Shown here: positions 1 to 64,000 of the stretch, piece by piece
Layout: every line of letters begins with the position of its first letter
How positions within the stretch are numbered: the stretch's first letter is position 1
Assembly: GCA_025594325.1 (NCBI GenBank)
Contig: JANHCV010000001.1
Location: forward strand, 372,001 to 436,000
From: Blastocladiella emersonii ATCC 22665
Lineage: Eukaryota; Fungi; Blastocladiomycota
Length of the DNA: 64,000 nt
Reading direction: 5' to 3'
The notes under the pieces: model-generated
The model's database searches: none
What the model was told of the DNA's origin: nothing
The model's input: only the letters and a program-made list of their open reading frames with translations
Made by a program: the position numbers and the translations under genes

Positions 1-17
1 CAAACACGTGGGGGAGG

Positions 18-272
18 TCAGGGTGGCGGCGCCACACGCTCGGCGCCTCCCTTCGCTCGCGAGAGCCCGCCTTGCGTCGCAGACTCGCTGCCTGCTCTGA
101 CTGCGCGGATGAAGTAGACGGCCCACTGAAATGGACCGACCAGACACAGAATCAGATCGAGCAAGCGAGCGAGCGTGCCGCTAGCGTCGCGGTCCGTGGG
201 TTCTGCGGGTTCCAGCTGCGCCGGCGCCAGGCGCGCCTGGTCTCGTTCCAAGTCATCGGGCTCTTCTGTCAT
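18..272 (-). CDS. possible small hypothetical protein (84 aa) with one hydrophobic stretch
   Basis: ATG at 272 inside ORF 18..794 gives MTEEPDDLERDQ...TLARLLDLILCLVGPFQWAVYFIRAV. No recognisable motif. Confidence 0.25.
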   Translation of the reverse strand: MTEEPDDLERDQARLAPAQLEPAEPTDRDASGTLARLLDLILCLVGPFQWAVYFIRAVRAGSESATQGGLSRAKGGAERVAPPP

Positions 273-718
273 CGCGAGCGGTGCGAGCGATGCGACCGGT
301 GGGCCATGGCGCGCTTCCGCGCGAGCGCGTCTCGCACGCCGGCGGGCTCCCACGGTCGCGCCGTTCCCACGCGTCGACGCGTTTCGTCTTCGCCGAGTCG
401 CCGTGTCGGTCGCTGCGCATCCTCCCTCTCCCTCCTCGTCGCCCCGCCATCTAACGGGCTGCGTTCGCACTTGCACTCTCCTCGAGCCCTCCATAGATAC
501 TCGCCCCGTCACCTTCTGGCCTTGCACACGATGTCGATGGTACCGCCGCCCCCTCCCCCCGCCGCCTCCACCACCCACCACCCGCCTCGGCCGCTGACCA
601 CGCGCCCTTCCCCATGTAGCCGGAGCCCTCGCACAAGAAGCGCCGGTGCGGCAGCAACCGCCCGCTCGGTACCGACGAGCCCTCGGCGTCCGACGCGCCC
701 GTCGGTGCGCAGCTCGCG

Positions 719-3198
719 ATGCCGCCGCCGCCGCCGCCCCCATCCGCTGCTCCTCCCGGCGCCGGCAGCAACACGGACCACGCCCAGCAGACATGGGATC
801 TAGTCCATGGCGCCCTGCCGACGATGCGCGACGACGATGCCGACGCCGACGCCGCGGCGTGCCGGTCCGCCGTCTCGCGCCTCGCCGGCTGGGCCGCGGG
901 GATGCTGCGCGACCCCGCCGTCGACCAGCTCGTCGCCGGCAGTGCCGCAGGCGACCACGGTCCAGAGCAGCGCGCGGCGCGCGCCCTCCCGCTCGTCCTC
1001 GCCGCCATTGACCGCGCGTGCGGCGTGCCCGGCGTGCCCGGCGCCCTGCCCATCGCCTCCGACCCCGCGGTCACGGTGCTCGTGACGCTCCTACAACTTC
1101 CCGTCCTCCTCGTCGCCGCCGCCCCGCCCGGCAACCGCCCCACCAGCAAGCCCGCGAAGGCCACCGCGGGCCGCCTGCTCTCCGAGCTCAAGGGCCTGCT
1201 CGCCGCGGTGCGCGCCACGGCCCCGTGGCTGCTCACCCACCTCGCCCTGCCTGTGCCGACCTGGACGGGCCTCGTCAAGCTCGGCGACCACCCGGCCGCC
1301 TGCCTCGACGCCCACTGGACCGCGGACCCCGCGCACGGCCCGCCCACCCTCGTCGCCCTCGACTTCCTCACCATCGTCGCCGGGTTCACGTGGAGCCCCG
1401 ACGCGCTCAACGCCCTCCTCGAGTCGCCGCGCCCCCGCGGCCACCGCCCGATCGGCGACCTGTTCCTCAACGAGGCCATCTTCGCGCGCATCCTCGCCGA
1501 CATTGCCGCGCTGACGGCGGCCCAGCGCGCCGGCTCCGCGTCGGGCGCCGACGCGGTGCTGCAGGTGCTGGCCCTCCTCGCCGGCACCGGCTGGCCCAAC
1601 GCGGCGGCGAACCCGGACCACGCCGAGGACCTCGACAAGTCGCTGGCGTGCAACGACGGGCTCGTTTGGCAGCTCGCTTCTTCCCGTGCCTGCACGCTCC
1701 TCGGCCCGCGCTCGTGGGCCACGGTCGTGCGCCTGGATCTCGCCACCGACGGGGCCAGCCCCACCCAGCACGGGCTGCAGCTCATGCAGGGCCACATCAA
1801 GCGGTCGCCCGAGGACTGGCCATCGACGCTCGGTATCGGTACGCGCGCGCGCCTTCAGCAGCAGCAGCAGCAGCAGCAGTGGCGGCGGCGGGTCCTGCCC
1901 TCCCGCTCGGCCACTCGCTCGCTACTCGGGGGTTCCCTTTCACTGACTCGCACCATCATCCCCCTTTCATCCCCCGCATAGCGATTGTGTCGGCGCTTCT
2001 TTTTGACGAGGACGCGCCCCGCGGCTTCCAGCCGACGCTCAAGTTCGCCCGCACCCTCGTCCCCGACAATGCGAAATTTTTCGATCGCGTCCTGCCCGCG
2101 TGCGCCGTCAAGCTGGCCCAGGGACTCGGTCGCGGGCTGGCCTCCTTCCATTCCCGCCAGAAGCCGGAGGTGCGGGAGCAGGCGCGGGCGCAGCGGCGCC
2201 AGGCGTCCTCGCCGGCGGCCCCGTCGCACCACCACCACCAGCAGCAGCAGAACCAGGACCACCTTCACCACCAGGAGCAGCAGCAGCAGGAGCGGCAGCC
2301 TCGCCTGTACGACCAGCAGCCTGCGCACCGACTCGTCGACGTCGCCGCCCGCGCGCCGTGGAGCGAGGGCGCCGCCGAGCCGTGGGTCGTGTTCGCCGTC
2401 CTCCTCGTCGTCACGGCGAGCCTCGCGCACATCAACACCAGCAACGTCGGCCGCGCGACGTACGATGCGTACCAGGCGGGCGTCATGCACCACTTCATGC
2501 TTTGCATGATGTCCGATGCGCAGTTTGCGCCGCTCACCGCGGCTGCCATCGGGTCCGCGCCCACGGACCAGATCCGCAACACGCTGCTCGGCCTCGTCGG
2601 CAAGGCCAAGGCGGCTGGCCCGCTCATTTCGGGCTTCCTCATGGCCATGTTCGGCACCGACCCCGCCGACCCCGCCGACCCCGCCGACCCCGCCGAGACC
2701 ACCACCACCGCCACTGCCGCCACCGACCGCGACGTGCCGCGGGACTTCGACTGCCCGCGCTGCGCGCTGCTGCACCAGCGCGGGTCGTTCGCCGCGTTTG
2801 AGGCCCTGCTCCGCCTCTTCGGCCACCTCCGCGAGTCGACGGGTCTCGCCGCGCTCGTCAAGGACGCCGCCGACGGTCTCCACTCGTACCTGCGCGTGTA
2901 CCGCCACGCGGGCTCGGCGGCGGCGCGGCTGGCAACGTCGTCCTTGCGCGCTGCTGGCGCGTCGCAGCCGCAGCCCGTGGCCGCCGTGCCCAGCGTGCGC
3001 CCGTGCGGGTGCGACGGCAACCCGCGGTTGACGGCGGCGACGCTCGTGTGCGGCCTGATCCCCGATACGGTCCGCGAGATGTTCCACGCCGACGTGTACT
3101 ACCGCGGTCCGCCGCCGGTGATGGTGTGCCAGCTCATTGACATGGCCACGGCCAAGTACAACAACAGCAACGCCATCACCAACAACAACGACCAGTGA
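719..3198 (+). CDS. hypothetical protein, two exons (719-1838, 1982-3198), with Gln/His-rich and Asp-Pro-Ala repeat segments
   Basis: ORFs 719..1981 and 1018..3198 join in phase 1 through intron 1839-1981 (GTACGC donor, CTGAC branch, CATAG acceptor). Strong GC3 codon bias in both exons. No recognisable domain. Confidence 0.7.
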
Positions 3199-4084
3199 GT
3201 CGACGGACGGACGGACGGACGGACTGGTGACGCGTACGCCGCCCGTCCCGTCCCGCTGGCCGCCGTCGCTGTCGTCGTCGCTGCGCTCCCGCTTTCCCTC
3301 CCTTTCCCGCTGCTGTTGCTCGCCCGCTGCTGTTGATCCCTCTACACTCGACTCCCTCCTCCGCCACCACCAACCCGCGGCCAAGAAAGCCATGACGGGG
3401 CTCCCTCTCCTCCCCTCCCCTCCCCTCTCCTCCCCTCCCCTCCCTCTTGCGAAATCCGTCCTCCCTCTCTCTCTCTACTGCAACCCATCCCTCGTCTTTC
3501 TCTGTCCAACCCGTTCCCTCCTGTGTCCCTGTGCGCGTCTATCTCCCTGCACCGACCTCCTACCTAGCACACTATCCCCTAGCATCTTATTCCAATCCCG
3601 GCGCGCAATTAATACAAGGACGCTCATCTTCTTCATCATCGCATCCGCACCGTCCGCTTGCCTCTGCTCTCAGCTCCCGCTCCCGCTCCCACTCTCGTAT
3701 CGTCGGCCTTCCGGGAGAGAGAGCTTGTGCGCGCGGCATCGCGCTGTTGGGAGAAGCCGGCGCGCGCAGCGCAGTGAGTGACCCGCCCGTCTCGACGCAC
3801 TCGGACAGGGAGGCTCTTGGATTCTTTTGACCAAGACCAGATTCTGCGCCGGCGCACCATGTAGTGCCATGCAAAGCAGCTCGAGGTGCTCCGTGCCGCG
3901 ATGGTTTCGACTCGAGAGCTCAGGACGCGCTGCGCCACACGCGAGGAGTGGCGGACCGATCTTGTGACGGATGGTTGACTCCGCTCGCCTCGTCATCCCG
4001 CCGTTGAAAGACTCGCTCGCCGCTCTCTCCCCATTCTCATGAAGCTCGCGAACCCACGACATGTAAGCTCATGCAAAGCGCGCA

Positions 4085-5652
4085 TTGCGCTTCGAGGACC
4101 GGCCTGCCGTGCTTGTGGCGTTGGAGCTTCGCGCTTGCCATCCCGCGGCCCGCCGTCCCGCTCTCGAACAGCTGGCTTCGCGACTAAGCTTCCGTGTCGC
4201 CGGCGGTTCAATGGGCTTGGAGATGCACGTCCATGTTCGAGCCGGAGCGTTGCGGGTCGTCCAACGCGCGTTACTTTGAACAAGGACGCCCCGGGATCCC
4301 CGGCCCAAACGACCCCACCCCGTTCGCGCTGTACATCAAATACCTCGTAACGGTGGGATTGAGGACTTTGTGCCGGCGATCGTCTACCTCTTCTCGCTGG
4401 ATTCCCGGTCCCGACATTTTCGACGACGCGACCGTTGCGCAGCGTATTGCCCGCTCTACTTGCCCGAGCGTACCGAGCCCGCCGTCTGCCCGAACGGCGG
4501 TGGCAGTGTCGTAGACTCAAACTTGGACTTGGACCCAGCCGCCCTTCTTGTCTGTCTGCATTCCCGTGACTCGGGGGGGGGGGCGAATCCATTTTTTCGC
4601 GTTGCGCGGGCTCGCGGTGCTGTTTGCGGCCCAGGGCCGCGTCGATCACCTTTGCGCCGTCCTCGATGCCCTCCTGCCCGTGCACATGACGTGCCCTCGC
4701 ATGCGGCTCGACGATTGGCTCGACTTTGACGCGGACTGGCGGGACTTTGTTCGTTCGTTACACGGTCAAGGATCACGCTGGCTCTGTGCAACGGGAGGTG
4801 ACGCAGCTTGGGTTCGAGAACACCCGCCGCCGCCTCACGCTCATTGAGTACCTTGCGCTGGTAGCGTTGAAATGGTGGCAGCCCGACGGCTTTGCTGTTC
4901 TCGAATCGCCGGAATGCGGATTCCACAAGCGAGCCTTCCTCGACGCAGTGGAGGAGTTTGATTATCTCGCGATCGAAGGAGCCGCGCTCCTGATTACCAG
5001 TAGCAGCACGCCCTCGTCGTCGTCACCTCAGCGCTGCTGGAGCCCGGAAGCACCCGGCGTTGGATGCGTTTCCGCGTCGCCCGCTGTTCATTTCCACATC
5101 ACCGAGCCGTTGTGGGCTCCCTGGCAGTACGCGGTGCACGGCATGCTGACCAGGCTCGCCAACTTTGCTTTCACCGCTGACGCGCTGCCCGAGACTGTCC
5201 GCAACTCGTTGTTCTCGCAGGAGGCGCTGGGTCGAGCTGCTGCCGCGTTGAACCGCCGCAGGGAACTTGTCGGCAGCGGCGGTACTGCCGCTGGTCCCGG
5301 GACCGAAACGGCATGAATAATCAAGCAGCTGCACCGCGCTGCGCCTGCTGTCCTTATCAACGACCTCGTCCGCGCCAGTGTCGCGAGTCCGGCGTGTGTG
5401 TGGCGTGTGCTTCCGCGCGGCGCGCTTGACGGGCTGCGGTCAGCCGAGTGGCTGCTCGCTGCCGCGATCGTAGTCATGGAGCGGCTTTTCATCATCTGGA
5501 CAGTCGTGGAGAAGGTGCCCTGCGCGAGACGCTGGCCGGCCTTTTTCTCTGCGGCAGCCGAGACTGCCCGCTCGGCCCAGTTCCGCGACCTTTTCGGGGC
5601 CGAATGCGGCTGGCGCGCGCTCAATGTCGCCGAGTTCCTGCCGGCCTCTTGA
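4085..5652 (+). pseudogene. disrupted hypothetical gene (about four frameshifts plus one in-frame TGA)
   Basis: Protein-like reading hops across ORFs 4085..4279, 4194..4514, 4370..4729, 4548..4847 and 4726..5316. After TGA 5314-5316 the same frame continues (IIKQLHRAAPAVLINDLV...) into ORF 5398..5652. One shift sits at the G11 run 4573-4583. Confidence 0.55.
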
Positions 5653-7982
5653 TTCGTGTTTCGAATGAAAACCGCCTACATGGAAGATATCGATCGACAT
5701 GCGGCGTGAAGGAGAGACACGGTACCAAAACCAAAAGGGAGGGAAGGAGTGAGGGATGATGGTTCGGGAAGTCACCGCCCGCCATAGGGGCTCGCAACAG
5801 AGGTTCGCCTGGTGGGACCCACGCCGCGGTTTCGATGATGAGATTCGAACCCATTGCGACGTTCTCGCACTTTTCCTGACCCAAGCGGCGGCCCAGCATG
5901 GCGGTGACAGGAGCCCTGCTGTGTGGTGCGGTCGGAACGGCCAAGTGGTCTGTGCGTGGTCGTGGTTCGCGGGGCCGACGGTCCTATCATCGTCGTTGTG
6001 CTTTCGTTCGCGCGAGGCATTTGCGGGTTGCTGGGCGCGGGCGCGAGACACGGTGCGCGGGAGAGGCGCGGGGTGCGAGACACTGGGTGCGAGACGCGAC
6101 GATCAAACACGTGAGTGGCGGCGGTGATCACCGCGCCCCTCGCACCACTGTATCCGACCGTCGTCAGGACACGACAGCGGCGCAACGTCGTCGGGATTGT
6201 CGAATGACGAGGAAACCTTCGAGTGGGTCGACCGAGCTCGGCGCCGGACAAGATCGGCTGCTCGCGCCAAAGGACGCGCTGCGCCACAGCACAGATTGCT
6301 CTGACCTCGAATACTCGACTATTGACGACGACCTGGAAATCCGGGACAAGGATAGGGAGAACCCAAACCGTCCACGCGTGACCTAGGCGCGTGCGCTCGG
6401 CATCAGGTCGTCCCACTCGCCGCCGCCGCGCGTTCAAACACTATTCGCGAATACCCAAGCCCGTCCGTCCCTTCCCAAGTCGTCAGCTCGCTGCAACTCA
6501 CGTCACAGCAACACTCTGTTGTCCTTGAATAGCGCTCCACGGTGGTCCTCAAAGTGCTTATGGAGTGGTCTTCGCCGTGCTGGGCGGTATGCGAGGGGGA
6601 GCGCGTGCGCTGGCGTCGGATTGATTCGGATATACTAGAGTCCCGCTACTGTGAGAGGCCTAGACTCGGCATTCAGGTCGCGCTTCGCACGTCCAGTTGC
6701 TCATCACGCTGATCCTAGCGCTCAGGTCGAGACAGGACGAGTAGTGCAGGTTGCAGAGGACGGCAGCCTGTGCTAAGATGTATGAACAACAGCAAGGACC
6801 TGACGAGAACCGTTTGTACTCGGACAGCAGGAGCTTGGCGGACCCGAATCCGACCACGGCAGAGGAGATCGGCTACGGGAGCGAGCGGCGCGCGAGATTC
6901 CATGGACGTGGTTCGCACGGGCAGAGCGGACTGTTCTTTTCACGGCGCCCGCACGAACCACGTCAAAGGGGAAAAATCCATGCGATGCGTGCTGTTTTCA
7001 ACCGAGTCGTCGCGAGCTAGAAGCTTGGTTAAGGGTCCGACGGAGAAGTGCTCGCGCAGCTCCTCGTGAGTCTCACGCCGGTCCCGAGTCCGCAGGTCGG
7101 TTGGGCCGGATATGACGGTTGCAGCAGGTCAAACGAATTGTCATGCTCGGGATCTAAGCCGCCAGGGCCTGCTTCGAGCATACCTGAGATGTTGAGAGTG
7201 GTGATCTAGCCTTTTGACGACGAGACGAACCGCCGTGTGCGGTGCAGACTGCCGTGGTACCAACCATGCCAAGGACCACAATCGCGAGCCGCACGAAGAG
7301 CAGCCTCAGGGCGAGGTGCCAGAAGTGGTCGTGCGCGGCGGTTATCAAAGAGCACTCACGATTGACGAGGCCCGTCGTTGGCGTCGAACTGGTCCAGATT
7401 AACGGCTACGCTCACGATATAGACGAAGCCTTTACAGGGCGCACTGGGGACGGAAAAGATCCACGGCGCGTGAACTCGAGCTTGTGCAGCGAGAATGGCC
7501 GCGGAGAGTGAGGTGCGACGGCGATGGTCCGCTTCGTCCGTCACCGCGACCTCGAGCACGAAGGAACACGGCCAGCCGACGGTGGCGTTCCTCCTCGTCA
7601 TCTTAAATAGCTCTCAATGCTCTCTCTCCGTTTCATCAAGTGGCGATGCATGAGCAGTCTAATCGTGTTGGGGAAGGGGAGCGAGAGCGGGCTGGTCAGC
7701 AAGGAGGACTTGGTCGCTGCTCCGCCGGCGCCCTCGGCGTTCTTCCCAGCGACGACTCGCTTCCCCGCTCTGCTGAAAGCTCTGTCCATCACGCTCTCCC
7801 GCCCATGAAAACAACAGTAGATGCAAAGAGGAAAAGATGGAGATCGTCTTGAATGTATCGAGGAAGAGGGAGGAGGAGGAGCAAGGCACCGCCGAGCGCC
7901 TCCAAGGAGAGAGCACAAAATTGGGACACGGAACAGCACGGCCCAGCCGCGCACGCACACGAGCGAGCACCAGCCGCCAAAC

Positions 7983-9179
7983 TTAGTTGACGAAGAGCAG
8001 CTTGTTGGGGGTGCCCTTGGTGCCGGTGATCTTGTTGGGCGTGGCCTTGCTGAGCAGCTGCGACACGACCTGCGAGACGGTGAAGGACGGGTTGGCGCCG
8101 AGGATCAGGCTGGCGGCGCCGGCAACGTGCGGCGACGCCATGGACGTGCCCGAGATGGTGTTGGTCGCGCCGTTGTTCCACGTGGAAGTGATGGACGACC
8201 CGGGCGCGATGATGTCGACGCACCCGCTGCCGTAGTTGGAGAAGGACGACAGCGCGTCCGTCTTGGTCGACGAGGCGACCGTCACGGCCGACGGCTCGGA
8301 CGCCGGCGACACGTTGCACGCGTCCTGCGACTCGTTGCCCGCGGCCACGACGGCCACCACGCCCGACGAGACGAGCGACTTGATGGCCGAGTTCACGGCG
8401 GCCGATTTTCCGCCACCGAGCGACATGTTGGCCACCGCCGTCTTGCCCGCGGCCTTGGCCTGCGCCGCGACCCAGTTGATGCCCGCGATCACGCCCGAGT
8501 TGGTGCCGCTGCCGTCGTCGCCGAGCACCTTGACCGCCACGATCTTGGCCCGCTTGGCCACGCCGTACGTCTTGGACGCAATGGTCCCCGCGACGTGCGT
8601 GCCGTGCCCGTTGCCGTCGCCGTTGGACCACGACGCGTCGGCCTTGAACCCGAAGGTGGCGCGGCCCTCGAGCTCCGGGTGCGACACCAGCACGCCCGTG
8701 TCGATGACGTAGGCCGTCACGCCCGCGCCGGCCGAGTCCGGGTACGTGTAGCCCGCCGCGAGGTTGAGGTTGCGCTGGCCGACGCGCGTCAGGCCCCACG
8801 AGCCCGCGGGCGTCTGCGTCGCCGTCGCGTACACGGTCGCGTCGGCCTCGACGGCCGCGACCTTGCCGTTGGCCTGCAGGCGCTTGATGAGCCCCGGCGC
8901 GAACGTGCCGGCGTAGCCCTTGAAGTCGCCCGAGATGTCAAACTCGTGGTCGATCTTGGAGATGACGCCGCCGTTCCCGGCCTCGCGCGCGTTCTCGGCG
9001 GCCACCTCGGCCTTGAGGGCGCGCGAGAAGGCCTTGAGGTCCGTCTCGCCCTTGAGCGTCACAATGTAGCGGTCCTTGAGCGACACGGGCGCGCGCACGC
9101 CGTTGTTGGGCGCCGCCTCGGTCGACGAGGCCGTGGCGAGCACGAGCGCGAGCGCGGCAATGAGGGCCTTGATCTGCAT
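7983..9179 (-). CDS. secreted subtilisin-like serine protease (S8A, proteinase K-like) with I9 propeptide, 398 aa, intronless
   Basis: Signal peptide MQIKALIAALALVLATA; propeptide RYIVTLK...FKGYAG; catalytic triad motifs AYVIDTGV, GHGTHVAGTI and SGTSMASPHVAG. Confidence 0.97.
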   Translation of the reverse strand: MQIKALIAALALVLATASSTEAAPNNGVRAPVSLKDRYIVTLKGETDLKAFSRALKAEVAAENAREAGNGGVISKIDHEFDISGDFKGYAGTFAPGLIKRLQANGKVAAVEADATVYATATQTPAGSWGLTRVGQRNLNLAAGYTYPDSAGAGVTAYVIDTGVLVSHPELEGRATFGFKADASWSNGDGNGHGTHVAGTIASKTYGVAKRAKIVAVKVLGDDGSGTNSGVIAGINWVAAQAKAAGKTAVANMSLGGGKSAAVNSAIKSLVSSGVVAVVAAGNESQDACNVSPASEPSAVTVASSTKTDALSSFSNYGSGCVDIIAPGSSITSTWNNGATNTISGTSMASPHVAGAASLILGANPSFTVSQVVSQLLSKATPNKITGTKGTPNKLLFVN

Positions 9180-10446
9180 TTTGGGGTTGGTAAACGTCTA
9201 GCGTTCTAGCGGGTTCGGGTAGCGTTGCGTGTGGTGCGGCTGCTGCTGATTCGTGGTAGAGGGAGCGGGGGACCGCCCGCTATTTATCGCCTCGGCGGTG
9301 GCCCTGTGCTGCACTACCGAGCACAGCAGCAGCAGAAGACCCTGCTGACGCGACTCGGGCACGTCATCGGAGGAGGGAGGAGGGGGGGAAGAGTTCGCGA
9401 ATCCACACGACAGCGTGCGTCGGGAACCGCGAGGGAGCGCTCGCGGCGTCAGCTGGACCCGGTCATGAACTGCCCCGCCCGCCCGCCTGACCTCGACCGG
9501 GTCGGCCGAGTTGCCCGATGAGGCGGAGCGCGCGAGTCCGCGGCCGATCGCTGCAGCCGCTGATTGGCCGCAGCGGTGAGAAACGAACAACCGACGCCGC
9601 AAACTCGCGCGCTTTTTCGTTCCGCCCGGCCTTGTGACCGAAAAACCGCGTGATGTGGCGCAACGCGTCGCCTCGTGGGAACCGCTCGTCCCATCGCCGA
9701 ACCCTCGCGAATGCCCACGGTTCGCCGAGTTCGCGAGCATCCCTGGACTCCTCAGAAACGTCACAGGGCAGATGACGTGCTCCCGCCTCAAAGGGAGAGA
9801 TCCCGCGTTGCCGGCCCACCCTCGAAAGCTCGCGGATCTCCGCGCGGGAGGACGCCGGGATCAACTGACCTCGGCCTCTCGCGTCACCGCGGGAACCTGC
9901 GGCTGGACGGATGCGTTGTGGCGGCGGCTGGGGGCGCTCCGGGAGGCGCCTCGCAAGGGAACTGTGGCGCAACGCCTCTCAACATACGGTTTCGACTACC
10001 GCGGCCCGATTCAGCAAAAATGTGTCACCCACGTGAAGTGCACGATGCGTTGTGCCACCGCTTCTCACACCAGGGCGCCCGACCTGTGTGGCGTGCCTGA
10101 ATTGCTGGTCACTCCGTCACCCGAGGGAAAATACGCAAGGACGCATACTCCATAGCGGCGAACTGGCCCGCGGTCCGTTGCATCAGCTTCCATGGTCTGC
10201 TTAAAGGGGAGGGTGCCAATATCGCCGACGGTCAAGGGGAGAAGCGACCAGCCGCGGCGACCAAACGCGAGTGAGTCGTATCAGCACGCGTCGCTGCGGG
10301 CTGTCAAAGAATTCAGCCACACAAGAGTGGCGCGGCGCGTCCTGGGCGAGACTTGCGCGCTCAAGTCCGCTACGTCCGTCAAATTGTGCAGCATAGCAAA
10401 CCCACTTAACATTTATATCCAGCTCAAACGACGACCTGCTAACACT

Positions 10447-12482
10447 TCATCCTTTCACGTCAAGCAGCTGGATATCGACCATGAACCGGAACACTCCGTC
10501 GTTTCCGATCCTGGTCAGCGGTAGCCAGTGGTCGCACTCCAGCACCACGCCGTACCCGCGATTGACTACGACGGGCGGAGTCCACGGCTCGGCGACCGAT
10601 TCCGAGATAACAATGCTGGGCAGATGGGGGCCGAAGATTTCTGGCGTGAGAGCAATGTGCGGAATGCACAAGCTCCGATATAGCACTCCACCGTCATAGT
10701 GGGACCGGCGCACGCGATGATCTCGATAGGTCCGAAGTCGAAAGCGAGCCGTGGGAGGCACATCGGGCTCGGCGGGGAAGCTGCTGCCGCTGACCTCGGA
10801 CGGCGCGGGTCGGACGTCGCTCCGGCGAGTGCTAGGGCGCGGGACAATATGAGGTTTGACGTCGGTTAGAGTCACGCGGCGATCGTGGATGGACGACATA
10901 CATTAGAATCTTGAACAATGCGCGTTCATTGGAGCGGTAAACGCGGGCGGCCACCGTCCAGCGGGTCCCCGAAGCGCCCGTTTCGTCCCACAAAATGGTC
11001 TCGTTATGTTTTTCAAAAGCGGGCGACCAACTGGTGGAGATGACGAGCTCCGTCCACTCGCCACTCGACTGAGAAGCCAGGACCTGCGCGGCATTGAGCG
11101 CGTCGGGTCGATCATCGCAAGCCATGAGAAGCGCTTGACGCGCTGGAGAATCGAAGTCAAGGAGCGCCCAGCTGCCGTGCAAGCACGCGGCGCTGGTCAA
11201 TGTCCCAAGCTTAGCCTGTCGCCGTGTCTTTCGTACGGCATCGGCATCGTAGAAGGCGGAACGAATGCAGTTACGAAGGACCGCATTGCTCTCAACAAGT
11301 GGCGAGTTGAGCACGGTCTGCTGATCGTCGAACGGTATCAGGTGGAAGCGAACTGCAAGCAGAAGCTTGTCGGCGGGAATCTTGAGTTTGACCAAGAATT
11401 CGAAACGCTCGCGTTCCGAGGGCGCGAAGAATGCGGGCGACAGTACGACCTGATAAACCAGCTCGCGCGGGCAGACTTTGAGGACGTGGAACGTGAGCGG
11501 ATGCGTTCCGAGGAACTGGAAGTGCGCGATCGAGGTCGAGAGCATCTGGCTAAGCGATGGCGAAAGAGATTGATCCGCAAGGCAGTACGTCATACCCTCG
11601 ACAATGAACACGACCCAGTTGAGAAGCGGCTTATCGTCGAGGGCCGTGCAGTCGGCCAGGTTCCAAGCGTAAAAGTTGAAGCAAATCTCGGCCAAATCGG
11701 GGAGACCTGGGCGCGGCGGCTGTGAGTTCAGGGTTCTCCAACAAGTTAATGGCAGGACACCACGTACCAAAATGCAAGGCGATCTCGACAACGTCAAGAA
11801 AATGCTCGAAAATAATCCGGCCCGTGAGCGCCGAGATGCATCCGCCATAGAGCAAGACGACCACGGTTTCCCACGCGTGAACCGCGCGCTCTACTGCATC
11901 CGGCTCGCCCACCGCATTTGGCGGGGTGAAAGCGAGGTGGACGACGGGTGGGCCGCCAAGCATGGGTGCGTGCCACGCATCCTCGAGCAGCTGATCGAAG
12001 TAGGCAAACTGGGAGAGGACAAACCGGTGGAGATGGTAGGTGTGGCCGTGAAGCACAACCGATACGTCCGAGCGATGGCCAGTTGCGCCCAAGTTGCGGA
12101 TTCGGCGCGCCGTGTGCGAGAGGTGGACGTCGCAATCACAGGGATCAGTAAGCGAGTCGCTAATGGACTTCGCCTTGTGATGAAAGTGCATCGCATGCAT
12201 GCCAAAGAGGAGCGGGTCATGGGATGAATATCTTTGCGGTGCAGGAACCGTCAATTTGCTTCCCACGGACCCGCAGGCAAAAGCAGGGCGTGGGACGACG
12301 GTGGCATTTCCGCGTAGACTAGCCAAGTCCGGACCCGTGTTGGGCTCGTCGGCGTCCGACTCGGAGTAGTCGGACGGGTAGTCGCGGTGATTGACGTTGT
12401 TGTGGCCGCGCGTTGGCAAGAGGCGGAGGAGGCCGTCCTGCGACTGATAAGCAAGATCCGGGTCCGTTGCATCAGCTTGCAT
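10447..12482 (-). CDS. BTB/POZ-domain protein, three exons (12482-11768, 11706-10902, 10831-10447)
   Basis: BTB-like SDVSVVLHGHTYHLHRFVLSQFAYFDQLL...LLYGG...FG|GLPDLAEIC. Introns 11767-11707 (GTACGT..CCAG) and 10901-10832 (GTATGT..CTAG) join the three ORFs in frame. Confidence 0.7.
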
Positions 12483-13214
12483 GGTGATTTGCGATCATGG
12501 GTCGTGGGTATGGGTTTGAGGCGGGAGAAGGAGCTGTGAACGGGCACTGCGCCCGCTGCGGCGCCACCGAGGGAGAGTGACTCCTCTCTCCCGCCGCAGC
12601 GAAAGCAAACCCTGCGCCGGGCCCTGTGGTTTGTGGTTCACCTCGAGTGGGGCGGCCGTCCTTGAGAGACGCGTCGCGCCACCTGCGAGCCGCGAGACTC
12701 GGGCGCGAGACACGGGGCCGCGCGGCGAACGAACGCCACCCGGCGCGCGGTCACGCTTCTCTGTCCGGGCGGGTCACGCCGGCGGTTCGGCATCGGCCCT
12801 CGGGACGTGTGGCGTCGGCGTCGGTGGTTGCGCTGCTCCCCCTTCCTCGCCTGCGCCGCCCTTGCCCCTCGTCCCTTCTCTCCTCGCTGCAACCGACCAC
12901 GCACGCACGCATCTCCACGCATCGCGCCGCCCGCTGGCCTCGCCGCCGACTCGCTCAACCGCACGCGCTCCCGTGCGCGACGACGCCGCAGCGACCTCCA
13001 CGCATCCTCGCACCTGCACCAGAGCGAGCGGCGACGCCACCCGCACGCCACTTGTCGCGCGCGTGTCCTCCCGCCTCGGACACGGGCAGCTGCACCGTTT
13101 CAGCCCTGCGCTGCTGGCTGTCGTCGTCCGTCGACCCTGCCTGGTCGCTGCCGACCTGCACTCGCCCTCGAGTGGCGCCGATCCCGACCTGCAGCCACCC
13201 GTCCCTGAACCGCC

Positions 13215-16200
13215 ATGCCCGAGAAGACGCCGCCCACGGGGCCCACCACGCTGATCGCCGCCAACGGCACCCCTGTCATTGCCGAGCTCATGGCGCCCGC
13301 TACCCCATCGACTTCGTCGTCGCACCGCGCCTCGGTGCTGCCGAGCGACCCGCGGTTCGGAACCTCGCACGCGTGGCTGCTGCGCCTCTTCAAGTCCGAC
13401 TTCTTTGACGAGTGGATGGCCATCCACTACCTGTTCCTGTACGCCGCCCACGACGGCATCCAGCACTACCTGTGCGAGGAGCTGCGCAAGTTCAACGTCG
13501 CGAGCGTCCAGGAGTACCTGCCGCAGCTCTGGTACTTGATCTCTTCTTTCGCGTTCTTGGTTCGCCCTGCTCACGTCCCCGTCATCTGTAGCCACATCCT
13601 CGTCATCAACCCCGGCATGACCCACCTCGAGTCGCTCATCGTCAACCGCTGCCGCATCTCGACCCACTTTGCCCTCCTGGTACGCCCGCTGCTCCCTCAC
13701 ACATCCCTTGATCGCGCCCGCTAACCCTCCACCGCCACCCGCAGACCCTCTGGTACTTCCAGTCGTACCTCGCCGACCTCGAAGAGTTTGGCGAGTCGCT
13801 CGCCCACATCATGTGCGCCCGCGTCATTGCCACCGTCGAGCGCATCATCCACGCCCGCGACGACACGGACGACGAGGCCGAGCCCGAGCCCGACTCTTCT
13901 TCCCCCGACGACGCCGCTGCTCCCGTACCTGCCGTCGCCCCGGCCGCCACGGGCCCCGTCGTCTCGGCCACGGGCTCGGTGCCCTCAACCTCGGCCGCGT
14001 CGCCGCCGACCTCCCCGCGCGCCATGTCGCGCAGCGTGTCGCAGGGCGGCCCGCACGGGCCCGCGGGGCTCGCGAGCCTGCGCATGCCGTCGGCGAGCCC
14101 GTCGCTCGAGGACCTGCACAAGGGCAAGGCCTTCTCGTTCTCGCACTTTGTCTCGCGCGTCGCCGCGTCTTCCTCGGCCGGATCGCCGTCTGGGTCGGGT
14201 ACCGCGTCCAAGCGGTCGTCCGTGTCGTCGACGCACAGCGCGAGTCGCCCGAACTCCTCGCCCGACAGCCCGCTCCCGCCGGGCAGCGGTGCGCAGACGC
14301 CGCACCGGCGCGCGTCCATCACGTCGATCCTGAACGCCGAGGCCATGGTGGCGCAGGACCCGAAGCTGCTGGAGCAGTACTACTTCCACTCGGAGCTGCA
14401 GTTCATGGCGGCGCTCGTGGCCATCAGCGAGCGGCTGGTGCCCGTGCCGCGCGAGGCGCGCCAGTCGACGCTGACCGCCGAGCTCACGCTGCTCAACCAC
14501 AACTTCCCGGCGCCCGTCTGCATCCCGCTGTGGTGCCAGGCCACGGGCGCGCGACGCCACCACCAGATCGTCCGTATCAGCCCCGTCGACGCCGTCGTGC
14601 TCAACTCGGCCGACCGCGTCCCGTTCCTCCTGTTCATCGAGGTCATCGAGGACGACGACGAGTGTACGCCCGACTGCGACCACGACGAGTCGGTCGTCCA
14701 CACCGAGCCGACCGCGAAACGCGGGATCGTCCGTCGCCGGTCCTCGCTCTCGCTCCTCTCGACGCCGCCCGCGGGTGGGAGTAACGCCGACCTCGCGGCC
14801 GCGCCCGTGTCGCCCGGCGGCATCCGCAAGTCGCCCTCGACGCCCGCCATCCTCGACCCCGCCACCCCTACGCCGCCGCCCGCCAACCCGGCCGCCGGCC
14901 CCGTGATCCCGGGCGCCGCGACCCTGATCCCGGGGTTCATCCCGCACCACGAGTTCGAGGACCGCATGCGCACCGCGGCGATCATGCTGGCGCAGCTGGC
15001 GGTGCAGGAGCAGGCCGCGCACGGTGGCGCTGACGATGCTGCGGCTGCTCGCCGTGGCGCCCGGCGCGGGTCCCGCAAGCGCCGCGCGGGCAACGCGCCC
15101 AAGCTCACCGAGGAGATCCGGTCGCGCATTCTCAAGGAGATGATGGCGCTCGAGGAGCGCCGCGTCGCGGCCCTCCGCGAGTGGCACGCTGCCGAGGCCG
15201 CGGCGCGCGCTAGCGCGGGGTACATGGCGGACCACGACGACGGCGACGGCGGCGAGGCGGGGACAAGGGAGGCCGAGGTCAACGGGACCCGCGCGGCGGC
15301 GGCGGCGGTCCCCGCCAACGGCTCGCGCCGCGACTCGACGGCGACCAACGGCAGTTCCGCGACCACGGTCGAGCGGCGGCAGCGGCAGGGGTCGATGCCC
15401 GTGGTGGGCACCGGTTCATCCAATGGCGGTGCAGCAGGCGCGGCGCTCGTCATGGACAAGGAGGACCCGTCGAGCGCGGTGGTCCGCGAGACGTGGGCGC
15501 GCAAGCGGCACCGGATCCGCGCGTCGTCGACGTTCGGGCAGCACGCCAAGTGGAACCTGCTATCGGTGATCGTCAAGACGGGCGCCGACCTGCGGCAGGA
15601 GCAGCTCGCGTGCCAGCTGATCCGCGAGATGGCTCGCGTGTGGACGGGCGCCGAGGCCGGGTGCTGGGTGTACCCGTTCCGGGTGCTGGTGACGGGGCAG
15701 AGCCACGGGATCATCGAGACGGTGCGCAACACCATTTCGATCCACTCGCTGAAAAAGGACGCGTACGCGCGCGTCGGCGACCACTTCACGCTCAAGCACT
15801 TTTTCGTGGCCGAGTTCGGCCCCGAGTCGTCGCCCGCGTACGCGCGCGCCGTCGAGTGCTTCACCGAGTCGCTCGCGGGGTACTCGATCATGAGCTACGT
15901 GCTCAACCTCAAGGACCGGCACAACGGCAACATTTTGCTCGACTACACGACGGGCCACCTCGTTCACATCGACTTTGGGTTCATGCTGTCCAACAGCCCG
16001 GGCGCGGTCGGGTTCGAGTCGGCGCCCTTCAAGCTCGCGCACGAGTACGTGGAGCTGCTCGACGGGTTCGGGTCGCCGCGGTTCCGCGACTGGCGCAACC
16101 GCATGGTCCAGGGGTTCCTCGCCCTGCGCCGCCACCACGAGCGCGTCGTCGGCCTCGTCGAGATCATGGAGCGGTCGTCGCCCCTCGACTGCTTCTCGTA

Positions 16201-16507
16201 CACGTCGCTCCAGGCCGTCGCGTCCGCGTCGTCGTCGTCGGCCGGGTCCAACGCGTCGTCGCCCGTCCCGCCACCACCACCACCAGCGTCCTCGGCTGCG
16301 GCGCCGTCGTCGAACGGCGGGAACACGGCCCTCGCGGCGCCGGCCCCATTACCCGTGGCGGCGGCGCTGCGCGACCGGCTGCTCCTGTCGCTGACGGACG
16401 CGCAGGTGGCCGATTTCGTCGACCGGCTCATCGCCTCGTCCATGGGCAACGTGTTCACGCGCCTGTACGACGGGTTCCAGTACTACACGCAGGGCGTCAT
16501 GGCCTGA
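13215..16507 (+). CDS. PIK1: phosphatidylinositol 4-kinase (type III beta, Pik1), exons 13215-13531, 13592-13679, 13745-16507
   Basis: N-terminal LLRLFKSDFFDEWMAIHYL; kinase motifs VIVKTGADLRQEQLACQLI, LKDRHNGNILLD and HIDFGFMLSNSPG.VGFESAPFKL; C-terminal LYDGFQY. Both introns are canonical and in phase. Confidence 0.96.
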
Positions 16508-16655
16508 TTCTCTCCTCCTCATTTGTTGTGTCCTTCCTCTCTACTATCTACACGTCACGCCACGCATACCTCTCCTCGCTCGCACCAATACAAGATGATG
16601 ATGTTGTCTGAATCAGTCGCACGCAATGCATGTATTGGTTTTCTTCTCTCGGGCG

Positions 16656-17678
16656 TCACACGAGCACGACGGGCGCCGTCGCTCGCCTCCGCGGCGGCGG
16701 TCCCGCGGCCGCCGCGAACCACCCGTCCCTCCTCGCCTGCGCACGGCTCACGACCTCGACCATTGGCGCGACCGCCGCGTCGTCGTCGGCCTGGACGAGC
16801 CCGTCGAACCGCGGGTGGCCCGAGCGTGACACGCGGCCCGCGAGGAACACGCGCGTGTACGTCGTCGCGCTCGCGGCCGACGCGGTGGCGGTCGCTTTCG
16901 CGGCGTCGAACACGGGCAGGTACCACGGACACAGGACCTGCAGCTGCGAGTGCACGAAGTCGGCCTCGGCTTCGAGCCGGAGGACGGCCAGGTCCGTGTC
17001 GGTGTCGTCCGACTCGTCGTCGTCGTCGTCGTCGTCGGCTTCTGGTGGCGGTAGTGCGACAGCGGGTTCCCTCCTCGCCGCGTCGCGCTTGCGCAGCTTC
17101 TTGAGCTCGCGGCGCCGCCGCTGGGCCGCGGTCGCGAGCGCGACGGCCGGGTCCGCCTCCACCACCTCGCTGTCGCTCTCGCTGGCCTCGGACTCGCTCG
17201 ACGCCACCCCCAGCGCGCCGTGCCGCCGCCCGTCGCCCGCGCGCGTGCGGTCGCGGCCGGGCGTGTAGTGCGTGGGCGCCTGGCCGCGCGCGCGCGGCGT
17301 CGCGGGGGCCGTGGCCGCGGCCAGCGGCACGTTGTCGGCGGCGTTGTCGCCGAAGTACTCGGTGCGGCGCGAGGTGCGGCGGCGGCGGCGGCCGGACGTG
17401 GCGGCGGGGTCGGCGAGGGGTGGCGGTGGTGGGGAGGTGGAGGGGAGGAGGTCAGCGTCCGAGTCGGCATCGGTGGCGGGTGCGGGGGCGGCGGGACGCC
17501 GTGATGTGGAGGCGGAGGAGAGGAGGCCGAGCAGCGGGTCGGCCGGGTCGAGCCCGAGATCGGCCAGGTTGAGCCCGGCGAGGTCGAGCGGGAGGACGCC
17601 GAGGTCGACGTCCGAGTCGGCGGCAGCCGCGGGCTTCTTGCCGGTGCCCGTGGAGCGGGACTTTTTCTTGCGAGCCAT
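16656..17678 (-). CDS. hypothetical protein with basic N-terminus and acidic tracts (about 340 aa)
   Basis: ATG at 17678 (MARKKKSRSTG...) inside ORF 16656..17861; GC3-biased; putative NLS-like basic clusters. No recognisable domain. Confidence 0.65.
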   Translation of the reverse strand: MARKKKSRSTGTGKKPAAAADSDVDLGVLPLDLAGLNLADLGLDPADPLLGLLSSASTSRRPAAPAPATDADSDADLLPSTSPPPPPLADPAATSGRRRRRTSRRTEYFGDNAADNVPLAAATAPATPRARGQAPTHYTPGRDRTRAGDGRRHGALGVASSESEASESDSEVVEADPAVALATAAQRRRRELKKLRKRDAARREPAVALPPPEADDDDDDDESDDTDTDLAVLRLEAEADFVHSQLQVLCPWYLPVFDAAKATATASAASATTYTRVFLAGRVSRSGHPRFDGLVQADDDAAVAPMVEVVSRAQARRDGWFAAAAGPPPRRRATAPVVLV

Positions 17679-18201
17679 GGGAATAACGTTGCAAACAAAC
17701 GAGGTGGTGGTGGTTGAGGGGAGAGAGAGAGGAGAGGCGTGGTGGCGTGCAGGAGACAACACGGGGGCGACCGGGGCGCCCGAAAATTGCGGAGGTCTGG
17801 TTGAGTCGGTCGACAGGTCAGCTCTCGCCGTCGTCGTCGTAAACCACCGCAAGACGCACACGACAGAAGAGAAGAGAGGGAACAGGCGAGGGGCGGGCGT
17901 CGTTACGCGCCGTCGTCGTCTCCCGAGGCGGCGGCAGCCATGGCGGACGAGGCGTGGCGGCGGGCGCGGCGGGCGGACGAGGTCAAGGGCGGGGGAGAGA
18001 GAGGGGATCGTGTCGACGGTGTCGTCGTCGTCGTTGTCGCTTCGTTGCGTTGCTCCGAGTAGTAGGCCTTACAGGGGAGGAGAGAGGAGAGAGGGAGCCG
18101 AACGTGACGGCCGCGCGCACAAAGACGTGTCCCGACCGGCGACCACCGACTACTGCTCTAGAGTAAAACTACGATATATCGGACTCACGCGCCAAGTCAC
18201 C

Positions 18202-20347
18202 TCACAGCAGCACCGTCTTGGCCTGGTTCTTGCGCGTGATCGCGATCTTGACCTGCTTGGCGCCCTCCTCCTTGAACGCCTGCTTGAGGTCCTTTTTCGC
18301 CGTCCGCCGTTCCCGCTTGGCCTCCTTGAGCGCCTGCTTGCGCTGCCGCTTCTCGTCCTTGTCCTCGTACTTGGGCCGCGCCGTTCCGAGGTTGACCACC
18401 TCGACGAGCTCCTCCTCGTCGCTCGACTCGTCGTCGTCGCTCGCCTCGTTGCCGCGGCAGCGGAGCGAGGGAGACGAGAACACGGGCAGACCCGTCTTCG
18501 GGTCGAGCGCGATCGTCGGCGCCGACCGGTCCATGGTCTGCGCCGCCACGGCCACCGCGGGCTTGGCCTCCGACTCCTCGCCCTCGCCACCGGCAGCAGC
18601 AGCCGCAGCCGCGGCAGCCTTGGCCGCCTCGGCCTCGCGCTTGCGACGGCGGCGGCCGCGCTCCGAGATGACCGTCGGGTGGTTGTCGAGGTTCGAGTAG
18701 GTCGACAGGATCGACTCGCAGTCCCACTTCTCGTTCTCGTACTTGTCCTCGATGATGAAGGGCTGGGGCAGGTCGCGGTCGTCGTCCGAGTCGGGCGCGT
18801 CCTTGACCTCCGAGTACGCGTACTTGGCGAGGTCAATCGGCGGGAGCGGGTTGCCGTCCTCGTCGGTGCGCATCATGCGGCGGACAATCTCGTACTGCCC
18901 GACACCGCCGCCCTGCGCCTTGAGGTTCTCGTACGGCGTGTTGTGGGTCGTGACCGCCGTCTTGGTCAGGAACTCGTCGAGCAGCGCGTTCATGTACTCC
19001 TTTTGCTCGGCGTTGTACGCCGGCGGCGGCGCCACGTCGACGGCGCCCAGCTCCTCGTCCGCGTACTGCAGCTCGACCATGTCGAACCGCTCGTCCAGGA
19101 TCTCCAGGTGCGACGTCCGCGACAGAATCGACGATGACATGGACGACATGGACAGCGTGTCGTCCTCGTCCTCCTTGCGCTTGAGCCCGAGCTCGCGCGC
19201 GCGGCGCCGCAAGGCGCGGATCTCCTCGGGCACCGTCTCGTCGTTCTCGCCGTAGTCGTACTCCTCGCCGCCCTCGTCGTCCGACCGGCCGCCCGCCGCG
19301 CCGTCGGAACCGACATCGCTACCGGCGTCGTCGGCCACCTGCAGGTGCTTGATCTTGGCCGCCATGGTCCAGTCGAGCACCTCGGGCAGCTTGTCGGCGT
19401 CGGCCTTGGCGCGCTCCGCGTCGCCGACGAGTTCGAGCAGGTCGCCCAGGTCGCCGTCGAGCTCGTCGAGCGCGAGCGCCTCGAAATACCGGTCGTCGTC
19501 CTCGACGTACGCGTCGTCCTCGAGCGCGTACATGACCTCGCGCACCTCCTCGGGCAGGTCGAGCCCGAGCCCCATGCCGTCGTCGTGCGACGCCATGCCC
19601 ACCACGTTGCGCGGCAGCTCGTTGGCCGACGCGAGGGCTTCTGCGGGGAGGTCACCGCCGGTGGCGGGGGTGTCGTCGTGGAACTGGATCCCGCCCGTGC
19701 TGCGGCCCTTCTTCTTGGCGTCCGGGTCCGCCGCCGCAACGAAGACGGCGCCCGCCTGGCCCATGGGCTTCAGGTGCTTCAGGTAGTCGTACTCGCGGTC
19801 GTCGTAGTAGATGCCGAACAGCGCCGCCTTGCCGGCCTTGCTACAGATCGCGATGGGTGGCGGGTTAGCCCGAGTCGCGGGATAGATCGGAGAGGGAAAA
19901 AGCGTACGTCTCGGCGTCAACGTCGGCGTCTGCTGGTGGCGCGCTCACGCGGGCGGCCGCTTTCCGGGATGATGGGCCGGCCTCCTCGTCGTCCTCCTCG
20001 CCCTCGACGTCGTCGAACACGCCAGCGGCACGCGGCTCCTCGCCCTCCTCGCCGTCCTCGTCCGAGTAGTCCTCGTCCGAGTAGTACTCATCCGAGTAGT
20101 ACTCCCCCTCGCTATCGAGGTCGCGCGGCTCCATGACATCGACGAGATCCGCATCCACCTCGTACGGGTTTGGGATGGCGTCGGGGTTCTTCTTGAAGAT
20201 CTTGTTCAGATTGGGCGACGCCAGCACGGGCTTGAGCACGTACGGCGACGCCTCCTCGCTGTGGATGGCCGCGTCGCGCTGCGACCGGTGCACCACCTGG
20301 TAGTGCCGCGCCTCGCGCTTGTTGATGAACGGCTTCTTCTTGCCCAT
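18202..20347 (-). CDS. LTV1: 40S ribosome biogenesis factor Ltv1, exons 20347-19908 and 19840-18202
   Basis: N-terminal KKPFINKREARHYQVVHRSQRD, AALFGIYYDDREYDYLKHLKP, WDCESILSTYSNLDNHP, and C-terminal EKRQRKQALKEAKRERRTAKK. Intron 19907-19841 (GTACGC, GCTAAC branch, GTAG). Confidence 0.93.
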
Positions 20348-20570
20348 GGTCGGTTGTTGATGCGTTGCAGGAGTCCGTAGCGTCACGGTTGGCGGTGACG
20401 TGGAGGTGGCGGCGGCGGCCGTGATGGTGGTGGCGTCGCAGCCGAGACAGAAGGATCGCTGTGTGTATTCGCGTCACGTGGGCGCGGCTGACCCGTCGCC
20501 TGGCCCGACGCGACACGCGTTTCTTTGAGTTGCCAAGAATAACCGATATGTATAAACCCATCATCCCCGA

Positions 20571-22333
20571 CTACTGCCCACCACGCTTCTTGAACACGAC
20601 GCGGATCCCGACGGGGTGCGTGAGGATCCCGGGCACCGTCTTTGGGGTCCCACTGAGCGCGGCCGCGTCGCCGACCGTGGTCCACTCGTACCGCGCGAGG
20701 AGCATGGCCATGATCGTGCGCTGCTCGATGATCGCAAACTGCATCCCGAGGCAGATCCGCTGCCCGCCGCTGAACGGCACCCACGCGTAGTCGAAGGCGC
20801 CCGGGTGCAGCGGCAGCGCGTCCTCGCCGGCCTTGCCACCGCCAAACTTGGCCCACCGCTCGGGCCGGAACTCGTCCGCGTCCTCGCCCCACACGGCGCG
20901 CGACCGCTGCAGCAGCAGGATGTTGGGCGACACGTGCGCGCCGGCGGGGAGACGGGTCCCGTCTGACAGCGTCGTGGGCGTCGTCACGCGGCGGATCGGC
21001 AGCACGCCGATGCTCGGGAACAGGCGCTGCGCCTCCTGCAGCACGTGCGTCAGGTACGCCAGGTGCGCCTGCTGCTCGTTGGTCGGGTACGCGGCGTCGG
21101 CGGCCGCGGGGGAGGGTGCGGCGGCGCCAGGGACGCCGAGCGCGGCCAGGACCTCGGCGCGCGCCTTGGCCTGGACGTCCGGGTGCAGGCCCAGCAGGTA
21201 GATGGTGAAGGTCAGCGCGTTGGCCGTCGTGTCGTGGCCCGCGAGGAAGAAGGCGACCGTGTTGGCGCGCAGGTCCTCGCGCGAGAAATCGCCCGCGTCC
21301 TGCGCCGCGATCATGAGGTCGAGCAGGTCGCGCGAGTCGCGGTCCGCCTCCTCGTCGTCGCCCTTCCCCGCCCGCGCGGCGTTGGCGGCGCGCTTGGCGT
21401 CGATCAGCGCGAAAATGTACTCGTTGAACTCGGCCACGTCGCGGCGGAACACCTGCGTCGACGGCAGCCACGCCGCGAGCCGCGGGAACACGGTGCGCAC
21501 GGGCGCGAACATGCCGTCGAGGATCCGGTGGTACAGCTGCACCGTGGCGTTGTGCGGGTCGTCGACCGCGTTGAACTCGCGCCCGAACGCCGACACGCAC
21601 AGCGCGTCCAGCGTCACGCGCTGCATCCAGTCGGCGATGTCGACCTCGCTGCCCGACGCGGACAGGGCGTCGAAGTGCTCGAGCATCCGACGCGCCGGCG
21701 TCGCGAACAGGGACGTCGGCCAGCCGCGGCGGAACGCCGGCGTCACGACCTTGCGGTGACGCTTCCAGTCGTGCAGCTACGCAGGCGGGTCGCGCGAGTG
21801 AGCGATCGTGCCCGCGGCAAAAGCAGCGAGCACAGGGAGCGTACCGGCGTCTGCGCAATGTTCGCGCCGAGAAAGGACATCGTATCCCCGAGCCCGAGCT
21901 CGTCAAAGGTCACCCGGTCAAAGGTGTCCTGGTGGTTCACCACGAGCTTGAAGTCCTCGCTATTGCAAATCGAGACCGCCCACCCGCCGAGAAAGTACAT
22001 GACAAAGTTGCCCGGCGTGTGGTCGGGCGCCGCGACGAGCCCGCGGGCGTACGCGGCGCGCGCCGTGTCCTTGCCCATCACGAGCACGGCCTCCATGAAC
22101 CCGAGCCCGCTCGCAAACAGCCACGTCGTCTTCCACGCCGGGTGCGCGACCAGGTGGCGCAGGTGGCGCGGCACGCGGCGAGCCCAGATGGCGCGGAGCA
22201 GGGCCGCGGCGGCGAGCACGGCGGCGGCGGTCGCGACTCCGCGGCGAGAGGTCGGGACCCGGCGAGCGACGGACGGCAGGTACGCGTCGAGCGTGTCGAG
22301 CGCCGAGTGGCTTAGTGTTGATAGAACTCCCAT
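20571..22333 (-). CDS. cytochrome P450, exons 22333-21845 and 21776-20571
   Basis: WKRHRK C-helix, AGHDTT I-helix, EAQR (ExxR), FRPERW, and heme motif PFSGGQRICLG. Phase-0 intron 21844-21777 (GTACGC..GTAG). Confidence 0.96.
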
Positions 22334-24102
22334 GGTGTGTGTTGATACGTTGGTGGTGAAGAGAGGGGAGAGGGAGGGAGCGGGCGACGCGTCGACGTTT
22401 TATACCCGCGCGAGCGCGCACCGTGCCGTGTTGACGCCCGGCTCCCCGTCGCGCCGTGTTGATGCCAGGCACTCGTCTGCGTCACTCGCACTTGTTGACG
22501 GGCGGGCAGGGACTTGTTGTTGACGACCGGCGGACGGGCTGGTGGTTGTTGATGGGCGGGCGGACCCGGGACCAGGCGACGCGTCGACGCAGCACGGCGA
22601 ATCGCGTGCACGAGGCTGCGGGTTCTTCCGGCAGGCGTGGCACCTGATTTGCTGCAGCGCGGCCCCTGCCTCTCCTGCCGATCCTCTTGTCCCTGAGACC
22701 TGCAACACATGCAGCGAATGGAAGACTGCATGCATCGCTCTTGGCTTCGAGGCGCTCGCCAGCTGAGGAGCACGCGGCGCACGCGCGCTGACGGCGAGCC
22801 GCGGCAGTCGTGGACCCTGTCGCCGCTCTCAATCGCTCTCTCGAGTCGTCCCTGCGACGTGGTAGCGCTATGCAGCTAAACCGCCTCGCAGAAACCCGCA
22901 TCCTCGTCTTGTCGGCTGGACCGGCAGCTTGCGATGCGGGACCTCGCTGGTGCGTGGTTTTGGCGACAAAAATCGCCCATATCCAAAGCTACATGGTCTT
23001 AGTTGCCGCGAAGACCGCCGTGAACCTTGCTCCATTCGCGCAGACTCACCGTGCGACTTCCGTGGGCGAGTTCTTGCCTCCGCGGACCTGCTCGCTTGCT
23101 GATTGTCCGCGGTCCGGTGGTTTCAGCGAGGCACGCGGTCACTCGCGAACGGCCCGAGGACTTGGCTAAGGATGATGTTGAGGGCCTCTCGTCCGCGTTC
23201 TTGTCATGTGCCTGCTATCGGCACGCGTTGACCCGACTCGCGCCCGCGCAACGCTTCCGTTTCAGTCCATCACACGAGATCCGGTCGGTTTCGGCCATGT
23301 CGATCTCTCTCAACGACGAGGGCAGGAACTCGTACGCTGTGCCGCCGCTCTCCGGTCAGATTCGTGGAACCTCCCTCATACGGTATTGTTTGCGCACCCG
23401 CTGCTCGCGAAGACGGTGGTCGATCCGGTCGTCATGGCGGAGCGTACGATGTGGCCATTGAGACCCGTCGTTGCTGGTTTCAATTGAGGGCTATGTGGAT
23501 CGTGGCCAAACGCACGTCGAGGATGGTCCGATGTAGCCTCCCGCGTGACGCGGCGTCGCGGGACACTTCAGATGCGAGACGCGTTCGTGGGACCCGCGTC
23601 GAGCCCTCACGCTTTGCTCACAACTTACGGCTGTGGGCGATGCGAAAGTCGAGTACTTTGTGAACCAGGGGGGACTTAGCCCCCCTGTTGTGAACGACAA
23701 ATCGTCGCGGGCTGAAGGTGGGATGCAAGGTGCACGTGAGTGGCGCAACGCGTCTTCGCGACAGGCGGGAGGGTAAAAGGGAGCGCGGGCGCGGGCTCCA
23801 GTCACATTCCACTATAACAGGTCAAGAGTCCGCAAAAAACGCGGTAGACGAGAGTGAACGAAGAGTGAACGAAGAGTAAAAAACGAGTCGAACGGGTACG
23901 AGCGGGGAAAGCGAGTCGGGTGAGAGCGAGGACAAGGTGATCGATCGATGCGGATGAGCGGGAGGGAGAACAGCAATTCAAGGAGAGTAGGAAAGGGAGA
24001 CGAGGGTTGGGGAACCTAGCGGCACAGTCCTTGGTCAGCGTGCCCAGCATCGGCGTGACGTTGATGTCGTTGTTCTTGTGCCCGAGCTGATGATGTGCCG
24101 CA

Positions 24103-24489
24103 ATTTCCGAGGAGTGGGACGCCAAGGACGACGACGACGCGTGCTGCATCCGCGACCGCCCGTCGATGCGCCTCTTCGTCGTGATCGGCGCGACCGTCCC
24201 GCGGTTCCTCTTCAGCCGTCTCGGGATCAAAGAGCCCGTGACGCCCGACGAGCTGATGCTGCTGGGCGAGGAATGGGCGCAGTGGAACAAGGCCGTCAAC
24301 AACGCGATGCTCAGCCCGCAGGGCCGCGCCGCCTTCATGACCATGGTCCTCCAGTACCTGGCCGACATGGACGACGTGGACGAAATGGGCAACCCGCGCA
24401 ACGGCAAGCGCGAGTACATGAAGGTGGTCAAGCGCGTGGCCGAGGTCGCGCTGACCATCCTGGAAGGTTCAGTGTCGCCGTTCATGTAA
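24103..24489 (+). pseudogene. coding-like fragment without a clean 5' end (hypothetical gene remnant or short CDS from ATG 24166)
   Basis: Strong host codon bias from about 24105 (EEWDAKDDDD...MRLFVVIG...EYMKVVKRVAEVALTILEG). Immediately upstream the same frame has TGA TGA. Confidence 0.45.
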
Positions 24490-24514
24490 CCATTCATTAG
24501 CATTAGCTTATCTA

Positions 24515-24552
24515 TCCCTCCCTCCCTCCCTCCCTCCCTCCCTCCCTCCCTC
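24515..24552 (+). repeat. (TCCC)n microsatellite, about 9.5 units
   Basis: Directly visible tandem repeat. Confidence 0.9.
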
Positions 24553-24761
24553 AACAATACACTTGACACACCACCCGTTCGTTGCGCACTACTCACTTTG
24601 ACCGCCGTTCCGTGACTCAACGAGCCCTTGCGTTGTCAGCCGCTACGCGCTTCGCTCGGCCAGCTCAGCTCTTGTACTTGGACGTGTGTCAGTGTCGCGC
24701 GCAAAGGGAGGTCAATCATCAAAGTGTATTCATCTTCATCGTCGTGACGAGCGACCGATTC

Positions 24762-27700
24762 CTACCACAGGGCGCGCGTCCGGCGCTCGGTCAGCGCGAC
24801 CTCGACCGTGACCGAGGCGACGAAGCGCGCGACGATGACGCGGGCTCGGCGGTCTTCGTCGGCACCAGCACCACCGGTAGCCTGCTCGGGGTGGCTCACC
24901 GCGGCGGCGGGTGCCGGAGCGGGAGCGGGGGTCGTGGCGGAGGTCGTGGCGGGGGTCGGGGCGGCGACAGCAGCGAGCACGCGCATCTCGAGGTCGTGCG
25001 CGGCCGTCTCGGTCGTGGCCAGCAGCGGGTGGGCGAACACGACGTGGCTCACGGCGAGGGCGGCGCAGCGGTAGAGGTAGGTCTCGGGGTTGAGGCAGAT
25101 GACCGACGCTGCCGTCGCCGTATCGAGCCGCTCGAACGCGCGGCAGGCGGCCTCGGACGCGGCGGCGGCCGCCGGGTGGCCCGCCGCGGTCCCGTCGATG
25201 GCACGGATCCCGCGCTCGGCGAGGGCCGCGACGAGCAGCGCGGCAAAGTCCGGGAACTGGGTCCACACGACGGTGCGCGGGCCTCGGCGATGGTCCGCCA
25301 CCGAGAGACGGCGACGCTTGCCCGCGACTGCCGTAGTTGTTGCTGTCGCTGGATCGGGTGCAGGGTCGCGCAGCGGTTGCTGTTGCTCGTACAGCCGCTG
25401 CTGCTGGACAATGTACTCGAGGATCGCCGCGAGCTTGGTGCCGTACTGCGAGGCCGAGAAGGTGGGCGGAGGTGGCGGTAGCGGCGGAAATCCGAGCGAG
25501 GTGGAAAGTGCTGCTGGAAAGGTCTCGCCGATGGACGCGAGGTGAGCCGAGAACGTCTCGCTGCTGCTCGTGGCGGCTGCAGCCGGGTGAGACGGTGCGG
25601 TGCTGGTGACGGTGACGGACGCGGAGGGGGGTATCGAAACCGGGAGGTCGTCGAGTGGAGCCGAAACGCAGTTCGCGCGGCTGACGAGGTCACGGTCCAT
25701 CGGCAGGCGACAAGCGGCGCACGCTCCGGCGACGGTGGCGGTAGCGACCCGAGTCGGGTCCGAGGAGGTACTGCGATCGCCGCCGCGACTGGCCCCGGGC
25801 CCGCTACTGCTAGCCGCGCCCGAGAAGAACACTGGGCACGAGCAACAAAAGACGTGGTTGCACGGCGTGATGGAAAACGCGTCCTGCGAGAAATGGATCG
25901 CGCTCGCGCACGACGCGCACCGAAGCGAGGCCGAGGCCGCGGGAGCGGTAGCTGATGCAGCAATCAGCTGGTGGGGGTGCTGCTGCAACCCGCGCATGAG
26001 ACCGCGCAGTTGGCGGTACCGCGAGAGAAAAGGCACTGGACCAGCTGTCGTACCCGAGGAGGTGGAGGGGGACTGAGATGATGCCGCGGAAATCGTCGAA
26101 AAGCGATTCGGAAAAGGAACAGGCTGCGGCAGCGGACACGCGGCCTGGTCGTGCGCGAGAAGAAGCTTGGCCACCGTCGGCACCACGGCGACGACCACTG
26201 ACGTTACGAACGGATCGACAGCAGCAGAAGCGGAAGCGGAAGGCGCCGCCGCCTCACCGGGACCAGCGGCGGCCGCGGTCGTGGTCGTCGTCATGCGCGT
26301 GGCCCGCTGCATGAACCCGACCCAGTCGGCGTGCGGCAGGTCCGGGAGCGCGTCGCCGAGCGGGAGGTGCTGCAGGTGGGCACGCAGCGCGCGGGCCGGC
26401 ATGCAGTCGACCCAGTCCTTGAAGTCGAACCCGTCCGACAGCTGCTTCTGCTGCGGCGGCAGCACGACGGCGTACTTGAAGCTTCCAGCGAGACCGCAGA
26501 GCAGCTGGTACGAGGTCACCTTGGGCTGCAGCACGCCGATCCGCTCGGCAAGTGCGGGAGCGAGCCCGCGCTCGCCCGCGCGGCTGCGCTTCGACAGGAG
26601 GGCATTGTACTCGGCCACGCGGGCGCGCCACGCGTCGACCGCCACGGACCCTGTCCGCTCGTGCGAGTTGAGCAAGAACACGCGGTGGAACCAGACGCGC
26701 TCGAAGATGACCTCGCCCCGGGTCGGCCCGTACGCCGCGGAGCCCGCCGCATTGAGAGCCGCGACGCGTTCAGCAAGCAGCTCCGAGAACTCGTACTGCT
26801 CGAGCGACATGTCCGTGGACAAAGACGCGGGTTCGCCGGACCCGCCACGACTGCCGCGAAACGGGCCGGGTCCGTGGTACTCGGTCTCGCCGACCAGCGA
26901 AGCAATGTGGGCGCGGTAGTCGGGATGCATGATGACGGCCGGCGCAACGAGGACGAGGTCGGCGTCGCGGATCTGGTCCCACGTCGTCGCGCGGTACTTT
27001 TCGATGCTCCAGATGGCGACGATGCGAAGCGCCGACGGATCCGAGGAAGCAGGAGTTTCGCCCGTCGTCGCGGCCGAAGCAGCGGCTAACATGGCAGCAG
27101 CAGCAGCCGCCATGGTAATGGGACGAGGTCTTGCGAGCCTTCTCGCTGATACGGGCCGAGGCATCCTGCTCGCTGAACCAAGTCCGAACATGCGATGCAG
27201 CGATTTCGGCACGTCGGCCGAGTGAAGCACGAGCAGCGTGGCCCGCGATGAAATGTACAACGACGGCCGGGCTGCCGTGTCACCCAAGAAGGCGTCAGAA
27301 GCGGAAGCGGAGGCGACGGTGGCCGTGACCGAGTCGAGGCGGCCCGGACGCACGCGGGCCAGCTGCGCAATCGACAGGAAGAGGTCCTCGGACAGCGGCG
27401 AGAAGATGGCGCCTGCGCGTATTTCCTCGCCATCGACTGGCACGACTCGGGAGCTTGTCGGTGACGATACCCGTGGCTGAGAGTAAGAAGTAGACCACAC
27501 GTCGTGCTCGGCCCAGTCGCCAATTTCGAGGTTGAAGAGCACGCCGCGCGGGCCGATGCGCAAGTGCGGCTGTCTCACGAGAGTGGAGAGCTGCTGCGAG
27601 ACCGGGAGCACGTACGGATCGGCTTCAAGATGCACGAGCCAGGTGACGAGCATGGTGTTACCGCTGTTGCTGTTGAGCAGTGCGGGACCCGAAGGCAGCG

Positions 27701-28786
27701 GTTGCGGCGGCGCCGGAGACCAAGTCGGACACCAGAGCGTGAGCAGCGGAGGAGATAGGGAGGCGGAAGCAACCTTGGAGAGCATGGACGGCGACGGGAT
27801 CGGGCGGTGCGACCGCAGCAGCCGGCGCACGGCGCGAGCGGCTCCCGGGACGCCGGCGCGCAGGCTGTGGTTGACGGCATCCGCGTCGAGGTAGAAATCG
27901 AGCGTGTAGTGGTACCAGCGGCGCCGCTTCCACTTTTTGGTCGGCTTCACCACCGTCTCAGCGGCCGCCAGCGCCGTTGCCGCCGCGGGGGTCTCGCGGA
28001 TCGCGACCATGAAGAAGGGCGCGGCGGCGGGATCCCTGCTGAACCGCACGTAGCTCGCGCGCGGCTCGGGGTCCGAGTCCAGGGCGGCCGCAGTCTGGTT
28101 TTGGAACTCGATGCCGGGAACTCCAAGGCCGAGACGGCCGTGCAGCGGGAGCCGGCGCTGCTGCAGGGCGTGGTACGTGGCGAGGTGGTAGTACTCTGGT
28201 GGCGGTGGCGGTGTTGCGGGATCGACTAGACGCGGGCCGATTTTGCCGGGCGGGGCGGGGCGGGGTGGGGTGGGGCGTTACAGCAGGAGAAGGTCGGTCA
28301 GTCTGACGCTACTAGAGATGGAAGGGGCGTGTCGTGACGTACCGGCAGAAGCGGCAAAAGGAGAGACGGGCGAGGGTGGGCCGGGATTGGCTTGGGCGGA
28401 GGAAGCAATGCGAGTGTGCTGCGAAGAGTCGTGTAACAACAGGGAAGCCACGACGCCGTCCTCGTCGGCGAGGTTCCGGATCGGCGCGCACTCGTTGAGA
28501 AGCTTGCGGGCCTCGGCGCCGTCCTTGCAGCGCTGCTCGAGCAGCGACGCGGGCGTGTGCGGGAACGGGCACCACCACCCGCGCGCCACGCGCTCGGCGA
28601 GGACGCGGCGGTCAAAGTTGGCTGCGTCGAGCGGCGGCGGCGGCGGCGTGTTGGGATCGACATCGAGAAGCTGTTGTTGGGTGGCAGCAGTAGTAGGGAC
28701 CTGGTCAATCGCAAGCAGCAGCGGCGGCGATGGGTCGCCGCAAAGCCGCCCAGCGCCGTCGGGTCCATGGAGTCCATCCGTTGCAT
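24762..28786 (-). CDS. SNF2 (Rad5/Rad16-type)-like protein with RING finger and degenerate ATPase motifs (cluster member D)
   Basis: 1095-aa ORF 24762..28049 extends upstream through phase-1 intron 28342-28226 to an exon with AERVARGWW. RING-like CASC...PCNHVFCCSC...CAAC; helicase-C-like YGTKLAAILEY...RTVVWTQFPD...VVFAHPLL...VARFVASVTVE. The available ATGs (28786/28777/28768) are out of frame with that exon, so the 5' end is uncertain. Confidence 0.7.
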
Positions 28787-28933
28787 CTAGCTAGAGTCGG
28801 TGTGCAATGCGAGGGGGGATGATGTATCAGCAGGGGCGAGAAGAGCGGCGCGGGACCCCGAAAGGGAAACGGGCGCCGCCACAGGCCAAACTGAGACGCG
28901 CGCCCGGCCACGTGCGCGTGTCGAACGCGCGGG

Positions 28934-28959
28934 TTTGCGCGCAAAACGCGAAAACGCGT
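28934..28959. promoter_or_regulatory. cluster of CGCG cell-cycle-type elements (palindrome TTTGCGCGCAAA, CGCGAAA, ACGCGT)
   Basis: Sequence tttgcgcgcaaaacgcgaaaacgcgt lies about 150-170 bp upstream of member D. It matches the SCB (CRCGAAA) and MCB (ACGCGT) consensus. Function is inferred. Confidence 0.4.
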
Positions 28960-30440
28960 CAGCCCAAAAACGAAAACGAAATTCAAATTCGTATTTGAAT
29001 TCCGTTCCTGTGTGCTTGGTTTCCGGCTTCCGGCTTCTGTTCTGTTGTCGGTCCCCCCCCTCCCTCCCATCCCCGCCTCGGCCCAATTCCGAATTGTGTG
29101 CGCTAGAGGCCATGCTCCCCTTCCCTCGCAGGGTTTTACATCCGTCTGAGTTGTTCCGGTCGCGGGTTGGGTTTCGATCCGGGGACTCAAAGGGGGGAAG
29201 ATGCATGGCATGCCCGCACACGCCTAGCGTCAGCGGAGGCCAATCCACTAACGCCCGACCTTGCTTCGCTGAGGGAGGTTGCCCATGTCCCGTATGCGTA
29301 ACAGACGGCGCGCCGGGACGCGTCCCATCGGAATCGAGGACCTTTCGGGTTCTCCCCGCGCCCCGCGCGAGTACTCGCTCCGCCGTCATTTCGACCAAAC
29401 TGTCCCCCGTCTATATCTCGCATCTCAGTCAATTAGCAAAGTCCCACATATTATTCAGTGCGAGCAACGGCTACAGCGCGTCTACTGCTCCCGCATTCGT
29501 CGTTCAGATCCAGAGTGAGAGCACCATGGCCGGCCGACACTAGCCTGCCTGATCCCTTGAAAGTCCGTCTTGGCAGTGTCGCGCAACGGCGGGTCGCGCA
29601 ATCAATCCGATGGCTGCGTCGTCGTACGTCTCGACCCGACTCGACCCGCGCGCTGAATCCGCGTCAGAGAAGCGGGACAAGCTTGCGGCTCATGAGCTCG
29701 TGAAATCGTGAGTGCCCGTCCGACGGAAACGCAAAGTGTATTCGTCAGGACCTTGCGCTCGTCACGATCGAGAAACGTCAGCTCGCCATCCGCAGCTAGT
29801 CGGCGGACGTTTCAAGGCCTCGAGGCCGGCGGATCGTCGCAAATAGCACGGTCCAACGTCGGGATCATGCTGACGCCGCCGGCGATCACGTCGATGGTTG
29901 TAGCGCGCGCGAGTACTCCGGGCCCCGACTGGGATTGAGCACAGCGAGATTGGCGAACCGTCAAGGTGTCCTGCGCCATGAGCTGGGGTCGCTGCAGCAA
30001 GCTCGGGGTGCAAGTCCTGGTTAAATCATACGTCAACGCTTTCAGTAATGCTGTCGCCACGTTCTGCGACCACGAGTACGTGATGCCGAGCCAACGCGCC
30101 GAGAAACCCGCGTGAAAAGTGCAAGTATACGAATGAAAGGTCGTTGCGCCGCTGCTTGTATGCGGGCCGGTCCGCGATCAACGCACCGTGAAGCCGACGC
30201 GACCGACGCATCGTTCATCCGAACCGTGCCGCAGCGCCAGCCTGGTGCCGTTTCAGGACGTGCTTTCGCGAGGTGCGCGTCAGTCGACTCGCCGCTGTCG
30301 CCGCCACACGAGCGCTTCTCCTCCCGCGCCTCGGAAGCCCGCATGAAGCAAGTCCATGTAACGCACCCGTACCACGGTGTCACTTCCTCCAATTTTCTGT
30401 GTCATCGTCGCCCCGCCGTTTCCTCGCTTCGCCCGCCAAA

Positions 30441-31894
30441 ATGGCGACTTGGGCTCACATCGACCTTGAGCCACTCGTGCGCATGGCCATTGTGGCTCCC
30501 GTGCAGTGCCCCGCTCTCGGGACTCACCTGTACACGGTCGCGCCGAACGGCACGCGGACCGAGCCCAAGCTTGTCAAATTCTCTGGCCTTCTCGCAGCGC
30601 TCGCGTTGGCCATTCTCTACCCCGTTGACCAGGCCGATGGGCTGTGGCACTTTGGCCTGCTGTCCTCGCTAAAGCTTCCCTTGGTCGCCGACACGCGAGT
30701 GACCGATCCTACGCAGGGCCGCGCCGCGCCGCGCCGCTGCGCTGAGCGACACCTTCACTGCGCGTCCCGAGACGCTCGAGCTGGTCGTCAACCGACTCGG
30801 CTTCGCCGCCGCCCTCTTTACCAACCGCAACTTTGACGCGCTGATCCCGCTGCTCATGGGCTGCGGCTCCGTTCCGATCATCTCCAACGGTACGCTCGCT
30901 TGTCGAATTCATCCATCGCCTACCCGCTTGGGACATTGCGCATTCGCTGCCCTCTCTTCATCGCGTGGGACTTGTACTGACCCTCGTACCCCGGCTTCTC
31001 TAGGCATCGAGCGATTCTCTGTGACCGATGCTCTCGAGGTCTTTTCCGAGCTCGACAAGCGTTACCTCACCTGGGCCATCCCCAAGCTTACCAACGGCGA
31101 CCTCACGCTTCGCTCGCTTCCTCGCCCGCTTCTCACCTTCACGACCGACAAGGACCCGCGAAACGGTGTTCCTGTTGAACAGGTCGGCGGCAGCAAGTTC
31201 AAATTTGGCGTGCTGCTCTTCCACCGCCAGTCGGGCAAGACCGTCGTCCAGTTTGTCCACGACATGCTGCAGGAGTCGGGTGCCCTCGCGAACTTGTGGA
31301 CCAACGCTCATGCCTCGACGTGCCGCACCTCATTGTCGCCGAGATCGACGACGACGGCAACGACATGGGGCTTTTGGGCGACGGTGCGTTTGGCCCTGTC
31401 GAGTCGCCCCCGTCGTACACCAAGCTCGATCTTCTGGCGCCGTTTCCTGGCGATGACGAAAGTTTCACTCGGTACGGATGAGCTTCCTGCGAGTGTGCAC
31501 CAGAAACCTATCTAACAACGGACGCGCCTTAGATACATTAATCTGGCCGGTGTCGTGTACGAGTTTTCGTGTGATCCAGGGGACCTTACTCGGCCTTGGA
31601 CTTTTGGTGGGCTAAGCTTGATTGACCGGCGGACAGGCTCGCCCGTCACCGCATTCCACGAGAACAAGTTGGATTTTGGTCGCTGTGCTCTCGCTCAGCG
31701 GCGAGGGCGGCACAGCGGACGAGTCGCTGCGATTCCCCGGTCAGCTCCGCGGGATCTCGCATATCAACTTTGCGCGCCCGCTGCTCGGCGAGACGAAAGC
31801 TGAGTCGATCGCCATGGTGAAGCATGCGGTTTTGGGTCTCACGACCCGTCGCCGAATTCGATTGCGCCAATGTGGCTCGCAGCCAGGAGGGTGA
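30441..31894 (+). pseudogene. short divergent member of the SNF2-like cluster (member E), with introns and at least two frameshifts
   Basis: Canonical introns 30890-31003 and 31472-31532; frame changes near 31310 and 31680. The C-terminal VAVLSLSGEGG...QLRGISHINFARPLLGETKAESIAMVKHAV aligns with VIVLSLNGNDG...QLGCVENVIFAHPLVAESDAASLAMVKRAL of member A. Confidence 0.5.
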
Positions 31895-32292
31895 TTTAGG
31901 AGGGTCTGATCCAGATGCGACGACGCCATGATCAAGGGATCGCGGCCGAGGGATACCACCGATTTCGCAGTTCAAGTAAGTACACTATCATGTCTGGCAG
32001 TAGTCGAGCCGTTCTTGGTGTCCGTAGCATATTGCAACATGTACAAAGGAGGGCGGCGGAAAAGGAGGAAGAGGCGGAGCATTGGCTCAAAAAGGAAAAA
32101 GATCTCTTCTCCCATCATTTGTTTTGCTTGTCCGTTCGCGCGAAGACCGCGCCGTACATGAGCACGTGGAGCACGCTGCGTCTCCGCTGTGGCCAGGGGT
32201 GCTGCTGTGGCGTCGTCGAAGTCGCTGGTCGGTGCACCTCTCGGGCGGCCCGTCCTCCTCCGTCCCTCCACCCCACGGCCTTCACGACCACC

Positions 32293-35200
32293 ATGACAGC
32301 TGATGAACCTGCTGCAAAGCGACCGCGGACCACGCGCGGTAAAAAGGCCGCCGCCGCGGCGCCTGTTCTTGCACCTTTTGTTCCGCTTGCTGTCGACGCA
32401 CCGCTTCCACGTCCTCCCGTCGACGTGACCGGACCCGAGTACCGCGCCGCCCTTCTTCATGCCGAGCGCGTTGCTTCCGGCTGGTGGATGCCGTTTGTTG
32501 ACGGCTTGGATTCCGGGACTCGCGATCAGCCGAACTCGCTCGCGAGCGCCGACGCCGTGGCCGCTTGGATTGACAGCACCGAGGTCAAGCTTGACCAACC
32601 CGGTACGCTCTCTTAAGCGCTCCTGTCAAGGCTCCAGAATTCTTACACGGGCGAACTCGTCTGTAGACTACTTTCTCGCTCACGAGTCCGTGGTGCTCGC
32701 GCGCCGACTTCCGGTGCCCGCTGATTCCCTCGATGCGACCATGAAGTGGGTGGACCCGTGCTGCCCGATGCTTGCCGAACTCAGCTTGCACCAAGAGCCC
32801 GTCTTCATGAACAGCCGAAAGCACGCGGACGGACTGAATAGCATTGGGGGCTCGAGCAAGGAGACCGTCTTCTATCGCCTCCCGGGCCGCGCGACGGCGA
32901 CCGCCGCTGGGGCCGAAGCTCATGACCTGACGGCCAAGTATTCTCGGGAACAGTTCATGTCCATCATCGAGGACGACCCCTACTTTACCCAACGCCACCG
33001 GCTCAACTGGGCCATTCTACGCAAGGACAGCAGCGCATCCGTCATCAACCTGTGCTCGCTCGCCGCCGATGCCGTCTTCTCGAAAATTTGTCTGGAACCT
33101 GCGCGCGGGGAACACGACTTGCAGGCGTCCGATGCCAACGTCCCGCCCGGCTCATTGGTGTATTCGGCCCCGTGGGCGACGACCGCGGGCACTGTGGTCA
33201 TGCCTGCGGCGTCTGTGGCTGGCTCGACCCTTCACCAAGATATCGAGCCGGCGATGCTTCCGTACCTGCGCTTTGTCCTTCGGCCGATTCGCGGCGAGGC
33301 CTACTCGGCGTTCGGCGCCCAATTCAAGTACCGCGTCGAGGTCTATCTGCGCACGGCAGCTGCCAACCGCGACCTCGCGAACGCCGAGACCGCCTCGCGT
33401 ACGCAACGCACCCTGCGCAAGCTCTTCCGCATCTATCCAGTCTCGGTGCAACGGTCGGTTGGAGCTTGGTCCTACACCGTCCCGCAGCTCGGCAAGCCTT
33501 TCTCGAATCGGTCGTTTGGCGTCCCTCTGCTGCCTCTGCATCTCGCCGCCGCGGCCTCGGACGTCGCTCGGCCCGAGCATGGCCTCCGCGACTGGATTCA
33601 CCGCCTCGAGTCAAGTGTTTACGCGCGCACCCTCACCTTTGTCGATCGTTCTCGCAGCGAGCCGTACTTCCGCCTTGGTACGCACGGCTTCGTGTACAAC
33701 TATCTGACGGGCGAGTTTGCCCGTACTTGCCCGGCCGCGTGGCTCGTTCCTGCCGTCGTGCAACCGTTCAAGACGATGGAGCTTCGCGCGGCGTTCATCG
33801 ACTCTAATCTCTCCAGCGTCTATTGCGAGCTCGTCGCGATTCCACCTTCTCACGGTGGAGCAGCGACGCGAAGCGACATGCTCTACTCGACCGCCACGCT
33901 CATCATTGCATCCTCGACGGACGCCGTCACCTTGATTGAGCGTACCGTGCTTCGCGAGCTCGGAGCGAACGCTCGTGTCGTTACGGTGCGCAACTCGACG
34001 GACCACTGTAACACGACGTGGTCGGATGTCGTCAATGCCCACGTCGTGATCGTTTCGGCCCGTTTTCTCGGCGGTCAGCTGTATAGGGCTGCTGTGCACG
34101 AGACGCTTGGACTAAAGGAGTACTTCAATCCACTTCCGCGCAGCTTCGAACTTCATCCGCACAACCTTGGCCACCTGGATCTTGGCGCATTTGATTTCCA
34201 CGAGGCTCTCGCGCAGCATACTCGGCTCGTTGCTGCTGCTCTCACTTCTGGTTCCAAGCCATCGCTCACCAACGGACCTGTCGTTTTCGAGGGCGTGCAG
34301 TATTGCCGCGCCGTGTTCGAAAACCCTCGCACCACTCCTCCTGGCTACTACGAGCAAATGCTTGCGTTTCGCGAGCGCTCAGACGAGGAAGGCGACTTGG
34401 CCAAGCCTACTACTTGGGGATCCGAGCCGACTTTCACGTCGCTGTTCGGCAGGGCTCCCAAGGCCTTGGCGACATGTTTGCGACCATCACGGACGAGTAT
34501 GCTTCCGCTTTCGGGGGCGAGACGCTGATTGCGATCGCCGAGCAGTTTGCACGGCGCGTCCTCTCGCCTCCCTCAAACCTCCGGCACTCGATTGTTGAGG
34601 TGTCCAACGTCGTCGCAACTGGTGCCTTGGCCACTCTCTCGTCCGAGCAGCTTCTTGGACGCCTACTTGCACTCCAGGCGCCACAGCTCGTTACACCGCC
34701 GGCCATCCTTCCTGCTGCTGCCTCTGATGCGGCTGCCCCGGCTCCCGCTCTTACTTCATCAGATCTCGCTCGGCTCGCAGCGCTCTACGCCAGCAATTCC
34801 GGCCGCTTCCCGCTTGATCGCTTGCAAGGCACCGCAATTGACCGCATCGGAAACAACGAGATTTCGGCCCGTGCAGCTTACTCGAGCCTCATTCGCCCGC
34901 CCCACGGCACGGCGTGGCGTTGGGCCGTTTCCGTTGGCCTTGACCTTGCAAAGCTTACGGACGTGGGCTACGAGCAGCCCGAGTTTGAAGTCGATGCACG
35001 CGCTGCCGAGGTCCCCGCGATCACGCTGTGGTTTGGAGTAGTGTTCGGCCCTGAACTCACCGGGTTCTTCCACGTGGTGCAACGGGCCATCGAGACGCAA
35101 GACGCGCTCGGGCCCGCCGTTCTTCGAGTCGCGGCCCCGCTGCTTCACGCGCCCGCCGACCACGACGTCAAACTGGATTACATCAAGACCGTGTACGGCC

Positions 35201-35691
35201 CCAAGGTGCTCGCCATCGCCGAGCAGGTCCTGGACGCCACGGGCCGCGTCGCCATCTTCTGCCAGTCGCCCGCCCTCGCCTCGCTCCTCACCACCGTCAT
35301 CAACCAGGTCCTGCGCATCAACGCCATCGACGCGTCATCGCCCAACGCGCGGCTGCGCCACGCGGCCATCAGCATCTTCCACCGCAACCCGGGCGTCTGC
35401 GTCATTGTCCTCTCGCTCAACGGCAACGACGGGTCCGCGTATGCCGCGGCCGCGCCGCCGTTCGCCCAGCAGCTGGGATGCGTTGAAAACGTCATTTTCG
35501 CGCACCCGCTCGTCGCCGAGTCGGACGCCGCGTCGCTGGCCATGGTCAAGCGCGCGCTCGACTGCGTCTCGGGGACGCCGGCGGCCGTGACGTGGTTCGT
35601 GGCCAAGGACACGATCGAGGAGGAGATCATGCGGCCGATCGCCGGCAAGTATGCGCGTGCCGCGTTTGATCCGCCGCCGCCGGAGCTGTAG
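32293..35691 (+). pseudogene. SNF2-like pseudo-ATPase, cluster member A; one frameshift near 34390-34400
   Basis: ATG 32293; intron 32603-32666 (GTACGC..GTAG, phase 1). ORF 32459..34528 must shift to ORF 34303..35691, where YYLGIRADF aligns with VYRGIRSNF of member C. No suitable intron at the shift. Ends VTWFVAKDTIEEEIMR. Confidence 0.7.
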
Positions 35692-35873
35692 ACCCTGTAA
35701 TGATGCACCAATGTACCTGTTTGTATTTATCCTTATCCGATGGTGTTCGGGGCAAGAGTGGAGCGGGGCATGCGGGGTCGACGGCGGAGTGGGAGAAGAG
35801 TTTGTGCCATGATCGCGCGGCGATGAAATGTGCGGCGCGACGCTCGCCCTCTCGAACCACCCCCTCGAAACCC

Positions 35874-35914
35874 ATGAAAACGCCCTGAACCGAATGAAAA
35901 CTACGTGCAACTAG
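35874..35914 (+). promoter_or_regulatory. pair of upstream micro-ORFs (MKTP*, MKTTCN*) before member B
   Basis: ATG AAA ACG CCC TGA (35874-35888) and ATG AAA ACT ACG TGC AAC TAG (35894-35914); main ATG at 35927. Confidence 0.45.
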
Positions 35915-35926
35915 CTCTTGATCATT

Positions 35927-38900
35927 ATGGAAACAACCCCTCGGCCTGCGAAGCGGGCTCATGCCTCGCGGTCGAAAGCCGCGTCGGCGGCGGCTCCGGC
36001 ACCTTTGTACCTCATGCCATCGATGCCGCGCGATCCCGTCGACATGAACCGCCCCGAGTATCGTGCTGCGCACTTGCATGCAGAGCGCGTCGCGTGCGGT
36101 TGGTGGTTTCCTGCAGAGCAGGTCGGCGAGCGTGGATTGGCGAGCTTGCCTGACAAGCTTGCGAGCACCGATGCGGTTGCCGCGCGGATCGATAGCACGG
36201 AGACCAAGTTCGACCAGCCCAGGACGCACGATGCTCCTTTCACGTCAAACCGTATGAGAGTGACTGACCGACTGGTTGCAAGGGCTAGACCTGAACCTCG
36301 GGTCCGATCGCTTTGAGTCGGCTCACCGGTTGCCCATGCCCAAGTCGTCCCTTGACGTTGCCATGAGGTGGATCGATCCCAACTTCCCAGTACTCGGCGA
36401 GCTTACCTTCCATCGCGAACCAGTTCTTCGCGTCAGCCGTTCGTTTCGCGGCGACGCCAGCCTGGCTCGCACCGGCCTGGCTGAGACGGAGGTCGTTCTC
36501 TCCCGATTGCCGCGGGGACCTGACTTCGCGGCCTCAGTTGACCTCAACCGCAAGCACACTCTTCGCGACTTTATCCCGGCTCTCGAATCAGATCCGTACT
36601 ACTCCATGCTTCAGCGCGACTGGACCTTCCTGCGCAAGGCCAGCGAATGTCCGGATCATGAACATCTTTGCCATGACTGGCGGTGCCGCATTTGCTCAGT
36701 CTTGCCCCGAGCCCGCGCGTCGCGCGTGTGACAAACAGGCTTCGGCTGCCGGCGTCCCGCCTGGCGCACTCACATTCTCTGCGCCGTGGGCCTCCGAGGC
36801 GGGCAACGTTCTTCTAACTACCACGTGGCAAGACAATTCGCGCTTGGACCATCGAATCGATCCGGAGATGATCCCATACTTGCGATTAGAACTGCTGCCA
36901 CTGCGAGGCGAATCCTATCCGCTGTTTGGCCACACGTTTAACTACCAAGTTCGGGCATTTTCGCGGACGTCTGCTGTCAATCGCGATCTTGCCGACCCGG
37001 CCACGGCTACTCGCGCGCGGCGAGTCGTGCGTCGGATCTTCCACTGCTTCCCGCCGTTCAAAGCTCCTTCGCACCGCGATGAGCGCACTTTGCACGGAGC
37101 TTCCTTTATTGGCCCATTTCGCGCGTTTGCCGCCCCATCGCATCTCCTACCACGACCCGGAGTGGACTGGTCTATACATGGTTTTGGCGTGCGTATCTGG
37201 CTTCATATTCTCGAGTCAAACGTCGACGCTCGGACGTTTACCTTTGTCGACCGCAACCGCAGCGAGCCGTATATCCGCCTTGGTCCACACGGCTTTGTAT
37301 ACAACCTGTTGACGGGTGAATTTGCTTCGACTTGTCCGCCCGCCTGGCTCATCCCTGCCATCGCGCAGCAGGTCGAGACCATGGAAGTACGTAGTGCCAT
37401 CGTCGAGGCCAACGCGGTTACCGAAGACTTGTACGCCGAGCTCCTTGCGCGTCAGCCAGCTGTGGTTGGTGGCGATCCCGCTTCCTCAACTGGATCCGCT
37501 TCCGCCCTTGCCTCGAAGGCCGTGCTTGTCGTTCCCAAGTCAAATACCGATGTCGAGCCCGTGATCAAGGCCACCAAGCGCGAGTTTGGTCCTTCAGCAC
37601 GCATCTTGGCGGTGCGCAACGCTGTCGAGTACCGTGCAGTGACCTGGTCCGCGCTCCTCGAGGCTGACGCCGTGATCGTCTCGCGCGGATTCTTTGGCAG
37701 CCCGCACTACCAGCAGGCCGTTTGCGATACGCTTGGACGCGACTCGTATTGCTTGCCTATTCCGCGTGCTTTCGAGTACTTGTCAAGTGATTTCCCGCTG
37801 ATCGGCGTAGCAGATCGGGACTTTGCTGATGGGCTTCGTGAGCACACCCGACGTGTGGCTTCACTACCTGATTCGGGCGACTCGGTCGTGGACGTGGACG
37901 CCGCTGGGCGAGTGATCTTCGAAGGCGTGCACTATCGCCGCGCCATCCTTGACAGCAAAAAGCCCTTCGCGGTTCGGCGTCGCCTTAGAACCAGCAACGC
38001 GGATCAAGCCAGCGATCCATGGCTCGCGTTGCCCGGCAAGGTCGAGACGGGCGAACTGGATGACCGCGTCTATCACGCACTCCGGGCGAGCTTTACAGTT
38101 GGAATTATCTCCAGCGAGCGTCTTGGCGGGACTTCCTTGCACAGTCACCTCGCGACTATTCTGGACCGCCCACTGCCGGCTGATCCCGAGACCATACACG
38201 CGCGCTCATCGAACAGTTTTACCGCAAGTCTTTGTTTGCGAGTGGCACGAAACCTCAACCCCATCGTCTTGTCGAGGTTTCCGCGCCCGCCCATATCGAC
38301 CCTTACAACTTCGATGGCTCGGCATCCATTCGCGACCAGCTTGATCAGCTTACTTTGCTCCAGGCGCGGCTCCTCGCTGCCGCGATCCCAGCCGGTGTTG
38401 CTAGCGATCCGCAGCCCAGCGCAGCACCTCTTGCGCGCATCGTGGCCTTGCTTTCGCACCGTGCGGACCCTGATTCGCCTACAGCCCGCGTCAAGCTCGA
38501 TTCCCTGCTCCGCGACGTGAGCAAGCCGCCCTCCAACAACTTGTGGGTCTGGTTCGCGTCGCTCCGCATGGACCTGCCCGACCTTGGCGAGGAGTGCCTG
38601 ACGCCCGAGGTTCTGGACCGATTCGATGCGTATTTGCGTATGCTCCCCGGTCGCGCGTTCGAGACATTGCCACGGGGCGGGAGTGCGGCTGCCGCTTTGC
38701 TAGTCAACTTCTTCCGCTGGGCCCAGCGTGTTGCCGAGTGTTACGCGGTGTTTGGTGCCCTGGCGAGCTTGGCGTTCACCCGGCTGCTTCTTTCAATGCG
38801 CCTGCTGCAGCGGTGGCGATGGAGCTCGATGGCGACGCCGACCCCGCTTCCGCTGCTGACGACGTGACTTTTGAGGCCAAGCTTGCGCGCGTCCAGGCCA

Positions 38901-39364
38901 CTTTCGGCCCCAAGCTTCACGCCGTGGTACGCGAGCTCAAGACCGCGACCGAGCGCACGGCGATCTTTTGCCAGTCGCCCGTCCTCGCCGCTCACGTCGC
39001 GTCGGCCATCGCCGCGGGCGGGATTCTCGCGGTCGACGCGGCGTCGCCCGACCCGCGGCTCCGCAACGCGGCCATCAGCATCTTCGAGCGCGAGCTCGAG
39101 ATCAAGGCCATTGTGTGCTCGCTCAACGCCGACGATGGGACCGCGGCCGCTGCGCCGCCGTACCGTGGCCAGCTCCCGTCGGCCAAGAACGTGTTCTTTG
39201 TCCATCCGCTCATAGCTGAGTCCGACAAGGACGGGCAGGTGCTGATTGAACGCGCGCTTGGGCTCTGCGGCTACGACTCGCCCGTGACCTGGTTCGTGGC
39301 CACGGACACGGTCGAGGAGGAGCTGATGCGGCCGATCGCCGCCAAGTACATTGACTTGGGGTGA
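35927..39364 (+). pseudogene. SNF2-like pseudo-ATPase, cluster member B; three frameshifts and a mutated splice donor
   Basis: Colinear with A and C. The donor position 36222 reads GGACGC instead of GTACGC. Frame changes near 36650 (+1), 38198 (-1) and 38760 (-1) are needed to follow the paralog alignment. Confidence 0.8.
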
Positions 39365-39540
39365 TTGCGCGTGTCATTGATTGTTGCTTTGTTTCGTTCA
39401 CATATTTGTATTTGCGCCTTCCGCTTTCTCCTTTGACGCGCGAAGGGAGGTGTCGGGCTTGAGCTCGCCTAAGGAGTGGAGAAGTCGCTGGTCGAGTGTG
39501 GCGAATCCGCCCTCTCTCTTCGACCGCCTCCTCCACTCCC

Positions 39541-39581
39541 ATGAAAACGCACTGAAACGAATGAATACTACATGCAAATAG
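39541..39581 (+). promoter_or_regulatory. pair of upstream micro-ORFs (MKTH*, MNTTCK*) before member C
   Basis: ATG AAA ACG CAC TGA (39541-39555) and ATG AAT ACT ACA TGC AAA TAG (39561-39581); main ATG at 39591. Confidence 0.45.
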
Positions 39582-39590
39582 ACCAGCACC

Positions 39591-42500
39591 ATGTCATCAA
39601 ACCCTAGACCTACGAAGCGAGCTCGCGCCTCGCGGTCGAAATCCGCGGTCCCTGCTCAGGCGCCGCCCTTTGTGCCGCTTGCGATTGACGCGCCGCCGCC
39701 GCGCCCCGCCATCGACGTGACCAGTCCCGAGTATCATGCTTCACGCTTGCACGCCGAGCGCGCCGCGTGTGCTTGGTGGCTTACTGCGAACCAGCTTGGC
39801 GAGCGAGCGGTGTACAGCTTGCCCGACGAGCTTGCGGCCATTGATACGGTCACCGAGTGGATGAACAGCAACGAGACGAAGTTTGATCAGCCAGGTATGC
39901 CCAACGGTCCCTTACGTTTGCGACATCTACTAACCGATTGATTTCGAGATGTAGATTTGTAACTCGGTTATAATCAGTTTCACTCGTCCCACCGGGTTCC
40001 CATGCCCGAAATATCGCTTGATTCCACCATGAAGTGGGTCGATTCCGCATGTCCCGCGCTTGGTGAGCTTACATTCCACCGCGAGCCGATCCTCCGCGTG
40101 AGCCGTCCTTGGACTGGAGTCCTCAACCTGTATGGGCAGGGCAAAAAATCGGAGACCGTCTTCTACCGGCTGCAGCAGGAGCCGGACCTCGCTGCTCCGC
40201 TTGACTACACGCGCAAGTACACGCACCGAGACTTCACTGATGTGCTCGCTGCCGATCCTTACTACAACGAGCGCCAACGGTCCAGTGCGTCGATTATGAA
40301 CATCTTCACGCTCGCCGCCGACGCCGTGTTTGCCGAGTCTTGCCTCGAGCCTGCACGTCGCGTGTGGGACATTCAACTTTCTGCCGCCGGAATCCCGCCT
40401 GGCTCACCACGCTTCTCGGCGCCCTGGACATCAAAATCCGGCCAAGTTCTCATGCCGGCACACGCCCGCAGCGAATCGCGTTTGCACGATCGGCTCGACC
40501 CCAGGATGGTCCCGTACCTGCGCTTGGAATTGCGGCCTATGCACGGGCAGGCCTACCCTTTGTTCGGCCACACCTACTGCTACCAGGTATGGGTCTTCCT
40601 GCGCACGTCCGCCGTCAATCGCGACCTCGCAAATCCGGAAACGACAGCCCAGGCGCAGCGCGCTGTTCGCCAGATCCTTCACGCCTTTCCGGTGGCCAAA
40701 CTTCAGACGTATGTCTCCAGCAGTGTGACGAAGCAAGCTAGCTTCGCCGGCTCTTTACGCGCATTTGGCGCTCCTTTGCTTCCATCGCTGGAACCTGCAG
40801 CGGATCCGTCGCGGCACGGCGCTGGCGTGCGCACCTGGCTCCACCATCTCGAGTCCAACCTCCAGGCGCGCATGTTCACGGCTGTGGATCGGATTCGCCG
40901 CGAGCCGTACTTCCGCCTTGGCCCTCACGGATTCGTCCACAACTTTCTCACAGGCGACTTTGCTCCTACTTGCCCGCCCGAATGGATTCTTCCCGCGATC
41001 ACGCAGCCCTTTGAGACCATGGAGATTCGCGGCGCCTTTGTGCAGTCGGATGATCGCTCCGAGGACTTGTACGCCGAGCTTTTGGCGCATTCGCCGGTCT
41101 CGATCAACGGCGACGGTTCCAACGAAGCTCTCGTCTCGACCGCCGTGTTTGTGGTCACCAGGTCGAACGACGAGGTCGAGCTTGTGGTTCAGGCCGCGAA
41201 GCGCGAGTTTGGTCCTGCAGCTCGCGTCCTGGCGGTGCGCAACGCGGTCGAGTACCGCGCGGCCACTTGGGCCGCGCTGGTCAAGGCCGACGTGGTTATC
41301 GTCTCGCGCGGATTCTTGGCGAGCGCGCATTACCGGCAGGCTGTCTGCGGCGAGCTTGGCTTCGACACGTATTGCTTGCCTATTCCTCGCGCTTTCGAGA
41401 GCAGTCCGCACAGCTTCCCGCAGCTGCGCGAGGACGACTTTGATTTTGCGCAGTGCCTCCGCGAGCATACGCGGCGCGTGTCCAGCTTACTTGTTTCGGG
41501 CGACGAACCTGCTGGGCGCGTTATCTTCGAGGGCACGTACTACCGCAAGGCGATTCTTGATGACTTTGAGCAGAGGTTGCCAGACGCATTCGAGCACGAG
41601 AAACGGACAGACCAATGGCTGACTTTGGGCGACGGATCCGAGATTGGTTACCCGGACTCGCGCGTGTACCGGGGGATTCGCTCGAACTTCACAATCGGGC
41701 TCATTGACGACGGGTGCGATTATTCGCCGCACGAACACCTCCCGATAGTGCTGGACTGCGTCCCACCGACCAGTCCCGAGGACACGAGCGCAATGGTTCA
41801 GCAATTCTTTCGTGATGTGCCACCGCTTGCAGCCCGGCCTCGGCCGCACCGCCTTGTCGAGGTCTCGGCGCCTGTTCACGTCGACGCGCTCTCATTTGAT
41901 GGATCCGCGTCGCTTCGCGAACGACTCGACCAGCTCACTTTGCTTCAGACACCGCTTCTTGTCGCGACTTTGACCACCGCAGTCGCTGACCCGCAGCCCA
42001 CCACTGCATCGCTTGCACGGGTCGCGGCGCTCGTTTCTCACCACCGACTCGCCGCCCACCTCGATACTCCCGCCGGTGACGTGACGTTTGATTCGGAGCT
42101 CTACCAGGGGAGCAAGCTCCACGTCACCGAGCCGTGGATCTGGTTCGCGTCGCTTGACCTGGACGTGGACCTGCTTGGCTTTAGCGTGGAGCACATGCAC
42201 CCCACGGCGCTCAGCAACGCGAGCACGCAGCTCCGCACCGTCCCGGGCCACGGACTCGAACATACGCACCCGGACGGCGTCCATTTTCTTTCCCTGCTGC
42301 TTACCTTCTTCCGGTGGGCGCAGGCCGTGACCGAGTTCTACACGGCGCTCGATCCCGCGGGCGAGCTGGACATCCAATTCCCTGCTTCGCGTGCCAGCCG
42401 CGCGGGATCCGCGGTTGATTACACGGTCGAGTTCGCACGCGTCAAGGCTTCCTTTGGCCCAAAACTCCACGCTGTGGTCCGCGAGCTCAAGGCCGCGGCC

Positions 42501-42914
42501 GGGCGCACGGCCATCTTCTGCCAGTCGCCGGTCCTCGCCGCTTACGTCGCGTCGGCCATCGCCGCGGGCGGGATTCTCGCGGTCGACGCGGCGTCGCCCG
42601 ATGCGCGCCTGCGTAGCGCGGCTATCAGCATCTTCGAGCGCGAGCTCGAGATCAAGGCCGTCGTGTGCTCGCTCAACGGCGAGGATGGGACCGCGGCGAC
42701 CGCGCCGCCGCATCGTGGCCAGCTTGCGTCGGCTAAGAACGTGTTTTTCGTCCATCCGCTGGTTGCCGAATCCGACGAGGACGCGCAGGAGCTGATTCAG
42801 CGCGCACTCGCGGTCTGCAGCTACGACTCGCCCGTGACGTGGTTCGTGGCCAAGGACACGGTCGAAAAGGAGCTGATGCGGCCGATCGCGGCCAAGTACG
42901 TCCATCTGGACTAA
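39591..42914 (+). pseudogene. SNF2-like pseudo-ATPase, cluster member C; in-frame TAA just after intron 1, then an intact 970-aa ORF
   Basis: Exon 1 39591-39894; intron 39895-39954 (GTATGC, CTAAC, GTAG). Exon 2 reads (G)AT TTG TAA CTC, with TAA at 39960-39962, in frame with ORF 40002..42914. Confidence 0.7.
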
Positions 42915-43259
42915 GATTTGTTTTTGAATGTATTTATCATGTTCGTTCGTTTGAATTCTCCCGCCTCGCACGGATCCGTGCTGAGGGCGGGCCAGGGAGT
43001 GTGGCCGCGGTGCACTGCTGCTCATGGCCACCATAACTGAACGCGTCGCGGGGCACGTCGGCCCTGTCGCGTTAGCGAGCTCGATGCTCGTGGGCGCGGC
43101 GGGCTAAACTCGCCAACTTGGCCGAGACACATTTAGTCTCCCTTGAAATTTGAGATTCAAGACATCGCAGAGTGGATGAAGCCAAGGCGACGATGCTATA
43201 TGTTACATGATCCACACAAAACCGGAACGATCAAACGACGGTCGACGACGACGAGCGCC

Positions 43260-44921
43260 TTACAGCTCAGAGTGAGCCGAGCCGTTCTCCTCGTCGGCAG
43301 CGTCCTTGGCCTCGGTCGCATCCTCCTCGGTGGCGGGGACCTCGAACTCGTTGCTACAGGTGGGCGAAAGGTGAGTGGTAGGTCCGACACGAAGTCTGCC
43401 AAAGTAAAGTTAACGTACGCAGCGTTCTTCTGGAGGAACTTGAGCAGGTCCTCGTACGAGCGGTCGCCGTTGTACTCGACGATGGTGTTGTCCTTGGCCT
43501 TGAAGAGCTTGAGGGTGGGGAAGCCCTCGATGCGGGTACCGGCGGCGGGGGGCACGTCGTTCTCGGTCGCGTCCATCTTGGCGATCACGATCTTGTCCTT
43601 GGACTCGGCGAGGGCCTCGCCGATCTTGTTGTAGGTGGGCTCGAGCTTGCGGCAGTGGCCGCACCAGGGCGCGTAGAACTCGACGAGCACGTCCTTGTCC
43701 GTGTCGAGGACAATGTCCTTGAAGTTCTTGCCGACGAGGACGGTCACGGGCCCGTTGTTGTCCTTGGGGATGGCGGCCGACTTGAGCGAGGGCTCCACCT
43801 CCTTGGCGAGGTACTTGGTGACGAGGTCGCGGACGGCGGCGCCCGTGAGGGGCTTGGTCTGGTCGAGGGGCCACTTGAGGCCGGCCTCGACCTCGTTGAT
43901 GGCGAAGGCGGGCCACTCCTGCTTGAGGTTGAGCGTGTCGGCGTGGCCGCCAAAGTTGTTGGCGTTGCAGTAGACAAAGTTGATCTTGCCCTTGACGTCG
44001 CGGGCCACGGCCTCGATCTGCGGGCCGAGCGTCTTGCGGTCCTCGGCGTTGTCGTAGAAGAAGAAGGCGAGCGGCAGGCCCGACTCGACGTACGACATGT
44101 AGTTGTCGGGGGCCACCTCGTCCATGGTGGGCACGGCCTCGCGCTTGATGAAGGCGGTGAGCTCGTCGGCGTCGAAGACGCCCTTGAACTCGGCCGTGGG
44201 CTCGTCAAACGAGCGGTACATGACGAGCGCGGGCGCGGCCTTGACGCCGAGCTCGGCGGCGGCGGCCTTGTCGGTGGAGATGCCGAACACGTAGTCGTCG
44301 CGCATCTGGTTGGCGAGCTTGGCGACCACCTCGTACTCGGGCGCGTCCTTGGACGCGACGTGGGCGATGATCACGACCTTGTCCTTCTTGGCAAAGGCGG
44401 GGATGTCCTTGGCGGCGAGGACCGAGAGCGACGGCAGGGCCTGCTTGCGCATGTAGGTGACGATGTTGTCCTCCTTGCGGCCGCCGGCGTAGTTGGCGGG
44501 CTCGCCGTTGCGGAACACCTTCATGGTCGGGTACCCCTGCACGTCGAACTTGTTGCACACGTCGGCGTGCGCCGTGCAGTCGACCTTGGCGAGCTTGATG
44601 TCGTCGGCCTTGAGCGCGGTGGCGGCCTTCTCGTACTCGGGCGCGAGGGCCTTGCAGTGGCCGCACCAGGGGGCTGCATTGCGGGCGGGCGAGTGTGGTG
44701 GGTCAGTCGCGGTCGGGGTGCACACGCGGCGCAGCACACGCACCGTAGAACTCGACCAGCATGAGCGGCTCGGGCTTGACCGTGGTGTCAAAGTTGGCCG
44801 TGGTGAGCGTGAGCACGTCCGAGATCTCGTCGGCGGCGGAGGCGGCGTCGGCGCGGGCGCCCGAGACGGCGGCGGCGGCCAGCACCGTGCCGATCGCGGC
44901 AATAAAGTGGGTGATCTTCAT
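43260..44921 (-). CDS. PDI1: protein disulfide isomerase, exons 44921-44744, 44673-43419, 43353-43260
   Basis: Signal peptide; two FYAPWCGHC active sites; a-b-b'-a' layout; acidic tail ending HSEL. Introns 44743-44674 and 43418-43354 are canonical. Confidence 0.97.
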
Positions 44922-45309
44922 GGTCGGCGAGGAGTCGATCCGTGTTGGGGCGAGAGAGAGGACCGCGGGCGGGTTCTTCTTTGAGGTTGGAGGGCGCCCG
45001 CCGTTTCCCACGGAGGCGACGCCAGGTCGCGTGCGGCGGAACGGGCGCCGCGAAAAGCCAAAACGCGGCGCGTCGCCCCCTTTGACGTGTCAGCGATCCG
45101 CGGTCAGGTGCGCCCACGCGCCGGTTTCGCGTCACCTGACCCGAACGCGAGACGCGTTTGTCTCGCACCGCCCGGCCGCGCTCGCTCGCGTTTTCAACCG
45201 CCACTGCGATCCGATCGCGACCAGTTCCGTCGCGCTACTCCGTGATCGCCCCCTGTCTATCCACGCTCATCGCAAATGCATACCACGCGCCGCCGCCGCC
45301 GTCGCCACC

Positions 45310-46776
45310 ATGGACGCGGCTCCTGAATCCTACCCCCTGCCCGACGATGCCGATGATGACCTGGACGCGGATCTGACGGGTTCTTCCGCCGCAACGGAGG
45401 ACCGGTCGGCACCCACCCCGCCGCCGCCCGCGGGCCATGAAGCGGGCCGTGCACCCAAACTCCCGCCGCACCTCCGCGGCGCCGCGGGCGGGCTCGAAAC
45501 GATCCCCGACACCGGGTCTCAGGGCGCGCTCGAGTCGTCTCCTCAAGCACCGTCCGATCCCGCTGATCCGCAGAAGGATGCCGCCGGGTCCATCACGTCG
45601 TCTGCGCCGCAACTCGCGAGCGAGCCGGCCGCCGCCGCGGACACGCTCAAAGTCCGGACCGCCGCGAGCCCCGAGCCGCCGCTGACGGGTGACCCGTCCG
45701 TAGCCCGCGCCGCGCCACCCCGCTCGCCCTCCGCGCGGCGCCGCGCCGGGTCCCCATCACCCGCGCCACCCACGGTCCCGCGGCACCGGTTCGACGTCGT
45801 AACATCCCCCTCCTCGCACTCAGCTCGCGCGCGCCGCGCCAGCGCCGCGGCCCGACGCCAAGCGTACCTGCCCGGCCTCGGCTTCTCCGGCGTCGGCGTC
45901 GCGGGCGGGATGCACGGCGAGCTGCACCAGGCGAAGCCGTACTTTGACCCCCCACCGCTCGGTCCGGGCTCGTACACGCTGCCCTCGCCGACCCCGCGCA
46001 CGAACGCCGGCGCCCTCGCGTTTCGCTCGCACACGGCACGGCTGCCACGGCCGCGCGAGTCGACGCCCGCGCACCTCGGGCCCGGCGCGTACACGCCGCC
46101 GACGGCCGCGGGCGCTGCGTCGGGGACCGCGGCGGCGGTTGTGGTGGGTGGGGATTCTCCCGTGGTCTCGGCGGCCGTCGCGAACGCGAGTACGTGGATC
46201 CGCCGCGTCCACGTGCGCATGGGCCGCGCGCTCGTCCCCGCGGGTGCCGCCCCGGTGCCCCGCCCGCAGACGGTGCCGGACGCGCTCGGGGCGGCGGGGG
46301 AGGCGAGGCCGAGAACGCGGCGGCGGTCGTCCGAGGGCGCGGCGGTCCCCGCGATCGCGGCCGCGATGCTCGCGCCGGTCCCCGAGGCACCGCACAGGGT
46401 GCCGGCCGGCCGGTTGCCCGCGGTCCGTGTCAAGCAGCAGCCCGCGCAGCCGCCGGCGAGCTGTGCGAGGACCGCTGACGGGCGGCCAGTGTACGCGGCC
46501 GCGTTCATAACCGAGGCCTCAACGCGCGTGGTCGCGGTCGCCAAGACGTCGTCGTCAAGCCGACGTGGGTCCGTCTACGCGCCGCGGATCAGTATTCTCG
46601 GCGGCGGCGGGTCGAGTGGGCCGCCGTCGCCGCAGCGATCCGTTGGACTCCCGCAGCTCGTCGTCATTGACACGGATCAGTCGCCGTCTGATGGTGGAGG
46701 CGGCGGGAAGAGCGCGATGCGCGGCACCGCAGGGAAGCGGCAGAGTGTGCCCATGACTGTCGGGTGGCGAGAATAG
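45310..46776 (+). CDS. Pro/Ala/Ser-rich protein with two STPG/ODF3 (SHIPPO)-like PGPGxY repeats
   Basis: ATG in context GCCACCATG at 45310; motifs PPPLGPGSYTLPS...AFRSHTAR and HLGPGAYTPP. Confidence 0.6.
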   Translation: MDAAPESYPLPDDADDDLDADLTGSSAATEDRSAPTPPPPAGHEAGRAPKLPPHLRGAAGGLETIPDTGSQGALESSPQAPSDPADPQKDAAGSITSSAPQLASEPAAAADTLKVRTAASPEPPLTGDPSVARAAPPRSPSARRRAGSPSPAPPTVPRHRFDVVTSPSSHSARARRASAAARRQAYLPGLGFSGVGVAGGMHGELHQAKPYFDPPPLGPGSYTLPSPTPRTNAGALAFRSHTARLPRPRESTPAHLGPGAYTPPTAAGAASGTAAAVVVGGDSPVVSAAVANASTWIRRVHVRMGRALVPAGAAPVPRPQTVPDALGAAGEARPRTRRRSSEGAAVPAIAAAMLAPVPEAPHRVPAGRLPAVRVKQQPAQPPASCARTADGRPVYAAAFITEASTRVVAVAKTSSSSRRGSVYAPRISILGGGGSSGPPSPQRSVGLPQLVVIDTDQSPSDGGGGGKSAMRGTAGKRQSVPMTVGWRE

Positions 46777-46940
46777 AGGTAGGTCATCAGGGTGTATTAG
46801 GGAGACTAGTGCTGAGAGTGCGTGGCTACGGGTTCCGTGATATCGTGTAAAGGACAAGGGTCTACCAAATCGGATGGCCGAAGCCAGTTTCTCTCGTCTC
46901 GGAGGGACTCGCGACGCGCAGTGCGCCCCAGAGTATCCGC

Positions 46941-48890
46941 TCACGAGGAGGAGGACGAGGAGGAAGCCGGGACCTCGTTCAGGAAGAAGGCGCTCTCGCA
47001 CACGTCGTCCATGGTGAAGCGCGTGAACTGGTTGCGGTCGAGCATGCGGCGCAGCAGGGCGTGCATGCCCGAGGCCTTGAACACGCCCGAGTCGAGCGCC
47101 TGCAGCGGCACCTTGCCGAACACGACGACCTGCGCCATGGCCGCCATGTCTTTGCCCCAGAACGGCATGCGGCCGGTCGCCATGACGAACAGCGTGACGC
47201 CGAGCGCCCACACGTCGACGGGCGCGCCGTACGACTGCCCCGCGAACATCTCGGGCGCAGAGTACAGCGGCGTCCCCGCCGAGTGCGTCAGCGGCGGCAC
47301 CACGCCCGCGGCCGTCGCGCACGGGTACAGCAGCTGCACGCCGGCCAGCGTCACGTGGAACCGCACCGTCTCGGCGTACATGCTGCTGTTGTCGGTTCCC
47401 TCGTCGATGCGCTTGAGCCAGATGTGCTCGGGCTTGATATCGCGGTGCACGACGCCGATCGCGTGCAGGTGGCGGGCCGCGAGCGCGACCTGGCGGAACA
47501 CGTCGCGCGCCACGCCCAGCGGCAGCTTGCCGAACGGGTGCTCGCGCAGGTACTGCGCCAGCGACACGCCGTCGGCGAGCGCGCGGATCACGAACACGCA
47601 CAGCTTCCCGCCGGGCGTCGTCGTCTCGCGCGGACCCACCTCGAACTGCACCAGGTGCGCGTGCGGGTGCTGGTACACGCGCCGGATCGCGTTCACGCGC
47701 GACGTGGATGTCGGGTACCCGGGCGCGCGCGGCGTCGATGCGGTCTCAGCGGTCGAGGAAGGGGCGCCGACCATGCTCGTCCCCTTGTCGAGCGGAAACG
47801 ACACGAGCGTCACGGCCGCGTGCGGCGCGGCCCGGTGCAGCGTCGTCAGCGTCACGCCGTCCGCGTGCACCGGCTTCTCGGCGCGCACCGTCGTCGCGTG
47901 GATGTGCGCAATCTTCTGCTGCTGCTCCACGTCCGTGTCGACGCGCGGGGCAGCGGGCGCCGAAGGCGGCGGAGGAGCGTGGTGGTCGACGAGCTTGGGC
48001 GGGTCGGGCTTGCGAGACATGGGCTGCGGGTCCGTGGGCGTCGGGTCGATGGACATCTTGGACTCGTCGTCGTCGGCGGCGGTGGCGGAGAGCTTGGCCT
48101 GCTGCGGCGGCTGCGCGATGGGCGCGGACGAGGAAGACGGCGGCGGCTGGATCGGCGCCGACGAGTACTGGTGCGCGGGGACGCGGGGCGGGGCCGACGG
48201 CGGCATCACGGGCAGCGGCGGAAGGGGCGCGAGGGGCGCGAGCGGCTTGAAGTTGGGCGTCGGGCCGCCGAACCGGGTCGACGACGAGCCCGAAGAGAAC
48301 GCGCCGGCCGAGCGGGCCGCGGCGGGGTTGGCCATGAGCGGGTTCGAGCTCGAGGAAGCGACCGAGCGGGCCGCCGCCGGGTTGCCCATGAGCGGGTTCG
48401 AGCTCGACGAGGTAGCCGAGCTCGGGATCATGTGCACCATAGCCACCGCGGGCACGCCGTAGCGCGGCATCGGGTCGTGCGCGGGCGGGTACGCGAGCGC
48501 CGCCGGGTAGTTGGACGAGGCAAAGTTGGGCGTGGCCTGGATCGCGGCGAGGGTCGCGGGCAGACCGTCAACGTGGCGCGCGCGCTTCGCGGCAGCCGCG
48601 GCCAAGCTGGGGTTGTCGTCGTCGGACTCGGGAACAGACGAGGCCCGCTTCTGGCAGCGCACGGGCGGCGCGCCCGCGGCGGCGGTGGGCCGGGTCGCCG
48701 TCATGGCCGCCGGGCTCGACTCGAATTCCGAGGTGGAAGAGGGTGGGTGTGCGGATGAAGAGTCGGAGCCCGGCGCCGTGGTCACATTGCGTCCAGTGTC
48801 CGTGGTGTGCGAGGACATGCTGGTTGTGGAGGTGGGACTGCAGGAGCGTGCGGACTTGCGGATCGGGGCGAGGGCGGGAGAGGCGGCCAT
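46941..48890 (-). CDS. CAMK-like protein kinase homologue, probable pseudokinase, with long low-complexity N-terminus
   Basis: VVHRDIKPEH, GTPLYSAPEM, VDVWALGVTLFVMATGRMPF and RMLDRNQFTRFT are present. DFG reads LAG, and no GxGxxG or VAIK is visible. Confidence 0.85.
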   Translation of the reverse strand: MAASPALAPIRKSARSCSPTSTTSMSSHTTDTGRNVTTAPGSDSSSAHPPSSTSEFESSPAAMTATRPTAAAGAPPVRCQKRASSVPESDDDNPSLAAAAAKRARHVDGLPATLAAIQATPNFASSNYPAALAYPPAHDPMPRYGVPAVAMVHMIPSSATSSSSNPLMGNPAAARSVASSSSNPLMANPAAARSAGAFSSGSSSTRFGGPTPNFKPLAPLAPLPPLPVMPPSAPPRVPAHQYSSAPIQPPPSSSSAPIAQPPQQAKLSATAADDDESKMSIDPTPTDPQPMSRKPDPPKLVDHHAPPPPSAPAAPRVDTDVEQQQKIAHIHATTVRAEKPVHADGVTLTTLHRAAPHAAVTLVSFPLDKGTSMVGAPSSTAETASTPRAPGYPTSTSRVNAIRRVYQHPHAHLVQFEVGPRETTTPGGKLCVFVIRALADGVSLAQYLREHPFGKLPLGVARDVFRQVALAARHLHAIGVVHRDIKPEHIWLKRIDEGTDNSSMYAETVRFHVTLAGVQLLYPCATAAGVVPPLTHSAGTPLYSAPEMFAGQSYGAPVDVWALGVTLFVMATGRMPFWGKDMAAMAQVVVFGKVPLQALDSGVFKASGMHALLRRMLDRNQFTRFTMDDVCESAFFLNEVPASSSSSSS

Positions 48891-49522
48891 ACTTGAGGCT
48901 GGGGGTGGACAGAGAACAGTAAAGCGAGCCGGCTTGCGTTGAGGTGGCACTCGCGTAGGGGGTCACGCCCTTTTCAAGGAGTCGCGCTTCGCTCACTCAC
49001 TCGCTCACTTACTGTTTGGAAGCCTTCGACCGTGGGAGCTGTGCTGACTATCGCCTGCCAGTTTCTGTCCGCTACGGTGCCCGCTGCGTGTTTGCGGTGG
49101 AAGCGCTCTCGCGCCAGCAGTGGCCGCAAACTCCCACGTTGCGCAGCACCGCATAATCGCGCCGACGACAGTATAGAGGGTCATCAGGTGAGCGTCGCAT
49201 CGTTTGCGGTAGACAGAGGTCACGCGAGATCGCGCGCAAGCGGAGATCACTGTGGCCATCACCTGCGGTACTGTTCTATCCCTCACGGTGTTCCGGGACG
49301 ACGATTTCGTTGTTCCAGGTAACCTGTTGACAAGATACTGTCGCCGTTGTATTGCTAGGTATCGCTAGACCATGACAATCTGTCCGCATGGTGACCGTCA
49401 CAGTTGACCCTTGACCAGCTACTGTTGCACGAGAACAGTCCAGCAATGACGAGGCTCACGAGATGACGAGGAGTGCCTGTCATCAGTGACGAAGTCGAAT
49501 CAATGTAGCGTCATTGCGGCTA

Positions 49523-49560
49523 GATGACTCTCCGCAGAGAGGGATGACTCTCCGCAGAGA
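49523..49560 (+). repeat. direct repeat GATGACTCTCCGCAGAGA x2, each copy containing ATGACTC
   Basis: Two identical 18-mers, 20 bp apart. Confidence 0.85.
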
Positions 49561-50036
49561 CCTCAAACCGAGTCATCACGAATACGCTGACCGCGCAACA
49601 AGCTCGCGTAACATCTTCCTCTCAACCTCTTGGACTGATCCCTGATCACCCTTCGAGTTGGGACTTTTCTCCTCACGCGAGACGCGTCGAAATATCATGT
49701 GATTGATAGCGACGCGTGCGACGCTTCCGCTCTTGGACCTTCCCAAACAGGCGGTGGCGCCGAGGCTGTGCACCGCACGCACCGCACCGCACACGCGTCT
49801 CGACGCGAGCCGCGACGTGAGCGCCAGAGCAGGGATTTCGAGCGCGCGTCGTGCATGAGGCATCGCGTTCCGTTACGGCGAGGTCCATCCAGTTTGCAAT
49901 CAAATCATCGAGCGTTTTGCGACGATCGTTCGAATCTGTGACTGATTATATTACAGATACCACGATGGACAACCGCGTGTTTCATGGCCCGCGTCAACAG
50001 CGTATCGACAGCGCCCACCCAGCAAGCCCGCTTGTG

Positions 50037-50678
50037 TCAGACTCGGGATCGCGGGTCCAAGAGCATGCTTTCAACTGTCCGAAAGATCAAGGTCCAAAGG
50101 TCGCCCGCAATGAAGAGGAGATAGCGCTCCGACGGGAACAGCTGGCGGCAAAAGGGGACCAGGTAGCACATCGGCGGATTGGTCTCGCCGGACTTGCAAG
50201 CAGCAAAATACGAGGTCCAGAATTCATCGAGGTTTTTTGACTCACAGAAGAGGCCAACGGCGTGCATGATGACAAGCTCGGCGACAGCGGACCGAGCTTC
50301 ACTTGGAGCATCGCGGAGTGCGCGGAACGATTGGATTATCTCGGGAACTGTTGACTCTGTGGCAAAGAATCGGGGGCTGAAGACGCGATCAATCGCGCCG
50401 TTGCGCAGAAGAAGGGCAACAACGTCCGCCCGCGTCTGGCCTCGCTCCGCGAACTGGCTTTGGCGCTCGCGGACGAGGTTGCGCGGCTTCGGTTTAAAAG
50501 AGACCTTGGGGCGTTTTGCTGGGCGAAAGAGCAAAGTGCGAGGGGTCGTGAGCGGGCGCCGTGAAGGTCCCGCGCGGACAACCGCGCTAGGTCCAATTGG
50601 CGCGGCGGATGTGCTCGACGAGCCGGATGCCGGGCTCTCGGAGTGCTCGGTGGGCTCAGCAGTGTTCATTCGATTCAT
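50037..50678 (-). CDS. hypothetical protein (about 210 aa)
   Basis: ATG at 50678/50669 inside ORF 50037..50762. Low-complexity N-terminus, basic cluster (RPAKRPK), then a globular-looking region. May continue via an unrecognised intron. Confidence 0.45.
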   Translation of the reverse strand: MNRMNTAEPTEHSESPASGSSSTSAAPIGPSAVVRAGPSRRPLTTPRTLLFRPAKRPKVSFKPKPRNLVRERQSQFAERGQTRADVVALLLRNGAIDRVFSPRFFATESTVPEIIQSFRALRDAPSEARSAVAELVIMHAVGLFCESKNLDEFWTSYFAACKSGETNPPMCYLVPFCRQLFPSERYLLFIAGDLWTLIFRTVESMLLDPRSRV

Positions 50679-50924
50679 TGCAGTGAGTTTGAGGTCCCAA
50701 ATAAGCGGAGGGGCTGCAAAGAGTGACTTGCGGGGAGCGGAAGTTCGCCGACTCGACCGCACCGCTGGCCGCCGCTCTGCCGGCCGTGTTTCAGATCGCG
50801 TTGCTCATCTCGGCGCGGTTCACCGACGGCTTGTGCGCCCCACCTTGCCGTTGAAGATTGAGCAACTTCGTAGCATTGAATTTACAACAAGGGTCCTGCA
50901 TTTGGCTCAGGAACACTCATCGCG

Positions 50925-52519
50925 CTACTTCGTCTGCGTCGGGAGATACAGCAACTCGCCTTCATCGCGATCGTGCACCACGCGAACCCCACCCGGCAGG
51001 TTGACCTCGTTCGCGCCCTGGTTTATACCCGGCGTCGTCGGCGTTCTGGGCCCGAGCGTGCTCCCATCCATGGACGGCCACGTCGGGACGCTGCGGCTCG
51101 TCGCGCGGTGGTCCTCGATGAGCGTGTGCAGTAGCAGGTCGCGCTGCGCGCGGTCCTGGCGGTGGTCCTTGGCGCGGCGGCGGAACAGGACGATGCCCGC
51201 GACGAGACCCGCGAGCACGATGACGCCGCCCACACTAGCGCCAATGATGGTGGCCACGGGCGCGGGGTTGCCTGTCGCAGTCGGAACGGGCGACGGCGAC
51301 GTGGCGTTGCCCTCGGGCGGCTTGTACGACGGCGTGTAGCTGGACACCCACGCGAACTTGAGCTCGTCGCCGTTGGGTGTGATCTTGAGGGCGCTCATGA
51401 AGTGCACGGGCGATCCGCCGAGGATGAATAGGTGCGAGTCGTGGACGACGAGCGAGTTCGCGGCGAGCGATCCGAATGCCGCAGGCAGCGGGGGATCAAT
51501 GGTTGCGGTCACGGGCGGCGTGCCCTTATCCAGAGCCACGTATTCGAGTACCGGGGCCGCGTAGCCGAATACGAGCAGGTACCGTGTGCTATCGGGCGAC
51601 GTGTACACGGCCGACTGGAAATCGTCGCGCTTGACCGTAAAGGAAGACGAGTACCGCGACCAAGTGCGGGGCAGGATGCTGAACAGCCAGATGTCGGCGA
51701 GCTGCTTGTTGGTGCCGTCATTCCCGCCGACCAGAACGAGCCGGTTCGCGTCAAACCGGGTCAGGCTCGCCCACCCGCGCGCCTGCGGACGGTCTCCCGA
51801 CGACGGCTGGATCTCGGTAAGGCCCGCCTACGGATGTCAAGTCAGGTCAGCGACGAAACGAGTCTGCACCATTGAGGAAGACGTCGGTCAACCTTATCAA
51901 ACCGCCAAAGACCGGACGTGACGTCCGACCAGTTGCCGAACACGTACGCCGCCGGGTCCGACGCGAGCCCGCCCGCCGCTTCCAGCGGCGTGCTGGTCGC
52001 AGCCCACCCCGGATTGATCACCCGCAGCGACGTGTTGGCCGTGATCGGCTGCGTCACGTTCTCGACCCCCGTCGCGCGCAGGAGGTCGGGCACGCGGTAG
52101 TGCTTGAACGGCGCCGTCTCGGGACTCAGCCCGCCAAACAGATGCACCTCGTACCCGCCCGAGGAGCCCGTGAATGTGAACGACGGCATGTAGCTGTCGG
52201 CGGCCGGCAGCCGGAAGGGCGCGGGCGCGACGGCGGGCGACATGGGGTCGGACAGGTTGGCGATCGGCGAACCCAGGTCGATGACGGCCACGTCCGCGAG
52301 GTCGACGGGCCGGCCCGACGGAAGCTGCCGCCCGCCGAACACGTAGATCTTGCGCTCGCGCGGGAGGTACAGAGTCGTCGGGTGGACGAAGGCCGGCGAG
52401 CGCTCGGCCGCCGTGATGCGCACGTTGTCCGGCCACGCGGCGCGCACGGCGAGCGCGAAGACGAGCGCCTGGAGCGCAAGAAGTGTGAGCTGATGCAAGG
52501 CAAGGCGGAGTCGTTTCAT
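50925..52519 (-). CDS. type I membrane protein with kelch/galactose-oxidase-like beta-propeller, exons 52519-51893 and 51827-50925
   Basis: Signal peptide; kelch-like IYVFGG, VHLFGG, LVLVGGNDG..LADIW and LFILGG; TM helix IIGASVGGVIVLAGLVAGIVLF followed by RRR. Phase-0 intron 51892-51828 (donor AAG|GTTGAC is non-consensus). Confidence 0.75.
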
Positions 52520-52862
52520 TGCAAGTGTGCTAGTTTGTCGATCCACTATCACGAGTACGAGGACGAGAGAGGAAACGCACGGCAAGGTTCGCTCGTCGCC
52601 GCCGAGGCTGGCGATCCTCCTGTTCCTCCATCCTCCCTGCACCGAGCAACCTTGCTCGCACCGCGCGGACCGCGTCAAAACGAAGATTCATGCACCGCAC
52701 GAGCGCACCAAGGTCGGAAGGTGTCGCCGCGTCGCCCGTCAACGCGTCGCCAGCAGAAACGGCGGCGGCGCCATCAGTCCTAGGATCAGCCATAGGTTTG
52801 AATATACCTCGTAGCCCTCAAATAAAAATAAAACTAGACCCTCTCCTCGTCCTCCATCCTAC

Positions 52863-55800
52863 TTACGACCCGCCTGGCTGCGGTCCCTGCTGCTGCCCCT
52901 TGGTCGGCGACGCGGACGCGCCGCGGCTCGGCATCGGGAACGCGGGCGCGGCGGCCGACGACGCGTGTGGCCGCTGCTGCGGCGACCGGCTGGACCGTGC
53001 TGCTGGAGCCACGGCGGGCCGCGGCGGGAGCGGGACCTGGCCGGGTACGGGCGCCGCGCCGGCGGCGGCGTGCTGTCGGTACTGTCCGTCGAGGTGCGCC
53101 TTGGACACGGGCGCGCGGCCGGGATCCGGCACTGGCGCCGCGGTCACGCTCGGTGCACCACCAGCAACACCCGGCGCCGCCGCCGCGCCGCTGGACGTCG
53201 CAGCCGAAGCCGCCGCGGCCGCGGTCGCCGCCTCGAACGTGGCCGACAGCCGGTGCGCCGTCTGGTACATGTGGTACGATGACGGCAAGCCGCCCATGGC
53301 CGCGGGCGGCGGCGGCGGGAGCACCGGGTTACTACCGGCCCTTGGCACCGTCGCCGTAGGCGCAGGTGCAGGCTGGCTCTGCTTCCGCGCGCGCTTGGCG
53401 GGCGACGGGTTGTCCTCGACCTTGCCCTCGCCGGCGGAGACCCGCTTGACGGGCGACGCGCCCTGGGGCGGCAGCATCGGAGGCGGCGGCGAGACGGCGC
53501 TCGACCGGCGCTCGGCCGCCGACACGGGCGATCGCGCGGACGGCGGCGGGATCACGGGCGGCGGGACCACGGGCGGCGGGACCACGGGCGGCGGGATCAC
53601 GGGCGGCGGGCTTTTGGTCGCGCCGCGCGGGACGGGGGCGGCCGGCGCCGTGATGTCGCCGCGGAGCACGCGCTCGAGCGACGACTTAGACGGAGGCGCA
53701 ACAGCACCAGCAGCACCACCACCGCTGGGCCGGCTCGGCAGGGGGACCGGGCTGGTCGACGACGTGCCAGCTGGCGCGGGCGTGGCCGAAGACGCCGAGA
53801 CCGTATCCTGCGGGCTGCGCGAGGCCTGCTGCTGCTGCTGGCCGGGGACCGGCGCCGACGCGCCGACGGGCGACCGCGGCTGCTGCTGGGCGGCGAGCGG
53901 AGGCCCGTGCATCGGCGGCAGCGGGCGCATGTCGTACGCGGAGGGCCCGTACGGGTACCCGGGCGGCGGGGGCGGGTAGTGCCCGGGCGGCGGGGGCGGG
54001 GGCGGCGGGTAGTGCGACGCGTAGTGGTGCTGGTGGTAGTCGTAGTGCGCGGCCATCATGTCGTGCGGCGGGGGCGGGGGAGGCGGCGGGAGGTGCGAGG
54101 GCGGAGGCGGCGGCGGCGGGTACCCCATCGCGTGGTGGTGCGGGTGGTGCGGGTGGTGGTATGCGTCGGGCGGCGGGCCGGGCATGTAGTACGGGTACCC
54201 GGGCGGCGGCGGCGGCGGGAGCGGCAGCGGGAGCGGCGGGTACTGGTACCCGGACGGCGGCATGACCACGATGCTGCCCATGTCGGGCGGCGTCATGCGG
54301 CCGCCGTTGTACCCGGACACGTGGTGCGGCGGGTGCTGCTGCTGCGACGCGTGCGAGTCCACGTCCATCTGGTCGTTGGCGCCCGCCGCGGCGGCCGCGG
54401 CAGCCTCGCCCTCGGGCCCCGCGGGCCCGCCGCCGAGCGCGGCGAGCCGGTCGACGTCGGGCGGGAGCGAGTGCTCGCGCTGGGTGCGGTAGTCGGTGAG
54501 GCCGAGGGCGATGCACTGGAGGTTAAAGAGGTCGGAACGCTCGCTGTGGTACTGGCGGAGGCGCTCGATCTCGGCGAGGTACCCCTTCTTGATGTTGACG
54601 TCGAGGTCGCACCACTGCTTGGCGAGGTAGGTGCGCACCGCGTGGTGGTCGCCCTTGATGACGCGCTTGGTCGCGTCCCAGTGCACCTTGAGGAACAGGA
54701 GGAACGGGTTCTTGATGGTCGGTTTCGGCGGCACGGGCATGAGCCGGTCGGGCAGCGCCTTGAGCGACCCGCGCTCGTTGGGCGTCAGGTACTGGTTGCG
54801 GTCCTTTTCGGGGATGTGCGATACGAGGTGCAGGTGGAACGCCGCGGGCGTGGCCGTGATCACGTCGCACGTCAGCAGCGTGCACGGCAGCAGCACCTCG
54901 TCGCCCGGCCCGTACGGCCACCCGGCGCCCGGCGCGAGGTACCACGTGTGGCCCGCGAGCTCGGCACGGAGCGCCGCGCGCCGCTGCCGCCGCCGGATCG
55001 GCCGGCTCTTCTTGCCGCCGGGGCTCGACGCGTTGGCGGACCCGTTCCCGTCGGTCGCCGCCGTCGTCAACGTCATGGGCGAGCTGGGCGCCGTCAACGG
55101 CGGCTCGCCGGCGAGCAGCTGCAGGTTCGGCGTGAGCATCGCCGACACGCTCGGCGTGCTGCCGGCCGTGTCCCCACCACCGCCGCCGTCGTCCGTCTCG
55201 TCGCCGGCCGACGAGTTGTCAAAGATGTCGGGCGTCGACACGCGCGAGAGCGGGGACGCGGCGCGGCGCACGGCGGCGGGCGGGGGCATCTCGGGCATAG
55301 CCGGTATGTCGACGGGCGTATCCGCGCGCGACACGGCCCGCGAGGCCGGACGCGAAGCCGGGCGCGAGGATGGGCGGGAAGATGGACGCGACGACGCAGG
55401 CGTCGCGGCGGCGGCCGGTGCAGGATCGGCGGAGTGCGGTCCGACCGTGACGGCAGCAACCGGCGCGGCAGCAGCCGGCCCGCGTTTGCGCTTTTGCGGG
55501 ACCGACGCGGGCGTCGCCTCCTTGGCCGGGGCAGCCGGAGCCGCAGCCGCAGCCGCGGCGGCAGCAGCAGCAGCGGCAGCAGCAGCCTCGGCCTTGCGGA
55601 CGGCGGCGGCGGTCGGTTTGCGAGAGCCGCTGCGGTTCGACTTGGTGGGCGCCGGCTTTTCAGCGGGTGCGGGCTTCTCGGCCTTGTTGGCGGGGGCCGC
55701 GGGAGCGGGAGCAGCAGCAGCAGCCGCCGCAGCAGCAGCCGTGGCCGCCCGCGTCGCCGGCTTGGCGGTCGCCGAACTCGCGGCAGCCGCGGTCGCGCCG

Positions 55801-58727
55801 GCCGTGTTCCCCTGGGCGAGCATCTCGGCGACGGACGCGAAGAGGCCGACGGGCCGCGCGGCCGCCCCATTCGCGGCCGCCACGGCGTCAGCGGGCGCAG
55901 GGACCTCGCGCATACCGGGATCCTCGACGAACGCGACGTTCCCGAGGAACGCGTTCCCGACCTGGGCGGCGGCGCGGAGGCCGGAGAGGAGCGCGCCGTG
56001 GACGGTGGCGGGGTACTCGCGGCACGTGTGTTCGCCGGCAAAGTAGACGGTCTGCCCGACGGGCGCGGCGAGCACGTCGTAGTCGTCGCCCTTGGCGCCG
56101 CGGGCGACGTACGAGTAGGATCCGCGCGAGAACTCGTCAAACGACCACCGCGTGACAATGGTCTCGAGCGGCGGCGGGACGGCCGCGTTCGGGTGGATGC
56201 GGCGCAGCGCGTCGAGGGCGTGCGCGACGATGACCTGGTCCGACTCGGACTCGAGGCGCACCGCGGCCTCGCCCGCGAGCATGGCGACGAGGACGGGGAG
56301 CTTCACGACGGGCGTCAGGTTCCAGAACAGGTAGTTCTGGCCGCGCGGGGCGCCGTAGTCGTCGGAGCCGGCGGCGGGCGCGTTGAGGTACCCGAACGAG
56401 TCGGCGTCGACGTTCCAGAACGCCTCGCGGAACACGAGCACCACCTTGTTGAGGGTGCCGTACCCGAGCCGCTGGATGCTGGTCGTCTTCTTGCGCGGGA
56501 GCGCCGGCGAGAACTCGATCGACCCGGCCTGCAGCACGCCGAGCGGGACCGTGACGACGACCGCGTCCGCGTCGAGCGGCGGCGACTCGCCGGTGCCCGC
56601 CGTGTGGACCTTGACGTAGTGCGGCGCGGGCGCGAGCTCGTCCTCCTCCTCACCCTCCCCCTCCCCCTCGCCCTCCTCCCCATCCCCGTCGCGCATCTGG
56701 CTCTTTAGCACGCGCGACCACTCGACGCGGCGCACCGCGGTATTGAGCCGCACGTCGAGCTTATCGTCGACGAGCCCGTACTCGTGCGCGCCGGGCGCGG
56801 TGCCCATGTACCCGGGCGTGCGGCACCCGTAGGCGAGCGCGTGCGCGACCTGGCCGTACCCGCCGACGATCATGCCGTGGTGCCCGAAAAACTCGTACTC
56901 GTCGTCCTGGTCCCAGTGGTCGAGCGACAGCTTGTCGAGGGTCGCCGCGTTGGCGAACTCGAGGTTCGCCACGTGCCAGTGGAAGATGCGCAGGTCCGCC
57001 GGCGTCAGGTCGCGGTACTTGGGGTGGTTGCGCAGCGCGCGGTCGAGCGCGGCACCGAGCGACGCGGGCCGGTCGGCGGGCGCGGGCGCGGGCGCGGGCG
57101 ACGCGGCGGACGTCGAGGAGCCGTTGCTGCGCTTCGAGCCGGCGGCAGCGGCGGCGGGCGCGCGGCGCGCCGTCTCGGGCCGCGGGTCGTATTCGCTGTC
57201 GGTGCTGACGTGCACGGCGCTCCCGAGGTCGGTGGCCGAGGACGCGACGGACGAGGGCAGCGAGGCGGGCGAGGTCGGGTCGTCGACGGCCATCGAGTCA
57301 CTGTTCCCGCCCGCGGCCGCCGCCGCGACAGCCGCGACGTTGCGCATGCGCGACGTCTCCTCGAGGACCTGGTTGAACACGTCCTCCATGACGACGTCGC
57401 GGGCCTCGTCGACGGGCTGGCCGTCCACATCGAACAGCGCCGTTGGGCGGGTCACGTCGTGGGTGGCGAGGTGGAGCTGGTGCTTGATGATGGTCTTGAT
57501 CGGGTTGCCGCCCTCCCACCCCGTGACGACCTTGGCGCCGAGATCGACGCCCGTGGTGTAGGTCGACGCGAAGGGGGACGCCGACGACCGCGCCTTGGTG
57601 TAGAGCGGGTGCGTGTAGACGCGGCCGCCGATGCGCCCGCGGCCCTCGACGAGCGTGATGCTGGGCGCCGGTGCGCCGGCGGCGGCGAAGATGTGGCGCA
57701 GGTGGCGCGCGCACGCGAGGCCGGCGACGCCGGCGCCGATGATGACGATGCGGCGCGGGCGGGTGCCCGGCCGCGCGACGGCCGAGCCCGACAGCGGGCG
57801 CGGGATGCCGGACGCGGAGACGAGCGTCGAGTCGACGGCGACGGGCCGCACGAGGCCAAAGTTGATGTGCCCGAGCCGTACGAGGAAGTGGTAGATGGCG
57901 GCGGCCATGTCGACGCGGTGCTCTTTCGCGGCGCGCAGGGCGTCGGCGAGGGCGAGCGCGCGCGTCGGGCGCACGTAGTAGGCGCGCAGGATGCGGTTGC
58001 GGGCGTCGAGGTACGCGGGCAGCGCCGCCGGGGTGTCGAAGAAGCGGCCGAACACGCGCTCCTCGGCGGGCGACATGGCCGTGATGGGCAGCCGCGCCGA
58101 GATGGCCGCCTGCACCAGCGAGTCCTCGGGGACCTGCGCCAGCAGCTCCTCGACGGGCTCCTCGGGCGCGAGCGGCAGGATCAGCGCGGCGCCCGGGCTC
58201 GGGACCTGCGGGACTTGCGGGCTCGCGCTGCCCGCGGGGAGGTGAAGGGCGGGGGACGCGCTGCGCGCGCCGCGCAGCGGGGCCATGGCGCCCGCGGGCG
58301 GCGACGGGCCGCGCGTGTTGAGCTTGTTGTAGCCCATGAGCAGCGCCTGCGCCGACGGCGTCAGGACCTCGCGCGAGATGGGCGGCGACGCGGTCGCGGC
58401 GGCCGACACCTTGGGCGTGCTGGGCGCCTCCTTGTTGGTGTTGGTCGGCTCGGCGGCAGCGACACTCGTGGCACGCGGCGGCTGGGTCGGCGGGACACCG
58501 TCGTCGTCGGCAGCGTCGCCGTCCACGTCCATGGCGTCGGCAGCGGCAGCGGGCTGTGGCTGGGGCGGGTCGGCGGTGGCGCCGGGGTCCGCGTTCTGCT
58601 GCTGCTGGTGGTCGGACCCCGAGCGGGCAAAGGCGAGGAGGACGTTGACGGAGCTCGACGAGCTGCCGGCCGAGGCGGGCGGGGCGTCGTCGCCGGCGGG
58701 CGCCGGGGTGCGCGGTCGAGGGCCCAT
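52863..58727 (-). CDS. LSD1: LSD1/KDM1-family FAD-dependent histone demethylase (SWIRM + amine oxidase + C2H2 finger + HMG-box-like + Pro-rich tail), about 1950 aa, intronless
   Basis: SWIRM YLDARNRIL...FLVRLGHINFG; FAD-binding IIGAGVAGLACA...EGRGRIGGRVYT; GYGTLNKVVLVF with the catalytic Lys; FSRGSYSY; FAGEHT...ATVHGALLSGLRAA. Confidence 0.93.
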   Translation of the reverse strand: MGPRPRTPAPAGDDAPPASAGSSSSSVNVLLAFARSGSDHQQQQNADPGATADPPQPQPAAAADAMDVDGDAADDDGVPPTQPPRATSVAAAEPTNTNKEAPSTPKVSAAATASPPISREVLTPSAQALLMGYNKLNTRGPSPPAGAMAPLRGARSASPALHLPAGSASPQVPQVPSPGAALILPLAPEEPVEELLAQVPEDSLVQAAISARLPITAMSPAEERVFGRFFDTPAALPAYLDARNRILRAYYVRPTRALALADALRAAKEHRVDMAAAIYHFLVRLGHINFGLVRPVAVDSTLVSASGIPRPLSGSAVARPGTRPRRIVIIGAGVAGLACARHLRHIFAAAGAPAPSITLVEGRGRIGGRVYTHPLYTKARSSASPFASTYTTGVDLGAKVVTGWEGGNPIKTIIKHQLHLATHDVTRPTALFDVDGQPVDEARDVVMEDVFNQVLEETSRMRNVAAVAAAAAGGNSDSMAVDDPTSPASLPSSVASSATDLGSAVHVSTDSEYDPRPETARRAPAAAAAGSKRSNGSSTSAASPAPAPAPADRPASLGAALDRALRNHPKYRDLTPADLRIFHWHVANLEFANAATLDKLSLDHWDQDDEYEFFGHHGMIVGGYGQVAHALAYGCRTPGYMGTAPGAHEYGLVDDKLDVRLNTAVRRVEWSRVLKSQMRDGDGEEGEGEGEGEEEDELAPAPHYVKVHTAGTGESPPLDADAVVVTVPLGVLQAGSIEFSPALPRKKTTSIQRLGYGTLNKVVLVFREAFWNVDADSFGYLNAPAAGSDDYGAPRGQNYLFWNLTPVVKLPVLVAMLAGEAAVRLESESDQVIVAHALDALRRIHPNAAVPPPLETIVTRWSFDEFSRGSYSYVARGAKGDDYDVLAAPVGQTVYFAGEHTCREYPATVHGALLSGLRAAAQVGNAFLGNVAFVEDPGMREVPAPADAVAAANGAAARPVGLFASVAEMLAQGNTAGATAAAASSATAKPATRAATAAAAAAAAAAPAPAAPANKAEKPAPAEKPAPTKSNRSGSRKPTAAAVRKAEAAAAAAAAAAAAAAAAPAAPAKEATPASVPQKRKRGPAAAAPVAAVTVGPHSADPAPAAAATPASSRPSSRPSSRPASRPASRAVSRADTPVDIPAMPEMPPPAAVRRAASPLSRVSTPDIFDNSSAGDETDDGGGGGDTAGSTPSVSAMLTPNLQLLAGEPPLTAPSSPMTLTTAATDGNGSANASSPGGKKSRPIRRRQRRAALRAELAGHTWYLAPGAGWPYGPGDEVLLPCTLLTCDVITATPAAFHLHLVSHIPEKDRNQYLTPNERGSLKALPDRLMPVPPKPTIKNPFLLFLKVHWDATKRVIKGDHHAVRTYLAKQWCDLDVNIKKGYLAEIERLRQYHSERSDLFNLQCIALGLTDYRTQREHSLPPDVDRLAALGGGPAGPEGEAAAAAAAGANDQMDVDSHASQQQHPPHHVSGYNGGRMTPPDMGSIVVMPPSGYQYPPLPLPLPPPPPPGYPYYMPGPPPDAYHHPHHPHHHAMGYPPPPPPPSHLPPPPPPPPHDMMAAHYDYHQHHYASHYPPPPPPPPGHYPPPPPGYPYGPSAYDMRPLPPMHGPPLAAQQQPRSPVGASAPVPGQQQQQASRSPQDTVSASSATPAPAGTSSTSPVPLPSRPSGGGAAGAVAPPSKSSLERVLRGDITAPAAPVPRGATKSPPPVIPPPVVPPPVVPPPVIPPPSARSPVSAAERRSSAVSPPPPMLPPQGASPVKRVSAGEGKVEDNPSPAKRARKQSQPAPAPTATVPRAGSNPVLPPPPPAAMGGLPSSYHMYQTAHRLSATFEAATAAAAASAATSSGAAAAPGVAGGAPSVTAAPVPDPGRAPVSKAHLDGQYRQHAAAGAAPVPGQVPLPPRPAVAPAARSSRSPQQRPHASSAAAPAFPMPSRGASASPTKGQQQGPQPGGS

Positions 58728-59487
58728 TCGGCTACATGCGGTCAAGTCATCGAGTCAGGGGGCGTCCGCGTTCGGCTTTTGGTGGGAGGAGAGCGTACCG
58801 GTCCAGAGTCTACGTTTTTTTCTCTCGGGCAATACAGGGTGCGGCGAAGCGCAGGCAGATGCGGATGGTCGGGTCGGGTCGGGTCGACGGTCGAGGTGGG
58901 GCTGGCTGTGCGACGGCGGACGTGAGGCTCATCAGCGTCAGTGCACTCACTCATCCAAGACGGATCACAGCGCGACGCACCAGCAGGTGTATTCACAAGA
59001 ACGGCAAACGTAGAAAAATCGATCAGGCAGTGGGATCAGACGCCGCGCGGACGGGCAGTGGCGGCGTCGGGCGGGGCGGGGTCGAGGGTTCGTCGGTGCC
59101 GGTTCGCGGGCGCGGGACGGTGCATGGGGGCCCGGCGAGGCTGGATACAGCGAGTGCACCAAGTCGGGTGCGGCGAGGAGCGGGCGGGGGCGGACGGGCG
59201 GGAGGGGGGCGACGGCGGGGGCGGGGGCGCGCCGACGGGCCGGCCGAACCGCCCGCAACGTGTCGTTGACATGCACGCGACCACACGTGCGTCATATCGC
59301 CGCGATATTCAACGCGTTTCCGGCTCGATCGCCGATGGTTCTTTGATCCTAATAGCGCGCGCTGATTGATCGAAATAGTCTGCTGAGGTCCCAAGGGTTG
59401 TAAATAGTCGAACGCGCTCCCCTCTCGGATCACGATCAGCGGTCGAAAGCTAGTGTACAGGTCTATTCCACCCCATCCCGCCTCAGA

Positions 59488-61647
59488 TCAGCCCAGGACG
59501 TGGCGCAGGAACGGTCCGTTCTCGGGCTCGCGGCCGAGGAAGCTGCGGAGCATCGACATGCCGTCGACGCTGGCGCCGGGCTCGAGCATGGCCTTGGCGA
59601 ACTTGGCCGCGACGTCCTTGTTGAGGCACCCGCCGTCGGCCTCAGCGAACTTGGTGAAACAGTCGTGCGCGAACACCTCGGACGACAGGTACGAGTTGTA
59701 GACGGCGTCGTATCCGGCGAGGTGGTACCACGCGGTCCACGGGTGGGTGCCGGGGACAAACTCGGTGCCGTGGATGCGGCGCTGGAGGTCGGCCCACTTG
59801 GGCGCGAGCTTGGCGGCCGTGTCCTCGCCGTCGACGACGAACCCGGGCAGGTGAATCGCGAGGTCGAACAGCGTCATGTACAGCTGGCGCGTGTACGCAA
59901 GCCCGGCGCCGAGCGTGCGCAGCGCGCCCAGCGTGCGGATCGTGGCCTCCGGGATCGCCTCGCCCGTGACCGGGTGCGGCTGCGCGATGCGGTGGATCAC
60001 GCGCGGGTCGTACAGCCAGTTCTCGAACATGATGCTGGGCAGCTCGAGGAAGTCGACCTCGACGCCGCCCGGGTACGGGTTCAGCGACCACGACCACGAG
60101 AACAGCGCCGTGCTCGACCGCGTCCGCAGCTGGTGCACCAGGTGGCCCGTCTCGTGGTACGCCGTCCGCGCCTCGGTGAACCGCAGGTAGCTCGGGTTGC
60201 CCGGCGTCGGCTTGGTCAGGTTCCCAATGTACCCGGCAATCGGCTTGGTCGCCGCGCCGCCCTCGCCGCCGTTGCTCGTCATGGGCATCAGTGGCGGCAC
60301 GCATTGGTGCGCGTACTTGCCCGCGCGCGGGTGGAGGTCGAGGTAGATGTGGCCCATGAGCTCGCCGCGCGCGCCGTTTTCGGGGGTGGACCGGTCGTAC
60401 ACGGCGAAGGCGCGCACGTCCTCGTGCCACTTGGGCATGTCGGGGGCCTCGACGATCACGATCGAGAAGAGGTCCGAGTACAGCGCGAACACGGCGTCCC
60501 ACACGTGCGTGAGCGGGAAGAACTGCGCCACGTAGTTGTCGTCGACGGCGTACTTGGTGCGCTTGAGCTTGCTGGTCGCAAAGGCGAAGTCCCACGGCGC
60601 GAGCGGGTCGGCCGTCTCCATGACGGCCTGCAGCTCGCGCATGTCGGCGTCGCGCTTGGGCTGCAGCTTGGCGGCGAGGTCGTCGAGGAAGGCGAGGGCC
60701 TCGGGCGACTTGGCCATGGCGCTGGCGAGCTTGAGGTGGGCGTGCGACTTGAACCCGGCGAGCTTGGCGGCGCGGTCGCGCAGCTCGAGCATCTCGGCGA
60801 GCACGCGCTCGTTCTGCGGGCACCGCGAGTTGTAGGCGAGGTAGCACCGCTTGCGCAGCGCCGCGCACTCGGTGCTCTGCATCACGGCGAGGTAGTCGGG
60901 CGTCTTGCAGGTGATCCACACGTTCCCGTCGCCCGCGTCCTCGAGCCCGGCGACGAACCGGTCGGGCAGGCCCGCGAGCTCGTCGGCGCGCCGCGCCGTG
61001 AACTTGGTCGTGTCCTCGTTGATGTTCTGCGTGTACGTCTGCTCGAGCGCCGCGATCCGCGACTTGAGCGCGAGGTACTCGGCGCGCTTCGCCTCGTCCG
61101 CGATCGCCATCCCGCTGAGCCGCAGCAGCGCCATGGTGCGCGCGTACAGGTTGCCGACGGGCTCGTCCTTGGGGACTTGGCCGGCAACGCCCTCGAGCGC
61201 AGCGAACACGCCGGCGTGCGCGTACGACGCGTCGAAGGCGTCCTTGAGCTCCGTCTTGGCCTGCGACGCCGCAGCGCGTACAGCGGAGTCCGCGTGCACC
61301 ATGGACGGGAACGTGCAGTACACCTGCTGCGCGGCGGCCCGGTTCTGCGCCGCGTGGAACGCGTCGAGCGTGTTGGCCAGCGTGCGCTCGCCCGCGGGCA
61401 CCGCGGCGACGGCATCGCACGCATCGCGCAGCAGCGTCGTGATCGCCGACGTCCGCGCGCGGATCTCGTCGGCCGTCGTCTCGAGCGTGAACGCCGCCGG
61501 CGTGTAGTCGGTCGGCGGGACGGTCATGGTGGCGGTGGCGGGGCGCAGGGTGGACAGCGGCCGGGCAGTGTAGTGGAGGCGAGGGAGGGCGCGGTTGGCG
61601 AGGCGGCCGGTGACAACGGGGACCAGGCGCGCTAGAGTTGATCGCAT
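59488..61647 (-). CDS. M3A metallo-oligopeptidase (thimet oligopeptidase/neurolysin/Prd1-like) with predicted mitochondrial presequence, 719 aa
   Basis: YLDLHPRAGKYAH, HETGH zinc motif, VEVDFLELPSIMFENW, YLSSEVFAHD and FLGREP. Confidence 0.95.
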   Translation of the reverse strand: MRSTLARLVPVVTGRLANRALPRLHYTARPLSTLRPATATMTVPPTDYTPAAFTLETTADEIRARTSAITTLLRDACDAVAAVPAGERTLANTLDAFHAAQNRAAAQQVYCTFPSMVHADSAVRAAASQAKTELKDAFDASYAHAGVFAALEGVAGQVPKDEPVGNLYARTMALLRLSGMAIADEAKRAEYLALKSRIAALEQTYTQNINEDTTKFTARRADELAGLPDRFVAGLEDAGDGNVWITCKTPDYLAVMQSTECAALRKRCYLAYNSRCPQNERVLAEMLELRDRAAKLAGFKSHAHLKLASAMAKSPEALAFLDDLAAKLQPKRDADMRELQAVMETADPLAPWDFAFATSKLKRTKYAVDDNYVAQFFPLTHVWDAVFALYSDLFSIVIVEAPDMPKWHEDVRAFAVYDRSTPENGARGELMGHIYLDLHPRAGKYAHQCVPPLMPMTSNGGEGGAATKPIAGYIGNLTKPTPGNPSYLRFTEARTAYHETGHLVHQLRTRSSTALFSWSWSLNPYPGGVEVDFLELPSIMFENWLYDPRVIHRIAQPHPVTGEAIPEATIRTLGALRTLGAGLAYTRQLYMTLFDLAIHLPGFVVDGEDTAAKLAPKWADLQRRIHGTEFVPGTHPWTAWYHLAGYDAVYNSYLSSEVFAHDCFTKFAEADGGCLNKDVAAKFAKAMLEPGASVDGMSMLRSFLGREPENGPFLRHVLG

Positions 61648-62260
61648 TCAGTTCGCTGAGCGGGAGAGAGAGGATGGGAGGGGAGGGAAGCGCTGGCGAG
61701 AGCGTTGTTGACGAACGCGGCGAACGGCGAACGGTGAACGCGACCGTTTGCACGGCTCAAGTCCCGGCTCGCTGATCAGCGGTCACGCGCCCGCGCGACG
61801 CGTCTCGCAGCGTGTCTCGCGGCAGCTCACCTCGCCCTCCTCGACTCGCTCGCAAATCGCACATTGATGTCGCTCGAGTATGACGCTGCCGGCAGTGTTC
61901 AACTGAAGTTGCACGGAGTGTTGGGCAAGTGTAATCATTCCCAGCTGACCGGCAGTCGGTCGTCTCGCGTCTCAAGAACGACGAGGCTAACCCATGACGC
62001 GAGACGTTTCGCTGACGGTTAACTTAGGGCGATGCGTCACGGGGCCGAACCATGAGCGGGATCAAGTGAGTGGCCGGAGTGCTGCGCCACAGACCCACCC
62101 GAGCCACACGCGCGTGCATCGCGGTGCTCTCGGGTCGGGTGTCGAGGCTACCAGTCCGACTTCCGTCGCCTGCTCGAGCACCCCATAAAAGCGACGGACC
62201 GCCCTCGACCCGACCCGATCTATCCTCTGCTCCCCTCATAGATTCAGTAGACGAAACGCC

Positions 62261-63226
62261 ATGATCCACGCCCCCGCCCTCCTCGCCATAATCGCGCTCG
62301 CGTCCCTCACCACGTCGGTGCACGCGTGGGGCAACGAGGGCCACGAGGCCGTCGGCACCATCGCCTACAAATTCCTGCAGCCCAAGACCAAGACCACCGT
62401 CGACCAGCTGCTCAAGATCGGCAACTACTCGTCCATCGAGCAGGCCGCCACCTGGCCCGACTGGTACCGAGGCACGGGCGGGCACCCCGAGACCACCGCG
62501 CACCACTTTATCAATGCGTACGTTGACTGTACTTCGGCTTCGGGCGAGCAATCGACTAACCACGAGCAATCGGACTATAGCCAGGACGAGCCGACGGCGC
62601 ACCCGCAAATGTGCGGCCTCGTGTACCCCAAGGACTGCACGTCGGCGTCGTGCGTGGTCGAGCAGATCGCCGTGTCGGCGGGCCACCTCGCAAAGTACCG
62701 CCGCCGCCCCGTGTACGGCCGCAAGAACGCGACCGCAGACCTCGAGGCCGGCATGGCGCTGTCGTTCCTGACCCACTACGTCGGCGACATTGCCCAGCCG
62801 CTGCACGCGTCGGGCTTCCTCAAGGGCGGCAACGGCGTCAACGTGACCTTCGCCGGCAAGACGGTCAACATGCACAAGGCGTGGGACAGCACCATCCTGC
62901 AGAAGACGATCGCAACCGAGTTTGCCGGCGACAAGGCGCAGTGGGTCGACAACCTGATCGCGTCGGCCGATCCCGACGGCGCGACGTACGTGCGGTGCGC
63001 CGAGAAGGTGGATGGGACCGATTTTGCGGCGGCCGAGGCGTGCGCCGTCAAGTGGGCGCAGGAGTCGGTCAAGCTTGTGTGCACGGCCGTGTTCCCAGAG
63101 GACTACTACAAGGAGAACATGGAGATCGCAAACGAGTACTTCGCGTTTGCCCGCCGCATCGTCGACAACCAGGTCCTGACGGCCGGGCTCCGGCTCGCGG
63201 CGGTGCTGAACACGATCTTTGCGTGA
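62261..63226 (+). CDS. secreted S1/P1 nuclease, exons 62261-62517 and 62581-63226
   Basis: Signal peptide ending AHA-WGNEGH, ATWPD, FLTHYVGDIAQPLH, GGN, NMHKAWDS and QVLTAGLRLA. In-frame intron 62518-62580 (GTACGT, CTAAC, ATAG). Confidence 0.96.
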   Translation: MIHAPALLAIIALASLTTSVHAWGNEGHEAVGTIAYKFLQPKTKTTVDQLLKIGNYSSIEQAATWPDWYRGTGGHPETTAHHFINAYVDCTSASGEQSTNHEQSDYSQDEPTAHPQMCGLVYPKDCTSASCVVEQIAVSAGHLAKYRRRPVYGRKNATADLEAGMALSFLTHYVGDIAQPLHASGFLKGGNGVNVTFAGKTVNMHKAWDSTILQKTIATEFAGDKAQWVDNLIASADPDGATYVRCAEKVDGTDFAAAEACAVKWAQESVKLVCTAVFPEDYYKENMEIANEYFAFARRIVDNQVLTAGLRLAAVLNTIFA

Positions 63227-64000
63227 TGGCGAGGTGTCGAAGTGGTTGTCCTGATGGAGTAAGGTTGGAGTTCAGTCAATGGAACAGCATAAATGACGTT
63301 GCGCAGCGCAGGGCGCGAGACCGGTGGGCGAGTGCAGTGGTTCGAGACGCGATGCGCCACACCCGCGAGGAACACAACGAAGCCGACTGAACGAGAGGAA
63401 CACGCTGCGAGCTGGGAGGGAACGCAGTGTCACATACCGAGGGGCACTTGACCGATGCGACGGGAGACTAGTACGGGAAACTATTTAGCAACTTTGCGGG
63501 CGTTGTGATCTGACAGCGGCGGACCGCGGGAGTCGACGCGGGCGTATATTGCCAGAGTCTGCAGTATAAACGTTGTCGGGCGTTGGTGGAGTGGCATCCA
63601 CCTTCGCCGGGCGCGTACGCGTATAATGCCAGGGATCACCCCCTCCTGAGCCCCGGATCAAATCGCGCCAGGCGACCGGCCCAGCTCAGATGAATAACAA
63701 GCCCGCAAGGGAAGGGGTCCTGGGCAGGTAACGTAACGCATGGCAGAACGGTCCAGAAAGAAAGGAGTGTATGAGAAAAAGAAAAAAACAAATTTAATAG
63801 TTTTTTTTTCTCGGAAAACAGGCGACCCACGCAGGCTCGAGCTTTTGCCGTTCGCGCGGCAACGACGCGCTTGACAGGCGCACGTGACCGACGCGTCTTG
63901 GACTGGCCTGTGGCGGCGGCCGTTCCCACACGGCGGTCCGCCATTTCCTCCCTCCCTCCCGCCGCCCCGTTGGTATATCGCCACCCGCATTGCACTAACT

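Follow-up and report, generated by a model that had tools for sequence, protein, structure and literature searches.

A family of SNF2-like genes in Blastocladiella emersonii

The window (the whole 64-kb stretch of Blastocladiella emersonii DNA that was analysed) contains a family of SNF2-like genes, made up of four copies (A, B, C and D) and one scrap (E), and the presence of both the family and the cluster is confirmed. This is probably a genuine family of ATPase-dead SNF2-RING pseudoenzymes under birth-and-death evolution. Most of the copies in the window are broken: three of them (A, B and E) are pseudogenes, while in C, and possibly in D, a lesion disconnects exon 1. The features are as follows.

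24762 to 28225, (-) strand: D exon 2, a long open frame including a 1095-codon ORF (24762-28049) and stop; corresponds to H9P43_000161
25665 to 25922, (-) strand: D RING finger, eight of eight Zn ligands (CxxC...CxHxxCxxC...CxxC), with a loop of ~38 residues before the final pair
28226 to 28342, (-) strand: D intron, 117 nt, phase 1, GTACGT...CTGAC...TAG; the spliced product agrees with gene model P0003
28343 to 28785, (-) strand: D exon 1, AERVARGWW; profile match at 28422-28685, i-E 3e-20
31673 to 31831, (+) strand: E, a 53-residue relic of the C-terminal FxHPL block; pseudogene fragment, profile i-E 1.9e-4, profile positions 1002-1050
32293 to 32602, (+) strand: A exon 1, AERVASGWW; profile i-E 1.5e-37
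32603 to 32666, (+) strand: A intron, 64 nt, GTACGC...TGTAG; splicing restores the frame and matches the DYFLAH exon start in P0002
32667 to 35691, (+) strand: A exon 2, pseudogene; frame 2 to ~34390, then frame 1 to the stop
35927 to 39364, (+) strand: B, pseudogene; exon 1 at 35927-36221, intron equivalent at 36222-36288
39591 to 39894, (+) strand: C exon 1, AERAACAWW; profile i-E 5e-35
39895 to 39954, (+) strand: C intron, 60 nt, GTATGC...TACTAAC...TGTAG
39955 to 42914, (+) strand: C exon 2, with an intact 970-codon ORF from the ATG at 40002

D lies on the (-) strand and A, B and C on the (+) strand, and all four are collinear homologues. When C was used as a tblastn query against the window, A was found in two frames (43 and 36% identity) and B in four (52, 55, 46 and 81%); the matches to D were weak (25-28% identity, E 7e-7 and 5e-5 in a 64-kb search space). 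Comparison of an A/B/C profile with a profile of the D-type alignment gave a probability of 98.5% and an E value of 2.8e-15 over 313 columns. A local MAFFT alignment, in which the frameshifted members were entered as X-joined conceptual proteins, is collinear from the AERVAxGWW motif through to the VxxFVAxxTxE tail. The aligned members carry HLE...PYxRLGPxG, ADxVxV, VIFExxxxxR, KLxA, IFCQ/VWTQ, FxHPL and the C-terminal tail, and all the shared motifs quoted in an earlier note on this DNA are present. That note had counted five related members; this holds for the homologues D, A, B and C, but E is just the 53-residue relic, and a profile scan from 28700 to 32290 gave no family signal besides it.

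The family shares a retained layout consisting of an N-terminal exon with AERxAxxWW, a beta-rich N-terminal module, a RecA1-like lobe, a helical insert and a RecA2-like lobe; the D-type branch additionally keeps a RING. The genes flanking the cluster are housekeeping genes (encoding a PI3/PI4-kinase-domain protein, LTV1, PDI, a kinase, an LSD1-like protein and an M3 peptidase). Pfam scans of the window show no DUF4470 gene. GC3 is 0.64-0.86 in the family versus 0.90-0.96 in these flanking genes, which fits weak expression or decay. The gene models of this genome are ab initio, and those in GenBank for this window are chimeras: H9P43_000162 fuses an unrelated upstream body to A, and H9P43_000163 fuses B to C. 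A consequence for annotation is that these two models conceal pseudogenes.

Sequence and structural links to SNF2

No local member or D-type paralogue matches Pfam SNF2-rel_dom (PF00176) or Helicase_C (PF00271) at E values up to 1, and the Pfam matches that were obtained are weak RING matches only. Single members used as queries against Pfam and against PDB sequences likewise gave no SNF2 match, and the family profile was needed. Its sole match among PDB sequences is Cryptococcus DNMT5 (7r76_A, E 2.2e-7), in the RecA2 region. Of the profile comparisons proposed earlier, the direct Pfam route failed and the route through the family profile reached DNMT5. An exhaustive HMMER search with the family gave 418 matches, with the intact blastoclad relatives at E 1e-58 to 1e-27. 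These relatives pass the Pfam threshold for SNF2-rel_dom and have RING and Helicase_C as well; they are found in B. britannica, Catenaria and Allomyces, and in the same genome as H9P43_008249. The longer matches of the same search are true DNMT5 proteins with a DNA_methylase domain. A word-index protein search matched same-genome paralogues only. At the level of sequence, the link from the family to SNF2 is a transitive one, via the family profile to proteins with both Pfam domains.

The AF2 model of C (pLDDT 71.6) has DNMT5 as its best Foldseek match (E 1.7e-14), with a VIA Z score of 20.2. The model of D (pLDDT 67.7) gives a VIA Z score of 20.8 to DNMT5 7r78, with model residues 94-1091 on chain residues 1381-2295. 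Among the best 50 matches of either model by Foldseek and VIA, all are helicases of the SNF2 group or of SF2 more widely, with DNMT5 in first place; since canonical SNF2 relatives were part of the AF2 input alignments, this agreement in fold does not stand apart from the link by sequence. For C and D the models predict two RecA-like lobes with SNF2-type helical insertions, and among the PDB matches the SNF2 module is nearest to that of DNMT5.

Loss of the catalytic motifs

SNF2 proteins are generally considered to be DNA translocases that cannot work without ATP. Around Walker A the intact relatives read GAIDASRVGAGKT and the members GAFVQSDDRSEDL. At the motif itself, GAGKT in the intact relatives, C has RSEDL, A LSS-V, B VTEDL and D LSEDL. 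At the Walker B position (VDEMHE in the intact relatives) C has LDDFEQ, A FENPRT, B LDSKKP and D LLNSHE. Motif III (GLTGSP) is replaced by GLIDDG in C and AVVPPQ in D, and at the motif VI position (QGIARAVRAGQ) C has QRALAVCSY and D MRVLAAVAA, the arginines having gone. GK[ST] is absent from the Walker A position in all 12 of the aligned dead paralogues, and none has a DExH-like string at the aligned motif II position; the sole GK[ST]-like strings among them, in P0013 and P0019, lie far C-terminal of the motif I position. On this alignment the P-loop Lys/Thr, the Walker B DE, motif III and the motif VI arginines are missing from every local member.

The substitutions that had been read by eye are correct once the members are aligned to intact relatives, and proper alignment brings out no intact GKT or DExH at the aligned positions. 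The proposal of two-lobe SNF2 folds with every catalytic motif gone is supported by the alignment and the AF2 models together. SEDL[YF] occurs at the Walker A position in the A/B/C and D-type branches alike.

Structure of the individual copies

Every copy in the window carries at least one lesion. What had been taken for the first lesion in each of A, B and C is actually a conserved intron (phase 1, 60-67 nt) at the first junction of these copies. We also considered whether all the frameshifts are introns, but this is true only for the first A/B/C junction; elsewhere homologous coding sequence is contiguous across the shift. In B the intron equivalent has the donor GG, not GT.

A has a single frameshift, between ~34390 and 34410, and B has three, near 36620-36645, 38190-38210 and 38750-38810. 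Across the A frameshift, the unitigs that runs X1 and X2 gave match the window sequence exactly, and an X3 unitig covers it with a joint at 34300. For B, the unitigs of three runs show 0 differences and 0 gaps against window positions 35494-39023, a span that includes all the B lesions. The lesions in A and B are real and are not assembly errors. The assembly was made from PacBio HiFi reads and polished with Pilon (PMC9730499).

C exon 2 encodes the N-terminal module, a dead RecA1-like lobe, an insert lacking a RING and a dead RecA2-like lobe. An in-frame TAA at 39960-39962, three codons into this exon, is known from the assembly sequence alone. Alignment to the intact relatives shows that the Cys pattern is absent at the RING position in A, B and C.

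D exon 2 encodes the end of the N-terminal module, a dead RecA1-like lobe, a helical insert, the RING and a dead RecA2-like lobe. The RING region aligns with the RING of the intact relatives, with all eight ligands at the expected places, and these Zn ligands are preserved throughout the D-type branch. The Pfam match to zf-RING_5 is weak in D (E 0.23) and stronger in the paralogue H9P43_000170 (E 7e-5). The ATG at 28785 is out of frame with the homologous coding frame, which begins at ~28720; this mismatch reflects either a deletion, relative to H9P43_000170/171, that shifted the frame or else a GC-AG intron, which is how the annotators' model treats it. Just outside the window lies H9P43_000170, a D-type paralogue that is intact: it has two exons, one of them of 1210 codons, and a single intron. 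D is also duplicated ~90 kb upstream, in a 5.3-kb identical stretch that includes the gene; because the two are identical across the gene, this pair gives no estimate of selection.

Phylogeny and selection

The earlier note had envisaged a local expansion. Instead, the dead copies form one B. emersonii clade of ~20 gene models spread over at least six contigs. The clade is monophyletic (SH-aLRT 99) and takes part in an unresolved three-way split with an intact Blastocladiella/Catenaria clade and an Allomyces clade, the non-blastoclad rows being more distant. Its subclades are now at ~25% identity, with collinear open frames of roughly 900-1200 codons and with structural motifs; many of the genome-wide family models are fragments of 199-721 residues. 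Allomyces has a second, independent dead lineage, which has kept the RING and adjoins an intact gene.

Overall dN/dS is 0.23-0.6 by NG86, a method that gives only rough values once dS exceeds 1 and where, as in this genome, codon bias is strong, and coding constraint therefore outlasted the loss of the motifs. Values are 0.23-0.28 for C-B and 0.37-0.45 for C-A. For D versus H9P43_000170 dN/dS is 0.52 (dS 0.43, dN 0.22), significantly below 1. In this pair the ratio of ~0.5 is almost even over folded and disordered parts, which suggests weak constraint.

Comparison with known systems

DNMT5 of Cryptococcus neoformans (PDB 7R76/7R77/7R78/7T02) is the best PDB match in both sequence and structure, over chain residues ~1370-2307, in line with the suggested resemblance to the RING-bearing Rad5/16 and DNMT5 kind. 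The two share an FxxPL-type motif V region and the order RecA1, helical insert, RING (RING2 of DNMT5) and RecA2 (10.1101/2021.10.01.462825). Unlike DNMT5, the family has no C5 methyltransferase domain, chromodomain or RING1 by Pfam. The statement that no methyltransferase domain is visible therefore stands: PF00145 matches neither the local members nor their intact relatives among the blastoclads, whereas it is present in the true DNMT5 matches of the same search. The family has also lost Walker A, Walker B, motif III and motif VI, whereas methylation by DNMT5 needs ATP hydrolysis. Further differences are the missing RING of A, B and C and, for the family at large, an N-terminal exon and a beta-rich module of its own.

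The intact blastoclad helicases (H9P43_008249, Catenaria BCR44DRAFT_1484339, B. britannica BC828DRAFT_375762 and the Allomyces paralogues) are collinear with the family over its full length and share AERxAxxWW, the N-terminal module, the RLGPxG block, the RING position and the C-terminal tail. They keep GxGKT, DE[MLVIC]H, LTG[ST]P and QGIARAVRAGQ, whereas the window members keep none of these. These SNF2-RING-helicases are the parent lineage of the family.

Proteins of the Rad5/Rad16/HLTF type have a RING inserted between the two lobes, which is where D has its putative RING. K. lactis Rad5 (PDB 6L8N) is the second-best PDB sequence match of the intact parent (E 7e-11) and gives a Z score of 17.7 against D. 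The match is weaker than that to DNMT5, the local members are catalytically dead, unlike Rad5, and Pfam detects no HIRAN domain in the local members, nor in their intact relatives. In Brr2 the C-terminal helicase cassette is inactive, an NTPase pseudoenzyme in which the RecA-type fold is kept and the catalytic residues are lost. The likeness lies in a presumed regulatory or scaffolding partnership with an active relative; the dead family described here is, in contrast, free-standing, multicopy and of fast turnover, and is neither a fixed domain nor a single orthologue.

Alternative explanations

A different account is that the whole family is non-functional, consisting of decaying duplicates of an intact SNF2-RING gene that arose by segmental duplication and gene conversion and have had no protein role since the motifs were lost. 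Lesions in five of the five local copies, the many fragmentary models of 199-721 residues, the reduced GC3, the uniform dN/dS of ~0.5 in the D-type pair and the recent copying seen in the 5.3-kb identity between D and its duplicate are all consistent with this. However, the motif loss is common to the whole clade, and yet subclades at ~25% identity hold collinear frames of ~900-1200 codons and structural motifs. C-B has a dN/dS of 0.23-0.28, the ratio for D versus H9P43_000170 is significantly lower than 1, the D-type branch preserves its RING Zn ligands, full-length members such as H9P43_000170 exist, and the dead Allomyces paralogues, which are of independent origin, have also preserved the RING. 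We therefore regard decay of the entire family as unlikely.

An origin from a giant virus (Nucleocytoviricota) or another integrated mobile element, rather than from a cellular gene, was suggested by an alignment-free language-model feature search with D, which returned mostly Nucleocytoviricota SNF2-RING-Helicase_C clusters (score 0.89-0.91). The fusion of one family model, H9P43_006081, to an mRNA capping enzyme domain points the same way, as does a multicopy family with a composition unlike its flanks. Against this, every one of the nearest HMMER relatives is cellular and blastoclad, coming from this genome or from B. britannica, Catenaria or Allomyces, the tree puts the dead clade in an unresolved three-way split with blastoclad clades, apart from the non-blastoclad rows, ordinary housekeeping genes flank the cluster, and the family genes have spliceosomal introns with fungal branch points. 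The giant-virus lead was rejected on the HMMER matches, the tree and the flanking genes, and a viral or mobile origin is very improbable. It is harder still to believe that the proteins remain ATPases through non-canonical residues, or that the losses are artefacts of alignment or assembly. Divergence is high, the register could in principle be wrong, and both branches show SEDL[YF] where Walker A would lie. The register is anchored, however, by strongly conserved blocks that flank each motif and are shared with the intact relatives; no GK[ST] or DExH-like string is found at the aligned motif I and II positions, four independent motifs are gone together, and the sequence is backed by reads from more than one run and by the HiFi assembly.

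Proposed origin and significance

The reading that we favour is that of a B. emersonii-specific family of dead paralogues, which would derive from a blastoclad SNF2-RING-helicase and would have been multiplied by tandem and segmental duplication. The closest solved relative of the parent helicase is the ATPase module of DNMT5. The catalytic motifs were lost once, at the base of the B. emersonii clade, with diversification afterwards. Birth-and-death turnover has left A, B and E as pseudogenes, C severed from exon 1 by a stop and D possibly severed from its start codon. The members would neither bind nor hydrolyse ATP in the SNF2 manner and so would not translocate on DNA. The surviving members may act as ATP-free binding scaffolds, and the D-type copies could serve as adaptors or as E3 proteins through the RING, or else partner with the intact H9P43_008249 or regulate it. 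The adaptor or decoy role put forward previously is conjectural, and what speaks for it is a dN/dS lower than 1 together with the RING ligands still present in the D-type branch; overall, the interpretation in the earlier note is partly supported.

In a narrow literature search, no free-standing SNF2 family that has lost all its catalytic motifs turned up. A more speculative and rather doubtful extension is that ATPase-dead SNF2-RING paralogues are a recurrently evolved functional class of the Blastocladiomycota, with one origin in Blastocladiella (now ~20 loci) and one in Allomyces (a dead copy beside an intact gene), that would act as ATP-independent partners, regulators or decoys of the intact DNMT5-like SNF2-RING ATPase and whose turnover would come from a genetic conflict, for instance genome defence against mobile elements or viruses. 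The family provides a natural series: a single genome contains the intact parent, dead paralogues of full length and pseudogenes of recent date, and Allomyces adds a second, independent origin. This series could reveal what the SNF2-RING scaffold does without ATP, and how pseudoenzymes arise and decay.

Relationship to SNF2 proteins

A scan of all six frames with the family profile found members D, A, B and C of the paralogue cluster in the window, together with one short relic, E, and nothing else. E is a 53-residue remnant of the FxHPL block. A shares 43% and 36% identity with C, and the four frame pieces of B are 52, 55, 46 and 81% identical to C. D is only about 25-30% identical to A, B and C, but a profile-profile comparison of the D-type branch (D and paralogues such as H9P43_000170) with A/B/C gave a probability of 98.5% (E 2.8e-15) and an alignment that is collinear from end to end.

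Single members gave no matches to Pfam or to PDB sequences. The family profile had a sole match among PDB sequences, C. neoformans DNMT5 (7r76_A, deposited under the title 'DNA repair protein Rad8'), with E 2.2e-7 over the RecA2 region and a weaker stretch over RecA1. An exhaustive HMMER search, covering 1.84 billion representatives, returned 418 matches. The top matches are B. emersonii paralogues on at least six contigs (H9P43_000142/143/170/171, 002733, 002960/002969, 004497, 006013/041/048/081, 006924 and 008299-008302). The next tier (E 1e-58 to 1e-27) comprises H9P43_008249, also from B. emersonii, together with Catenaria, B. britannica and Allomyces proteins. The members of this tier have, in order, a Pfam SNF2-rel_dom that passes the threshold, a RING and, for most of them, a Helicase_C match. 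Weaker matches, 2100-2350 residues long, are true DNMT5 proteins that include a DNA_methylase domain. The best PDB sequence matches of the intact parent are DNMT5 (5e-13) and Rad5 (7e-11).

H9P43_006081, on another contig, has an mRNA capping enzyme (PF01331 and PF03919, residues 37-337) fused to a family member lacking the ATPase motifs (672-1607); this may reflect ab initio joining of neighbouring genes.

Loss of the catalytic motifs

When the proteins are aligned with MAFFT, the intact blastoclad relatives carry GxGKT, DE[MLVIC]H, LTG[ST]P, a C3HC4 RING and QGIARAVRAGQ. All four ATPase motifs are absent from the 12 dead paralogues aligned (dead meaning without these motifs), and the register is fixed because conserved blocks bracket the motif positions. 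The earlier note had read the catalytic motifs as lost by eye, and this was correct: neither GKT nor DExH appears at the aligned motif positions.

Residues at the ATPase motif positions
Walker A: GxGKT in intact relatives; RSEDL in C; LSEDL in D
Walker B: DExH in intact relatives; LDDFE in C; LLNSHE in D
Motif III: LTGxP in intact relatives; GLIDDG in C; AVVPPQ in D
Motif VI: QGIARAVRAGQ in intact relatives; QRALAVCSY in C; MRVLAAVAA in D

With four motifs lost, ATP-driven translocation by family members would be excluded. The D-type branch, D included, keeps all RING ligands; A, B and C keep none. The identity of the family and its loss of catalysis are well supported.

Predicted fold

C was modelled at pLDDT 71.6 and D at pLDDT 67.7; the confident cores of the C model are residues 1-230, 270-520 and 805-965. 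In a Foldseek search of the PDB the first three matches of C are DNMT5 (E 1.7e-14 to 3e-13), followed by EP400, SRCAP, Rad5, SWR1, INO80, Mot1, ISW1 and Chd1. VIA-align placed C residues 222-970 on DNMT5 1370-2307 with Z 20.2; D gave Z 20.8 with DNMT5, and other SNF2 proteins about 16-18. The predicted structures thus match the two SNF2 RecA lobes, as the earlier note had proposed, in models whose alignments contain canonical SNF2 relatives. The published order in DNMT5 (RecA1, helical domain, RING2, RecA2) agrees with the family models.

C residues 1-230 (40002-40700), with equivalents in A and B, form a beta-rich N-terminal module of good model confidence. It is common to dead and intact blastoclad proteins and has no Pfam match.

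Gene structure and lesions

Ancestrally the gene consists of a first exon of about 100-150 codons with AERxAxxWW and one long second exon, separated by a short phase-1 intron.

Introns of the local members
39895-39954, + strand: C intron, intact (GTATGC, branch point TACTAAC, TGTAG)
32603-32666, + strand: A intron, intact (GTACGC...TGTAG), splicing restores the frame
28226-28342, - strand: D intron, intact (GTACGT...CTGAC...TAG)
36222-36288, + strand: B equivalent, donor lost (GG in place of GT)

A has a single frame change (near 34390-34410) and B has three (near 36630, 38200 and 38780). Introns were ruled out as an explanation, as homologous coding sequence is contiguous across each shift. 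C has an in-frame TAA at 39960, three codons into exon 2, and past it an intact 970-codon frame from ATG 40002. The ATG of D (28785) and the homologous coding sequence are in different frames, a deletion relative to H9P43_000170/171; the GC-AG intron with which the annotators bridged this break is doubtful.

The assembly was made from PacBio HiFi reads with Illumina polishing, and the gene models are ab initio predictions (PMC9730499). Over 35494-39023, unitigs of three sequencing runs agree with the window without a single difference or gap, so the lesions of B are not assembly errors. Two runs cross the A frameshift cleanly and the other has a joint at 34300; the TAA of C lies in 39634-40100, outside the unitig coverage. 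Adaptor remnants in loose-end sequences suggest that one run was of a different (454-type) technology. Most of the local copies are pseudogenes.

The annotated proteins matching the window are H9P43_000161 (D), H9P43_000162 (an unrelated upstream body fused to A) and H9P43_000163 (pieces of B fused to C). The GenBank models around 30400-35691 and 36500-42914 are chimeras, spliced around lesions.

Copying and selection

D, its intron and 2 kb upstream (5.3 kb) are 100% identical to the copy about 90 kb upstream, H9P43_000142, and about 3% divergence is seen over the following 1.5 kb. The identity points to copying or gene conversion in the very recent past. The whole segmental duplication spans 6.9 kb (24713-31605, matching 7160-14056 of the upstream stretch L002 on the same contig) at 99.3% identity, with all of its 46 differences confined to 30047-31580 and 24715-24735. 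The 3' ends of B (38864-39358) and C (42414-42908) share 81% amino acid identity with dS 0.43, against 1.2-1.5 elsewhere, suggesting gene conversion between these tandem copies. A copy of A-type exon 1, 88% identical to 32281-32531, lies about 13 kb past the window end, beyond H9P43_000171 (22884-23143 of the downstream stretch L001), and is probably another family relic.

Pairwise dN/dS (NG86)
C-B: 0.23-0.28
C-A: 0.37-0.45
D-H9P43_000170: 0.52 (dS 0.43, dN 0.22; 0.45-0.55 in every domain)

The last value is, by hand estimate, roughly six standard errors under 1. The partner in that comparison, H9P43_000170, lies just past the window end and is intact, with two exons.

A quick IQ-TREE analysis grouped all 13 rows of dead B. 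emersonii paralogues in a single clade (SH-aLRT 99), which forms an unresolved trichotomy with an intact Blastocladiella/Catenaria clade and an Allomyces clade. Within the latter, Walker A, Walker B, motif III and motif VI were lost independently in two proteins, A. javanicus GGF32_001847 and A. arbusculus GGF31_008223, in which these motifs are degenerate and the RING ligands intact. By locus-tag order, GGF32_001847 adjoins the intact GGF32_001848.

Origin and possible role

Feature-based Atlas matches had offered a viral origin as a lead, but this is contradicted by the HMMER matches, the tree, the introns and the flanking genes. The flanking ORFs encode a PI3/PI4-kinase-domain protein, LTV1, protein disulfide isomerase, a protein kinase, an LSD1-like SWIRM amine oxidase and an M3 peptidase. 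These are ordinary housekeeping genes, so the cluster sits in normal chromosome and not in a foreign island. The amine oxidase ORF (52863-58745, - strand, 1960 codons) is an LSD1-type histone demethylase (SWIRM and amine oxidase), an ordinary chromatin gene near the cluster. Family members have a GC3 of 0.64-0.86, against 0.90-0.96 for neighbouring housekeeping genes, which accounts for the compositional step between 24762-42914 and its flanks; the lowest value is that of B, which is also the copy with the most damage.

This low GC3 and the weak, uniform coding constraint would both fit pure decay of a whole family without function, which we consider unlikely. The family retains open frames of roughly 900-1200 codons, and its structural motifs and RING ligands have been kept although identity has dropped to about 25%. 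Its dN/dS lies below 1, and the dead state has a parallel origin in Allomyces. Taken together, these features argue that the dead proteins had a non-catalytic role and that intact copies probably still have one. The most economical guess is that they would serve as binding scaffolds, as E3 adaptors or as partners of the intact paralogue.
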